Assembly (NCBI GenBank): GCA_963575745.1
Contig: CAUYUJ010000001.1
Coordinates: 2,232,001 to 2,296,000, forward strand
Origin: Prorocentrum cordatum
Lineage: Eukaryota
Length of the DNA stretch: 64,000 nucleotides
Direction of reading: 5' to 3'
The position numbers and the translations under genes are program-made. Within the stretch, counting starts at the first letter, position 1. Every line of letters begins with the position of its first letter. The notes beneath the pieces are model-generated. The model did no database searches. It had not been told where the DNA came from and was given only the letters and a program-made list of their open reading frames with translations. Positions 1-64,000 of this stretch are shown here, piece after piece.

Positions 1-843
1 GCAGCCCCGTTAGGGCCTTCAGTATGACACCGCAGCTTCGACGATCTAGGGCAGTTGCCCCCAGTGCAGAAGGCACCCACACCCTGCGCCCATCCCTTCC
101 CCAACACCTCCCCCCTTTCCTTCCATTCCTTTCCCTGATAAAAAACTTGTCCCTGTCGTACCCCGAGGTCGAAGGGGCGGGCCGGGCGTTTCGCTTGAGA
201 CTTCATGGCCGCTTGTGGTCCGGACGGTTTATTTGAATTCGCCACAGTTCCATGGATGAAGGGCGGGTGGTTTTCAACATGCGGTTCTCGGTTTAGCGCC
301 GCGCACGTTCGTTGTGACAAACTACGAGAGCCTCACGGATGGAAGGCGGCTCCTTTTGCTAAGTGCGGCTATCTTTTTTAATGCCGCGCACATTCGCTTA
401 TGATTGTGCAGCACTTTCAGGGTCTCTCCTGGTTCAGGTACCAGAAACGGTGTTTCGGCACGATGTCGGGCTGTCGGGGCGCAACAGTTCCGTTGATTCG
501 TGGCGTTGTACTCCCAGGAATGGCGTTCTGGCACGATTCAGGATCGCCGAGACGCAACAGTAATGGTAATTCGCGGCGTTGAAGTCTTTTGGCGCAGTTC
601 AGTTGTTTCCAAACTGTTGTTTTCCAGCGGGGCATTTCTGTCAGTGAAAGGGATTTTTTGTAGGAAAACCCACGGGGGGAAATTTTGAGAGAGGGATTCT
701 TGCAATATCGTTGATGAGTTCCGGGTTTGCACCGGTCCTTCCCCTCCTCTCCCTTTACAGCCACCGCCTCAAGGAAACGATGTTCTTGAACTTCGGCAGG
801 TGGTGGATATGGATACGTTTGGCCCCTCAGGCGGTGGTTGTGG

Positions 844-2346
844 ATGAAGCCCCGCCCCGCACCCAGGTTTTCTGCGAGCCGCGAGGTGACAGAGCACTTT
901 TCTGCTTGTAGGGAGGGGTGGGAAGAGGTGCAGGCCGGTCCGGCCGGGGGGGGGGGGATGTCCTCGGGCCCCGCGGCGCGTGGCCGAAGGCTGGAGCGCT
1001 GCGGGAGGCATCGCCTGCGGGAGCGTCGGCGGGGGCACGTGCGGCACAGCGTCGCAGCAGCGGGGCTGGTCCTCGGCGTGGCCACGGCCTGGACACGGAG
1101 CGGCGTCGAGGCCTTCGCGCGCCTGGAGCAGGCCCAGGCCGGCTGGGACCGCCACCTGGACGCCGCGGCGGCGCCCGTCTGGCGCCTCGTGGAGCCGCTG
1201 GCCGCCCTGGCGGGCTACGTGTTCCTCGGCCCGGTTCGCCTCCACTTCCACGCCGAAAGCCTGCGCGCGCGCGCGGACGCGGGCGGACAGCTGGCGGTGC
1301 TGCAGGCGAAGCTGGAGGAGGCAGCCGCGGACGCTTGCGGCCGACTGCAGCGGGCGTTCGGGGCGCAGCTCGCCGCAGTGCAGTGCCCGGAAGTGCAGGT
1401 CATCCGTGGAGCGCGGCCGCAGCTGGCCATGTTCCGCCTCGGCGCTGGGCGCCGGTGGCGGCTGGTTGCCACCGAGCCAGTGGGGCGGCTGTTCGAGGGT
1501 GATGAGCTGCGCTTCCTGATCGGGCGAGAAGTAGGGCGCGTGGCCCTGCACCACAGCGCCCCGCTGCTGTCGTGGCCCCTGGCCCGCTTTGCCTCCGACG
1601 TCTTCGCGCTGCCGCGCTTCGTGCTCGGGGGCGCCGCTCGCCGAGGGGGCCCCTCGGCCGGCACGCAGCGGCGGTCGCGGGCTCCGGACCCGGCGCGCGA
1701 GATGCGCAGGGCCTTGGGCCGCGCAGCGGACCAGCTGGTGGAAGTTTGCCAGTTGTACCAGGGGCTGCGCTTCGGTTGCTGGCCCGGCCTCGTGGACCTG
1801 GCCCTAGACCTGGACCTGCTGCTGGCTGGCCAGCGCGCGGAGCCGGTGGCGGCGCGCGAGCTGCGGGCGCTGGACTTGGCAGCGGCGGCGTGCGCGAAGC
1901 TGCGCGCCCCCGGGGGCGCCTCTGCGCTCTGCGTGGCCACAGCGGGCGTCGCGGCTCCCCGGGTAGCGGGCGCCGCGCTGGGCCTCAGCCGGCAGGAGGA
2001 GCGGCGGCTGGGCCATGCGCTGCGGCTGGCCAGCTGGGCGCTGCGGGCGTGGTCTGGCAAGCTGCGCGCGGAGGTCATATCTGCGGACAGGCTGGGAGCG
2101 GTGGCGGCCGGCGGCGATGTGGACGCCGCCCTGCGGGCAATGGTGCGGTTCGCGCAGGAGGGTGATTCTGCGGCGATGGTTGCGCTGCTGGGCGTAGACC
2201 AGATCGTCGAGCAGGCCGACGTGCTGGACCGGGCGCTGCCCCCCAAGCAGTTCGCCACCGAGCCTTCCCTGCCCACCCGAGTGGCCGACCTGGCCGCGTG
2301 GTCCGATTCTCTGCAGGGGCAGATGCTGCTGCGGTATGGGGAGTAG
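844..2346 (+). CDS. Peptidase M48 (Ste24/HtpX)-like protein, probably catalytically inactive; start codon uncertain (ATG 844 or 958)
   Basis: Intronless GC3-rich ORF. ELRFLIGREVGRVALHH sits where M48 has ELxxxxGHELGH; EVISADRLG...DVDAALRAMVRF resembles ExxADR...AL; EPSLPTRVADL resembles the C-terminal HPxxxxR motif. Confidence 0.6.
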   Translation: MKPRPAPRFSASREVTEHFSACREGWEEVQAGPAGGGGMSSGPAARGRRLERCGRHRLRERRRGHVRHSVAAAGLVLGVATAWTRSGVEAFARLEQAQAGWDRHLDAAAAPVWRLVEPLAALAGYVFLGPVRLHFHAESLRARADAGGQLAVLQAKLEEAAADACGRLQRAFGAQLAAVQCPEVQVIRGARPQLAMFRLGAGRRWRLVATEPVGRLFEGDELRFLIGREVGRVALHHSAPLLSWPLARFASDVFALPRFVLGGAARRGGPSAGTQRRSRAPDPAREMRRALGRAADQLVEVCQLYQGLRFGCWPGLVDLALDLDLLLAGQRAEPVAARELRALDLAAAACAKLRAPGGASALCVATAGVAAPRVAGAALGLSRQEERRLGHALRLASWALRAWSGKLRAEVISADRLGAVAAGGDVDAALRAMVRFAQEGDSAAMVALLGVDQIVEQADVLDRALPPKQFATEPSLPTRVADLAAWSDSLQGQMLLRYGE

Positions 2347-3164
2347 GGCTGCGCACCCGCAGCGCCATTCTGATAGCACACGCCCATGGCCCCTCGCCGA
2401 TTCAATTTTTCGACAGGATACGGCCGCTGGCGATGAGTGAGTAATGAAGAAATGCGAATCGTGAGCACCCTACTTGCCGTTCCAGCTGCTTGGCGGCGAC
2501 CCCAGCGTGGGCGTTGCAAGTTGAGCGCCGCCACTGGCCCGAGATCAGCCGATGCCCAACGATCCGCACGATCGTCAAGCCGCGATCGTTCAGGGCTGCA
2601 CCGTTCGATTCGGATCATAAGCCAAGGTGCAAGGCGTCACGACACGAAGCTGGCGGACGTGCCCCCCCACACACATCCGACTGCCGTTAAAACATCTCTG
2701 GCCCCGCGGATCTTCGGCAGCTCTCCAGGGTGCCCGCCTGGCTTCTAAAAGCCCCCCGCGCGCATGAACAGGGTTCGGATGGGGCTAGGACCAGGATAGA
2801 CCTCTGCCAGCGCGTTCTGGAACGATCTAGGGCGTTCCGGAACGCTCTGAGAAGGCCGCGGCGCCCGAGACATCCTCCAGAGCCGCGGGATCTCAGAGGT
2901 TCTCGACTTATCCTCGCCCGAATTTCTCTTCGTCGTGGTTTCGTCCTGAGGGCTGTGCCGACAGAACCGTGCACAGCACGCCCTGCAGGCTCTGCGCAGT
3001 GCACTTGGCCCAGGCTTCTCGCGCGGGGCGGCCCCGCGGGTTGGGCCTCACCTTCCCCGCGCCTCGCCCTCGGCGGAAGGCGGCGGGCAGGTCGGCAGAG
3101 GTGGAGCGGCGGCGGCGGGTCCGCTGGCGGGAGCTGGCGGAAGCTCGGCGGGAGCCTCCGAAAG

Positions 3165-3262
3165 TGAGCCCAGCAAGCTCACCTCAGGGTTCGGCAAGTC
3201 CAAGGCGGGCCGCGCATCCGTGTCACGGTGCGCCCAAGTGCATCAGCGGAGCGAGAGACCCT
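3165..3262 (+). repeat. Dispersed repeat 'X' preceding CAT arrays (second copy ~16035-16128)
   Basis: gctcacc(t/c)cagggtt(c/g)ggcaagtcc...catccgtgtc(a/t)cggtgcgcccaagtgcatcagcgga occurs at both sites, each followed directly by (CAT)n. Confidence 0.85.
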
Positions 3263-3263
3263 G

Positions 3264-3319
<56 letters not shown>

Positions 3320-3966
3320 GTCATCATCAGCAGCAGCAGCAACAGCAGCAACAACATCACCACCATCATCATCGTCATCATCATCATTATTATCATCAGC
3401 GTGATCATCGTCATCATCATCAGCAGCATCAGCAGCAGCATCAATATCACCATCATCATCGTCATCATCATCATCATCATCATCATCAGCACCAGCAACA
3501 GCATCAGCGTCATAGTCACCATAATCAGCATTCTTATCGTAAGCATCACCATCATCATCATCGGCATGGTCATCGCCAGCGTCATCATCATCATCATCAT
3601 CATCAGCAGCAGCATCATCATCATCCTCAGCATCGTCATCATCCTCAGCATCGTCAGCATCATCAGCAGCATAATCGTCAATGCCGTCATCATCACTTTC
3701 ATCATCATCGTCATCATTATCATGATCTGCATCAGCATCAGCATCAACATCATCATGGTCACCAACAACACCATCACCATCAGCAGCATCATCATCATTA
3801 TCAACATCATCAGCCTCATCACCAGCGGCACCAACAGCATCATCATCATCATCAGCATCACCATCATCATCATCATCGCCAGCGTCATCCTCACCATCAG
3901 CAGCATCATCAGCACCACCATCATCACCATCACCACCATCATCTTCTCTTCGTCATCATCATCATA
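3263..3966. repeat. Degenerate (CAT/CAG/CAC)n trinucleotide array
   Basis: Directly visible; it generates spurious poly-His/Ile/Met ORFs. Confidence 0.97.
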
Positions 3967-4123
3967 CATTCGGTTGTTGTGTGTTGGGCTGACGGAAAGC
4001 ACAACTCGCTCGCGTTCTCTGTGCTCACTTTCATGATGCAGTTGCGTGCCCTTCCCACTTGTGTGATTTCGACGGAAGCGCGTGGTCTTCAGACTCTTAC
4101 AGCATGCCCCTACTTCTAGCATC

Positions 4124-4237
4124 TGTGAGGCAGTGCATGCGTGACGTGTGTATACGCACCATTCGCCGCCACTCGCCGCCGTTTGACCTCTAGGGGCCCC
4201 TTTTTCTACCATTGCGCTAAAACGCATCATAATCACA
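4124..4237 (+). repeat. 5' LTR (114 bp, TG...CA)
   Basis: tgtgaggcagtgcatgcgtgacg...cataatcaca aligns to 14423-14535 (roughly 85-90% by eye). Confidence 0.92.
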
Positions 4238-4238
4238 C

Positions 4239-4250
4239 TGGTAGCGGAGC
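4239..4250 (+). promoter_or_regulatory. Primer-binding site, probably initiator tRNA-Met
   Basis: TGGTAGCGGAGC begins after a 1-nt spacer following the LTR-terminal CA; it resembles the TGGTAGCAGAG/TGGTATCAGAGC iMet PBS of Copia elements. Confidence 0.8.
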
Positions 4251-4367
4251 TACCACACAATCCCCGTATCGTACCAGTGCGCGCACGTCTCGTCAGAGAG
4301 TGTAGCACAACCTCTCCTTACTTTCCGTACTGGCAGTTTCCCTCGCTAGGCGACTGAGCCTTGCGCC

Positions 4368-5700
4368 ATGGCACGTTCTTCTCTTCGCTATCGGCCGAGC
4401 GCCGACGCGCTGACGCGGTCCGAGACGAAGAGTGGTTCCTACGTCTACGACGGCACGGTGAACAACTTCCACGTGTGGGAATTCCGCACAGAGGTGCGCA
4501 TGAGCGCCTCCTTGGCCTCAGTGGATCAAAAACGGGTGCGCCACAGCAACACGGGATCACCGCAGCTGTCAACAAGGATGAGAAGGCCTCAGAGGTGACG
4601 CGTTTGATATTGTCATGGATATCGGTAAGGACGTGCTTCTGACTCCGAATGGGATCGACCAGCTGGCGCTGGCGATTCGTACTTCGCTCGTCCCCATAGA
4701 GGCACCCTTCCCCATAGAGGCACAGGGAGCGAAGATCCTGTTCCTGGTGGGGCAGAGACCATATGGACCACTGTCACGACAGCACGGTGAGTCTATGGTC
4801 CCGCACATCTCCCGAAGGAAGCGCTGGTGGAAACTTGTCTCCAAGCTAGATCCTAAGATCTTGATGAGTGACGATATGATTGGATCACTTCTCTTGGACC
4901 ATACAGGTCTCTCGCCTTCGGAGAACCTGATGGCGTTGGCATCCACAGGACATGTGACGACCTTCGACAAGATCAAGGATGTTTTGATCCTTCTGCATGG
5001 CCGTATACACATCCGCCAATACGGCCAGGGTGAGTCCGGTAAAGGCTCCAGCTCTTCGGCGTGGACGCAGCCCAGACCCAGCTACCAGAACAGGAGCAAG
5101 GGCAAGGGCAAAGTGCTCTTCTCCAGGCCACAACACGCCTTCTACACGACTGGTGAATGATGGTGCGAGCAGGAGGAGCATCACCCTGAGGAGCTGAGTC
5201 CTTACGGATATTAGGCGTCCGGCTACGCGCCAGAGCACGGCTGGGACGACACGGCATGGGATGACTACGCCGACGAACACACCTACATTGACGAGGAATC
5301 GTATGCTCACTGGGCTCCTGTCCAGGATAGCAGCGAGCTCGACGTCGAGGTGGTCGACGAGATGGTCAAGGCTGGATACGCAGACGACGAAGCCACTCAC
5401 GCGATCCAAGAGGACCCGGTAGCCAACCTCGGCACCAAGGGGAGGAGCAAAGGCAAAGGAAAGAGCGGAGGCAAGAGTTCCCACCACACGCCCTGGCCGC
5501 CTAAGGGAGGCGGCAAGGGGGGACCTTCCCTGGAAGATCGCAATAAGCGGCTCCAGGATATCAAGAAACGCTCGAAATTCAAAACTGGCCACGAAACAAG
5601 CCATTGGTCCGGGGGCCCTGAATGCAAGGGCAAACCCAGGACGGTAATGGTAGCGCATACAGAAGGCACTTGCGAGCGCCATGTCCAGTTACGCGAGGGC
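4368..5700 (+). pseudogene. Copia gag remnant with degenerate zinc knuckle
   Basis: Fragments YDGTVNNFHVWEFRT and RRKRWWKLVSKLD, KGKGK tracts, and KKRSKFKTGHETSHWSGGPEC (decayed CCHC knuckle); frameshifted. Confidence 0.65.
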
Positions 5701-6841
5701 GACGACGAACAAAAGTTCACATCTGTCAGTTGTGTTGCTGCATCACCAGCACCCCCTCGTCCTATCATTAGAAACAAGGAGGGGTCGATGAGGATGGGTT
5801 TCGGTGTTTCTCGCTTCTGATCCCCCTTCTCTTTTCGCATCATGCGCCACGGGCCACGCGCGCACGCAGGAGCGAATTGCGACGGGCAGTGCAGCTCGCG
5901 GCGCAACCGCGCTTAGCATCATGTCTGCGAGAGTTGGATGGGGATGACCGAAGCCACTCGGTTTCAGGGTCCTCCAGAGCTTCAGGACCAGGAGAAGAGT
6001 CTTCAGACTTCTACAGAGGCCGAAGGGGGATACTCTAGGGTTCATGGCTGTTCGCTCGACCGAATCTTACTCCATGGCTCGCGTTTCTGACGAGGAGTTT
6101 GAGGTGGGGGAATCTGCTTCGGATCCCATCTCTGTTCCTGGTCAGGGTACAGCGCATGCTTCGGGCCAGCACAAAGGGCATCGCCATGTCGCGCTCCCAG
6201 GAATATTCCAGACCGCGTAGATTGGGGTCGCAAAGTGAAGAAACCAAGCGAGGATCTGGTTTTGTTCTCAGGGTGGGCAGATAGCAACTGCCCCCGAAGG
6301 AAGAGGACAGTTTGTGGGAGTTTCGGGGCCGAAAGATTCCGAAAACAAAGTTTTGCCTTCTCCGAGTTCTTCTTCCGGCTTGAACGGGAAACCTCAAGAT
6401 CCCCCGTGGCCTCGCCCATGTGCCCGAGGGTGTAAGAATCTCTCAGAGGTCGGTTCTAGCGCTCGTTTCATCGCTCGCACCTGCAAGGATTGCGGTCACA
6501 AGACCAAGGAGTGGAGGCGCGCGGCACTGCGCCCCCCGGGTGAGCGTCCACGCGATCTTGTAAATAATCGCGGCAGCACTCCAGATATCTTTCGTGCGCA
6601 TTGTTGTCGTCGTTTGACATAGATTGATGAACAGCCCAGGAAGCTAGCAGAAGGCAAGAAAGCAACAGCCGAGAAAGTTGGGCGCTCCAGCAACATGCAA
6701 GCTGAAGCAATCGAGAAGATTAGCGAGGAGGATCGCCGTATCATCTCTGTAGAGTGAAAGCTTGTATTACAGGCTTTCAACAAACGTGCTGTTGATATTT
6801 GCTATGATACAGGTGACACTAGCACCGGTGAGCTGACCCCG

Positions 6842-7375
6842 TTGCTTCATGACCGCGTCGCAGAAGTCGCAGATCACAGTCTTGTCGGTGTTATGGCACC
6901 AACACAGAACGTTTCGATCGAAGGTGCAGCTCTTTTTAAATTTCGCACGGTTGACGTCTTCAAAGATGAAGGTGTGTGGATTGTTCTGGACGAAGGTTGT
7001 AACTCGCGTTGCCGCGGCAAAGCTTGGGCTCTTGACGCAGGGCAGAAATTGGAGAACTTGGCATTCTACCCTACGCGGGCCCGCGGGCAGCGCAAGACGT
7101 GCAGCGGCGTTGGAGGACAAGCAGGGAGTGTGACGACAGGTGAGACGAGTTTCCCGTGTCGCATCGTTGCTTCTCGCGGCGCCGTGAGTGGATGTCTCGA
7201 GTCACATCGGTTGCAAGATTCGGACCATGTTCCTCTCTTGTTATCTCTTCCTGGACAGGCTTCTCTCTGTCTGGCGAAGGATATTGCTAATGGTCGCGCT
7301 CGCTCGAGTCGGGGCGGCGAGGTAGGAATGCGTCCCTGTGCGCGCTCAGGTCTGTTGACCACTCGTCTTGCTTAG
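6842..7375 (+). pseudogene. Copia aspartic protease remnant
   Basis: VWIVLDEGCNSRCRG (D-x-G motif at ~6989) and downstream PLLLSL. Confidence 0.65.
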
Positions 7376-7714
7376 TTTTATCCTAAGCGCGTTGCGGATT
7401 CCATTGGTCCGCTGCACGCGTCGCATCTAAGCAGCTGCCCAGCTCCCGCCGGCCGCGCCGCGCCCCCTGCTGTCGCCGGTCACTGCGGCAACGGCGGGAT
7501 CGCGCGCGCGCCTACGCCCGTCGACCATTCCAGTGACAGCGAGGACGCGCGGGTCGCTGCTATGGCTGCTGGTGCTGGTGCTCGCCCCACACCACAGGGC
7601 TCGAAGTTTTCAGTGATCACGCTGGGTTGGGGGAACTTCGAGTAGAACCCGAGGTGCTCGGGGTCGTCGATACTGAGAGAGTACATTCGTCGCCACCATC
7701 GCTCCAGTCATGAT

Positions 7715-8130
7715 GTGACCACCAGACGGCACGACGCCAACGCCATCATAGATGCGCTCATTGCTGCAGATGAGAATATGGCGAACTATGATCGGCACGT
7801 TTTGATGGACACCAGAGCTCTGAACGATCCGACTCACACGCGTCACAACGGGCATCATCTGGACATCTTGCGCAATTCAGTTGAGAACGAACGCTTTGTT
7901 GGCATCGCTGAGTGTGTAGGAAAAGCTCTGGCGAAGAACAAGTGTTCACATTATGTGTGTATTGTTGCCATCTGTCGTTCTGCTCGGCATCGCTCTGTTG
8001 CAGTCAGTTATGGTTTCAAGCAGTTCTTGAAGCAGTAGGAGATCGAATTCTGCGCACCTGAGCCGTCATGAGTGAGTGGTCCCAGCGCACTTGCAACGGG
8101 GAATGCGATGACTGCTGTCACGTATCCGAT
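7715..8130 (+). pseudogene. RapZ C-terminal-like domain inside the Copia polyprotein region
   Basis: LMDTRALNDP..HNGHH and VCIVAICRSARHRSVAVS resemble the RapZ DxRxLxNP and IAIGCTGGxHRSV motifs; followed by Cys-rich WSQRTCNGECDDC. Confidence 0.55.
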
Positions 8131-10086
8131 TGGGGCCGTAAGATGGCGCGCGCTGCGACTGACAAGATGGTTTCGCTCTTTACTAAATTTTTCGAGAAGT
8201 TCAGTGCACCGCCGCCTCCAGTTCCTGACCAATCTGCAAAGCGCAGACCCCGTGACGGGGCTGAGCTGGCCAGGAGGGAGGAGAAGAGGTCTCGCACTTC
8301 ATCGAGTGGTTGACGGAGTAGACGACAACGACGTGGCCACCTGTCACCCTCGAGCACATCAGAACGATCTGGCGGGAACGTCTTGGCTCTGAGTATATTG
8401 AGGTAGATTTCGAGGTCATGATTAGACGGCATGCCTGGAAAGAGCTGCAATTATATTGGAAGGTCTGTCACGAGGACAACAGGGCGTCTGCAGATTATGC
8501 GACGCGCGCGTACTGCTCGCGAGTATGCAGAGACTGGTATTTTATTTAAACCTGTTGGTGGCAGTTCTTCCTCTGCTGCTGCACCGCCGCCACCTGTCGC
8601 CGCGTCGTCTTCCGCCGCTGCATCAGCCCCATCATACCAGGCGCGAGATCCGCAGGACGATGACGACGACGTGCCGAAGAAAAAGGCCCGCATGAGCAGC
8701 GCCAGCAAAGAGACGGGTCTGCCGCCGGGCGAAGCTGCCCCTCCGGGCACTATCGCTCGCCCTCCTGGAACGCCACCTACGACGCCGCCGCCCAAGCACA
8801 AGCCAGCCGTCCTCGTGCCGACGCAGCCGGACGGACCGCCGCCTGCGCGCCTCGGGACTCCCCTGCCGCCTCCGCCACCGGAGCCGCCGCGCAAGGTAGA
8901 GCCGCTGCCGCCACCGCCAGCGCCTCCGGCGAGCACTGTTCCTTCCAGTAGCGACGACGAGTCGAACAAGACTCGCGCGTCTCGTTCAGGATCCCCGACT
9001 TCTCTCGAAAGGGACCTGGCCGCGGTGAGCGGTGCTCTGGCCGGAGATCCAGTCGTGGACTTCCAGCCGATTGCAGCTGGCGCAGAGCAGCTGAATTCGC
9101 TCTTCTTGCAGGCCATGAAGCAGGGCAAGAAGAGGAACATCATCACGCGCGTTGACCCTCGATCGCTCCCATCAGAGGGATCGACTGGCCGCGCAGACGA
9201 GCGGGACACTGAGAAGTTGGTGCGTGCCAGCTGCAAGATTGATTCGTTCAACACCCAGGTCAAGTTCCCGCCGGCATGGTCTTCTTGGACGAAGTTCGAT
9301 GGGCCGCACCAAGGACACCCAGTCTTGGAGGCGCATAGAAGATCGTGCTGCCATGAATTATTATGTTGATGCTGAAGAGCACGATCGAGTAGCAATATTT
9401 GTGCAGCCTCCGAGAATCCGCGTTGACGGAACATCGTACTAGCGCACGTCCCTGCAGCTGGATCAGCATGAGATGACTTTTATGAGTGCTAAGAATCGTG
9501 CCAAATATTGCTCGGGATTGCGTCGTACCGGTCTGCAAGATGAGTTGTTGTCTGCGCGCGTTGCCGAGCCGTCCGCGCCGGGCATGACTGCTACCGACAA
9601 GGAGATCGTCGAGGAGGTGATCGGGAGCACCGATCCGCTTCGCGGACGAGTGGGGACCAACCTGGCCGTGGTGCTGCTCTACGTCATCGGCATCACATTC
9701 GCCTGCCCACTCTCGAGCGATACGGCTGTGCGCCCAGATCGGGGGCCATCGATGGCAAAAAGACATCGTCGAGCGCAATCCTGATCTTGTTGTAGCCTGC
9801 ACATCATCATCAAAACATCATGCGATCAGCGATTGTTTCTCTGGTTTGGCTCGAAACCATGGTCCTGTATCTGTTGCGTTAGGTTATGAGCCCGATTGCT
9901 CAAGCCTTGAGGTTACCAGCGCGCTGAACTCGCACCTCGAGTCAGATGCCGACATCACGAGTCAGCACTCCCCTGATGTCCTCAGAGAGTTCGGTCAGAA
10001 GGTTAGACTAGATAGGCAAGCATTTTTAGCTTTCTCCGCTGAAGCCGCAGAGGAGAGAGCTAGAGACAATATGGACGCGATCATCG

Positions 10087-11160
10087 GTGATGACGACGTC
10101 TCTACTGTCTATAGTGCGCTTGCGAGATGAAGAACAAGATATCCTGGAACAAATCAACTTACCTGGCGAGCCAGAACACGAAGGAAAGAGAAGGAGAGCG
10201 CAGTTGCAAATCCCGCTCCGCAGAAGGGTCGCTCTTAGACGACTGCGCAGACACTTTGGTCACGTACCTACTCGTGTTCTCGTGCAACTATTGAGAATGT
10301 CGAGGACGTCGTCGGACTACATTCAAGCTGCCAAGCATGATTGCTATGAACATTACGAGCATCATCAGCCGTTAGCTCAGACTCATAAGGTTGCCTTGCC
10401 CAAGAAATTCAGCTTCAAGCATAAGATCGGTATCGACTGTCTGGAGGTAAGGGGCAACAGTGGAGAACGTTGCACCTTCTTGAACATAGCGCGCCAGGTA
10501 CAACATGTCAACGCGTAGTCTTTATCAAACAGGGAGGTGGTGCGCCATCTTCGAGAGCACGCCTCGCTGCATTCCAACAATTCCTGCAATGGGTGAAGAG
10601 TCACGGGATCGACCTCCGCGGCGCCGGAGTCGAGTCTCCCGAACAGATAGGCCGCACCGAGAGACATGGTGGACTTTGGAAGAACATCTTCAAGAGGGTG
10701 GTACACGACAAAAATGTCACCGGACTCGATGAAGTCACCTATACTGCATCAGAAGTTGACAACACGAAGAATGATGTCACGAGTCGGCGGATTCGCGCTT
10801 GCTCAGTGGGCAATCGGAAAGATGCCCCGTGTCCCGGGGAGCCAATTCGACGACGAGGAAGCTTTCGACTTAGGAGTGCTTGCGGATGTTGCAGAGGACG
10901 GAGCCGACAAGTTGTCTCGCCAGGCTGCGATCCGCGCGTCTGCCAGGAAAGCATTCGCGGAACACGACGTCGGGAGTAGAACGGCGAGGGCCGCTTTCCG
11001 AAAAGCAACGCCACTTGCCGGGGAATACCAAGTAGGTGATGTAGTGCGCTTCCGTAAAAGGCCGACCGACGGCGAAGTCACTGCTAAGTGGAGCACTGGT
11101 TCTCGCATCGTTGGATTCGATGGCAAAAACGCACGGGTTATCACAGAGGGTGTGCTTGTT
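10087..11160 (+). pseudogene. Copia integrase remnant
   Basis: ALRRLRRHFGHVP (decayed HHCC), IGIDCLEV, ESPEQIGRTERHGGLWK (catalytic E region), GFALAQWAIG; frameshifted. Confidence 0.85.
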
Positions 11161-11779
11161 TGTGGCTGTCGACAGGCTTCGGCCGCGTACTGCGGCGGAG
11201 GCGTTGGCAGACCAGTATCTCTCCAAGCACCACGACGGTGGAGTCGAAAGATGTGCACCTCCAGACGGACAACCACAGTCATTTGTGGACGCAAACGCGA
11301 GCTGCCAGCACCACAGGTACAAGAGCATTCTGTACAAGAACATCATGTGGCGACAGAAGAGCTGCCTGGGATCCCAGAGGACCCCGAGTTCATAGAAGAA
11401 GAATTTCGCCAAATGGAGGAAGATGAACTGCCTGAAGGAATGGTCGTTCCTGTGACGCCCGTGTCGAGTTCATCGCTGATGACTCCAACGCCACTCCAGA
11501 GGTCTTTGCTAGACGACGCACCACACGGTATACAGAGTCGTAACGAAGTGATGTGCAGAAGAGTCGAGAATGTTAATGGTTGTACGGGAAGGGTTTCCGT
11601 TTCTGCCTCGGAGCTAGCTCCCGATCCGGCGAACCCGCTTCTTGATGCCATGCGCAGGGCCGGAACGCCAGGGCCAGGCATGGATCTGCTAGCCCGCAGG
11701 GAAGCATCATTCTCCGTTAAGCCACATGAATCGCTTGTCGGATTCTGTCTTCAACGAGCGCACCGTTCATAGGCCGCAA

Positions 11780-14140
11780 TCCAAGAAGAAGATAAAGAGT
11801 GCAAAGAATTTGGTATATCATCGAGAATCTGAGGACGTTGAAAACGGCTTACGACTGGCAAGACAAGACGAATGGGGAATATGGCGGAAGTTCAACGCCG
11901 CTGTACTTATTGATGCCGTTGAACTGCAACATCTCCTCGACAAAGGATATCGTATGGCACCTACACAATGGATTGAGATTGACAAGAATGACCATCTCCG
12001 CAGACCGGGGGGACATCCGGTTGCACCGCAGTACAAGAGTAGACATGTTGTACGCGGAGATTTGGAAGAGACATTGGGCGTCCGCACGGATTCGCCAACA
12101 TGCGAACTAGAACTTGCGAACTAGAGGTTCCTGACCCTGGAGATGCGACATCGTCTACGCATCTCCAGGGTCAGGAACTCGACCGCCTCATGCTGCTAAA
12201 GCCACCACCCGACGGACTCGACGGAGCACCGGGTGGCGGGGCACTGATCGCGCGCATGCTTTCTATGGCACGCGCGACGCAGGACGAGGCGTACGGAAGA
12301 GAATTCGCCAAAGGTTTGAAGTTCATGGTCTAAATGAGAATCGTAGCATGTCCTTTTTGTTCAGAATTCAATGACAAGAATGAGATCACGTGCGTGCTAG
12401 GTACACATGTAGATGACATACTATGGGCTGCAGATAATGAAAGCCAGATAATCATCGATTCGGCAGTAGCAGAGGTTGGCACTCGCGAGATAAAGTTGGA
12501 TAGTTTCCGTTACTGTTGTTTAGAAGTTGGAGGGGGCAGTGATCATGTTCACCCTATATGTATATCTAGTAAAGTTATCAAACGGGCATGTAAATCGGCA
12601 CTACAAGCAGAGACTCTGGCTTGTTTATGAGGTGTAGAATCTGGTGTACGCATCCGTGCCGCCATCGCAGATGCTCGCGGGATGCTGGGTGCCGGAAAGA
12701 AGCTCCCAACCAATTTGGGAGACAAATCAGCCATGTCTATGAGACATCATGGATGACGGATTGTAAGAGTCTCGAAGAACATCTCATAGCCCCAACTATA
12801 GGCAAGACAGAAGATCGGAGGTGAGGGGGTGAGATCGAAGTGGAACGGAGAGCCCCCCCACCGGGAAATCGATTTCGGTTTCGTGTTCGTGCGTGCCGTG
12901 CGGGCGAGGCGAAGCTGCGTGGGCGGGCGAGAGAAAGTCTCCTGTGGCTGAGGCGCGGCCGGACCAAATGACTCCCTTCCGGGCGGCCGGGGGCCCGCAG
13001 TGTCCCGCCGGTGTCCCGCTGGTGTCCCGTGTGGTTGAGGCGCGGCCGGACCAAATGACTCCCTTCCGGGCGGCCGGGGGCCCGCGGTGTCCCGCCGACG
13101 TCCCGCCGGTGTCCCGTCCGTGTCCCGTCGGTGTCCGATTGATGATGTTGATGATGAATATGATGATGATTATGATGATGATGGTGATGATGATGATGGT
13201 GATAATGATGATGATGATGATGTTGACGATGGCGATGATGATGATGATGTTGATGATGATGATGACGTCGATTGCGAGATCGATTGTGATATCGGTAGTG
13301 AGACCGAATGCGAGATCGATTGTGTCGAGTGGAAATTGCCGATGGTGGTATTGATGATGATGTTGGTGACGATGATGCGGATGATGAAGGTGTCCCGATG
13401 ATGTTGATGATGCTGTTGGTTATGATGATGATGATTAAATGATGATGGTGATGATGATGATGATGATGATGGTGTCCCGATGTTGTTGATGATGTTGACG
13501 ATGACAATGATGGTGACCATGATGGTGTCCCGATGATTATGATGATGCTGATGGTGATGATGACGAAGGCTGTGTGCCGAAAATGATGATGATGTTGCTG
13601 ACTATGATGAGATTATGATGGGGATGATGATGATGATGATGATGGCCTGATGATGATGGCGTTGATGATGATAACGATGATGATGATGGCGACAGTGTCC
13701 CGATGACGATGAGAATGATGGTGTTGGTGATGATGATGACGATGACGTTGAATGTTAGATCGATTGTGATATCGGTAGTGATATCGATAGCGAGACCGAA
13801 TGTGAGATCGATTGCGAGATCGATTATCAGATCAATTGTGAGACCGAGCGAATGAGATATATCGAGTGATATCGATTGTGCGATCGATCGAGTGAGATCG
13901 ATCGAGCGAGACCGATAGTGAGATGGAAATTGAGACCGATCGAGTGAGACGCTGCATGTTCCCCCCCCCCGAACCCCCTTATCACCCGCAGGGTGGTCGT
14001 ATAGGTAAGCGATTGAGTATTGATTTCGGGAGTTTGAGACAGGATAGTTGGACAAATGGAATGGAAGAGGTAGAGACCCTACATCCACGCAACAGTTGTG
14101 ATAATATCCCTTGGATCGCTACAAGTATTATGGGCTGTTG
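11780..14140 (+). pseudogene. Copia RT/RNase H remnant, split by the insertion at 12815-14005
   Basis: YKSRHVVRGD...RTDSPT, GTHVDDIL, SSKVIKRACKSALQAETLA, WMTDCKSL, GKTED|KRLSIDFGSLRQ; apparent deletion between RT and RNH near 12530. Confidence 0.88.
12815..14005 (+). mobile_element. Non-autonomous Helitron-like element, copy 1 (internal ggtgtccc, (GAT)n and gagatcgat repeats)
   Basis: Starts with TC, inserted between A and T with no TSD (removal restores GAA GAT AAG CGA TTG); subterminal hairpin ATCACCC-GCA-GGGTGGT; both ends shared with 42440-43307. Confidence 0.7.
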
Positions 14141-14422
14141 GTGGTCTAACGCAGAATATGCCTACGGATTTCCTCGTTCAGATCTTACGTACTGGTTCGT
14201 ATGATGTAACCCCAGATCCTGAATACCTTAAAGAAGGTTAAGAAACAATTGGCGAGGGCCAGAGTGAATGCTATCCCATCAGGGAGGTAAGTGACTAAGT
14301 CCTGGCTGACTTGACTTGAGCAATCCCAACGTGGGAGTGATCCTTTTTACTGCCCCTAGAGGCTTACTTAGACCAGCGGTACTGCGCGGTCTGCCGGCTA
14401 GCTCGTGATAAAGTTTCACGGG

Positions 14423-14535
14423 CGTGATATAGTGCATGCGTGACGTGCGTATACGCACCATTCGCCGCCACTCGCCGCCGTTTGACATCTAAGGACCCCG
14501 TTTTTGCCATTGCGCTCAAACGCATAATCATCACA
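14423..14535 (+). repeat. 3' LTR
   Basis: Direct repeat of 4124-4237 (first base T>C), followed by TSD GCATC. Confidence 0.92.
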
Positions 14536-15404
14536 GCATCCGTACTGACCTGCAGCGTGGCCTGAAGTGCTTGTGCTGGCCTGTTACGCCCCGCCATCTT
14601 GAGCTCGAGAGTCGAGCTGCCATGTTCCGCGTCGCCGTCCGCTCCCAAGTGTTCAGTAGCAGTCGGGCGAGGTTCCACAGGTGATCCATGCGGAGTGGGA
14701 CGTGTTAGCGGCGACCAGGTACGCGGAGTGGGGAGACAGTTCCGTGACCTTCCAGTTTCTCTGGAAGTTCATGAATTTGTCCGCGAGGCCTTGGTGTATT
14801 CGGCGAGGACACCCACGAATTGCAACGCAGCGTCCTGAAAAAGCTCCATGATGTTTATCCAGGAAGAACGGCTCATGGGTTGATCGTTCCTCGGCTGCTT
14901 CGCGCATTTCCCATGAGCCGAGCTTATGATGTTGACCTAACGGTTTCCATGCATAGGAAAGATTGTGCCAAGGGTGTTCCCTCCGCTTGGTTTGTTTAAA
15001 AAGTCTGCAACTCTTGGGCGACAATTGCCAGGTTGAGGCCGCTTTGCCTGCATGTTCGGATCTTGCGCGGTCGGAGGCGATACCATCCAGCACGATTTCG
15101 AATGTCTTGCTGCGCTGAGAACCCTGGCCACTCTCTTGCCTCACCTGCCTGCCGGTTTCAGTGACGTGAGCCGCTCTGATCGTGCGTTGTGCACGTCCTC
15201 CCGCTGCGCTGGATCTCGTGAATTGCATTATTTGTCCCTGGTGCATGACCTTTTTGCCACCTTGAATTCTCTGAGGGTTCTGAATAGGTGAGGGCCAGAC
15301 TGCATCAGGCCTTTGCCATGCGCCCGTGCCCGTGCCATAGCGAAAGAGCGGTTGGCCATCCGACGAACGCGCAGGAGCTAGCCTGCGGCGCCCAGGGGAG
15401 TGCG

Positions 15405-15960
15405 AGCATCATCATCATCAGCATCATCAGCATCATCAGCATCATCAGCATCAGCATCATCATCATCAGCAGCAACATTATCATCATCAGCGCCATGATC
15501 AGCATAATCATCATCATCAGCATCATCATCAGCATCACCAGAATCATCAGCGCAGAAGTTCGGCGGAAGCCTCCGAAAGTAAATGGCAGACGTCGACGCG
15601 TTGTATCCAGGTTTTCCAGAGCTAAGCGACGAAAGAAAACGGGGTCGACTGCGCCGAGATTCGCCCGTAAGTTTCCCGCGGAAGGCCGCGCGTAAGCGCC
15701 CTTTTTTCCAGCCGGTGCGTCACGCTGCTGGCCCGCGCAGGCCGCGGCGTAACGTCTTTATGTTTTCTCGCGTAAGACCCATGTCTTTTCGTCTCTCAGT
15801 TGGCCATGCGAGCCTTTCCTCACGAGTGCGTTGGTCGTGCTTTCCCTGATCTGGACTGATCTAGTATGACCTTGTCTTGTCTGGTCTTGTCTGGTGGTCT
15901 GGTCTGATCTGGCTTGGTCCTCGGCAGCAAAATTCCCATGGACACCAGCACGCGCATATA
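15405..15960 (+). repeat. CAT array plus dispersed repeat 'Y' (second copy ~22166-22705)
   Basis: agcgc(a/g)gaagttcgg...gaaaacggggtcgactgcgccga...tctggcttggtcctcg...ccagcacg is shared by both copies. Confidence 0.88.
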
Positions 15961-16236
15961 TACACGACCGGTCGTCTTCCCAGAGAGGGAAGTGCAGATG
16001 CATGTCGTAGTAGCGTTTTGTCTCGAGGAGGCGAGGTCAGCGAGCTCACCCCAGGGTTGGGCAAGTCCCAGGCAGGCCGAGCATCCGTGTCTCGGTGCGC
16101 CCAAGTGCATCAGCGGAACGAGAGAACACATCATCATCGTTATCATAATCATTATCACCGTTATCCTCATTATCGTCGTCATCATCATCATCATCATCAT
16201 CATCATACAGCGACTTGTCGGCATTTGTGGGTTTGC

Positions 16237-17887
16237 ATGTGGCCGCACCTCCTTGCTCAAGTTCTTGAGGGAATGCAGGCATTGCTCGAACGCCTCACGC
16301 ACGATCTCGCCAGTGCCCTCTCCACTGCCCTCATCGTCCGCGGCAGTTCGCCTCCGTGCCCCGCCTGCGATTGCGCGTGCTCGCCCGCGCTGCACTGCCC
16401 CGCTCTTGAGTGCCGCTGCCCAGACGGCTTGGGCGCGGTGACCGCCGCCCCCTCGGCGGCCGAGGCCTCGGCCCTCTCGGGCGCCGCGCTGGGCACCTCG
16501 CTGCTCCTCGGCGCGCTGGGCGGCTGGTCGCTCACCCGCTGGGCCTCGCGCTGTACGGCACCCTCGACTCGGGGCAAGCTGGTCGCGCTGGAGGCGGACG
16601 TGCGCACGACCGACTTGGCCGTGGAGGCGGCCGCGCAGGTTGCTCGCTTTCGAAGAGTGATGGCGACGCCCGTCGCTGGGCAGTTCCACGTGGTGAGGTG
16701 CAATGTGGGCGGCCCTGCGATCTACCACGAGCGTCTGACGCTGTTGCCTGGGTACATCCTCACGCACGACGGCGATGACTATGCCGAGGTCGCCGTCCCG
16801 AATCACGATATCCGATCGATTCACATTCTCAGTGGTCAAGGTGAGGGGCTGCCAGGGGTAACTCCTCAGCATCTATATCAGTTTCGCCAGCTGCCTCGGG
16901 CCGCGGAGGTGTGGGCGGCGCTCCGCCGCGCGTCGGCCCCTGGGTTCAGAGCGACGCCCGCGTCGCCGTTCTGCATCGACCTGAGCGCCTCCAACGTGCT
17001 GGGACTGGCCGCTGGAGCGCTGCTTCTCCCCGACCCTGCTGCCGTCGCGCCTGGCGCGGGCGCTGGAGCCCTGGCGCCTGCGGGGGGGCCCGGGTTGCCA
17101 GGCGGCCCCGCCGGCTGCAGGTGCCGCCGCCGCGCTGCCCGCCCTCGGCGGCCCCGCAGCTGCTGGACCCACCGCTGGAGCTGGGGGTGTCGGGGCCCTG
17201 GCGGCCGCCCTCGGGGGCGGAGGAGCTGGAGCGCCCGCCGCCGCGGCTCCAGTGCCTGGTGCCGCGCCCGCCGCCGCTGCGCCGCCTCTCGTCGGGGACC
17301 CGCGGGTGATGGCGCTGGTGCTCGACGGCCGCGGCTTTCGGGACATCACTTTCAGCGACGCGGCGAAGCTGCAGACCGAGACGGTGAGGGCCGACTGGCC
17401 CGTCAAAGGCCCTCGGACACTGCTCTGGGTGCTCGGTTTCATGCTACGCATGGCTGAAGGTGCTATGGCATGGCACAACCGATGGATTGCGATGATGCAG
17501 CTGGGAGAGTCCGACGAGAACGTGAAGCTCCACGAGACCTTGTGCCTCGTGATAGAGACCGCCCTCTGTCACGACCAGCTGGTGATATGCGAGCTGGCCT
17601 CCTACGAGTACCTCGCCCGCCAGCTACTGTTGGTGGAGGAGCGCGCGTTCGAGGAGCGCGCGCGCAGGAGCCAGCCCGTGCCGAAGGCCAAGGCTCAGGC
17701 CAAGGAGCTCTCGGCTGCGGACTTCGGCTCCGAGGTCGGCCACTTCCTCGGCACGGGAGAGACGAAGGGGAACCTGCGCATCTGTCCTGCTTTGATGGAT
17801 TGGATCGCCGATCAGATGAAGATGGAAGCAGCTGTCGCGAAAGAACGCCGCAAGGCTCGTGAGGAGCGAGCCTTGCGGACGCCATGA
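16237..17887 (+). pseudogene. ORF1/gag-like region of the YR element (frameshift in GC-rich middle)
   Basis: MWPHLLAQV...YHERLTLL in one frame, then DWPVKGPRTLLWV...CHDQL...EYLARQL...KERRKAREER in another. Confidence 0.65.
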
Positions 17888-18054
17888 CACTCCCTCAGGA
17901 CCCTGGCCAGGAAGGGGCCTCACGAGCCGTTTCCCGTCTCTCGTGAGCCTGGCCAGGATTGCCCCGAGGCCCTCGTGCCTCCGCCTGGTCTGGACGCGCC
18001 CATACGTGGTGCCGATCGCCAGCGTGACGTTTTTTTCCGCTACCTCATCTTCCT

Positions 18055-20150
18055 GTGGATGGGCGCCGCCATCTTCCGTTGGGTCGTGCTGCTCGTCTGC
18101 GCGCTGCCAAAGGTGCGGGCTGGCGCGAGCGGTGCAACGAGGGATTGACCGCTCTCAACTGGCTCCATAGCGGCCGCGACGCGGAGCACCTCCCGCAGGT
18201 CGGTGGCGACCCGCCCGCCGTGCAGGCTGCCTCGGTGGACTACCTCTCGAGCCTGTATCGGGAGTTCGAGCTGCCTGCCGCCTACTCGGAGAGGAGCAGC
18301 GCCTGCGAAGCATCCCTGGTAGAGATACTCGCTCAGGCTCCTGGCTGCGCTGGTGACAGCGGTCGGGTCCGCCCCTACAGCCAGCCTCTCGTGGCCTGGC
18401 CCAAGCCGACGAAGGCTGTGTCCACCACCGACGTCGTCTCGGATGCCGACTCCATCGCGCTGCAGGGTTGGAGGCAGACTATGCTGAATTCCGAGTCGGT
18501 CGTTGCGGAGCTCCGCGACGCGCGGGGCATTCAGCGCCCGTGCGTCGATCCCGAGCTTTGCTAGCAGCCTAAGTCTTACGCCCAGTTTTTGAAGCAGCTG
18601 GAGGCTCACGACATGATATCATGGAGGGCCGCCAGTTCTCAGTCTTCGCACACAATCGGTTTATTCGTCGTGGAGAAATCTAACCACATGCTTAGGCTCG
18701 CGTTCGACACTAGGCTGGCCAACTGCAGTTTTACCACGCCGCCAGCCACCAAGCTTCCCACGCCCAGTGCGCGGGCCAGTGTCGATTGCGACGGCAGTTT
18801 CGTTTTTGCACATGGCGATATACAATGTGCCTTCTACCACTTGCGCCTGCCCCCAGGGATGGAGTCGCTGGTCTCGCTGCCCGCGATCTCCAATCGTCAC
18901 ATCGGCCTCGCATATATCAGCGGGAGGCCCGTCGGCATCCACGGGTTTGTGCAGCCATTGGTCACAGTTGTTCCCATGGGTTGGAGCTGGGCCCTTCACT
19001 TTTGTCAGAGCGCCCTTGTTCGTGCCCTAACCGACGCTGGTTTCGACAGTGGTGACATGATCGTGGACGGAGGATGTCCCCGTAAGCTAATCTCTCACTC
19101 CGACGCTATATGCGCTGGATGCGTTGACAATTTCTGCGTTGTGTCAAAAAGCCTTGAGATTGCCACTCGCCGTGCTCGTGAGGTCGCCGACCTTCTAACG
19201 TCCCGAGGTCTGCCTGTCCTGGAGTTCTCGGAGGCCGTCAGTAAGGGTGTCTTCACGGGCTTGCAGATCGACGGTCTCTCGGGTGTCGTTCGAGTTCGGC
19301 CCGATCGCCTCGCGCGTACGCGGCAGGCTGCACTCGGACTTTTACGACGTGGGCGGGCCTCTGCGGGGGCTCTCAGCGTGCTGGTGGGCCACTGTACTTG
19401 GGGCATGGTCTTGAGGCGGGATGTCTTGGCGATCTTCAACTCAGTCTATAGGTTCATCAACGTGGCGGGCGCTCAACCCGAGCCTCTTTGGGACTCCGTT
19501 GTTACGGAGCTTCGTGCCGCTGTTGCCTTGATCCCCCTCTGGAGCGCCTCTACTAGGTCCAGGTGGTCGTCTAGGGTCTACGCGTCTGACGCGCTGACGT
19601 ACGGGAAGGGCGCGTGCGTCAAGGTGATCCCCCCCGACCTGGTCTCGGACGTTAGCCGCGTGGCCGAGAAGTGGAGGTACCACCAGGGCTCCAGCGTGCT
19701 CGCGAGGGCCCACGCCTTCAGCCCCGTTGAGCCCCATCAGGATGCCGCCGACCATGCTCCTCCCGCCGCGTCGCTTCCTGCTGCTGTTGAGTCGTCGTCG
19801 ACTACGTCTAGCTTCTTGGAGGTTCCCGAGGCTGTCTTTGGGTTCGACGGGTGGAAGACGATCCATTCGGGCAGGCACACGCGGCTTGGGTGTGATATTT
19901 TGCAGTATGAAGCCGAGGCCTTGGGGTTCAGCATTCACCATGCCTCGAGGGCCCTCGGAGCCCACCATCATCGCATGTTATGCCTCGTTGACAACTTGGC
20001 TCTAGCCCTCGCGGCCGGCAAAGGGCGGTCGGGGAGCCCGCATCTCGCGCGCGCGCTGAGGCGGCTCTCTGGCGCCACCCTGGCATGCGGGCTGCGGCTG
20101 CTGGTCCGATGGATGCCCTCTGAACGGAATGTCGCCGACAAGCCGTCGAG
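18055..20150 (+). pseudogene. RT-RNase H of the YR element (in-frame TAG 18562-18564)
   Basis: LFVVEKS..LRLAFDTRLAN, GDIQCAFYHL, PMGWSWALHFCQ, CVDNF; RNH motifs ASDA, YEAEAL, LVDN, WMPSERNVADKPSR. Confidence 0.88.
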
Positions 20151-20235
20151 GGAGGGCTTCTTCGTCGGGCCGAGCTTCGAGGACTTCCTGGAGGGGCAAG
20201 TCGCGCGGCGGCCTCGTCGGGCCCAAGGAGGTGAT

Positions 20236-21052
20236 CATGACCGCGAGGGCTCGGAAGACCCACCCTGGGCCCTCCAGTCACTCGCGAGGGAGTCGCTCAG
20301 TGCTGGAGGCGTCAGCCGCCTCGGCCTCCACGGGCAGGAGCTACCACGATTGCGCCCTGAAGCTTCTGAGCTGGGGCCTGTGGGCCGCGCGAGACGTCGC
20401 CTGCCCCGTGGACTTCGACACCGTGCTGGCGGTGTACTTCGCGCGACTGCTCCTGGGCGGGTACGACGGCGCGACGGGCCGCACCACGCTGGCCGCCCTG
20501 AAGCACCATCCCCCTTCGATGCTGGTCGGGAGTCGGCCGCTGCCGCGGGCATTTCGGGCGCTGCAGGGGTGGGCGACGCTCGCCCCGCCCCTGATGCGCC
20601 TTCCGCTGCCTCGGGTGGCGATGTTCACGACAGTGGGCGTCCTCCCGGCGCAGGGCCGCCTGTCCGACGCGGTGTTCGCGCGACTGGCCTTCGACACGTA
20701 CCTCCGCCCGGGCGCGGCCTACCGCCTCACGGCCGCCTCGCTCGTCGCCCCGCGTGTCGGGTCGATGGACGGCTACCAGCACTGGGCCATCCTGGTCAAC
20801 GACGCAGCCAGCGGCAGACCTGGCAAGACGGGGGTGACCGACGAGAGCGCGACTGTGAACGACCCGTCGTTGCAGCTCTCACCCGCGCTGCAGGACTTCG
20901 GCGACAAGGGCGTGGCCAGGCTGCTGCAGCTGATGGAGGTGACGGCGAGGATGGGCATCTTCCCGCTCCGCCTGCCGCCCCTGGTGCCCGCGTCGGCGCC
21001 GGCTGCAGAGAGGACTGCGCCCCCGCTGACCGATCGGTGGAGGTTCGACTGA
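20236..21052 (+). pseudogene. Tyrosine recombinase, internally deleted
   Basis: LAFDTYLRPG (box I Arg) and GKTGVTDES are present; no HxxR or catalytic Tyr segment is visible after VNDPS. Confidence 0.75.
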
Positions 21053-21825
21053 ATAGGCTGTGGCGGCGTGCCCGTTTGCGCGCCTCTGTCTTGCCGTACT
21101 TCGTTACATTGTGTATATGCGTGCCGACTCGCGTCCGATTGGCCTGCGAGGATCGCGGGCTAGGGACAGCGGCCATCAACCTAGCCAGACATCGTGCAGA
21201 GGACGCCTCGGGTCCTCGCGTGGTGCAGATGCTGCTAGGCTGGGTGCGATCATCAGCCGTCTCAGGGGTGCGGGCGTCCTTGCCGCCCGCGACTTGGGCC
21301 TCCAGCGGGGCTCGATGCCGCCGCCTGGACGCCCCGCTTAAGGGCGTCAACAGTGACGACACCAATATTCGCGCCATTCGCGTGGCGAACGCCCTAGCAG
21401 CGTCTGTCTTTAAGTTGATTCGAGAGTGCACGGCTCGGCAGGTGCCTGTGATTTTCTGGCACCCAGAATCAAGCCTGATCTGGCGGCATCCGCTCCTCTC
21501 CTCGCTCCTCGCCTCTGCCTCCTCTTCTTGCTCTCTCGACTCCTGCATGCACGCGGGTCGGGTTCGGCAGAAATTGTTTTTGATCGGATGGGGCGTCCGA
21601 GATCTCGATTGCCTGTCGCGCCGTTGCCTCTGCACCCTAGGCCTGTGTGACCGTACTGGCCGCCGCCACCTTGGCGGCCTAGGGCGTCCTGCGCTGGATG
21701 CCGCTGCACGCTGCTCAGCCCGTGGGCTTCCCTTTCAGGTAGCCACTGCAGGCGCTGACATGATAGTGGCCGCTGCTCGGCAATTATCTCGTGCCGCTAG
21801 ATACAAGAAAATGTATGGTCAATGA
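21040..21825 (+). pseudogene. Degenerate C5 cytosine-methyltransferase-like domain
   Basis: FD*IGCGG (motif I-like, frameshifted), SLPPATWAS (PC-like), FWHPESSLIW (ENP-like), LDSCMHAGRVRQK, Cys/His cluster, terminal GLPFQVA. Confidence 0.55.
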
Positions 21826-22849
21826 AGTTATGCGGCTGTGGCCATTTGTTGTGACTAGCGTGAGTTACCGATTCTGTGCTTCGAGGCTTGCCGTTGCTCT
21901 CGTGCGCCGTCGCCCCTCTGCACAAAACGTACCCGATGGCCTCGAGAGAGCCCCACATACAGCGACTTCTCGGCATTTGTGGGTTTGCATGTGGCCGCAC
22001 CTCCTTGCTCAAGTTCTTCCCTGGGCCCTCCCGCCCAACTTGAGCCGAAGTTTAACTGTATTGTGCTTTCCTGACCGAGTCTGTGCTTCGAGGCTTGCCG
22101 TTGCTCTCGTGCGCCGTCGCCCTTCTGCACAAAAAGTACCCGATGGCCTCGAGAGAGCCCCACACTATCATCATCATCATGCTCCTCACCATCGTCATCA
22201 TCATCAGCAGCAGCGTCATCATCCACAGCATCAGCAGCAGCACCGTCCTCATCATTTCATCACCATCTGTATCAACATCAGCATCATCAGCATCAGCGCG
22301 GAAGTTCGGTGGAAGCCTCCAGAAGTAAGAGTGAAACGACGACATGTTGTATTCAGTGCTTCCAGAGTTGAGCGACGGAAGAAAACGGGGTCGACTGCGC
22401 CGACATTCGCCCGTAAGCTTCCCGCGGAAGGTCTCGTGTAAGCGCCATCTTTCCCAGGCGGTGTGTCACGCTGCCGGCCCGCGTAAGCCGCGGCGTAACG
22501 TCTCTATGTTTGTTTGCGTAAGACCCATGTGTTTTCGTCTTTTTGTTGGCCATGCAAGCCTTTCATCACAATCGCGTTGGCCGTGCTTTCCCTGATCTGG
22601 TCTGGTCTGGCCTGGAATGAGCTCGTCTGTTCTGGTCTGGTCTGGTGGTTTGGTCTGATCTGGCTTGGTCCTCGACAGCACAATGCCAATGGACGCCAGC
22701 ACGTGTATATATATATATATATATATATAATCCGTAAGGGCTTCACCCCATGCCGCCGGCCCCTTGTCTCGGATAATGGGAGATGCAAAAGCTAAGTCAT
22801 GAGATCTGGGCGCCGCCGTGAAGCAGTGTCGGGACCTGTTTGTTATTCG

Positions 22850-23433
22850 ACCCTGACCCTACGGATCTGCCTCACGGGTGCCACCGAATCTTTGAAATGT
22901 GGCAAATCCCTTCTGTTTTTGGACTCTGACCCTACGGATCTGCGTGAGGGGTGCCGCCGAATTTCAGAAATGTGGCAAATCCCATTTGTTTTTGGACCCT
23001 GACCCCGCCGATCTGCGTGAGGGGCGCCACCGAATTTCAGAAATGTGGCAAATCCCTGATGTCTTCGCACCCTGACCCAGCCGATCTGCGTGAGGGGCGC
23101 CACCGGATTTCAGAAATGTGGCAAATCCCATTTGTTTTTGGACCCTGACCCCGCCGATCTGCGTGAGGGGTGCTTCCGAATTTCAGAAATGTGGCGAATC
23201 TCATTTGTTTTTGGACCCTGACCCCGCCGATCTGCGTGAGGGGTGCCACCGAATTTTCAGAAATGCGCAATTCCCTTATGTCTTTGCACCCTGACCCAGC
23301 CGATCTGCATGAGGGGTGCCACCGAATTTCAGAAATGTGGCAAAATCTGCGTGAGGGGTGCCACCGAATTTCAGAAATGTGGCAAATCCCATGTGTTTTT
23401 GGACCCTGACCCCGCCGATCTGCGCGAGGGGTG
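22850..23433. repeat. 73-bp tandem minisatellite (~8 units)
   Basis: gatctgcgtgagggg.gccaccgaatttcagaaatgtggcaaatccc... recurs at 22937, 23010, 23083, 23156 and 23229. Confidence 0.95.
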
Positions 23434-23477
23434 TCAATTTTTCCCACCCCAGCAATTCAGAGCATACGCTCAGGGCG

Positions 23478-24410
23478 TGGTGTGTGTGTGTGTGGTGTGT
23501 GTGTGGTGTGTGAGTGTGTGTGTGGTGTTGTGTGTATGTGTGTGTATGTGTGTTGTGTGTGTGTGTTCTGTGTGTTATGTGTTTGTTGTGTGTGTGGTGT
23601 GTGTTGTGTGCGTGTTGTGTGTGTTGTGTGTGGTGTGTGTGTGTGTTGTGTGTTGTGTGTGTTGTGTGTGTTGTGTGTGTTGTGTGTTGTGTGTTGTGTG
23701 TTGTGTGTGTTGTGTGTGTGTTGTGTGTGTTGTGTGTTGTGTGTGTTGTGTGTTGTGTGTTGTGTGTGTTGTGTGTTGTGTGCGTTGTGTGTGCTGTGTG
23801 TGTTGTGTGCTGTGTGTGTTGTGTGTTGTGTGCTGTTTGTTGTGTGTTGTGTGTGTTGTGCGTTGTGTGTTTTGTGTGTTGTGTGTGTTGTGTGTGCTGT
23901 GTGGTGTGTGTTGTGTGTGTTGTGTGTGTTGTGTGTTGTGTGTGTTGTGTGTGTTGTGTGTCTTGTATGTGTGTTGTGTGTGTGCGTGTTGTGTGTGCGT
24001 GTGCGTGTGCGTGCGTGCGCGCGCGTGCGCGTGCGTGCGCGTGCGTGTGCGTGCGCGTGTGCGTGCGCGTGCGTGCATGCGCGTGCGTGCGTGCGTGCGT
24101 GCGTGCGTGTGTGAGTGCGTGCGTGTGTGCGTGTGTGCGTTTGTGCGTGTGTACGTGAATGCGTGTGTGCGTGTGTGCGTGTGTGCGTGTGTGCGAGCGT
24201 GCGTGCGTGCGTGCGGGCGGGTGTGTGCGTGTGCGTGTGCGTGTGCGTGTGCGTGTGCGTGTGCGTGTGCGTGTGCGTGTGCGTGTGCGTGTGCGTGTGC
24301 GTGTGCGTGCGAGTGTGCGTGTGCGTGTGCGCGTGCGCGTGTGCGTGTGCGTGTGCGTGTGCGTGTGCGTGTGCGTGTGCGTGCGCGTGCGCGTGTGCGT
24401 GTGCGTGCGC

Positions 24411-24454
<44 letters not shown>

Positions 24455-24646
24455 TTGTGTGTTTGTGTGTGTGGTGTTGTGTGTGTTTGTGTGTTTGTGT
24501 GTTTGTGTTTGTGTGTTGTGTGTTTGTGTGTGGTGTGTGTGGTGTGTGTGGTGTGTGTGGTGTGTGGTGTGTGTGGTGTGTGTGGTGTGTGTGTGGTGTG
24601 TGCGGTGTGTGTGGTGTGTATGTGTGGTGTGCGTGTGTGTGTGTGT
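23478..24646. repeat. Compound (GT)n/(GCGT)n/(GCGTGT)n microsatellite
   Basis: Directly visible. Confidence 0.97.
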
Positions 24647-26483
24647 TGGGAGGGGAGGGGCGGGGGGGGGGGCACATTCGCGAGATGGCGCCGCTTGTTG
24701 GCTCGTCTTTGCATTTGCGCAGGCCCGGGCAGAATTGGCCTCCGCGTGGATCCCGGCCACCGCGTTCGGACTCGGCTTGGTTCGCGGGCGTGGCTGCGCT
24801 GTGCTGTGACCGTCGTCTCTTTGGCCCTTGGTCGCGCGGTTCGCGCAACCTCCCTCTGAAGCAGGAGTAGGGATGCCCGCGCTGGCTTGGCAGTGGAGCC
24901 GCTTTCGCACCGGGCGGCGGGCCCGTTCACGCCCGCCTCGGGAGCTGGCGCAGAAGGGCAGCCAGGCGTTGCTCAGCAGCGGCCCCCTCGCGCTCGAGGC
25001 GGTGAGCGCCGAGACCACGAAGGCATACTTTGCCCGCAGGCCCGGCGAACGCGCGGGCCGGTCGAGCAGCTCCGGGGCGGTGCGTAGCAGAGTGAAGCCC
25101 AGCAGGAGGCGGGAACGCGCGTGGCGGAGCGGCCGTCCGCGCAGGGGAGCGAGCGGAGGGGCGAGATGGAGGCCGAGAAGACCTGCGGCCCCGCAGGCTT
25201 GGATCCTCCCCCTGGGCGCGACGGCGATCCTTGAGCTCCTCGGCCCGAGGGGGCGGGGGAGCCCCCGCTGGCGAGGCCCCGGCAGCTGCGGCGTCTGCAG
25301 GCCGATGGCGTTGGGCAGACCGAGGCCGTGGCCGTGGCTCTCAAGAGAGAGCTCGGCGACACCACGGCGCCCGAAATTTGTCGAACGAGCACAAGACGGC
25401 ATCAGCATAAATCTTAGGAGCTCCGTGCGGATTGCTTCGATCTGCTCGCGAGGGGTGGACCTCCAACAGTTTCTGCTTATGCGGGAGATCGAGCAAAACA
25501 GGACAATGACGAAGCCAAACGCCAAAACGATGACGCCGCCGACGGCGCCGACGAGCCTTACCTTACTTCGTCGTTCGTCGTCGTCGTTCGTGTTTCTCTC
25601 GTTGTCCACTGCCCCCACCACCAGGCCCCGGCTCGCCCTCTCCCGCGGCCCCTGGTGGGGCCTCGGATCCGCCCCATGCTCCTTCGCAGCCATGCCCTGG
25701 TGTTCGGGGCTGTTTCGTCTTCTTCTTTTTCTTCTTCTTCTTCGCCCTCGCTCCGTTCGCCACCCGCCCCCCCCCACACCCCCTTCCTGAAGAGGCCGTC
25801 GTGGAGGCCCTCAAGAGCCCTTCCTCCCCTCTCCGGCCTTCCTGCGATGGCCAGGGCTGGGCCAGGGTAGGGCCTTTCTGGATCGCCGTCCGTCCGGCTG
25901 TCCTGCGAAAGAGGCCGCGCTTCCGCGGACCCTCACCGGATCCGAAAGGGTCCAACCAACGAACCGACTTGCTGGCCCCCCCCCTCACCCACCCCGCCCC
26001 CAGCACCCCGCGCCTCGTGGCCCAGCCGCGCAGGATGCCACGGCACGGCGCGCGGCCCTTGTCCTCTCCGTGGCCGCGGCTCGTTCGCTCGTCTCTGGCC
26101 CCCTCCCCGCGGCCACGTCTTAAGGCACAGCTGCCCCTGGTCCCATCCTTCAGTCGCTGCCAGAAGTCTTCGTCACTCGTTCGCTCGTCGCCCTTCCCCC
26201 TCCTGCCTCATCGCGACGCCCCCCCCCCCCCCCAAAAGGCTCCAGGATGGCCCCGAGATGCTCCCCCTCTTCGCTGTGCTCGAGCAAGGGCCAGGCCACG
26301 CGTGCTACGCGTTTTCGATTGTCATCGCTCCCAGATCCCAGCCCTGAGACGGCTCCCAGTGGCCTCCCAAGTGGCCCACAACCGCCCCAACATGGCTCGA
26401 ACACGCCCTCGGAGCCCACGCGGGCAGCCGATTTGTGATTCTAACACGATGGCCCAGGGAACCTCAATACGCACAGGCAGTCC

Positions 26484-26505
26484 GTCGTACCCATTTTGGC
26501 TCAAG
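26484..26505 (+). other. Genomic relict dinoflagellate spliced leader upstream of RPL34
   Basis: gtcgtacccattttggctcaag versus DCCGTAGCCATTTTGGCTCAAG (20/22), 66 nt before the ATG. Confidence 0.9.
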
Positions 26506-26571
26506 GCCGCGCCTCTGAGCCACGCTAGGGTTTCTGCGGACACCGAGCCTCAGCGCGCACGGGAAGCAGCG

Positions 26572-27108
26572 ATGGTGCAGCGCTTGACATACCGGAAGCA
26601 CATCCGCTACAACACCAAGGGCAACAAACAGAGGAAGGTGAAGACACCGGGTGGGAGATTGGTCTTCCAGCAGCTGAAGAAAAAGGCGTCGCCGCCCAAG
26701 TGCGGCGATTGCGGCAAGGCGCTCATCGGGATCCCTTGCTTGCGGCCGAAGGAGTACAGGCTCCTCAAGAGCCGCGAGAAGCGCGTTAACAGGGCCTACG
26801 GCGGGTCCCGCTGCGCCAGCTGCGTGCGCTCGCGGGTGATGCGGGCGTTCCTCATCTGATGGGCAAGTTTCCCACCACCATTGCCACAGGTAGGACGGGG
26901 GAGAAGAGAAGATGTGGAGGTCCTCCTCCTCCTCCTCCTCCTCCTCCTCCTCCTCCTCCTCCTCTTCCTCCTCCTACCAATTCTAGTGGTGGTGGAACAT
27001 CGGCCCATCATCATCGAGGAGCAGAAGTGCGTGAAGCAGGTCTTGGCCGAGAAGATGTCTCAGAGCAAGGAGAAAGACGCGCCCAAGAGGAAGAAGGCCA
27101 AGGCCTGA
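26572..27108 (+). CDS. RPL34: 60S ribosomal protein L34 (eL34) retrogene, interrupted at 26857-27015; possibly a pseudogene
   Basis: MVQRLTYRKHIRYNTKGNKQRKVKTPGGRL...CGDCG...RAYGGSRCASCVRSRVMRAFLI (26572-26856) joined to EEQKCVKQVLAEK...KAKA* (27016-27108). Confidence 0.93.
26857..27010. mobile_element. 154-bp TIR element (MITE/Introner-like) in RPL34
   Basis: Ends tgatgggcaagtttcccaccacca / tggtggtggaacatcggcccatca are imperfect inverted repeats; TSD TCATC at 26852-26856 and 27011-27015; internal (CCT)n. Confidence 0.85.
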
Positions 27109-27191
27109 GCGGCTGGACCACGCACGCCGAGGATCCCTGCGGCCGTGCATTGCACTGGTCGAAGCTCGCGGACATCCACAAAATACATAGA

Positions 27192-27350
27192 CCTCCTCCT
27201 CCTCCTCCTCCTCCTCCTCCACCTCTCCTCTCCTCCTCCTCCTCCTCCTCCTCCTCCTCCTCCTCCTCCCTCCTCCCTCCTCCCTCCTCCTCCTCCCTCC
27301 TCCCTCCTCCCTCCTCCCTCCTTCTCCTCCTCTTCCTCCTCCTTCTCCTC
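27192..27350. repeat. (CCT)n-rich tract
   Basis: Directly visible. Confidence 0.9.
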
Positions 27351-28651
27351 CGCGGCGGTAGTTGGCGGAAGCAACACGAGGGCTGTTCTGCTGGCGGGAG
27401 CTCGGCGTCAGCAAGCGGGAGTAGCAGATGCCGGCCAGGAGATATCATGCTTGAGAGTGCCGAGGTTTTTGGAGCGGGGCAAGAGTGTTGCAGACGCTGG
27501 TAATCTTCCTCGTCGGGCTGGATTGTTCGACCGTTGCAGTGGCCGCAGCGATGCCATCTCCATTCGCCGTCGTAGGATGTTTGTCTTCAGGCCCCCGCCC
27601 AGCCGCAAGTATTTTGTGTTGGCTGAGGTCGCAAACGGGTCAAGGCGCATACCAAGAGCAGGGGGCCGCGCCAGCGAGCTCGGTACCACGCCACGATACA
27701 CAGAAGAGTAACAAATCAGTGAGGGACTATTGGACGGCATCCCCCGATGATGGCCTTTGGAGGTGGGCGTAGGGCCTCCACTGGTGCTCCTCCCCGCTCC
27801 TGTCCGTTGTCGAAGACGCCTACGGCGAGTCACCGCCGCCCCCTGCCTTTTGGAATCGCCCATGTGGCCGAGTGTTGTGGCAAGAGCTCTGCCAAGCTAT
27901 CGGACCATGTGTTCCCCCAACCGTTGTGAAACACCTTCGGGCAACACTTGGGGGAGGATGGCGGGGAAGATGGGAAGCTCAGGAGGAGGAGGAGGAGGAG
28001 GAGGAGGAGGAGGGGGCATCCTGGAACATCTGGAGGCACTCTTGGGGCCTCCTAAGGCCGCAAACATTGGAAACAAACACGGTTGGTCAGTGGTGTCTGA
28101 TTCCTCGACGTGCGGAAAGCCATGCGAGACGGCCCAAGAGTCGCGCGACGAGCCACAGGAGATCTGGCAGCTGGGGCTCCAGCAGGAGAGCCCGAAGAGG
28201 CCTGAGGACACTCCACTCGGTGCATGGCGGCACGGCGGCGGATCCTCAGCGCACGGCCCCGAGGATCGTCCACGGGCTCGAGGACCCGCGGGGGGTGCAG
28301 GCTCGGGCCTCCCCGGCGCCTGGGAGGGGCCAGGGGATCGAGGCCTCCAGGCTTCGGGGACGCGCCCTGGCTCCCAGGAGCGTCGAGCGTCTTGGCATCG
28401 CTCGGACGTGTGCATTCTTTTCGGCGGGGACCCTCGAGAAGCATCCTGGCTCCTCTTGGGGAAAAGGAGCGCACGAAACCGAGAAATGGTCGGGGCATGG
28501 ACGTCTGAGCGGTGGCGAGGTCAAGCCTGAGATGCGCGGCACACCGCCACCTGTCGGATTGCCAAGTCAACGGACGGCCGGGTGGTCGTCGAACGAGGGC
28601 GTGGGGCGAGCCCGTGCTCCATGCTTCACAAGGCTCAAAGAGAGACGGATC

Positions 28652-28823
28652 TCGGGGCTGGACAGAACCCCCAATAGTGACACGTCGATTAGTGAATTGT
28701 CCGTTTTCGGTTTTCGAGAGGGCGCCGTGGCCGTCAGTTTCCAGGCTTTCGCCCGCCAGATTTGGGCCCGAGGTCGTTTTCACTAAACCACGTTTTGCTA
28801 AAGGGGGTTCTGTCCATCCCCGA
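28652..28823. mobile_element. 172-bp MITE
   Basis: TIR tcgggg(c/a)tggacagaaccccc...ttagtgaa (~45 bp, imperfect); TSD GGATC at 28647-28651 and 28824-28828. Confidence 0.88.
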
Positions 28824-29768
28824 GGATCGGGGGTTGCTACAGGCGCCCCTGGCCGAAGGTACCCCCAGCTTTTCGCTCCATGTTGGAGCCCCTGGGGCCC
28901 TCTGGGCCTCGTGAAGGGGGCTCTGGAGGCCGTGCGGGGCCTCCCGGGAAATCCTGGGGGCACCTTGGCCCTGGTGCACTTCCAGCAACACGCAAACAGA
29001 GGCGGGCGGCGCGGCGAATAATATGAGGATGGCCTGGAAGGAGGAGGAACGAGGCATGCTGAGGGAGCAAGGAGGAGAGAGCGGCACGAGCGAGCAGCGA
29101 GGGGCGAGGAGGAGGGCGGGAAGGGGGCAGGAGAAGGCAGGAGGACGAGGAGAAGAAGCATCGGCGAGAGCGGGAGAAGCATGGAGAGCAGCAGGAGGAG
29201 GAGGAAGAGGGAGGGGGGAGGGCGGCCCAGTCCAGCACAACGTTCTCGTGATTGGGCGGATGAGTCAAAGATCCAAGCCATCCATGATTGGCCTAGTCCG
29301 AAATTGCCGTCGCAATGGCAAAACCGTCGTTCGCGCTTGGCGTCACGGTCGGCCCGCCATGAAACGAGGAGGATCGGTGCAGACGCGCACGCATGTGGTA
29401 TAGCGAAGGAGCGTATCCACCGACAGGTGTGCTGTTGTATAGATGTGTTCGTCCTCACGTACCTGCTGTCTCTGTCATGTGCCGATCGTGAAAATACCAT
29501 CGTCGTTGTTCACTACCGGGTTGGGTTGGGCTGGCTTGGTGGGTAGTCAGTTGTCCACCCAGCATCTGCAAGTTGCCGACGTCCCCGCTCGCCTGGGCTG
29601 CCGCAGCAGCACCGCGTGTGTCTGCCCACCCTGGTACACACATTGTAAAAGATGCAAAGCGTTCGTGGGCCAAGCTGCTGAGGAGTCTGCTCCGTACCAG
29701 GCGGATCATCAAATGAGGAAAAACATCAAAAAACCACATGGGGCGTTCCAAAAGGTGCCTTGCATGCG

Positions 29769-29805
29769 ACCATCGCCATTTTGGCTCAAGCCATTTTGGC
29801 TCAAG
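29769..29805 (+). other. Tandem DinoSL: full 22-nt leader plus 15-nt relict
   Basis: accatcgccattttggctcaag (20/22 to DinoSL) immediately followed by ccattttggctcaag. Confidence 0.93.
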
Positions 29806-29939
29806 GCAGCTGGCCAGGTCAGCTCGGGCCTGTCTTCAGGCTCGGCCCTCGACACACGGGTTTGGGGGCAGGCCCTTTTGGCACAACCTCATCCAGTCTC
29901 ACTTTCGCAAGTTGTGAGTTCAGAGTCACCCGCGCAGCC

Positions 29940-30767
29940 ATGGGAGATGCCGCGTCTGAGTGGTTATCGGCCTTCGTCACAGGACAGTTCGCTGCATTGA
30001 CGAAGACGGTCACCGACACGAACAGCCAGCTGACGGGCCAGATCAAACAACTGGACGGACGGATGGCTGCACTCGACATCAAAGTAGAGCAGATGGAGAT
30101 ACGTATCCAAGCTTCAGAAGAAGCTATGAAGACAGCATCAGTGACAGCCTCCAGCACGCTTGGCACAGACAGGACGAAGCGGGCTAGAGTGGGTATGACA
30201 ACTGGGACAGACACCAGCGATTCATGTAGAATGTGGGCGAGTGGATATCCACGCGCTGTTCTTGCTGCCGCGGGACAGACGACCTGGCAGCAGCTCCAGC
30301 AAGGAGCACCGAGCCACCTCGTGGACGGCACCACAGCGCAGTTTGCAAAAACGAGTCAAAGTTTCTCCATCCACTTCAAGAATGAGGACACGGCAAAGAA
30401 AGTCAAATAATGGTTGCAGCTTCAATGGAAGGATGCGCGAGACGGATCATGTCATGCTCTACGCATTCGCACCGACCTCCCAAATGACGTCCGTCATCGA
30501 CAGAGACGCATGTCACATTTACGGGCGCCGATCGTTCAGTTCTTGAAGAATAACAAGAAGTACCAAGCCGACTACAAGATCGGCGCAAACGGGTTCCGCA
30601 ACGAGTTCTTCATCCGCACATCCGGTGACTTATTCATCTTGGCAAAGGGTGAACAGGACGGGCTCGGCCGGCTGGTGCTCAAGCCCAGCAAGAGCGACCT
30701 CGCCTTCTGGGGCATTCCCGTAGACCAGATGCAGCAGTGGATTGACGGATGCGGCAGTGCACGCTGA
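29940..30767 (+). pseudogene. LINE ORF1 (coiled-coil N-terminus; in-frame TAA 30408-30410)
   Basis: MGDAASEW...LTGQIKQLDGRMAALDIKVEQMEIRIQASE heptads; the frame continues to 30767 (LRIRTDLP). Confidence 0.7.
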
Positions 30768-30953
30768 TGGTCTCCGACGCCAGCTTTTCCGGCGGCACGC
30801 TGCGCGGGGGCGACAGAGGACATCGCCGCAAACACGCATTCGCAGATCACATGCTCATCGTCTTCATGCTCCTCGTCCACGTCGAGCGCCTCCTCTTCCT
30901 GCTCTTCTGACTCTGTTCACGATCTGGCTAGCCAGCCAGGCGATCCCCATTTT

Positions 30954-33900
30954 TTGCAGCCGCTGCCGCCTCTGATTGTTCCCGACTGGCCCCGCGGCCA
31001 GCACGCAGTGCACCGGCGGCCTTTTCTCCGCGCCTCCTCGCTTGATATCGTTTCCTGGAATGCACCTGGTCTCATCGGCCCGGCGCGGGCCCGTCGCCAG
31101 GTGAATGTTTCGATTAGGTACAAGAAATCCCTCGGACTCTGTGAGCGCCACAAAATTGCCTGCGTTCAGGAGACTCACGGGACTATCGCCGTCGCCAACT
31201 GTAAACGACAAGAATTTCGACATGCGAATGTAGGTTGCACTATGTTTCAGGACTCCACCAGGGCTGGAGGGCCTGTCACTTTCATCGCTGCTGATCTTGC
31301 ACGGCAGTTTCATACCGTTAAACACCATGTGATTTAGGGAGGCAAGATGCTAATGAGTGTCATGTTGGGGGACAAAGGGAACTTGGCTGTCATGGATGTC
31401 CACATGCCGAACACGTGCGAGTCGCTAGCAGTCTATGCATCCAGCCTTGACGAGCTACTTGAGGTTTTACCGCCTGCCGAGCAGCGTCTTCCAATTATCC
31501 TGGGGGACTGGAATTCCACCTTGGAGGAGGAAGGGAGGATGTATCCTGACGGGGCGGGCCGGTCCCGAGGTGACACGCGTTCCCACGCGCTCTTTAACCA
31601 GAAGTGCTCGGATCGGAGTGAATTCTTTCAAGCAGATGACACTCGTCGGGAGATGAGGGGCGGCAACATTGCCCACGCCGCGCGTTTCGACCGCATCTGC
31701 TTCAACATTCGAGCGGCGGTCGCGGCTGACCTTACTATCCGCGCTTCAGTCATAGGTAAGCTCTGTCAGGCCCGCGTCCCTGATCACATCCCAGTGTTTG
31801 TCGTAATTGGCACTTTCAAGCCCCCCAATGGCCCGAATAGCGGGGCCCCCAACTGGATTAGCAGGAGCGAAGTCTACCAATAACTACTTGGCACGGAGCT
31901 CAGCAACAACGCCGTGGAGTTTCATTCAGCACATGTAGCTGATGCTCTGAAGGCTGTTAAGGCTATCATGTGCTCAGTGGTCAAGCGCGCGGCATCTCCT
32001 TTCCAATCAAGTTGCTTCGACATTTATTTTGAAGCATCACTGGCGCATGGTAGCCCTGAGGGGGATACGTGCACAGCAGGACCACATGGTGTGCAAGGCT
32101 GTCAGTTGCGATCCCGAGCTTCAGAGGTTCTTTGACTGCGAGACCCTGCTCTGTCACGACCGCCATGGTCATTGTGAATTGACGCAGGAGATTTATGTTA
32201 TGATTCTAACTGAGGAGGAGGAGGAGATTGAGAACGATAACAGCATGAACGACGATACCAAGAAAGCCGCACTAGCAAAACTACGGGGGGAGATGGAGCT
32301 TTGGAGGGGATTCAGAAGGCGAACATATCTCACTGCCGTACTAGACGCTAACGGAAGCCCGCGTACTCCACTCGAGCAGTTGGCCAACGTGCTTGCCGAA
32401 TATTGGGGGAGTTTTTTTTGCCCGCCAGCTACGGAAGATCGTTCCAGGTGGGCGGAAATTCTGAGACATGTTCAAATGGTTCCCGAGGACCTCGAGGTTT
32501 CCTGGAAGGTTGAATATGCTATTTTTTGAACATATACGACACTGCCGTAGCTCGATGCCTGGGCCAGACGGCATTCCATATGCGCGCTGGCGAATTGGAG
32601 ATGCGCCGAGATACCTCTACAATTTTTATCGTGAGATTACCAGTGGAAATGTTTCAGAGCTGCCTGGCGACATGGGGGAACTACTGCTGATTGCCCTACC
32701 TAAGGGTGAGCAGGAGGGGGACGGGGCAGGGAACAGTATTCGGGATGCAGCATGCACGCGCCCGCTCCCCATGTCTGACACCGGTGCGAAGATCCTCTCT
32801 GCTGCGTTCTGCCACCCATTGAATGAGCTCTCTAAAGTGACTGTCGCACCCCATCCAGAAGCGTGTTAAAGGTAGACAAATGCCCACGATGTAGCGCAGG
32901 CAGAAAGTTGGGGGCTACAACAAGAGTTGCTGGCGCATGACTCGGGCTGCCATCCTCTCGGCTGATTTCTCCGCTGATTTCCCGTCGCTTCTGCATGTTT
33001 GGATGTTTGCCGTGCTCAATGCTATGACTGTCACCTCCTTCATCACTAACTACTACGTCATGCTCTATAAAAATAACCCGGGCGCGGTAACTCTTGGTGG
33101 GCAGAAATCCAGAAGGTTTCCTGTCCAGAGGGGGGTGCGTCAGGGCGACCCTAGCTCTATGGCCCCTTTCTGTATTTGCATTGATCTTGTATTGCGATGG
33201 ATACAACAGACCCCGCCCCACCCATGTTGTTCTGCGCCTTGCGTATGCTGACGACTGTCCTTTGGAATGGTGGATGTCTTTCGCTCGACTACTGCCGCGT
33301 GGCGCATGCTCCCCGTCCTCGAGTCAGCTTTTGGGCTGGCGCTCAACTTTCGCAAGTGCACTGTTCTGATATGTGGGAGGAGGTCAGTGACGTGATGTCC
33401 AAGGAGGCGACGGGTTTGGAGCTGGTGGGAGTAATTTCTGCTATCAAGTACTTGGGGCTGTATATTGGCCCAGACGCCGCCGGCGTGGCATGGGGCGCCC
33501 CGCTCTCGAAATGCGTTGCAAGATGTGCGATGCTCCGACAGCTCGCCCCTGGATATGCGATGACAGTTTCTACCTTTTTGGTAACGTGCCTCTCTGCACT
33601 CCAGTTTGTCCTCCAAGTTGAACCAGTCACGAAACAGGTCATGCATATATAGAAGCACATGCTACAATGCCTTACGAATGGCCCATACAATGCCTTCTCG
33701 TATAACATGCTTGTCTCGCTCCAGAAGCTCAGGATCAATATCGAGTCCCCAGATCTCGTTGCTCTCTCGCGCGCCTGCCGCACCCGTCTCGCTGCGAAGC
33801 GCCCTGGCATTCGCGAGTGCTGGGGCGAGCTGCTGAAGCACACTGAGAGCAACGCAATATGTCATGCCAGAGTTGTCGACCCACTGGGATGGCATCGCAG

Positions 33901-34528
33901 GTCGATTTTCTCTAAGATGTTCGAGGTGGTGCAGAGTGTCCAGAATATTGTGCAGCTCTCCGATCTCCCCCCTGATACTCTCCAACAGAAACTCCACGCC
34001 CGTCTCCGCGCCCTTCCACTCCCTGGACCTACGGTGTTTGAAGGCCTTCAATATCGACTGAGGAAGTGGCTGCCTGAAGTGGATTGCAGTAATCCCCCCC
34101 GTCTTGTCCTTCAAAACCGACGCGACGCAGCAGCGACTTCCCCTTGCCTTGCTATGTGTGTTCTTCGTATATGCACGCGTGCTGCGTGCACGAGTGCTCG
34201 CTTCCACTCTCATCCTCGCGGCTGTGTCTTTGGGTATACTCATCGGGAATATGGGTTTGATATGTCTCGGGACTATAATGATCTACGTCATTACAATTTC
34301 TGCCATCGCTTCCGCGAGTTATGTGTCCAATGGATGGGTACTGCGTTTCCAATTGCCCCTGTGAGGATTCCATTGGTTGCCGCGCTGGTTCAGCTCTATC
34401 CTCTTCCCCCGAATGTGTCGCTGCTGTGTGCCTGCATGTGCGATGCTTTCCTGCATGCTCACCACTGCGCGAGGCTGAGCCTGCCTGGAAGGCCCAGCAA
34501 AACTTTGAAGCTCGCCTCCGTCTTCTGA
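30954..34528 (+). pseudogene. LINE ORF2: AP endonuclease plus reverse transcriptase, multiply disrupted
   Basis: VSWNAPGL, CVQETHG, ILGDWNS, RFDRIC, PDHIPV; PGPDGIPY, RPLPMSDTGAKIL, GVRQGDPSS, AYADD, KYLGLYIG; C-terminal CVFG...HYNFC. Confidence 0.92.
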
Positions 34529-35329
34529 CTCGGAGGCATGTGGCTGTTGCTGAGGCGTGGGTTGACCTCCTGTGCAGGGCCTGGGTGGCTTGCCCCTGCT
34601 GGTGTGTCTTTGGGGGCCGAAACAGCTCTGTCTCAGGGTACGCAATGAACTTCAGGGGCAGTGTCGTCTCTGAACGCTGGCCTTTGGCTCTGGCCGCTGT
34701 GCCACTGGGGAGGCGGCGCGGCATTCATCATCTGATCGTGGCCCGCGGCCAAAACCAAAGCCCTCGCAGCACCCGGTTCCGGAGCTGCGGGGGCGGCGGT
34801 CGAGGCCCCGCGGCTAGCGACGCATTGGAGCGGGGACGACATGGCGACAAGGCCCCCAAAAAAGTGCCTTGCATGCGTGGTTAGAAGAAGCTGTCATCTC
34901 TTCCTCGGCGGCAGGGCGGCGGAAGGTCGGCGGAAGTAAACCGAGGGCGCTTCCGCCAGCGGAAGCCGGCGGAAGCTGGCGGAAGGGCGGCGGAAGGCGG
35001 CGGAAGTGAAAAATGCGCCCCCCAGAGATGAAAACGTTTTTGGGTTCAGGGTTTCCGAAATCCGCCACATTTTGCATATTTTGAACTTTCGGAGGTCTGC
35101 GCGGATTTCGTTCATCGGCGCTGGGCCCCCTCCCCGGCGCGCGGAGCGCGCCGGGGGCGGCGCCAGAGGCGTCGCCGGGTCCAGTGCCGATCCAAGAAAG
35201 TCGCGCGGACCGTCGAACGTTTATGCTTATGTTGTGTCCTCTTCGGGAGATGCACCCCGACCCCGAAAATGAATCGCGTTTACTGAACTGCCCTGGGCGC
35301 TTGCTGAAAAGCTCCTTTCCGCTCGATTC

Positions 35330-37140
35330 CTTTGCCGAGGAATCCGCCAGCGCGCGTCTCGGGGCAGGCGCCCCGCGCGGCGGCGAGTGGACTCTGATCC
35401 GCCGACGCCCGCCCCAGCGCCCCCCGCGCGCACCTGCCCCTCGCATTCGCCTCGGCATCCCCCGCGGGGGGAAGGGGGGCGACGCTTGTCCCGACATTGG
35501 GGGCGCCCCCATTCCAAAGGCCCGCCCTTGTTTCGAGGGCCTGACAATTTCATCGCATACCTCTACTTCGCGCTCAGAGGGCGGCTTCTGCCGCGCAGAA
35601 CAAGATGCAGATCATCGGGCGCCGCCGCGCAGAGAGGGAGGGGCCAGCGGCGGCCGCGCGACGAGCTTTGAAGAGGCGCGCGGTGGATGCCAATGTCAAC
35701 CAGTCGACCAAGACTCTAAGTGCCATCGGCGGTCATCTTACGGCCTCGCCCATGCCGTCTTCAGCGACCCGTGGCCGATGATATTGGGTTCATTCACCAA
35801 CCGAGCGCGCAGGCCAGGGTGCAGCGAGGTCCCTTCAGCTCCGGGAAATCCGCGAGCGCGCATCTCAGGACGGGCGCCCTGCGCGGCGGCGAGCGGATTC
35901 CGATCCGCAGGCGCCTGCCCCCGCACCCCCCGCGCGCGCCCCCCCAGCATTCGTCTCAGCACCCCCCGCTGCGGGTGGCGACGCCTGTCCCAACGTCGGA
36001 CGCGCCCCCTCCAAAGGCCCGCCCGTGTCTAGAGGGCCCGGCCATCTCATCGCATGCCTTTACAACGCGCTCAGAGGGCGGCTTCTGACGCGCAGAACAA
36101 GATTGCAAATCAGCGGACGCCACCACGCAGAGAGGCAAGCAGCGGCCGAGCGACGAGCTTCGAAGAGGCGCGCGGTGGATGCCAACGCAACCAGTCGACC
36201 AAGATCCTAAACGCCATCGACGGTCGTCTCTCGGCCTCGCCCCCGCCGTCTTCGGCGACCCTCGGCCGAGGCGCTCGATTTCTGTCGCCGGGTGAGCGCG
36301 AAGGCTGGGGCGCCGCGAGGTCTCTCTTCAGCTCCGAGGAATCCGCGAGCGCGCGTCTCGGGACAGGCGCCCCGCGCGGCGCTAGTGGACTCATCCGTGG
36401 ACGCCTGCCCCAGCGCTCCCCGCGCGCACCCCCCCCCCGCATTCGCCTCGGCACCCCCCGCGGGGAGGGGGGGGGGGGGGGGCGACGCCTGTCCCAGTAT
36501 TGGAGACGCCCCCTCCCGAAGCCCACCCTTGTCTCGAGGACCTGACAATTTCACCGCATGCCTCTACTGCACACTCAGAGAACGGCTTCCGACGCGCAGA
36601 ACAAGACGCAGATCGGCGGACACACTAGCGGACACCACCGCGCACAGGCAGGCCAGCGGCGGCCGAGCGACGCGTTCTGAAGAGGCGTTCGGCGGATGCC
36701 ACTGTCTCCCCGTCGACCAAGACACCAGACGCCATCGGCGGTCATCTTTCGGCCTCGCCCTCGCCGTCTTCGGCGACCCTTGGCCGAGGCGCTCGAGTTC
36801 ATTCGCCAAGTGAGCGCGCAGGCTGGGGCGCCGCGAGGTCTCTTCAGTTCCGAGAAGTCCGCGAGCGCGCATCTCACGACAGGCGCCCCGCGCGGCGGCG
36901 AGTGAACTCTGATCCGTCGACGCCTGCCCCGGCACTCCCCGCGCGCGCCCCCTCCAGAATTCGCCTCAGCATTCCCCGCGGGGCGCGGGGGGGACGCCGG
37001 CCCCAACATTGCAGGCGCCTCTTCCGAAGGCCCGCCCTCTCATCGCACGCCTCAACTGCGCGCTCAGGGGGCGGCTTCTGGCGCGCAGAACAGGACGCAG
37101 ATCATCGGGCACCACCGCGCAGAGAGAGGCCGGCGGCGGC
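35330..37140. repeat. ~500-bp GC-rich tandem repeat, ~3.6 diverged units
   Basis: Anchor a(a/g)tccgc..gcgcgc.tctc...ggcgccc.gcgcggc at ~35341, 35847, 36340 and 36856. Confidence 0.88.
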
Positions 37141-37154
37141 GCAGGATTATTGGC

Positions 37155-37329
37155 TTGGGCGTTGCGTAATGGAGGGGTCATAAATGGGGGGGTGGCGAGG
37201 GTGGTCCGAAAAGGTACCCAAACGGTACCTAAACGAGCCCCCTGGGGGTCCGGAGGGGCTCGAAAGGGGCACGAAAGAGGACCGTTTCTGACCCCCCCAT
37301 TTATGACCCCCCCATTAAGCCACGCCCAA
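37155..37329. mobile_element. 175-bp MITE
   Basis: TIR ttgggcgt.gc.taatgg.ggggtcataaatgggggg (~37 bp); TSD TTGGC at 37150-37154 and 37330-37334. Confidence 0.9.
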
Positions 37330-37779
37330 TTGGCGGCCAGACTGAGTTGCTCTTCGTAGTGGCCCATCGAGTCCGAGCACGGCGCCAGCCCGCACGGCGC
37401 GGCGGCAGAGACCCCACGTGCTGCCGCAGCGCGGCGAGGTCACGGCGGTCACAGGCGTCGGCGCGAGGTGCGCGCGGCGCGGGGGGCAGGCCTCTGCGAT
37501 CCTGCGCCTCCCAGGGACTAGGCTCAGAAGGCGGTCGCATCGACGTCCAGTAGCCCATTCATCGCCGATATTGGCCTGCTAGCCCACCCTGCCCACGAGC
37601 GAGCGGATGCGCTATGGGGGGGGGTCGCTGATCTATCGGCGATGCATCGCCGGTTCGAGGTCGAGGATTCCCCTCCTGAGCCGGTCCCCCCCTGACGTCG
37701 CCCCTCAGCCCCGTGGAGGGGGGACCGGCTGCGCCTTTTCTAGAATCACAGGTTAGTTGCTGGCACTGCACGGAAACGC

Positions 37780-39834
37780 TTTCGACGATGGATCTCGTTG
37801 TTTCCATGCTCTCCTCCACTCCCTACATTCTCCCCCTTCCTCATCCATCATTTCCATTCCCTCGCGTTCTCATGTTTTCCTCATCGTCTCCCTCATCCCC
37901 CTTTGTCCCACCGTGCCCGTCCCTCACCCCCTCCCTCTCTCCAATCCGCCCTCCTCCAACGCCATCCCCCTCCCACCTCCCTCCCCCTTCTCGCCTCGTC
38001 CTGTCACTCTTCAACGCGGCTTGTCTGATCTGGGACTCTCCTTGAGGGGAAGGGTTCTCATATCCAGCTTGGCGCACGCTTGCGCATGCCCCCGAGTGCG
38101 GAGAGCCCACTGCTCTCGTGGTGCACACGCGTGTCGTGGGCGAGCTTCACTATGACACAAGTTCTTACCATTTGCGGTGTTCTTGAAATGGCCTCGCATT
38201 CGGCTCACTTCGCCTTGAAGCTCAATGCTGGCGAGGGCTGGCCGAAAGCGTCGGAAGCAAAAGTGCGACGCCCACATGATTGGATCCAGGGTGCCCGGAG
38301 TTGCCCAGTTGCCGAGTAGCACAATATGTCGATGGGTCCGCTTAGTCGTCTGAGCTGTAAGCTGCCTGATCTCCCCAGGCTCGTTTTCACTCGTGCCGTC
38401 CCCACCTGCCCCACCGAGATGAGATTGCGCCACGAGAGAATATCGAATGGCCTCCCAAGATTGCTGGCGGCGCCCACCTCCGCAGGCACCCCACAGAGAC
38501 GCAGGGCCTGGGGGATTGGGGAGGGCAGCACTCGGAACGCCGTTCGGAGTTTCCCGATCTGCGCCAGGAGCCTCGGGGGCCTGTGAAGGCGGAAAGTACA
38601 GCAGCGCCGTGAGGCTGCGCTCCGAGCATCAAGAAGCCTCGCGAGGGCGAGAGAGGTCATCTCCAGAGCCTCGCGCAGGCATCTTGACCCTTTCCGTCCC
38701 ATATCCCTCCATCCCTCCCCCCCCCCTCCTTTTCATCCTTACCACCCTCCCCCCCTTGCCCCCCATTTGCACGCTCTTCCCCACATGTCTTTAATCATCA
38801 TCCTACGGCTTATCTATGTTGAAGGCCTCCCACGAGTTTCTTGGAGAGTTCTTGGCTCAGATTGGGGCCATATGGGATCATTGTGAGGCCTCCGAAGTCC
38901 GTCGCGAGGGCCTAGGTGACCGTTTGAGGTGTTCCAAGGGGAGGTTTCTCCTGCTGTTCGAGGCCAATGTGTGGGAGAGAGGGCCTAGAGTAGGCAGTGC
39001 GTTGTACTTGTCACTTGCCCTTCCGCCTCTGAACGATGCCATGGCACGGCCGGTGATTGCAATATTGTTCCGAGATCTTTCAAGACCCTGAAATCAAAGC
39101 ATTGGATAGCATTGGATTCAGCAGTCTTCTGGTGTGGATTTCTCACAGGGGCTTTGGTGGTTCGCCCACTAACCTGTGAAGCCCGCGTGTGGGAAAGCAT
39201 GTCGTTGGGTGGATCGTGGACGAGATGTTCTAAGGAGTACTTTTCCTCACTACTGGGCCTCTGAGCGGTCTCTTGGGAGCCAGTGGGTTTATCTTGAGGA
39301 CCTCTTAAGGGCCCCATGTGGATCTTAGGTTTTTGCATTGCTTGTTGGGGGCCTCGGTGGTTGTGGAGAACGCGCAGGGACACGGAGTTCGGCCTATCGT
39401 GGAGCCTCGTGGGGCGTCTCGAGGCCTCGTGGGTCTCTCGTGGCCTTGGCACTGCTTCTTACGAGCACTGGTATTCTCTCACTCTGGCACCGTTTTTTCT
39501 TGGGACACCGCCCTTCGCGATTTGCTTCTCACTGAGGATTTCTAAAGGCGGCGTTTGTTCATGATGCCCACAATCGGAACACCTTCGGTATTCCAAAAAG
39601 GAGTCTGCGCTGCAACGTTGGCCAAATGTTAGGATGCGTGCATTGCTTCCGTCGCTCGAAAGAGCGATCTCGCCCCAGCGCGTGCCAGAGTTCTGGATCC
39701 GAGCAACGCTGCCTCTCACGCTGTCTCTAATTTCTTTTGCTTCCAGCCATCCTCTCTTCGGAGAGCGCATACGCGGGCAGTCGAGCAAAGGAAGAACATG
39801 CAGAGACAGGAGGGGGCTGGACCTCGTTCCATAA
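37780..39834 (+). CDS. Possible fragmented multi-exon gene of unknown function
   Basis: Coding-like segments (MTQVLTICGVLEMASH, LKASHEFLGEFLAQIG, MRALLPSLERAISP...LVP*) separated by pyrimidine-rich or repeat spacers; exon chain not resolved. Confidence 0.25.
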
Positions 39835-39934
39835 TCGCTTCGGCTCATGGGGGCATCTGGCAAAGGCCACCTGTGCTTTGCAGACGCCGGGCATGTGGCT
39901 CAAGTAATCGGTACGCCTGTGCATTCGGGGAGGC

Positions 39935-42900
39935 ATGGCTGACTCCGCTGAAGGCGAAGTGTCGTGCGAAGTAGTCGTGGAGGAGATTTCTGGAGCGCGA
40001 GCACGAAGTTCTTTTGAAAATATCGGCGTTGAGGGCGACGCGGTCATGGAGCAAGTGGCGGGGGCATCATATCCATCTCAAGACTCCGTGGTGGAGATAG
40101 AGCAGGTTGCTGCTACTGGTGCTGCGAAGGCATCGGGGAGAACTGCTTCATGTGCAGCGAAGACATCAGAGAGAAGCGAAGAGCTGAGGAACAACTTTGT
40201 TTCGGATTTGTCCAAGAAGAGCACAGAGAAGCAAGAGAGGCCACAGCACCCGACGTCGACGCATGGGGGTGCGGAGATCATAAGAGAGATGTGCGCGCCT
40301 GCCAAGAAGGGTCAACCTAGCTCTGACCCCAAGCAACTGTCAGCAGTGGTTCCAGAATGGAAAGCGGACAATGCGCACCTACCCCACCACCCCATAGAGC
40401 AGTCCCCTTCTCACTATCCTTTCCCCCCTCCCTCTCCTCCCCCCTCCTTCCTGCCATGGGGGGACACAGCAGGGGGCGGCAGAGGGGTCGGGGGGAAAGG
40501 GGGAAGGGAGGAGGGCAAGGAGAGAAGGGTGGAGCGGGAGGAGGGGGAGAGAAAGAGGAGGGGGTGGGGTAGGTGCGCCATTTCTGTTTTCCTGCAGCAG
40601 ACGCTGAACGAGCCCCACCAGCCAGGCTGAACTGGTCCAAGACTAGAACCACGATTCCTGTCGGCGATCCGGCGCACAGAAATGACCGAATTCAATGCAT
40701 CGGCAGGGGGAAGGGGGGAGGGGACCAGTGCGGGGGAGGGAACGAAGAGGGGGGAGGGCAGGGTGGCGGGGGCGGGCACGGGGGATTGTCTGGGGAAGAA
40801 GCGAAGGGAAGGGGAGGAGAGCGGAAGGACATGTCGATGCATGGCCATGCCGAACACCCGAATTCCGGCACATTTTTTCAACACCATACATGCACATCGT
40901 TACAGTTTGGATGCGCCGCGCCCGCTTGCTACCATCGCACGGCCGACATCTTCTCGCATGCAATAGTTGGCACACATCGGGCGGTTGATCGATGCGCGAT
41001 GTTCGAAGAAGATCGTAGGCGTCAGTGTCAGATGCGCAGTCAACCCGCGTAATTAATATGGGCACCCTTTCCTAGGGTACCCTTGCATCCTTGCTCTTTC
41101 CGGCCCATCCTTAGCGACGTTCGCCGGCCAACCTCGCTCGAAAAAAAATCGCATGGGCCTCCAAGGCCCTCGCATCTTTATCGCGCATCCTTATAATACA
41201 GGCTGACTGTAGCATTACTTGTTCCATCAAGAAGCCAGGGCCATCTGGGCGACAAGAATGGGAATGGTGAGGGAATGGTTTGCACCGCCGATGGTTGCAC
41301 AGACAATGTTGAGCATGTTCTGGATTCGTCACGGAAGGAGGCGATATCTGCTGATGCCTCGCAAAGAACTAAAGAGTCTTAACGATATTCCCGCGCATGC
41401 ACCTCCCAACTTGCAGTGAGCACGCGATGACAGCACGAACGTACAACCGTGAAAGTTTCACAGAGAAAGTGTCCGAAGTTAGTGGCGAGGATGACTCAAG
41501 CGGGAAAGAACTGAAGAAACCGAGGCCCCCTAATGGCGCGCCCGCCTCGAGCGCAGGATGTGCGTCGATTTGGTGGTCAGTCCACGGCTGAAGGATTGGT
41601 GTCGAGAATGCGATGATGCACTTCCCCGTCGCATTCTTGCGCGCAAAATCACAGGTTCCATGCCAGCGAGCACGCCATATAATGTGGTGTGTATTCCTGC
41701 GCGGGGCCTTGTATCAACCGACACATGCGGACCGAAGCGTTCATCATGAGAATGCACAGCCCGGAGACGCTGTCGCCATCGTCCAGGGTTGACACGTTGT
41801 CCGACGCTGTTGTGGCGTCCACCGCGGCCTACCAAGAGTGGGTACCGCCTCTTCCTGCATGGCACCCTTTGGAGATGCGCTGCCCCCACTCCGTTTTCAA
41901 GATTGGGCTCGGTTCAATCTTCATCGCATTTTTCATTTGATGTGCCGTTACGTCCACGTTTGCCTATCATTCCCGAGCGCGTCGCTCCGCCGGTCCTGGT
42001 CCACCAAGCTTCGCCGTCCGCACCTCGGTCCCCAGTCGTTCGCGTCCCGAGCTTTTCCGAGCATCCCACCCCATGGAGCGGAGCGACACGCTGTCCGCTG
42101 GCGTAGCGCGCCGCCGGGGCCGCGCCGCGACGCGCCAAGCAACAGTTCCCGACCGCAGGCACGCACGCTGGAGCCTCCGAGGCCATGACCGCCCCCGTGC
42201 GCCCCCCCCCCCTGGGTTACACGTGCGACCCAGCCCCAGGGAGAAAGAACAGCGATTGACCAATCTGCCACTGCCGCGTGAGAGCCTGCGAGCAAGAGGT
42301 CGTCGTCGTCGAACGAGGGCTTGGGGCGCACCCGTGCTTCATGACTCAAGGGGTGGCTGGGCGGCGCAGACAAGCGCTTCCACCGCCAGCCACCCCGAAC
42401 CCCTCGCGGGGAAAAGAGAAGAGGGCAGCGGTGCGAAAATCGGAGGTTCGGGGGTGAGTCCGACGTGAAACGGAGACCCCCCCTACCGGGAAATCGATTT
42501 CGGTTTCGGGTTCGTGTCGTGCGTGCCGTGCGTGCGTGCGGACGAGGCGAAGCTGCGTGGGCGGGCGAGACGAAATCCTCCTGTGGCTGGGCCGCGGCTG
42601 GACCAAATGTTTCTCCTCCGGAGGCTGGTGGCCCGCGGTGTCCCGCCAGTGTCCCGCTGGTGTCTCGAAATCTTCCTGTGGCTGGGCCGCAGCCGGACCA
42701 AATGTTACTCTTCTGGCGGCCGGTGGCCCGCGGTGTCCCGCCGGTGTCCCGCTGGTGTCCCGTGGTGTCCGCCGTTGCTACGGCGAAGTCAAGACACATG
42801 ATTATCCTCCTCCCGCCCGTCCAGCGGTGGCTCGCGGTGTCCCGCGGTGTCCCGTGGTGTCCCGTGGTGTCCCGTTGAATGAGATCGATAGTGACATTGA

Positions 42901-45900
42901 TAGTGAGATTGATAGTGAAATCGATACTGAGTTCGATACTGAGATCGATGTGGTGCCCCGAGGTGTCCCGCGGTGTCCCAAAAAGTGAGACCGCTAGTGA
43001 GATCGATAGTGAAATCGACAGGTGTCCCGTGGTGTCCCGTGGTGTCCCGTGGTGTCCCGTCGAGTGTGATCGATAGTGAGATCGATAGTGAGATCGATGT
43101 GGTGTCCCTAGGTGTCCCGTGGTGTCCCGTTGAGTGAGATCGATAGTGAGATCGATAGTGAGATCGATAGTGAGATCGACAAGTGTCCCGTGGTGTCCCG
43201 TGGTGTCCCGTTGAGTGAGATCGATAGTGAGATCGATTGAATCAGATGTTGGTTCCCCCTCCTCTCCCCCCACACCCTCCTTATCACCCGAAGGGTGGTC
43301 GCATAGTTATTTCATTATGGTCGCGAGGGGGAGGAAGGGAGGAAGGGAGGGAGGGAGGGCGAGCGGGCGATCCCAGCGTCTCTCCACAGGACTGCTATTA
43401 CTTATCGCTGTGTCACTTGGGGGCCTAGCGGGGATGAGTCGGCTTGTGTCCCCCGAGAAGCCGGCCCTGACGGTGTAGCCGCGGCCCCAATCCGCTGCAG
43501 ATTGAGCCGGCTCGCGGCCCACGGGGCCACTCGCAGGTGCGTTCTGCGTCGGGCTTTGATAATGTATGCATGTTGATCCTGCATCGCTGGGCCTCGGACA
43601 AGGCGGGGCAATGGAGAGGCGCGGGAGGCGGAGGGGGGGGGCGGGGGCGAGGGAGGGGGAGGCTCCGATGACCGCTGCGACGTAGGCGTCCTCACCCGTG
43701 GGGTGAGCCACGTGCTCTGGGGACGCCTGGGAACCAGGGGCCACTTCTTGGGCACGAGGGCGGCGGGCCTCGAACCGGGCCCTCTCGGCCCCATGGCAGA
43801 AAGATCCGACAGACCTTGCACGAGGAGGGCGGCTGCGCGAGAGAAAGCCAGCCCGGCATTGGCGCGCCAGTGGCGCGCCAATGCCGGGCTGGCTTTGCCT
43901 CGCGCGGCGTGGGGAGCCCTCTGCGGCCTGGCAGCAGCCGCGCGGCTTCGGTGGGGCCCCGCGCACGGCCGAGCCCGAACGCCGCCACGGGCGCTGACCG
44001 ACGCGCGTGGCAGCTGTCCCGTGCGAGGCTCTCGGATAACTGTTTAGAGCCCCCGGAACCTCGAACCAGGACGGTGGCTTGGGAGGGAGGGAGGGAAGGA
44101 GGGGGAGGATGCAGGGAGGGAAGGAGGGGGAGGATGCAGGGTGGGGGGGGGGAGGGAGGGAGGGAGGGAGGGAGGCGGAGGTCCAGGGGCCCGCAGGCGA
44201 CTCCGTAATCTGGATGTGGCACAGCGGCCTCGAGCTGGAACCGGAGGACCCGGCGTGGTTTGAGAAGCCGGTGTCGGGCAGCTCGGACACGGCGATCAGC
44301 GTACCCAGATATCCGACAATATAATTGCTCCGATCCGGCGTCTTTCGGCCCATGGGGCTGTGGAGCCAGTTCACGGGCCCCAGCACCATCAAGAACGGAT
44401 CGGGGGCGGGAAGTTGGCCCCAGGGAAGGGTCCAAGACCTCTGGAGCCGCGGATGGAACAAATCACGTCGGTGGCTGTCAAGGTGGCCGTTTTCTTCTTC
44501 ATTGTTTTGCCGATCGGCGCGGGCCCTGGCACCCCCTTCCCCCCCATGGATCGGGTATATGGTTAAGGGGAGCCGGTTAGTGATTGGGCCCTGGAGCCCA
44601 AAATATGGACTGGAATCGCTAAACCAGGTTTGCAGTAGACAGTTGTTCTTCGTGTGACGGCAGTTCCAGTTAGTGGAATCGGGCGGGGGGGTCCCCCAGT
44701 AGACATCACTAAGCCAGGTCCCGTAGCCCAGTTCCGCCAACGCCCGAATGGAGTAGATCTTGGCTGTTTTTGACGCATGTTTCAAGCAGGTGGAGCCTCC
44801 CCCATAGGATGCACTGGTGCAAACAGTCGCATCAAGCAAAGGTCCAGAGCCAGACCACCACCCCATTTTCGCTCAATGTCGAAACGCCGAATAAGAAAAC
44901 GCTCGCAAGGTACAGTTCAGGGAGGCCGTCAGCGGGGAGACTCACTACGCCATCAAGTTCTCCGAGCCCGGGAGGCGTTCAGAGGTCGAAAAGATACCGA
45001 CACCGCTGTTTTCCCTGAAGAGCCCTCGCCGCCATGGCTGGATTCTCCTTGGACCGTACTCTGGCAGAGTCGAAGACCGAAAAACGCCATACACATGAAA
45101 TGTTGGCTCTCCGCGCGGATTTCTTGGATCCCCTCTGGGCCCCCTCTGGCGGCGCCTTTGGCGCCGCCCCTGGCACGCTCTGCGCACCAGGGAGAGGGGT
45201 CCAGCACAAATCCAAGAGATCCGCGCGGAGCGCCAAAAGGTTCTGCTCATGGCGTCTTCGATTCTTTGAGAGAGGTCTGGGGAGCAGCGGCATCGGTACC
45301 CTGTTTGGCTCTCTAGGTATAGGTTCCGGACGAGCGGTGGCGGGAGGGGCGAGAAGGACCAGAGCGAGTTCAGGGCGAAACGCATTTCCTTTGCAGAGTC
45401 TTCTCTTTTGATTATCCTCCCTCACCTCCCTCCCCCCCCGCCCCGCCCGCCCGCCTCTTGATTCCATCTTCTGGCCCTTCGTTTTCCCACCTGGGCCGCC
45501 TCTTTCTTGTTCCCACCTCCTCTTTCTCTCTTTCCTTTACCGTTCTGGCGCAGAAGGGATGGGAAGCTCTGGTGCAGGATGAGTCCAGGGCCTGGGGGGG
45601 GGTACAGTGGAGGCCCATGCCAAGAAACACCCTGCTTGCCTCCGGGGTGCCCTGGGTTTCTTGGGGTTCCATGGCTTTGCGGCGGGAAGCATGACGCTCC
45701 CACACCAAAAGTTCATGGACATCCTGGGGTCTCAGGGTTGGGCTTTTTGTGGAAGCTTTCTTGTGGACTGGCCTCCACTGTATTGACATTAGCTTGCAAA
45801 GGTGACGGTGGTGTCCCACCAGTGGTTAGCATGGCGAAGCACTTGCTGCATCGTGCTACACAGCGTTTCGCGCCAACACGACCAGACGGTAGGGTGTATA

Positions 45901-48900
45901 GACACGGGGCTATATTGTTGCAATTATTGGGTCTTATGTTTTGACGTCTCGTTGGCCCTCTCCCCTCCCTCCCTCTTTTCCCTCCCTCTACATCCCGCTC
46001 CCCCTTCCTTAGATGATCACCTGCAGTCTTACCCCTTTCCACCCCACGCCCCTTCCCAGTCGTCCGTCCTCCCCCTCCACCCCCCCCCTCCCCTCCCTGC
46101 CCTCCCTGCCCGTTTCGTCCTTCCCCATGCCCCTAATTGGGGGCGGCCCGCCTAACTGGCCCAGTGGCCCCCGAAGGGACCAGCGGATCGGGTACGCGTT
46201 GATTGCAGTTACTTTCATGTCGTTGACTCTCGGGCCGTTGATGGCCTTGGAGCAGGGAGAACTTGTGCGCGGCCTGCTCAGCGCAGTCACCCAGAACACG
46301 ACCCAGCAGAACATCATCGCGAGATCTGCTGGCGAGGTGCTGGGCTTGGATCTGAAGCATATTTGCGGGGTGTCTTCCCCTCCCGTTCCTCCCCCAGGTG
46401 CTGAAGTACTTTTGGCCGCCTTTCGTCGGATGTCTCTTCGTGTTCCTGTTCATCCCGCCCAGGATTCTCTATGTCGGGTTCTGGCCTAAGACGCTTTCGT
46501 CGTTCGGCAGGGGATTTGGTGGCAGCACGCACCGTGAGGCACGGATTGTTGTAGCCGCGTTTGCTTTTGCTGGGTTCTTGCTTGTCGTAGTTGCGTGGTC
46601 TTACATGGGGGCGACATTAACGGGCATGGAGCCAGTTCTTGAGCAGACCCTGGCCATCGCGGACCAGCAGCTTGTGGAGATCACTGCGATGGGCAGCGAC
46701 ATGGACCAGTACGCGAGCCTTTCGAATGATTCCTCCGCTCTCACTGAGGCCGTCGCGTCGTTCACGGCCTTGGCCGCCGATGCGAGGGACGCCAGCAGCA
46801 AGGCAGAAAGCTTCTTGACGAGCGCAGTTTACACAAGTGACCGAGGGCTCAACACTGATAATGATGCTGGCGCATGTAGACTACACAGTAGCAAGTACTC
46901 ATCGTAGGCATGCCGCAGCCAACCGAGTTCCCATCAAAGCAGCGCAAGCGGCCACGAGAGGCACACTGGGGCGAGCCGAAGCGAGCCGAACTCCCGCCTA
47001 GGCAGGACAAGCCGTAGCATGCGGGGCTAGTGGGGGCCAGCGACGGCGAACCAAGCGGCCGGGCGGGGTAAGTCGGGGCACAAGCGTGGCAGACCGAGTT
47101 CCCAGCAGAGCAGTGCGAGCGGCCGCACGGGGCTTCTCAAACGGGTAGCGGTGGGCCGGGGCCAGCCGAGCCCCCACACAAGCAGAGCAAGCAGCCGAGC
47201 GGTGCTACTCGGGGCTGGCCGTGGTCAACCACATGCCTGGCAAGGCTGGGCAAGCGGCCACGCGGGGCCAGTCAGGGCCAGCGGCGGAAAATTGAAGCCC
47301 CGCGCGAAAAGGTAGCATTTCCTTTAGACAGACATGCAGGCCCATCAGTTCAAGCTCAGTCTGGCAACGGCCAGCGCCGCGGCCTCCCTGTAAAGTCCAA
47401 AAACCTGAGGGAGGGACGGAGGCAGAGGGAGGGAATGAGGGAGGCAATAAAGTTGCCCTAGGCCATGCGTTGCATGTGGTTGGCCGTGGCTTCAACAGGC
47501 GAGGCGATGGCCTTTGTGTTCATGCAGCTTGTCCTGGTCACCTACGCAATGGCTTTCGCGGCATCTCTGAGCAAGAGGCCACACCTGATGCTCGGGGTTC
47601 ACTTCGCAGGGCTGTTCGCTCTGCTGCTCCAGCTCCTCGCTGGCACGATGTACGGAACAATGCTTGCCATCTTCAATGGTGCTTGGGGAACAAGAGAGTG
47701 CCGATGCCGCTACCTCTCAGACCTCTCCCAGAGATCGTTCTGACCACAATTTCGAAGCGAATCCAGGCGTGGCGACGAGGGATGGGTAGCGGTACCCGTA
47801 TTTTTTCCGGAGGTATCGACAACGAGATGTCAGAGACGCCTGACGTGAGTGCGGCTCTCAACGGGACTGATTATTCCTCCCAAGCTGCTGAGTTCACCAA
47901 GCTGATCGCCTACTGCAGCGAGGACGGCGGCGACGTCGCCATGGGAGCGACGTTTGCAGCGGTGGCGTCCTCTATGGCGAACACAGGCTCGGGATGAAAA
48001 CAGTGCGCCCAACCTTGCACATGATCCTCCCCTCCTGCTGTTTCGCAAAGGATCATCTATCAATACCGCTACCTTCCCCTTGTGTTCGCCTTTTTGGGCC
48101 TCCTGGGAGCCCCTCGTCACCGCGGCTGGATTCGCCTCGAAATTCTGGTCAGGAGGCATCTCGAGATAGGTCAGGGGAGTAGCGGTCTCGGTACCTTTTG
48201 TTCCCCCAGCCGGAGTCGATACAGCGCCGACGGGACTTGAAATGGCATAAGTTGCGCCGAGGCCGAGGTTTGGACTGCTTGGTCTAAGGCCTCTTCCTTA
48301 TTCTCGCCCCCTCCCTCCCCACTCCTGCCTCTCCCCCCTCCTTTCCCCACGCCATTCCTCTCCCTCCCCTCTCCTCCTCATCCCCGTGGCCTTTCCCTCC
48401 CCTTCCTCCACTCCCTCAACGGGGAAGCGGCGAGGAGGGCACCAGGCGCAGGCCCAGGTTTGCGACCCCGCGTCAGGGGACAGCGTTCCCATCAGCTTCC
48501 CCAGCGAGGAAGCGGCGGCGAGCCTCACCGTGGACGAGATGAAGACGTTCGTGGCAGTGGCGTCGGATCAGATCGAGGAGCGGCCTCCTCCCGTCCCCGG
48601 CCGGAGTGCGCCAGAGCCGTCAGATTGCAGCTTGCGGCTATGAGGCTGCACGGCTGACCCCCTTGATGATTTCAGGGCTTAGAGCCGAGCAGTGAAGGTG
48701 GGAATCATTCGGGGCAAGCACTGCTTGGATAATGCATACTACCTTGGTGAGGCACCCCGATAACAGTGTATAGTTGCATTGCTGTCTTGGTGCGTGTGGA
48801 GGCATACGAGATTGAGGGCGGGTCTGAGGACGCGCCTAATGCCGTATTAGGGAAAGTGCCTGGGGCAATGTCTGGGGGGCGCGTTTGGGATTGATTCCAA

Positions 48901-49885
48901 TCCCGACTTACCGACTTAAGGGCAAGGAGGGCCCACCTTAATAATTCTTTCGACTTGGAAACCGACAAGTTCGCATGAATGCATGCCGCTTCTGGTGGTT
49001 ATAACAAGACGCCAGGTACGCAAAATTCACGTATTGAACTCTTGATTTGGCGGCGCTCCCGCACAGGAGCTCCTACTAAACAGGGATGCGTTGGCAAATG
49101 TCATTGGCAACGTGGATGAAGTGTTGATTGGGTTGTCGATCATGCAGAGGCTGTTCAAGCTGATGGATTGCACAACCATGAAAATTGGCCTGTACGGCGT
49201 AGGGGACACATTCCGCGAAGAGGTCCTGGCCCCTTTCGAAAAATTGTACGTTTGCAACATGGTTCAGTGTGGTTTTCTGTGTTGCGTCATTGTCGTATCT
49301 GCAGTGGCAAAGTACATACTAGATAGGCCGAGGAAGTACTGGCACTGCGCAAAGAGCGGGCGATGGTTCCGTTTCCGCTTTGCCTACAAGGCACATTTGC
49401 GCGTTCTGGAGAAGGATTCCACGTTTTTATCCCGGCTGGGATTGATGAGGAAGCTAGCGGTCTGGAGGCGCCCAGAGTTCACTGCGGTACATTTCTGGTC
49501 GGAGATGTCCCTCGCCTTCATCGTAATGGTTTTCTTCGTGTTCAATCAGGGGCTGTTGCTCTTGACGTTCTCAAGTTCCGACTCGCCTAAGGCGATGATG
49601 GTAGTCGCCGAGGTTCTCATGATGCTGTCTGCCCTCCTCGACGTTGTCTTTGTGTACACATCTCCTTCTCGCCGGAGCGAGTTGGTGTCGGCGAGTTTGT
49701 ATGTCGGTTCCCAGGGCTGTCCAAATGGCAGGCTATCCCAGGGGCGTCGGTGCGGGATGTTGGCGCTGAGAGCAGATAGAACCACAGATACGCAGCCGCC
49801 AGACATGGAAAAGCACGATTCTGCGGGGGAAGGGGGGGGGAGGAGGAAGTGGTGCTACGCGACACCAGAGCGCAATCTCGCGTGA
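39935..49885 (+). CDS. Multi-exon gene for a large multi-pass membrane protein (boundaries approximate; core 46180-49700 best supported)
   Basis: In-frame joins across introns 46337-46397 (GE|VLKYF), 47679-47812 (FNG|IDN) and 48578-49066 (QIE|ELLLN); several hydrophobic helices alternate with long helical loops; the upstream exons are tentative. Confidence 0.55.
42440..43307 (+). mobile_element. Non-autonomous Helitron-like element, copy 2
   Basis: a|tcggagg...ccgggaaatcgatttcgg start; ggtgtccc and 12-bp gagatcgatagt repeats; end ttatcacccgaagggtggtcgcatagt|t. Confidence 0.7.
44500..44905 (+). repeat. Dispersed repeat (shorter copy ~50742-50955)
   Basis: attgttttgccgatcggcgcgggccct, gtttcaagcaggtggag and caatgtcgaaacgccgaat are shared by both sites. 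Confidence 0.85.
44980..45314. mobile_element. Degenerate TIR element (family also at 47685-47810 and ~48165-48207)
   Basis: Left end aaagataccgacaccgctgttttccc is an imperfect inverted repeat of right end ggggagcagcggcatcggtaccctgttt. Confidence 0.55.
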
Positions 49886-52299
49886 TGTAGCGCTGCGTCA
49901 GGAGGCGCCGCAAAGTCGCCACCTCACGCGCTGGCTGGGCCTGCCAGAGCTTCGGCACCGCCCAGCCCGCCCAGCACCGCCTCGTCGCCGCCATCGGGGG
50001 CCTGGCCCGGCGTGCCGGGTGTTCGCCGGGTGCCCGCCCGTCGCCGCTCCGTCGCCGCCCGTAGAGTGCACCCCGCGGAAGACACCGCAGAGCTTACGCC
50101 CGATAAGTTTTGCCTTGAACGGAAGAGCGTCCCCCCTGGCAGAATTCAATTTGCGGCCCCTCGGAATAACGGCTACCACCCTCCCCAGACCAAATTGAGC
50201 GGCGCCGACCATGACAGAACGCAATCTACAGATGATCATGCGTCATGGCTCGTGCTGCACATCGGCTCGTATACCCCAGCCAAGCTGGCATCAACCGTCC
50301 CCCCGCCATCTCTTGCAAGAAACAACAACCATGCGGTGCGCATGCGTTGATCCAGTAAGTGATTTTGCGAATCATCCCCTGAACCAAATGCACTATGGGG
50401 CACATGCGCGCACGGGCGCGCGCACGTCGAAACCTTGTAGCATAATCTCGCGTTAGACCATGTTCCAACATGGTTGGTTGGAATTTGTCAAGAACCATTT
50501 GTAAGTCAACATGAGGTTGCCTGAATTCTGCGCGCGGGGCGTTGAGCCATACTGTCAAATCAGACCATACAGGCCACTTGCGCGCGCATGTCGAAAACGT
50601 TCAACAACCATCGCGCAGCCCACCAACCCTAATACCATGTGGGCCACGCGCGCTATCATCATCGTGATCGTCATCATTGCCATCGTCATCACCATCATCA
50701 TCACCATCGTCGTCATCATTATTGTGGTCGTTATTTTATTAATTGTTTTGCCGATCGGCGCGGGCCCTCGCACCCGCCCCCCGCTTCCCCCCCATGGAGT
50801 AGATCTGCCTGTTTTCGGCGCCTGTTTCAAGCAGGTGGAGTCTCCCCCCAGAGGACGCACGGTTCCAAACAGCCGAATCAAACAGAGATCCTGAGCCAGA
50901 CCTTCCTCCTCCCCCCCTTTTCGCCCAATGTCGAAACGCCGAATCAGAAAACGCTGACATTGGTTCCGTCGATACCGTCACCCTGGGTCATATTTCCGAG
51001 CGCGGGCACTTAGTTAATATCGTCACCAGCACCATCGTCATTAACATCGCAGGCGTCATCGTTGCCACCGTCCCTATAACCACTATCAGCCTCATCACCA
51101 TCACCATCGTCATCGGCGTTGACATTGCCTTGTCCCCATCGCCACTGTCATCACCAGGCACCAGCGTACTCACCACCGGCATCGGCATCGCCACTGGTGT
51201 CGCGGACGTTCCATCGCCACCACCATTTCGCGACCAGCAGGACGGACTTCTCTGCGCAACAGAATTCCACGCGCCCGTGCGCTCGTTGAGATCATGGTCA
51301 GATGAGCGTTTCCAAGAAATTGCGGGTGGGAGGGTTGGGTTTTCGCACGAGCGTTGGAGTTGACGGTTGCAATTTCCACAGGCGGGTTCGCTTTATATTC
51401 GAGTTATAAATTCTACGTTCCACTTTTCCGCGCCCAGGGTTAACAGTCGGCTTGTTCGAATTGCAATGTGCATATGGGTCTGCTTCATCGTCGCTCATCT
51501 TCCACATGAAAGCATACCATCCCAGCCAAACCAGTACGGTCACCCTGTCACCCCATTGGAATAATACAATGCGTGCGCATTCGTTGGTCTCGACGGATAG
51601 TGTTACAATAACCCCTTTTCCAAAACGAACCAAACAAAACAGCACGCGCGCACACATGTCGAAATCATACTGCCCACATTGGTGCTGCTGGCATTTCAGC
51701 TGAAGCAAACAAAAGTATCGCAGATATTCTGCCCTGGCGCATTTGCTGAAACCATAGGTGAACATTATGAGTTTACCATGCCGTCCAGAACCCGCATTCT
51801 CATTCCGACACGCGATGCATCAGCGTTGAACTTACATGCGCCCAGTGAACGAACCTGCCCCGACTGATACCATGCGGGCCACATGCGCGCGCCACGATTT
51901 GCGGGTGCTGACATCCGTCTAACACTTTTCCCTTCCCAAAACAGCGCTTGCACGTAGGAGCTCTTATTGCTTGTTTGTCATAAGGAACTTGGCCTCCGTG
52001 GCGGTCTGGCGGTTCCGCGGTCGCCGTCGCTGCCCCGTCGCCGCCTCGTCGCCGCCCGTCGTCTGGGCCTGCGTGGCGGTCTGGCGGTTCCTTGGTCGCC
52101 GTCGCCGCCCCGTCGCCGCTTCGTCGCCGCCCGTAGGTTAGCTTTTTTTTGCCAAGAAGGTATTCGGATCTATACCCCCAGATGCGATTCTCCCCCGTCG
52201 CCCATTCGAAATATGGATTCGTACCAGACCAGCCAAGCCGGCATCGACCCCCCCCTCATCCTCGGCCTAAATGACCTACGCGCCCACACCCGTTAATCA

Positions 52300-55200
52300 A
52301 ACATCACCCGTTTGCAACTATATGTTGCGAGAAAGGTGCGAAGTGAACACGCTCGCGTCGTCGCGCGCGCATGCCGAAATCTTTCAAAAAACGTAGGTGT
52401 CGTAAGGGTTTCAAAATCGAGTGTCCCGAACACATATTTCTGAACGTGGATTCGCAACACAGGTGTTCAAAACAACTTGCGTTCGTGCTCTTTCGAATGC
52501 TTAAGGAAACCCTGAAGTGTTCAACAGTGTCATAATATGTTACGAAATGGGCCTCTCGCGCGCGCACGCCTAAATCGTTTGAGCGGCCTTGCGCGCGTGC
52601 TGTCGCAAGAATCCCTTGCAAGAGAAACGGGACGAAGTGCCCACGCGCGCGTCGTCGCGTGCGCATGAAATCATCAAACAAAATTGGTTTCGCAAATAGT
52701 TCGAAATCGATTGTCCCGCAAACACATTACAGCATATAGTTCGCAACATTAGATTGCGAAGGCCTTACGGACGGTGCCGCAGACCCTCAGAACGACGAAG
52801 ATGAAAACGAGTGGGGGGCAGGGGGAGGAGGATGTGGGAGGTGGAGGAAGGGTGGAGGAGGTGGATGAGGGAGGAGGAGGGGGTAGAACGGAGAAGGATG
52901 TATAGGAGAAGCAAGAGGAGGAGAAGGAGGCTGAGGAAAGCAGGAAGAAGGGGAGCAAAGGGGGGGAGAAGGACGAGGAGGAAGAGGAGGAGGCCAGAGG
53001 CTTTCTTGGGACAGCCTGGGGCTCTCTTGAGGCCGTCTTGGACCGTCCAGGGCTCCTCTTGCGCCGTCTGGAAGCACTCTTGGAGGCCTCCTGGGCAATT
53101 TGGGGCTCTCCTGGGATGTCTTGGGGCAGTTTGGGGGCCCCTTGGGAGCCTCTTGGGGCCTCTTGGGGCTTCTTCGGGCCTTTTGGGGGCCTCTTGGGGC
53201 TGAGAGCTCGAAATGTCCGTTCGGGTCACCCGTCTGGGCATTCTCCTGGAGCCGTATTGGGGGTCTTCTGGGCCGTCTTGGAGGCGTTTTGGGCCGTCTT
53301 GGGGCCTTCTTCGGCCGTTAAGGGACACTCTTGGGGGCCTCTTGGGCCGTCTCGGGGCGATCTTGGGGGCCTCTTGGGCCGTCTTGGCGCGTCGGGAAGC
53401 GGAAGAGGCAAGAACGCCAAAATATGTTAAAAATTTATGGGGGATCCATGAATGTTGCCTCTTGGGCCTCTCGTGGGAAAGCTCCCAGAGGCCTCTTGGG
53501 GCGCTTTGCAGGCCTCTTGGGCCGTCTGGAGGCCGTCAAAGCGTCTTGGACAGATCGTTCAGCGATTCGGGGTTATCTTGGACTGTCTTTGGGGACTCTC
53601 GGGGCACTTTTGGCCCGCCTTGGGGCTTTTTGGGGCTCAGGGACTCTCCGGGGGAGCATCGTACCTGACCCCCACCCCCTGGACACCCCCCCGGGACCCC
53701 CCCCCGGGACCCTCTGGCGGGTGAGGGATCGAAGGGAAGGGGCTCCCCTTCGACTAAATAACGACGTTGTTCAACTTCGCTTTGGTTGGCGCACTGAGGA
53801 GGTCCCCAGGAAAGGGGGGAGTTTCGACGAGGCCAGGGAAAGGGGGAGGCAGGGAAAGGGGACGACAGAGACGACGACCAACGAATGACGGAGATGACAA
53901 GTTGAATGGACAAGCCCCTTACTTACACACGCCGACAGGGTCGGTGGATCATCAGATGTCAAAAACCCTGCGCTCGTGCTCTTGCGAATTCTGAAGGAAA
54001 CCAAACGCTGTTTTTCAGCATCTTCATTACATTCGGCCAAACGAGCCTCTCGTGCCGCAAGTCGAAGTCATTCGAACACCCTTGCGCGCGTGCTGGGGGG
54101 GGCACAATCCGTGTCAACTAATACCAGTCGGGCCACTATCGCGCGTCAGCAACGTGCGCATGTCAAGCTCCCTCCACAGCTTTCATCACCGACGCGAGGA
54201 CGCCCTCATCGTCGTCGGCGTGATCAGCATCGGCGCCGTTACTGGCCGTGCCGTCGTCGTTGTCATCATCACCAGCAGCACCGTTACTATCATCATCGTG
54301 TCTACCGCTGTTGACGTTGCCATGAGAACGCGCCCGCCCAAGTCGCCGACTCGCATTGCAAGAGCCCGTTAGGATGTGCCCAGCGGTCAGCGCCACCGCG
54401 GCCACGTTGGACGTGCTAAACTAGCTGGCCGCTGCGCGCGCGAGCACGCGCGGGCTAGAGCGGCCGCAGAAATTCACTAGCCAACACCAAACAGTCATCG
54501 CAATCGCCGCCGCATAGGCTTCTTTGCAAATTAAGTTGTGGGTGGGTGGGTGGGATGATTGCGCGAGCAGCGGAGTTGCCAACTCAGTGCGAACAGAGGT
54601 GAATTGCACAATATAGATTCTCCTTTCTGGAAGACTGCTAGATTCTACCCCCCCCCCGGACTTATCGGTTACCCCGCGCGTGCTGTAAATTACATATGGT
54701 TATGACCACATGTCCATCCTAAATATGAATTCATACCATCCCAGCCAACCCGGGTTCCCCCCCCCTGCGGGTCCCTTTGGAAAAAACACTATGCGGTGAC
54801 ATTTTTTGTTCTAACAGAAAACTTTTTCACGAATCCCTTGCAACAAATGGGACGAAGTGCACACGCGCGCGTCGTCGCGCGCGCATGCCGGAATCCTTCA
54901 AAAACCTTCGGTGCCGGAAGGATTTCGCAATCGAGTTCCCGAAAAACATACAAAAACACATGGTTTCGCAACACTGATTTGCTAAAACAACTTCCGCGTG
55001 AGGTCTTGCGAAATTTTAAGAAAACCATAGGTTTCCAAGATTTTCACAAAATGCTACCAAACGCGCTTCGCGCGCGCGCATGTCGAAATCTGTCGAACGC
55101 CCTTGCGCGTGTGCCGTCGCGAGAATCCTCTGCAAAAAATGGGACGAAGTGCAGACGCGCGCGTCGTCGCGGGCGTATGCCGAAATCCTTCAAAAACCAT

Positions 55201-55300
55201 CGGTTTCAGAAGGATTTCAAAATCGTGCGTCCAAAAAACCTACAAGAACCCAAGGTTTCGCAACACGGATTTTCAACAAAAGCGTGCGCGCGCGCGCTCT
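52300..55300 (+). repeat. ~290-bp repeat family (units at ~52330-52750 and ~54830-55300; fragments at ~50400-50620 and ~53960-54090)
   Basis: gacgaagtgc..acgcgcgcgtcgtcgcg.gcgcatg..gaaatccttcaaaaac recurs. Confidence 0.85.
52995..53645. repeat. Degenerate ctcttgggg/gccgtcttgg minisatellite
   Basis: Directly visible. Confidence 0.85.
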
Positions 55301-55302
55301 TG

Positions 55303-55333
55303 CGTCGTCGTCGTCGTCGTCCTCCCTCCTCCC

Positions 55334-55368
<35 letters not shown>

Positions 55369-55975
55369 TTCTGTCTTTCCTCGTCGTCGTTGTCGTCGTC
55401 TTGGCGTCGTCGTCGTTTCCGTCGTCGTTGTCGCCGTGGTCGTCCTTCCTCCCTCGTTGTCTTCGTCGGCGTCTCGTCGTTGTCCCTCCTATTTCGTCGC
55501 CGTCGTCGTCGTCGTCGTCGTGGTCTTCACTCCTCCCTCGTCGTTATCCTCCTCCCTCGTCGTCGTCGTCGTCCGTCGTCGGCGTCTCGTCGTCGTCCTT
55601 TCATTTCGTCGCCGTCGTCGTCGTCTTCGTCGTCGTTGTCATCGTCGTCGTCTTCCCTCCTCCCTCGTCGTTGTCGTCGTCGGCGTCGCCGTCCTTCCTC
55701 CTTTTTCGTCGTTGGCGTCGTCGCCGTCTTCCCTCCTCCATCGTCGTTGTCGTCGTTGTCGCCGTCGTCGTTTTTTCTCCTCCCTCGTCGTCGTCTCCGT
55801 TGGCGACGTCGTCATCGTCTTCGTCGTCGTCGTCGGCGTCGTTGTCGTCGTCGTCGGTGTCGTCGTCGTCGTTGTCGCCGTCGAAAACATTGGAGACGTC
55901 GTCGGTGTCGTCGCAGTCGCTGTCGGCGGCGCCGTCGTCGTCGATGTCGCTGTCGTCGTCGGCATCGGTGTCGTG
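55303..55975. repeat. Degenerate (GTC)n array
   Basis: Directly visible. Confidence 0.95.
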
Positions 55976-56259
55976 GCCAAGTGCCATGTGGTACCTACCG
56001 TCACGGTCTTGTCTGAAGAGGTCTTGCGACCAAGTTGCGGGTGGGAGGGTGGGATGTTTGCACGAGCAGTGGAGAGGACAGCTTCAAGACGGTCAAGATT
56101 AATTGCACCACGTAGATTGTTCCGCATAGACTGCACAACGTAGATTGCGCACCACAGATGTTGCACCACACCACATAGATTGCACAACATCATTGGGAAC
56201 GCCTGACGCGGCGTGGACGACGACGCTGACGCTATGGAGCCTTGATTGGGGCTACCTTG

Positions 56260-56495
56260 GGGGCCTCTTGGGCTCTGTTGGGGCTGGGGCCAGGGCCGGG
56301 GTCGGGGTCGGAGCCGAGGCTGGGGCGGGGGCCAGGGCCAGGGCCGGGGCTGGGGCCAAGGTTGGCGGGGCTGGGGCCAAGGCTGGGTCGGGGGCCCGGG
56401 TCGGGGCCGGCACCCCCGGCTGGGGCTAGGGGCGGGGTTGCGACCAGAGCTGGACCTGGGGCCGGGGCTGGAGGGGCTGAGGCGGGTGGAGGGTC
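56260..56495. repeat. G-rich (GGGGCC/GGGGCT/GGGGTC)-type hexamer repeat
   Basis: Directly visible; many G3+ runs. Confidence 0.85.
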
Positions 56496-58959
56496 CTGGG
56501 CTCTCCTGTTGGCAGGGAGACCACCCCCTTGTCCCCCTTCTCCACGGGGGACCGTTTGGGGGGAGGGGTAACGACCCCCATGACCCCCGCCGGGCCCTTC
56601 CCCCCGGGACCAACGACCACACCATAAGGATCGGGCCTTTTGAAATCAGTTATACAAACCGAAGCATTGGCATAACATCAAGCATTCAGTGTGTACCTCG
56701 TCTTCTGGCACCCTAACTGCAATACATACCTCATTTTAGTACGATGTGAGCCATATCTCGTCTACGCGCATCCACTACTACTATTAGTTTCTCCACCAGA
56801 GTATGTTCAAATGCTAACTTACATATTAGCGCAATACTAATCTCGTATTGCGTCCATCATAAATGTAGCACGCGTGGATAGTAGATGTGTTTCCGGCCGA
56901 CCTAAGAGTTGGAAGGTATCAGTTTTTGAATTATGTTACATGCATGCTAGAGTCACCTTACAGGTCCATCAGGCTTATTCCAGAGTGATTCAGCGCGTGC
57001 CTTAGATTCGTCGCAGACGCACGTCAAAGTCGTGTTTGAAGTTTACAGTCCATCTTCAATTGGTCTCACAACTTTTGCAGAATTACAGCAAAAATAGTTT
57101 GTTCTGTCCTGGGCCCGCGACTCTGGAATCTAAGCGAAAGGCGCGCACGTTGGTTATTCGCATGTGAACATGGGAATAGTGTCGGTGATAACGAATGACA
57201 AGCTTGTTTCGGACCCTCGAGGGGGAGGGCCCACGCGGGTTTCCCCGGCGTTTCGGCGCCGCCCCCATCGGCGCCCGCGGGGGGGGGCGGGGTCGCGCGG
57301 GAAGGAGGTGGTCTGCTGCGCGAGGGGGCCGAGGGCGCGCTTTGTTTCTCCGCCGAGGGGGCCCCGACGCGCCTCCCGCCAGCCCCGCGAACTCCCCCCC
57401 CCCAGCGAAAGGGCGAGGAAGAGGGCGAGGGAGAGGGGGGGGGCGCGGGAGGGGGGGGCTCACCACAGCAACGACGATCGTACCAGAGCCAGCTTGGCTT
57501 CAGGAATTCACGGCCAAGGATCGGAAGCCTGGCGAGGTTGCCAACCCACGTGTTCGGCAGGACCAAATTCGCACAATTTTATGCAGCGCGTCAGCGCGCA
57601 GCGACGCCAGTCGCGGCGGGTGCGTCGGCACCGCCATTGCAATCGTTTCTAGAAGTCGGTTCCGAGAACTGCATCTGACCCACGGCCGAGGCCGAGGCGC
57701 CCGTGACCAGGGCAATGAGCGACCGCGAAGAGATGCGCCCCACGCGCTGCAGGACGCGCCAGGCGACGGAGGCGCCCAAACACGCCAGGCCGCGCTTCGA
57801 CACGCGGCGGTTTCGCAAAACGGGGGGCCGACGGCGAGAGGACGACTCCAAGAGGCAGGGGGCCATGTTCCAAGACAGGCGGGGGCTCCATGTTTGTTTT
57901 TTGTTGGAAGGCCCGCGAGCGCGATTTTCCCTACTCCAACCACTCTGTCCGCAGCGTTTCCAGCCCTTGGTGTTACGAACTTCCCGTACTGAGCTGAAAA
58001 ATAGGAGCACTAACTTGAGGTGGGGGGGGCTCCTGATCTTGCAGGGGCAAAACGGAAGTGCCGATCGGAGCTTTTCGGACCGAGAGCAATCGGCCGACAG
58101 TCGGGGGGACGGTGCTTGCAGGGCGAGCGCCCGCCTGGGTGCGTAAGGAGTTGTCCTCCTCTTCCCCCACCCCCTTTGCCCTGGCCGCCATCCCTCCCCT
58201 GTCCTCCCCTTCGTCCTCCCATGCTGCCTCTTAGGCTAAGCATGCCCCTTGGGTAGGGGGTCGATCCCCTTCGAGTTGGCTCATTTCCCCTGGATTTTGC
58301 AGTGGCCTCGGGCGTTCCCCTTTTTTCAGAATGTCGGCGTGATAAGTGCGTCGTAAGTGCGGCAAGATAGTAATTGATTAAACGGAAATAGATGGGGAAA
58401 CCTAGGCTCAATCCAGAAACCCGCCCCGAGAATGTATTCAAGACTTCCTCTGCCCGCCCCTTAGATTTACCAAAGTGTTTTTGTTCGCCACGCCCCTTAG
58501 ATTTACTTTAGTTTGTGCTTTGGAGGCCCCGGAAGTTCCCCTGCGAAACCCAACGTTCGTTACCTTAGATGCTCGCCTCAAATTAGCGCATGTGAACTTG
58601 AATCCCCCCTTGCCTTTCCTGGCAGCACTTACGCCTTACCTAAACTTCATCGCATGCACCTTGGAAACGTACAGCTTAGCTTTGCTCCGGAAATTTAAGG
58701 GGCCCTGGTCTATAGGCAGAACCTCCCCGCCCAGAGGACCCCCCCATGCAGGGAAGGGTTCAAAGGGAACGGATTCCTCTCGGATCAATTACGGCGTTGT
58801 CGATTTTCCGTATGGTTGGATTGAGGAGGAGGGCCCAGGGAGGGGGTGAGCGGGAGGACGACGAGGAGGACGAGGAGGAGGACGACGACGACGATTCAAA
58901 CGGAAAGACGTCTGACACATTCCGAAGGGTCGGCGGGTTTGCATCAGATCTGTTGCTCC

Positions 58960-60035
58960 AGCTATATTGCGCGACGTAGATTGTGCAACATAGACTCCTC
59001 AACCTATATTGCACCACGCATAGAGGCACACATCTAGTGTACAACCTACACTGTACCACTTATATTGCACCACCTCGGGTGCACCACATGGGTTGCACAA
59101 CCTACATTACACAACATCGAATGTACAACATAATACTGCACAAATTGGGTTGCAACACATAAATTGCACAACGTATCTACGCAACAAGTATAGTACCACA
59201 TAGATTGCACAGCACATAATGCCAGAAACACACGGTTTGCTGTCCACGCTGGCGAACATTGTCTTGAACGTTTCAAGATATAGTTGTCAAAAGCATGCGA
59301 AACAAAACCATGTATATGTTAACAGATCGGTTGTAGAATGCTTGAATTTATGCGCGCGCATTTGCTCATCACCCTTATCAGTTTCATCGCATCACCGCCG
59401 TTTTCGTCATCGTCAAATGCCGCCCTGGTTGCCATCATCATCACCACAGTCACCACCATCACCGACACATTGACATCATCACCGACATCGTCGTCACCAG
59501 CATCAGCGCCGTCAGTGGCATTGCCGCGGTCACCGACATCATCGCCACCACCATCGCTATGATCATCATCGTTGCCGTCATTGTCGATGGCATCATGATA
59601 TCGCGCCCGCCCGAGTCACCAACCCGTTCTGAAGTGCCCGTGCGCTAAAGCGGACTTTGAGACGCGTTGGGAAGTTCCCATCGGTAAGCGCTATCGCGGC
59701 CGCATCAGTTGCGCCATGTCAGTTGGTCGCTATGCGCGCGAGCGTGCGCGCGCCACCGCGGCCGCACAGACGCGCTAGCCAGCTCCAATCGGGACCTCAA
59801 TCGTGGCCGCAAGGGTTTTGTGGAACAAGTTGCGTGTAAGAGGGTGGGATGTATGGTGAGCATTGGCACGAACGACTTCAACTCTTTCAAGGCGGATTGC
59901 ACGACATGGGCTAACCACGTACACTACGCCACGTAGACTACTCCACCGTAACTGCACCACACAGATTGCGCTGCATTGCTTGCACCACATAGATTGCACG
60001 ACATAGCCGGCACCACGTAGATTGCACCACATTGG
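58960..60035 (+). repeat. Short gattgcaccac/tagattgc degenerate repeats with a CAT/CAC tract (related copy ~56100-56190)
   Basis: The (ta)gattgcac(c/a)ac motif recurs at 56100-56190, 58960-59215 and 59915-60035. Confidence 0.7.
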
Positions 60036-60253
60036 TGGCAGTTGGCATCCTATACACGCAGGGTGCAACAGCTCATGTTTTGCGATGTTTGCTGGACCCA
60101 GTACACGCATTGGTGCAATATCCTGGTATCAAGGACCATCGGGGTCGTCAGGGCGCCCCTCGATGTGCCAGATGCGCGGTGCCGGGTGTTCCGCCAGCAT
60201 GTCGGAAACCATTATTTGAAACCAGCATGTCTTGGAGCCTCAAAGGTCTGTCC

Positions 60254-60480
60254 ATGAAGATAGCGGCGTTCGTGCTTCTGCTCGTCGTCGCCGCGCAGGA
60301 GGGTCACAGCTTTTACGGCTGCAAGGACAACGATCCCATATTTACGACAGAGGGCGACGGTGCCTTCAAAACAAAAGGCAGCGGCGGCGGCATGATTCTT
60401 GTTGTCGCTTGCGCTTTTTCCGTCAGAGTTGATCTCTTCGCACATGTACACGGGTCATGGCTGCCCTACATGGCGAGACC
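60254..60480 (+). CDS. Possible first exons of a secreted or membrane protein
   Basis: MKIAAFVLLLVVAAQEGHS is signal-peptide-like; GT-AG intron 60360-60426 joins in frame to ELISSHMYTGHGCPTWR. Confidence 0.3.
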
Positions 60481-61393
60481 AATTTTCACCTGATGGTCCC
60501 TCTAACTCGTGGTCCCCCGACGCTTTACCTATACCCCTCTGGTGGCGCCGATGCACATTTGCACCCCGCTACAGCCTAATCCATGGCCGTTGTTTGCTGC
60601 CTGTGAAGCCACCGATGGCCGCTCAGCGGTGCGCAGAGGGGCCCACGAGAGCTTCGCTCGCGAGAGATCGCAGGGCTGACCTCGTCGCGTTCGGCGGGAG
60701 CTGGCTGAAGACGGCGGGAATAAGACATTGACGGCTCCGTTGGCGGAGGCAGGCGAGAGTCTCGCGGAGGCCAGTGGGAGTGAAAGATGCACCCCCAGAA
60801 GATGCCATTGCGTTGTTGATCCAGGGCTTCCCGAGCTGGCCAGATGTTCATTGCTTGCATCTCACTGCTGTGCGGCAATCCGTCCCCGACCATCCTCTGC
60901 TGTTGGGTTCTCGCGCTTTTCCGCTGTGCCGCGGGTCTCTTCTCCTCCTTCCTACCCATCCCCCCTCCCCTTCCTGCCGCGTCTGCTGTTGCTGCTGCTG
61001 TTGTTCCCACCCCTCGCTGTGCTGGTCCCAACCTGGGTGCTCGTGTTGAATCAGCTCCGCCGCGCGTCTCCCTCAGGGAAAACGTTAGGGGGAGATGAAA
61101 TTCAGGGAGAAACGCATCGGCCCCCAATCGCCCACCGATCGCCGACACAGGTCCGATAGCCCGCCCCCGCCCAGGACCGTGCGGTTTGGCTGTCGGGGGC
61201 CCATCGCAGACCTATCGGCGACGCATCGCCGAGATGTTTCTCCCCCTGAGCCGGTGCCCCCCCCTTTTCGTTGCCCCTCACCTCCCTCCTCCTCCCTCCT
61301 CCCCTCCCCTCCCCTCCCGCTGCTGCTACGCTTCTGTCTGCATGTTGCTGCTGCCGCCGAACAACTGCTGCGCCGCCCCGTTTCGAATTCGGC

Positions 61394-61725
<332 letters not shown>

Positions 61726-62134
61726 CGCGCAGATCGTGCCCCACAGGGAGCTCCACCAAGGGCCTCGGTGGGTGTATTTGCATGCGGTTCCCGTGGCAAT
61801 TTCGGCACAATCCGCACCTTAAATCGTGGGCCCCCGAACGTGGTGAGTCAATGAGGATTCGGGGTGACCGCACGATTTTTGAATTGGTCGTTCTCCGAGG
61901 ATGTCTCGGGCGGCTGGGATCCCCAATACACATGTTCTCTGTTGAATGCAGGTAGCAAATGAAAACCGGAAAGTCAGGGAGCCAGAACGGCTGCCAACCT
62001 ATGTTTTTCCCAACCATCCTGTGGTGTTGGGTCCTCGTTTTGAAGAGACGGTGCCCCGCGTTCCTCCTTCCTTCCTCCCGCTGCCCCCTCCCTCCCCCTT
62101 GCCTCTGCCCTCCGCATGTCTCTGTTTCGGCACA

Positions 62135-63045
62135 TCCCTCACGCGTTCCGTGGCCCCATAGGGAGCTCCACCGAAGGCCCCAGTGGCAGGGTCCGCATGG
62201 CGGCCCCGCATTTTGGCGCACCCCTCACACGGTTCGTGGCCTCATAGGGAGCTCCACCGAAGGCCCCAATGGCAGGGTCCGCATGGCGGCCCCGCATGTT
62301 GGCGCACCCCTCACACGGTTCGTGGCCCCGCAGGGAGCTCCACCGAAGGCCCCAGTAGCAGGGTCCGCATGGCGGCCCCGCATTTTGGCGCACCCTTCAC
62401 ACGGTTCGTGGCCCCATAGGGAGCTCCACCGAAGGCCCCAATGGCAGGGTCCGCATGGCGGCCCCGCATGTTGGCTTGCCCCTCACACGGTTCGCGGCCC
62501 CATAGGGAGCTCCACCGAAGGCCCCAGTGGCAGGGTCCGCATGGCGGCCCCGCATTGGGGCGCACCCCTCACACGGTTCGTGGCCCCATAGGGAGCTCCA
62601 CCGAAGGCCCCAGTGGCAGGGTCCGCATGGCGGCCCCGCATTTTGGCGCACCCCTCACACGGTTCGTGGCCCCATAGGGAGCTCCACCGAAGGCCCCAGT
62701 GGCAGGGTCCGCATGGCGGCCCCGCATTTTGGCGCACCCCTCACACGGTTCGTGGCCCCATAGGGAGCTCCACCGAAGGCCCCAGTGGCAGGGTCCGCAT
62801 GGCGGCCCCGCCCCATGTTGGCGCACCCCTCACGCGGTTCGTGGCCCCATAGGGAGCTCCACCGAAGGCCCTAGTGGCAGGGTCCGCATGGCGGCCCCGC
62901 CCCATTTTGGCGCACCCCTCACACGGCTCGTGGCCCCATAGGGAGCTCCACCGAATGCCCCAGTGGCAGGGTCCGCATGGCGGCCCCGCCCCATTTTGGC
63001 GCACCCCTCACACGGCTCGTGGCCCCATAGGGAGCTCCACCGAAG
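62135..63045 (+). repeat. 86-89-bp tandem satellite (~10.5 near-identical units)
   Basis: Unit gttcgtggccccatagggagctccaccgaaggccccagtggcagggtccgcatggcggccccgcattttggcgcacccctcacacg. Confidence 0.97.
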
Positions 63046-64000
63046 ATGATGCCCACAATTGCGGTATTAACAATTACTTATGGTTGGGTCTTTCGCCAGG
63101 CTAATTTGAAGTCGGAATGTTCGTGTGGGCACGCATTGCATAACAGCTAGTGAATACGGAAGGGATTATGGAATGTACAGTATTGGGAGTTGCACTTTCG
63201 CAGTATTCTCAAATGCGTTTGGGTACGTCGGGGCTCCCGATTCCTCACCTGCGGGACCCCATGTGCGCCCCGACCGATCAGACACTGCAGAATGACTTAC
63301 GATTGGTGATCTTCGTCCTCCTCCTCCCCCATCACCCCCTCCTCCTCCATACCTGCTATCCTTCTTTAGTCCTCCCTCCTCCGTCCCCCACCGTCCGTCA
63401 TCCAGGTATCAGTGGTACCAGTTACTAGGAGTTGGAGACATGTGGCGTGACCGGCCAGAGCGAGAGCTTGAATGACATGTGTCCTTCCAGCGTTCGGCCC
63501 GTGTATGTCCAGGCGCAGTGATCCTCCACATTTGTAGCCTCCGTACGCTCCTCATGTGAATCCAGCCGTTTGTGTGCTTCCAGCTTCCCGGTAGACGCCC
63601 CTTTGCATACGCAGGCATGGTTGGCACGATGCGCAGAATTATCCTGGCGAAGGACACAACCATAAGGTAGTTGTGAGTACCGCCGTTGCGAGAACCGGCT
63701 TCGGTAGAGCTCCCTACGGAGCCACGGAACGCGTGAAGGGAGCGCACAAATGGGGCGGGGCCGCCATGCGGGCGCTGCCGTTGGGGCCGCCCGCAGGGGG
63801 CGCGGAGGTCAGACGAAACAGGTTACATGCTGATGTAACCCGTTGCGGCTGACAGGCATCAGGAGAAGTGGGAGAAGACATGTGGGCGCATCCACCGGAG
63901 CTTTACGTGGAGCTTCCGTTGTGGCCACGAAGCGCTGGAGGGGTGTGCCAACGTGGTGGGTGTGTGGCGGCATGCGAACGCACCCATTGGGGCCTCAGGT

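Follow-up and report, generated by a model that had tools for sequence, protein, structure and literature searches.

The RPL34 gene described here is split, within a conserved stretch of its product, by an element with terminal inverted repeats (TIRs) that opens with an in-frame stop codon. Is the gene copy dead, or is the element taken out of its RNA as an intron, and, if so, by what kind of excision? The answer requires knowing what the copy encodes, what the element is, whether RNA without the element exists, and whether that RNA comes from this copy. We address these points in turn, using the window (the whole stretch of 64,000 nucleotides of Prorocentrum cordatum DNA that was analysed) together with RNA and contig data from sequencing runs.

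An intact RPL34 coding sequence in two parts

The gene and its flanks comprise the following features, with positions counted in the window:

26491-26505, + strand: relict dinoflagellate spliced-leader core, by motif match; RNA contigs begin at 26486-26494
26506-26571, + strand: 5' UTR of the RPL34 copy, within a contig of run X1 (26494-26623) that shows 0 differences
26572-26856, + strand: RPL34 coding part 1 (exon 1), with ATG at 26572 and 95 codons ending in ...RAFLI; Pfam PF01199
27016-27108, + strand: RPL34 coding part 2 (exon 2), EEQKCVKQ...KKAKA plus the TGA stop at 27106-27108; holds the R120 codon, 27088-27090
27109-27180 (end approximate), + strand: 3' UTR of the RPL34 copy, matched with 0 differences by a contig of run X14 that reaches 27179

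Exon 1 matches the Pfam family Ribosomal_L34e (PF01199) over model positions 1-94 of 94 with an E value of 6e-40, and the frame resumes at 27016 as EEQKCVKQVLAEK...KKAKA. When 159 nt are taken out between the two parts, the result is a 125-aa protein reading ...RAFLIEEQKCVKQ..., which is identical to transcript-derived RPL34 at 123 of 125 residues. The product thus has both the full-length PF01199 match and the conserved C-terminal continuation that define an L34e protein, and the claim of the original prediction that both coding halves look intact, behind an element opening with an in-frame TGA, holds. The reading is split between AFLI and EEQK; the motif F-[LIVM]-[IVL]-E-[ED]-Q-[KR] is uninterrupted in 115 of 120 listed homologues.

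The nearest annotated protein is a Prorocentrum cordatum product that differs from that of this copy at 3 of 125 residues. No identical product is present among the 10 members of its 90% protein cluster, and no 100% match is present among the 120 homologues listed, an absence that depends on the completeness of annotation. The window contains no second RPL34, the other tblastn hits having E values of at least 0.39. For the window at large, Pfam searches of 14 long open frames gave 13 without a hit and one sub-threshold DER1 match, and G+C content is mostly 0.51-0.68, in agreement with the published P. cordatum genome mean of 59.7% (PMC10666404).

The spliced-leader core upstream of the gene bears on its origin. 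The supplement of PMC10666404 gives the dinoflagellate spliced-leader (DinoSL) sequence, and it is established, as cited in that paper, that spliced-leader relicts in DNA mark genes re-integrated from mature mRNA. The relict at 26491-26505 therefore indicates that this RPL34 copy is a retrogene, that it was intronless when formed, and that the element came later. The suggestion of intron birth, originally made from the element itself, gains additional support from this relict. A tandem pair of the spliced-leader core also lies at 29776-29805, ahead of another ORF.

The insertion is MITE-like and has a stable predicted fold

The insertion comprises the following features:

26852-26856, + strand: TCATC direct repeat (target-site duplication), copy 1, in codons L94-I95
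26857-27010, + strand: TIR element, MITE-like and non-autonomous, 154 nt, beginning with an in-frame TGA and containing no ORF
26857-26880, + strand: left terminal inverted repeat, tip TGATGGGC
about 26922-26975, + strand: (CCT)n microsatellite core, the loop and inner stem of the predicted hairpin
26987-27010, + strand: right terminal inverted repeat, tip GCCCATCA
27011-27015, + strand: TCATC direct repeat, copy 2; which copy goes with the element is indistinguishable

Coordinates and repeats were recomputed and agree with the anatomy first proposed: a 154-bp TIR element plus a TCATC target-site duplication, 159 nt in all, splitting AFLI from EEQK. The two element tips are complementary at 8 of 8 positions; the arms agree, ungapped, at 19 of their first 24 positions, and a repeat search extends them to 55 nt at 71%. 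The 159-nt insert has a single stop, the in-frame TGA at 26857-26859. The restored target, TCCTC-ATC-GAGGA, is a palindrome. The insert thus combines the structural features of a MITE, namely terminal inverted repeats, a target-site duplication, small size and the lack of an ORF.

Folding of a 191-nt stretch gives -81.9 kcal/mol (z -4.15), a value reached by 0 of 200 shuffles. In the predicted fold the element tips form an 8-bp helix, with more stems inward, and, outside the tips, GUUCCUC (26847-53) pairs with GAGGAGC (27016-22) in a 7-bp exon-exon helix. Between the two helices AUC and UCAUC form a 3x5 internal loop, and every possible cut site lies in this loop or in its closing pairs.

The window contains 5 instances of an 8-nt TIR bordered by a 5-nt direct repeat (repeats 60-1200 nt apart, low-complexity cases dropped), whereas 20 first-order Markov simulations gave 1.5 on average (range 0-3). 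The bare pattern of TIR plus direct repeat is weak by itself. What is beyond chance is a position whose removal restores a conserved protein, together with a fold far better than those of shuffled sequences.

Searches of the 64-kb window with 23-nt patterns (up to 3 mismatches) and with blastn-short returned 0 further copies of the TIR arms, and exact searches of metagenome contigs, in which dinoflagellate DNA is probably rare, returned 0 hits for 22 nt of left arm and inner sequence and for 21 nt of right arm. One contig of run X7 holds the element's inner sequence and a TGATGG tip next to a different flank, with at least 95% identity over about 40 nt. Rfam returned 21 matches at E <= 1, to miRNA-like hairpins and all far below the gathering score (best, mir-671, 29.3 vs 65 bits).

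RNA reads jump exactly 159 nt

Of 24 sequencing runs listed, 20 include some of 26480-27140 and none includes the complete region; the highest share of sampled words in any run was 0.68. Four of the 24 runs, from four studies, were used. X24 consists of raw RNA reads from a stranded library, X14 of contigs of poly-A RNA, and X1 and X7 of contigs whose kind is unrecorded. Runs X19-X23, with small word shares, were left out.

In X24 262 reads were placed, all in the orientation expected of + strand RNA in usual stranded libraries, and 86 of them jump exactly 159 nt. The jump occurs at 26851>27011, with 5 ambiguous letters, in 32 of the 86 reads, and at 26853>27013, with 3 ambiguous letters, in the remaining 54. 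The 32 joints with 5 ambiguous letters fit exact removal from this copy (...TTC CTC ATC GAG...); the 54 come, according to the loose ends of reads, from a paralogue with CTG at this place. One X1 contig has the 26853>27013 joint, and X24 has no further joint at the listing threshold of 3 reads. Loose ends tell the same story: 11 reads of X24 and two contigs each of X1 and X7 pass from 26856 directly into exon 2 letters.

In X24 the two exon bins that flank the element have depths of 102 and 96, and the bins across the element 1.12, 0.69, 0, 0, 0 and 1.27. The three bins of zero depth are mostly the masked repeat 26911-26981 and carry no information, and the value of 1.27 in the last bin arises because the 32 joint reads resume at 27011. 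The insertion itself is known from the assembly; the four runs contain no read across an exon-element border and show no unspliced precursor of this copy.

In X1, depths of 596 and 351 in the bins touching the element could be taken for a retained intron. We rejected this reading: either bin takes in one position of the exon, and the loose ends found at these places consist either of exon letters or, at 27010, of adapter-like letters, which we take to be sequencing adapter.

The original prediction proposed, as a check, to look across the junction for RNA with this copy's private alleles or UTR. The RNA data contain the exact 159-nt gap, R120, the junction letters and the UTRs, and leave the element almost uncovered. 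The outcome named there for a simple pseudogene, no transcripts or only unspliced ones, is the less likely one: all four runs contain this copy's haplotype free of the element.

The element-free RNA has the alleles of this copy

The reads contain several RPL34 haplotypes, at least three, and thus several expressed paralogues. There are 15 variant places (13 listed and 2 from loose ends), of which 14 are synonymous, a sign of selection on the expressed copies that we count in favour of the intron reading. The sole nonsynonymous variant is G>A at 27089, by which R120 becomes K. In the 90% cluster K120 is found in all 9 members of equal length, the annotated P. cordatum protein included, so R120 is private to this copy in that set; the tenth member has 127 aa.

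In X24, 21 of 38 reads have the R120 allele, G at 27089. Reads with the reference allele number 28/70 at 26814, 31/90 at 27043 and 24/84 at 27060, close to the share of the CTC-type junction, 32/86. Contigs that match this copy with zero differences cover its 5' UTR and start (X1, 26494-26623), exon 1 (X1, 26737-26843; X7, 26712-26844), and exon 2 with 3' UTR (X1, 27014-27148; X7, 27011-27165; X14, 27012-27179), and the R120 G lies inside zero-difference contigs of X1, X14 and X7. Zero-difference contigs of exon 1 and exon 2 have similar depths, 3604 vs 3066 in X1 and 257 vs 214 in X7. The 3' UTR of a paralogue departs from the window after 27117 (7 X24 reads).

The link from junction through R120 to UTR is made by the allele fractions and by one X7 contig of 168 nt, the one matching 27011-27165, which has 13 exon-1 letters directly before 27011 (the bridging rule being 31 letters). 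Taken together, the data show that a transcript identical to this copy in its UTRs and coding sequence, and without the element, is abundant. We infer that such RNAs originate from this locus and not from an identical copy that is empty of the element.

The joint has no conventional splice signals

The TCATC repeat allows six equivalent removals of 159 nt, with ends TC-CA, CA-AT, AT-TC, TC-CA, CT-AT and TG-TC. GT/GC/GA-AG ends and AT-AC ends are absent from all six registers, which bears out the proposal that precise removal lacks a GT/GC/GA-AG register. A U12-type intron is likewise a poor description, since the six registers contain neither AT-AC ends nor a fit to the RTATCCTY donor. Introns of the tRNA type are cut at a bulge-helix-bulge, that is, two 3-nt bulges with a 4-bp helix between them; the predicted fold has instead one 3x5 internal loop between helices of 7 bp and 8 bp.

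The structural features of introner elements of Amoebophrya, by comparison, are present. In strains A25/A120 these have inverted repeats of 8-20 nt, direct repeats of 3-5 nt, non-canonical ends and lengths of 40-1000 nt (PMC7789003). At the RPL34 element the junction is covered by 86 RNA reads (the minimum for the type being 3), of which 32 have this copy's letters, the ends are not GT-AG, an inverted repeat with a perfect 8-nt tip forms a predicted hairpin, and the 5-nt direct repeat overlaps the boundaries. With the Amoebophrya type it thus shares non-GT-AG ends, a hairpin inverted repeat, a boundary-overlapping direct repeat, an ambiguous cut and RNA-seq support, as well as the lack of a transposase and a length within 40-1000 nt (PMC7789003). 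It differs in that the host is a free-living core dinoflagellate rather than a syndinian parasite and in that a single locus is concerned here; moreover, the Amoebophrya introns favour less conserved genes, whereas this one lies in a highly expressed ribosomal protein retrogene (PMC7789003).

Three other systems offer partial likenesses. The introners of Symbiodinium and Polarella (Roy et al.; 10.1101/2020.10.14.339549) are TIR elements, as the RPL34 insertion is; they create an intron by inserting with a duplication of 4-8 nt, and they include a class with a 5-nt duplication; however, they draw G[T/C/A]...AG from the duplication or the element, and neither the duplication nor the element ends supply it in any of the 6 registers here. 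The IRIB introns of Crypthecodinium and other dinoflagellates (Mendez et al. 2015, PMC5032977) similarly have a border repeat, of 2-9 nt, that is kept once in the mRNA; this repeat always contains AG|G and the introns are essentially G..AG, whereas TCATC contains no AG|G and the registers no G..AG ends. The nonconventional introns of euglenids, whose removal machinery is described as unknown, resemble the RPL34 element in their variable non-canonical borders, their end-joining structure and their suggested MITE origin (PMC6221363, PMC12501133). Functionally analogous, these introns nevertheless belong to an unrelated lineage, and their code, N3-CDG...CH'G-N5-6|R, is absent from the RPL34 element, both halves being satisfied together in 0 of 6 registers (PMC6221363, PMC12501133).

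Weighing the explanations

Our preferred reading, to which we give a probability of roughly 0.7, is that a transposon created a non-canonical intron, belonging to the type of the Amoebophrya "introner elements", in an originally intronless RPL34 retrogene. Of the two readings in the original prediction, disruptive MITE and introner intron, the RNA favours the second, and the first, a knockout, becomes the main, though unlikely, rival. On the knockout reading the MITE made this a null copy, either silent or with its RNA degraded on account of the TGA, and the source of the RNAs without the element is an identical second copy, or strains or cells free of the insertion. RPL34 is a multi-copy gene, the reads showing three haplotypes or more, and the loss of one copy would be tolerable; the X7 contig with a second copy of the element hints at recent activity and a possible insertion polymorphism; no precursor read was found; and 54 of the 86 joint reads are certainly from another copy. 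Yet this reading would require a second locus identical to this one over about 520 nt, with both UTRs included, while many synonymous sites and the 3' UTR set the other paralogues apart, and while neither the 10-member 90% cluster nor the 120 listed homologues include an identical protein. The element-free haplotype is, in addition, present in all four of the runs used, which come from four studies.

Three further explanations were weighed. Short direct repeats that flank a stable hairpin are the classic setting for template switching by reverse transcriptase, and the TCATC repeats around the stable predicted hairpin match that setting, so that the gap might have arisen in cDNA only, by switching between the TCATC copies during library preparation. 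Such switching usually affects a minority of molecules, whereas coverage of the element in X24 is at most about 1, compared with roughly 28-31 reads of the haplotype. Neither X1, X14 nor X7 has an element-bearing contig of this locus (the one overlapping contig, from X7, has the other flank), the evidence comes from four libraries of different studies, and the coding sequence is kept intact; we therefore consider template switching very unlikely. A misassembly that put the element into RPL34 would account for the lack of exon-element border reads in the four runs, but it would not be expected to yield a perfect 5-nt target duplication that keeps the CTC allele, nor an insertion of exactly in-frame length, and we give it hardly any credence. 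The last explanation is ordinary spliceosomal use of a GA-AG pair. The pair put forward in the original prediction, 26858-26986 (129 nt), does exist in the sequence, is the only GA-AG pair that keeps the frame, and would add 10 residues, LVVEHRPIII, to RPL34; GA donors are, moreover, common in dinoflagellates (10.1101/2020.10.14.339549). Its joint is nevertheless missing from the X24 listing, for which 3 reads suffice, and from the contigs, and no aligned homologue has an insert at that site; the idea of a 10-residue addition has accordingly to be given up, its probability being close to nil.

A proposed mechanism

According to the intron reading, the history of the locus would be as follows. 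A MITE-like transposon of 154 nt, with imperfect inverted ends and a (CCT)n core, would have landed in TCCTC-ATC-GAGGA and produced a 5-bp target duplication. In the pre-mRNA the inverted ends would fold into a long hairpin, at the base of which, beside the 7-bp exon-exon helix, the two TCATC copies would face each other across a small internal loop. An excision activity independent of GT/GC/GA-AG would then take out the hairpin and one copy of the repeat, 159 nt in total, and the pre-insertion frame would be restored, so that the copy would still make full-length RPL34. In this model the hairpin would guide the cut, by bringing the two TCATC copies side by side. It agrees with the scheme published for Amoebophrya introner elements, in which the inverted repeats of 8-20 nt and the direct repeats of 3-5 nt lie over non-canonical boundaries (PMC7789003).

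As to the enzyme, we would guess, with a modest leaning, at a spliceosome whose recognition of boundaries is relaxed, in preference to an endonuclease-ligase pathway. For Amoebophrya, the authors who described the introner elements suggest a mechanism distinct from standard splicing (PMC7789003, Farhat et al. 2021). We put at slightly better than even the broader proposition that free-living core dinoflagellates own an RNA excision pathway that reads a transposon hairpin and its target duplication instead of splice signals.

Implications for intron gain and for gene models

The unconventional hairpin-intron type has until now been published from one parasitic relative alone, Amoebophrya, and the novelty of a single locus is tempered by that publication. 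If the intron reading is true, hairpin introns of the Amoebophrya type extend to a bloom-forming free-living dinoflagellate, and the locus preserves an exceptionally clear record of how an intron arises, with spliced leader, target duplication and signal-free exact removal in one place. The reading would then bear on how the very intron-rich genomes of dinoflagellates gained their introns. If the proposed pathway exists as well, any such MITE in a coding exon would be erased from the mRNA at once, and intron birth would need no splice sites. A short element in a highly expressed gene would also be a handy substrate for finding the excision machinery.

Our literature search returned no paper describing such removal of a hairpin insert for Prorocentrum; one review covers Prorocentrum and non-canonical introns, as separate topics. 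The name Prorocentrum has 0 occurrences in a 2025 introner survey (PMC12130899).

If the intron reading is true, gene models restricted to GT/GC/GA-AG would systematically miss such introns, and would truncate or miss the genes that contain them; no model of this copy's product was found among the 90%-cluster members and the 120 listed homologues. The P. cordatum genome paper (Dougan et al. 2023, PMC10666404) defines introner elements by inverted repeats of 8-20 and direct repeats of 3-5, and sought them only inside introns from a gene prediction set to GT/GC/GA donors. The passages of that paper and the two supplement files examined describe no intron without GT/GC/GA sites. Acceptors in P. 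cordatum are AGG in 79.7% of cases, compared with at least 93% in other free-living species (PMC10666404, reply to reviewers).

A probable second member of the RPL34 element family

One contig of X7, a sequencing run, overlaps window positions 26868 to ~26907 and shares inner left-arm sequence of the 154-nt TIR element that lies within RPL34. In the same contig the shared part is preceded by 255 other letters; these have a TGATGG tip at their end, offset as in the RPL34 element, and a different flank. We conclude that this contig, with its other flank, is probably a second member of the RPL34 element family, in another transcript or at another locus.

Acceptor sites in the published genome

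According to the peer-review correspondence published with the P. cordatum genome (PMC10666404, supplement file 2; Dougan et al., 2023), AGG acceptors make up 79.7% in P. cordatum vs. at least 93% in other free-living dinoflagellates; there, a reviewer queried the low share, and the authors answered that its cause was non-technical. The reduction could reflect non-canonical introns that have gone unrecognised.

Other inverted repeats and microsatellites

The window contains further inverted repeats:

37155-37329, MITE-like element, 175 nt, of a family other than that of the RPL34 element
43832-43908, near-perfect palindrome, arms 38 nt, 92% complementary, spacer 1 nt
28651-28824, foldback-type inverted repeat
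40359-40592, foldback-type inverted repeat
45070-45269, foldback-type inverted repeat
47684-48208, foldback-type inverted repeat

The MITE-like element has inverted ends of 39 nt (92%) and is flanked by a 5-nt direct repeat, TTGGC; the four foldbacks have arms of 46-98 nt (70-83%).

Immediately after its 3' UTR, RPL34 is followed by a long (CCT)n-rich tract (27192-27350), whose complement, a (GGA)n tract (27981-28016), lies ~700 nt beyond; the microsatellite of both is identical in type to the core of the RPL34 element.

Tandem spliced-leader relicts and open frames

Two relict spliced-leader cores (the dinoflagellate core sequence in genomic DNA) stand in tandem at 29776-29805, with an ORF directly downstream, an arrangement compatible with a gene retroposed two times.

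29941-30410, ORF downstream of the tandem cores, ATG at 29941, ~156 codons
18565-21822, + strand, open frame of 1086 codons
49046-49882, + strand, frame with a weak Pfam match to the Der1-like family

Pfam searches returned no match for the frame 29682-30407, which contains the ORF start at 29941, and none at E <= 0.001 for 18565-21822. The Der1-like match (E 6.7e-4) is sub-threshold: it scores 20.1 bits, and the family cutoff is 26.6. Long microsatellite arrays rich in GT/GC occupy 23400-24870, and their frames, when translated, are runs of CV/VR.

What the first reader, a model, noticed from the sequence alone, without database searches (positions are those of the whole stretch)
29755..34877. 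LINE whose 5' end is a complete spliced leader stacked on an older relict leader
Seen: the 14-bp TSD is followed directly by a 22-nt DinoSL (2 mismatches), then a 15-nt SL relict, then ORF1/ORF2, a short A tail and the second TSD copy. Known: DinoSL is added to mRNAs by trans-splicing, and tandem relict SLs mark recycled retrogenes; re-splicing at the AG inside a genomic SL leaves exactly CCATTTTGGCTCAAG. Inference: this element went through at least two cycles of trans-splicing and target-primed insertion. Each full-length copy would therefore supply its own trans-splice acceptor, and SL addition might replace an internal promoter in defining the 5' end.
Basis: partly seen in the sequence, partly recalled or inferred. 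Interest (0 to 1): 0.85.

Follow-up and report, generated by a model that had tools for sequence, protein, structure and literature searches.

The report
LINE retrotransposon capped by stacked spliced leaders
A decayed L1-like jumping gene in a dinoflagellate genome begins, inside its insertion scars, with the 22-base leader that this group splices onto its messenger RNAs plus an older leader remnant, so the element was copied from trans-spliced RNA, and other dinoflagellate LINEs show the same 5' end.

Summary
A 14-bp target-site duplication (29755-29768 / 34864-34877) brackets a 22-nt DinoSL (20 of 22), a perfect 15-nt relict, a 134-nt 5' UTR, ORF1, a broken ORF2 and a six-A run.

The element is an L1-like LINE:
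- ORF1 folds like human L1 ORF1p.
- An RT fragment matches L1 ORF2p best.
- The endonuclease region is homologous to a Pfam-positive endonuclease in locus L052.

It is a dead copy of a multicopy family. A paralogous empty site lacks both element and SL.

The 5' architecture recurs. Of 118 metagenomic loci carrying SL plus relict, L033, L034, L040 and L052 are LINEs directly behind the stack, and L029 carries a LINE ORF1. One distant ORF1 homologue starts with translated SL repeats.

So SL-capped LINE RNA was retrotransposed. Two cycles is the best reading, but a single donation from a tandem-SL gene is not excluded for this copy. Replacement of a promoter is untested. I found no explicit description in the papers searched. 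New variant of a known kind.

The parts
29755..29768 (+). 5' copy of the target-site duplication (GTGCCTTGCATGCG). It may extend to 29750 (19 bp with 1 mismatch).
   Evidence: only two matches in the window, 0.03 expected
29769..29790 (+). Complete 22-nt dinoflagellate spliced leader, 20 of 22 identical to the canonical sequence. The acceptor AG at nt 6-7 has mutated to CG.
   Evidence: canonical sequence from PMC8045281 and PMC5585692
29791..29805 (+). 15-nt relict SL (SL nt 8-22), perfect
   Evidence: the relict is defined as the SL truncated after nt 7 at the AG (PMC3229502)
29806..29939 (+). 5' UTR of the LINE, open in the ORF1 frame. No third relict is detectable.
29940..30767 (+). ORF1, an L1 ORF1p-like protein (coiled coil + RRM + C-terminal domain). 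One in-frame TAA at 30408. The natural stop is TGA at 30765.
   Evidence: homologues P0001 89%, P0002 45% identity; model pLDDT 90.2; top 9 Foldseek hits are the human L1 ORF1p trimer, best E 5e-5
30768..34528 (+). ORF2, decayed. It starts in the same frame as ORF1, directly after the TGA. Endonuclease about 31035-31800, reverse transcriptase about 32550-33650 (YADD near 33230). In-frame stops at 31335, 31881 and 33650, and at least 5 frame changes.
   Evidence: RVT_1 E 8.7e-6; best solved match L1 ORF2p, E 3.8e-5; EN region against the L052 EN, E 7e-7, L052 being Pfam Exo_endo_phos
34529..34857 (+). 3' UTR
34858..34863 (+). Run of six A. Either a short poly(A) tail or partly the A-run of the target.
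34864..34877 (+). 3' copy of the target-site duplication

Best explanation
This is a dead, full-length copy of an L1-like non-LTR retrotransposon in a dinoflagellate genome. It has an ORF1p-type RNA-binding protein, an APE-type endonuclease and a reverse transcriptase.

The RNA that was copied had been SL trans-spliced like a host mRNA. It was reverse transcribed to its very 5' end, presumably by target-primed reverse transcription at an A-rich site. The 22-nt leader therefore became the first bases of the new copy, inside the target-site duplication.

The 15-nt relict behind it shows that the source copy already began with a genomic SL. A transcript that started upstream of that copy was spliced at the AG inside the old leader. 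This removed 7 nt and added a fresh 22-nt leader.

Shown here: the anatomy, the LINE identity, that the SL lies inside the insertion, and that unrelated LINE lineages carry the same 5' end.

Inferred: the order of events, the number of cycles, and the use of the fossil leader as the acceptor that regenerates a capped full-length RNA.
For: Anatomy and chance.

LINE identity:
- ORF1 fold matches L1 ORF1p.
- All 8 solved-structure hits of the RT fragment are non-LTR RTs, L1 ORF2p best.
- RVT_1 E 8.7e-6.
- EN homology to L052.

Multicopy family: 1975 contigs of run X1 and 580 of X2 lie on the stretch at 80% likeness or more. The element interior shows summed contig depth of 13-122 in X1.

Insertion: one X1 contig (depth 26) joins 29763 to 34884 with 11 other letters between. 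The net loss is 5109 bp, the TSD-to-TSD distance, and no SL is present.

Not an SL RNA gene: the leader is not followed by the GTACAC intron start (PMC12584245 methods), and there are no Rfam hits.

Recurrence, from 118 metagenomic loci holding SL + relict:
- L033 has RVT_1 5e-16 and Exo_endo_phos_2 behind a stack of three units, and a 16-A tail.
- L052 has RVT_1 and Exo_endo_phos behind a perfect 22 + 15.
- L040 has Exo_endo_phos behind a perfect 22 + 15.
- L034 is homologous to L052 ORF1-EN, E 9e-48, with a perfect 22 + 15.
- L029 has an ORF1 homologous to L052, E 3e-6.
- That makes 4 of the 17 loci with 2000 nt or more downstream.

P0074, a distant ORF1 homologue (library E 1.9e-6, pairwise 1e-15), starts LAQAILAQAILAQAILAQ. 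This is translated SL units in the same frame as in the window.

Sequential accumulation in general: 43 of 119 stacks are followed by a decayed relict, against 13 of 565 null windows.
Against: - No other copy of this same family could be read at its 5' end. No genome is held, there is none in the window, and the contig tables do not resolve the junction.
- No SL-capped transcript of any LINE was seen.
- The empty site comes from a diverged paralogous repeat (5 of its 11 bridging letters fit), from one contig with only 30 letters on its shorter side.
- Pfam does not detect the endonuclease in this copy.
- L033 shows no TSD in its 46-nt 5' flank.
- All metagenomic loci were fetched by the stack itself, so they say nothing about LINEs without SL.
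- 119 IMG/VR loci with a full SL held no LINE.
- The outer leader of this copy has lost its AG.
Confidence: 0.8

Rival explanations
1. One cycle only. A single trans-splicing event from a tandem-SL RNA gene, whose exon holds SL plus relict, gave the LINE RNA both units at once. The stack would then not count retrotransposition cycles.
For: PMC6616646 (passages) reports SL genes with two and three units in one species. It proposes this alternative for stacks seen in transcripts. In this copy both units are near-perfect and there is no older, decayed third unit.
Against: Across 119 stacks, 43 are followed by a decayed further relict, against 13 of 565 null windows. L033 and L065 show such older units behind perfect ones. 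That requires events separated in time. Decreasing conservation downstream is also reported in ESTs (PMC3229502). None of this bears directly on this one copy.
Confidence: 0.12
2. One cycle, followed by a local 15-nt tandem duplication (replication slippage) inside the genomic SL.
For: The two units are perfect direct repeats. Slippage can duplicate short units.
Against: The duplicated unit would have to start exactly after the AG at nt 7. The same 22 + 15 structure recurs in at least 118 independent loci and in published transcripts.
Confidence: 0.03
3. The reverse transcriptase jumped from the 5' end of an uncapped LINE RNA onto an SL RNA or another SL-capped mRNA. This would be a chimeric retrocopy, as with U6-L1 chimeras (recalled).
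For: Template switching at 5' ends is known for L1 (recalled). It would also put the SL inside the TSD.
Against: SL RNA would bring its intron (GTACAC...), and another mRNA would bring its own 5' UTR. Neither is seen. A switch does not explain a relict cut exactly at the AG. Five LINE loci show the same clean stack.
Confidence: 0.03
4. The LINE landed beside SL relicts that were already at the target, or in an SL gene as SLACS/CZAR do in trypanosomatids. The 14-bp repeat would then be coincidence.
For: SL relicts are frequent in this genome. The window holds another at 26491.
Against: The 14-mer occurs only at the two ends, against 0.03 expected. The SL lies inside it. The paralogous empty site has no SL. 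No SL remainder follows the element.
Confidence: 0.02

Closest known systems
Recycled mRNAs / retrogenes with relict DinoSL (Slamovits and Keeling 2008 by recall; described in PMC3229502, PMC7245778, PMC5585692, PMC12014239: passages)
   Same: A 22-nt SL followed by 15-nt relicts cut at the AG. Read as trans-splicing, reverse transcription and reintegration, repeated.
   Different: Here the recycled RNA is that of the retrotransposon itself. The copy has a clear TSD, so the integration machinery is visible. The papers read treat the mediator as unknown, favour Ty1/copia (PMC6050394), or call retroposition and retrotransposition independent (bioRxiv 10.1101/783902).
L1-type LINEs (human LINE-1 ORF1p and ORF2p)
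   Same: ORF1p with coiled coil, RRM and C-terminal domain. RT closest to L1 ORF2p. APE-type endonuclease, TSD and an A-rich target.
   Different: There is no evidence of an internal 5' UTR promoter, and the 5' end is a trans-spliced leader. ORF1 and ORF2 lie in one frame separated by a single stop. The A tail is very short. Clade membership was not tested by phylogeny.
SymbioLINE-Dnmt of Symbiodinium (PMC5890265, passages)
   Same: Dinoflagellate LINE with TSD, conserved UTRs and no real poly(A) tail.
   Different: ORF1 there is a DNA methyltransferase. Here it is L1 ORF1p-like. That paper's main text has no occurrence of 'spliced leader' or 'DinoSL'. Its supplements were not seen.
SLACS / CZAR / CRE, LINEs specific for SL RNA genes in trypanosomatids (recalled)
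   Same: LINEs whose transcripts begin with SL sequence.
   Different: Those insert into the SL RNA gene and borrow its promoter, so SL gene halves flank them. Here the SL lies inside the TSD and there is no SL gene remainder.
L1Tc / ingi with the Pr77 internal promoter (PMC1874656, PMC8190864: abstracts in the search listing)
   Same: LINEs in an organism with pervasive SL trans-splicing.
   Different: Those make unspliced transcripts from their own 77-nt promoter. Here the retrotransposed RNA was spliced.
SL-containing retrotransposons in Schistosoma mansoni (PMC5832876, passages)
   Same: Its authors suggest that six genomic transposable-element genes with internal SL may be trans-spliced, retro-transcribed elements.
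   Different: The suggestion is tentative, and the authors note a possible assembly chimera. No TSD, relict stack or terminal position is described in the passages read.

Membership tests
Non-LTR retrotransposon (LINE), L1-like architecture | Reverse transcriptase of the non-LTR type | tested here: met
   RVT_1 E 8.7e-6, 26.0 bits, below Pfam's 29.6 cut-off, on a 118-aa fragment. All 8 solved-structure hits are L1 ORF2p or R2 RTs, best E 3.8e-5. RT pieces are 31-35% identical to the L052 ORF2, which passes RVT_1.
Non-LTR retrotransposon (LINE), L1-like architecture | APE-type endonuclease N-terminal to the RT | tested here: met
   No Pfam or PDB sequence hit in this copy. BLASTP E 7e-7 over 183 aa to the L052 endonuclease, which passes Exo_endo_phos.
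Non-LTR retrotransposon (LINE), L1-like architecture | ORF1p with coiled coil, RRM and C-terminal domain | tested here: met
   Model of homologue P0002 with 44 sequences, pLDDT 90.2. Foldseek ranks 1-9 are the human L1 ORF1p trimer, E 5e-5 to 1.7e-3. TM is only 0.23-0.26, with domains oriented differently.
Non-LTR retrotransposon (LINE), L1-like architecture | Target-site duplication and no terminal repeats | tested here: met
   14-bp TSD. A paralogous empty site is shorter by exactly 5109 bp.
Non-LTR retrotransposon (LINE), L1-like architecture | Poly(A) or simple-repeat 3' tail | tested here: inconclusive
   Six A that overlap the A-run of the target. L033 has 16 A.
Non-LTR retrotransposon (LINE), L1-like architecture | Placement in the L1 clade by RT phylogeny | not tested
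   No reference RT set was on hand and the RT here is fragmented.
DinoSL-tagged retrocopy (mRNA recycling) | SL at the 5' end of the copy in genomic DNA, without the SL intron | tested here: met
   20 of 22 nt directly after the TSD. The intron start GTACAC is absent.
DinoSL-tagged retrocopy (mRNA recycling) | Relict lacking SL nt 1-7 (cut at the AG) | tested here: met
   15 of 15 nt at 29791-29805.
DinoSL-tagged retrocopy (mRNA recycling) | Transcripts of the locus or family carry a fresh SL | not testable with these tools
   No RNA holder was listed. All laid runs are DNA contigs.
SL-gene-specific LINEs (SLACS/CZAR/CRE) | Inserted at a fixed site within an SL RNA gene, with SL gene halves on both sides | tested here: not met
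   The SL lies inside the TSD and there is no SL sequence after the 3' TSD.
SymbioLINE-Dnmt | ORF1 encodes a cytosine methyltransferase | tested here: not met
   No DNMT family in Pfam. ORF1 folds like L1 ORF1p.

The most novel reading that the evidence does not exclude
Dinoflagellate L1-like LINEs may be promoterless passengers. They would be transcribed by read-through from host gene arrays and cut free by SL trans-splicing at the AG of the fossil leader that every full-length copy carries. Each round would restore a capped, complete 5' end and add one relict, a built-in generation counter.

The same LINE machinery may also make the thousands of SL-tagged retrogenes of dinoflagellates. SL stacks of LINEs and of other genes alike often sit directly on microsatellites, in 18 of 66 stacks against 2 of 62 mirror controls.
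Probability: 0.35. Interest if true: 0.8.

Novelty: new variant of a known kind. Interest (0 to 1): 0.66.

Why it matters
Dinoflagellate genomes hold very many retrogenes tagged by relict leaders. The papers read here say the enzyme behind them is unknown (PMC5585692). One review leans to Ty1/copia (PMC6050394). A preprint calls retroposition and retrotransposition independent (10.1101/783902).

LINEs with a TSD or a poly(A) tail whose own first bases are a leader stack show three things:
- LINE RNA enters the trans-splicing pathway.
- SL-capped RNA is reverse transcribed to its end and integrated, in the window copy between target-site duplications as in a LINE-type insertion.
- A full-length element inherits a splice acceptor at its 5' edge.

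This gives a concrete candidate for the retrogene machinery. It also offers a way for a LINE to keep a complete 5' end without an internal promoter. Both can be tested with existing assemblies and long-read cDNA.

Tried and rejected
Searches for other copies or for context:
- No whole genome is held.
- No second copy in the window by blastn or tblastn.
- Earlier findings of the scan: nothing by sequence, words or place.
- ORF1 scans of metagenome contigs and viral contigs: no relative.
- The records behind L036, L058, L063, L065 and L066 could not be searched for RT.
- IMG/VR scan for the full SL: 119 loci, 1.13 Mb, no LINE ORF1/EN/RT hit at 1e-5.

Sequencing runs:
- No RNA holder was listed. 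Only four DNA contig runs were returned.
- Contigs do not resolve whether family copies in X1 run from the 5' UTR into an SL.

Protein and RNA searches:
- The search for homologous proteins 'longer' with the EN region: nothing.
- The same tool with the SL-coded N-terminus of P0074: only itself.
- Pfam and PDB sequence searches do not see the endonuclease of this copy. RT piece 32465-32866 has no PDB hit. EN against L033 is not significant.
- Rfam: no family in the window.

Tests that came out negative or weak:
- A third, older relict behind the stack of this copy: rejected. The score was reached by 1215 of 2000 null windows.
- TSD for L033: none in the 46-nt flank. L052: the 3' end is not on the contig.
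- Generic TSD test on 153 SL occurrences: no excess over shifted controls. The set was dominated by AT-rich IMG/VR loci.
- An ORF1 profile from 46 proteins against 1284 ORFs gave four hits at E below 0.01 (L020, L076, L009, L042). They align mainly in the coiled coil and are not counted as LINEs.
- L065 has an endonuclease domain about 4.5 kb behind a four-unit stack. It is counted only as possible.


Full report
**What is in the sequence**

- GTGCCTTGCATGCG stands at 29755-29768 and again at 34864-34877. These are the only two matches in 64 kb at up to one mismatch, against 0.03 expected.
- Directly after the first copy comes ACCATCGCCATTTTGGCTCAAG (29769-29790). This is the 22-nt dinoflagellate spliced leader DCCGTAGCCATTTTGGCTCAAG, as printed in PMC8045281 and PMC5585692, with two changes.
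- One change, G4>A, is a CpG transition. The other, A6>C, destroys the AG at positions 6-7.
- Then comes a perfect CCATTTTGGCTCAAG (29791-29805). The 15-mer has 3 exact matches in the window, or 4 at up to two mismatches, against 0.21 expected.
- A 134-nt 5' UTR leads to an ATG at 29940.
- At the 3' end six A (34858-34863) precede the second TSD copy.
- The 5' flank reads AAAAG before the TSD and the 3' side AAAAA. The duplication may therefore be 19 bp with one mismatch and the tail almost nil.

**What the element is**

ORF1 runs from 29940 to the TGA at 30765, with one in-frame TAA at 30408.
- Its relatives include an 89% identical fragment (P0001) and an intact 281-aa protein (P0002, 45%) whose end coincides with the TGA.
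- An exhaustive profile-free search with P0002 found 112 representatives at E of 0.001 or less, 27 of them at 1e-10 or less.
- An AlphaFold model of P0002 with 44 family sequences has mean pLDDT 90.2. It shows a long N-terminal helix, a disordered linker and two alpha/beta domains.
- Foldseek against the PDB puts the human LINE-1 ORF1p trimer at ranks 1 to 9 (E 5e-5 to 1.7e-3), followed by RRM domains. TM-scores are low (0.23-0.26) because the domains are oriented differently.

ORF2 follows in the same frame straight after the TGA and is broken.
- There are in-frame stops at 31335, 31881 and 33650, and at least five frame changes.
- One RT fragment (32895-33251) matches Pfam RVT_1 at E 8.7e-6, below the curated cut-off.
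- All 8 of its matches among solved structures are non-LTR reverse transcriptases, with human L1 ORF2p best at 3.8e-5.
- Pfam and PDB sequence searches do not see the endonuclease.
- The region 31035-31562 nevertheless aligns at E 7e-7 (26% over 183 aa) with the endonuclease of locus L052, which passes Pfam Exo_endo_phos.
- The WN, QET and GDxN motifs line up. Their naming as APE motifs is recalled.

The element is therefore an L1-like LINE. It is not a SymbioLINE-Dnmt, whose ORF1 is a methyltransferase (PMC5890265).

**A dead copy of a multicopy family, and a true insertion**

No second copy lies in the window and no genome is held. Four public DNA runs, kept as contigs, were laid on 29300-35300 at 80% likeness.
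- Run X1 gave 1975 contigs: 158 at 99% or more, 360 at 95-99%, 770 at 90-95% and 687 below 90%. X2 gave 580, X3 gave 1 and X4 gave 57.
- They cover the whole element. The tool warns that summed depth is no copy number.
- Other copies differ from this one by small insertions and deletions at 31984, 32853, 32888, 32944, 33211 and 33260. These are the stretches where this copy changes frame, so the breaks are private decay.
- Both flanks are themselves high-copy repeats.
- One X1 contig (depth 26, 30 letters on its shorter side) joins 29763 to 34884 with 11 other letters between. That is a net loss of 5109 bp, exactly the distance between the two TSD copies, and it holds no leader.
- Only 5 of the 11 letters fit the expected empty site. 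It is therefore a paralogous copy of the flanking repeat, not the empty allele.
- Even so, it shows the flanks contiguous without the element and without the SL.

**Not an SL gene, not a SLACS-type insertion**

In SL RNA genes the leader is followed by GTACAC... (PMC12584245 methods). Here it is followed by the relict and then by the LINE UTR. No SL sequence follows the 3' TSD. Rfam finds nothing in the window.

**Does the architecture recur?**

I could not read the 5' ends of other copies of this family. I therefore asked the reverse question: what lies behind SL-plus-relict stacks elsewhere?

Flanks were fetched for only 80 of them. There are 124 occurrences. Only 13 have 2500 nt or more downstream, 17 loci have 2000 nt or more, and 37 occurrences lie within 10 nt of a contig end.

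I scanned the longest same-strand downstream ORF of the 72 loci among L001-L080 that had an ORF of at least 90 aa, plus a second ORF of L052, 73 ORFs in all. I left out 20 further short ORFs from L081-L117, where the loci are a few hundred bases long. I then scanned 28 more ORFs of the longer loci.

LINE domains appear directly behind the stack in:
- **L033.** One ORF carries RVT_1 at 5e-16 and Exo_endo_phos_2. ORF1 lies upstream in the same frame, separated by one TAG. There are three leader units, the third decayed, and a 16-A tail.
- **L052.** RVT_1 at 2e-12 and Exo_endo_phos. A perfect 22-nt leader plus relict abuts a (TA)11 tract. Its RT is 31-35% identical to the window's RT pieces.
- **L040.** ORF1 fused to an Exo_endo_phos domain. 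A perfect 22 + 15 abuts an (AGAC)n tract.

By homology to L052:
- **L034.** ORF1-EN at E 9e-48, with a perfect 22 + 15.
- **L029.** ORF1 at E 3e-6, with a perfect 22 + 15 on an (ACAT)n tract.

L033 and L040 give no BLASTP match at E of 0.001 or less to the window, to L052 or to each other. No phylogeny was built.

Four of the 17 loci with 2000 nt or more downstream are thus LINEs. L065 (endonuclease 4.5 kb downstream) and four weak ORF1-profile hits are only possible cases.

Independently, 1 of the 114 proteins held after the ORF1 search, P0074, begins LAQAILAQAILAQAILAQ.
- It aligns with P0002 along nearly its whole length, pairwise E 1e-15.
- Its N-terminus is the translation of nearly four leader units, in the same frame as in the window.
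- Only 10 of the 114 lack an initial M, and only those can show such an N-terminus at all.
- Its source lists it on a 5198-nt contig.

Against this, 119 IMG/VR loci holding a full SL contain no LINE. All metagenomic loci were selected by the stack, so the share of LINEs without SL remains unknown.

**How it most likely works**

The relict is the leader truncated after nt 7, at the AG that serves as splice acceptor (PMC3229502; PMC12014239). The simplest history is this:
1. An ancestral copy gained a leader by trans-splicing of its RNA, followed by retrotransposition.
2. A transcript that began upstream of that copy was spliced at the AG inside the genomic leader.
3. That RNA, now 22 + 15 nt ahead of the UTR, was reverse transcribed to its end.
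4. It was integrated at ...CCAAAAG/GTGCC..., leaving a 14-19 bp duplication.

Every intact copy of this kind carries an acceptor at its 5' edge (L029, L034, L040 and L052 keep CCGTAG). It could therefore be freed as a capped, complete RNA from any read-through transcript. That step, and the idea that it replaces an internal promoter, is inference. No RNA data could be laid.

**Rivals**

PMC6616646 describes SL genes with two or three units. It proposes that stacks in transcripts may come from a single splice.
- I tested the general prediction. Of 119 distinct stacks, 43 are followed by a further, decayed relict (score 16 or more), against 13 of 565 random windows of the same loci.
- L033 and L065 show this behind their perfect units.
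- Units of different age require separate events, so sequential accumulation is common.
- This copy has no third unit, however (1215 of 2000 null windows score as high). For it alone the single-donation reading stays open, at about 0.12.

Slippage duplication, template switching onto SL RNA and a pre-existing SL at the target are each unlikely, for the reasons given under rival explanations.

**Comparison with what is known**

Relict leaders and mRNA recycling are established. So are dinoflagellate LINEs with TSDs.

In the papers I could search and read, I found no statement that LINE copies begin with the leader inside their TSD.
- Passages were read in 15 papers. No supplements were opened.

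What those papers say on the point:
- PMC5585692 reports enrichment of 'RNA-dependent DNA replication' among SL-tagged genes and calls the mediator unknown.
- PMC6050394 leans to Ty1/copia.
- PMC5890265 describes SymbioLINEs without mentioning the leader in its main text.
- The nearest precedent is a tentative remark on SL-containing retrotransposons in Schistosoma mansoni (PMC5832876).

Slamovits and Keeling 2008 and the SLACS/CZAR literature are cited from recall.

**Verdict**

It is not a one-off.

The count of cycles for this copy and the promoter-replacement idea remain open. I rate it a new variant of a known kind, with interest 0.66.

Noticed in passing
window 26481-27110: A ribosomal protein L34e retrogene (Pfam Ribosomal_L34e, E 2e-38) sits behind a decayed leader, TCCGTCGTACCCATTTTGGCTCAAG. 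Its coding sequence is split by about 155 nt holding a (TCC)n tract (26859-27012). No clear TSD was seen by eye.
   Followed up: partly
metagenome loci L001-L118 (for example L006, L020, L029, L038, L040, L050, L052, L109, L114): SL stacks in genomic contigs often abut a microsatellite: (TA)n, (ATC)n, (CAA)n, (TC)n, (ACAT)n or (AGAC)n. At self-match of 0.7 or more this holds for 18 of 66 stacks against 2 of 62 mirror controls (Fisher P 1.5e-4). At 0.85 or more it holds for 8 against 0. Four of the five LINE or possible-LINE loci with enough flank are among them.
   Followed up: partly
IMG/VR loci from L119 on (for example L129, L142, L169, L178): 119 stretches in 'viral' contigs, mostly giant-virus bins, hold an exact 21-nt DinoSL, with several per contig. 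In these AT-rich loci the leader is often preceded by a conserved motif like TATTTTTAAATATAATTTT. Some lie at 50-nt spacing. They could be giant viruses of dinoflagellates with genome-encoded leaders, or misbinned DNA.
   Followed up: no
window 30765-30770; L033 3370-3372; L040 212-2314; L052 299-2275: In these LINEs ORF1 and ORF2 share one frame. They are separated by a single stop (TGA in the window, TAG in L033) or fused without a stop (L040, L052). This suggests read-through or fusion expression of ORF2.
   Followed up: no
119 SL stacks in L001-L118: 43 of 119 perfect stacks are followed at once by a decayed further relict, against 13 of 565 null windows. Perfect-unit counts are 2 (102 stacks), 3 (15), 4 (1) and 7 (1).
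   Followed up: yes
window 29501-29754 and 34878-35300: The LINE sits in high-copy repeats. Summed contig depth in X1 is 558 upstream and 1050 to 11,900 downstream. The downstream flank is rich in GGCGGAAG-like units.
   Followed up: no
window 44863-44877: A leader-like 15-mer with two mismatches (CCATTTTCGCTCAAT) lies on the + strand. It may be another decayed relict.
   Followed up: no
proteins P0001, P0003: The two closest ORF1 relatives, one 89% identical, carry a source name of a green alga (eukprot label) although the element is of dinoflagellate type. This may be contamination or mislabelling in that data set.
   Followed up: no
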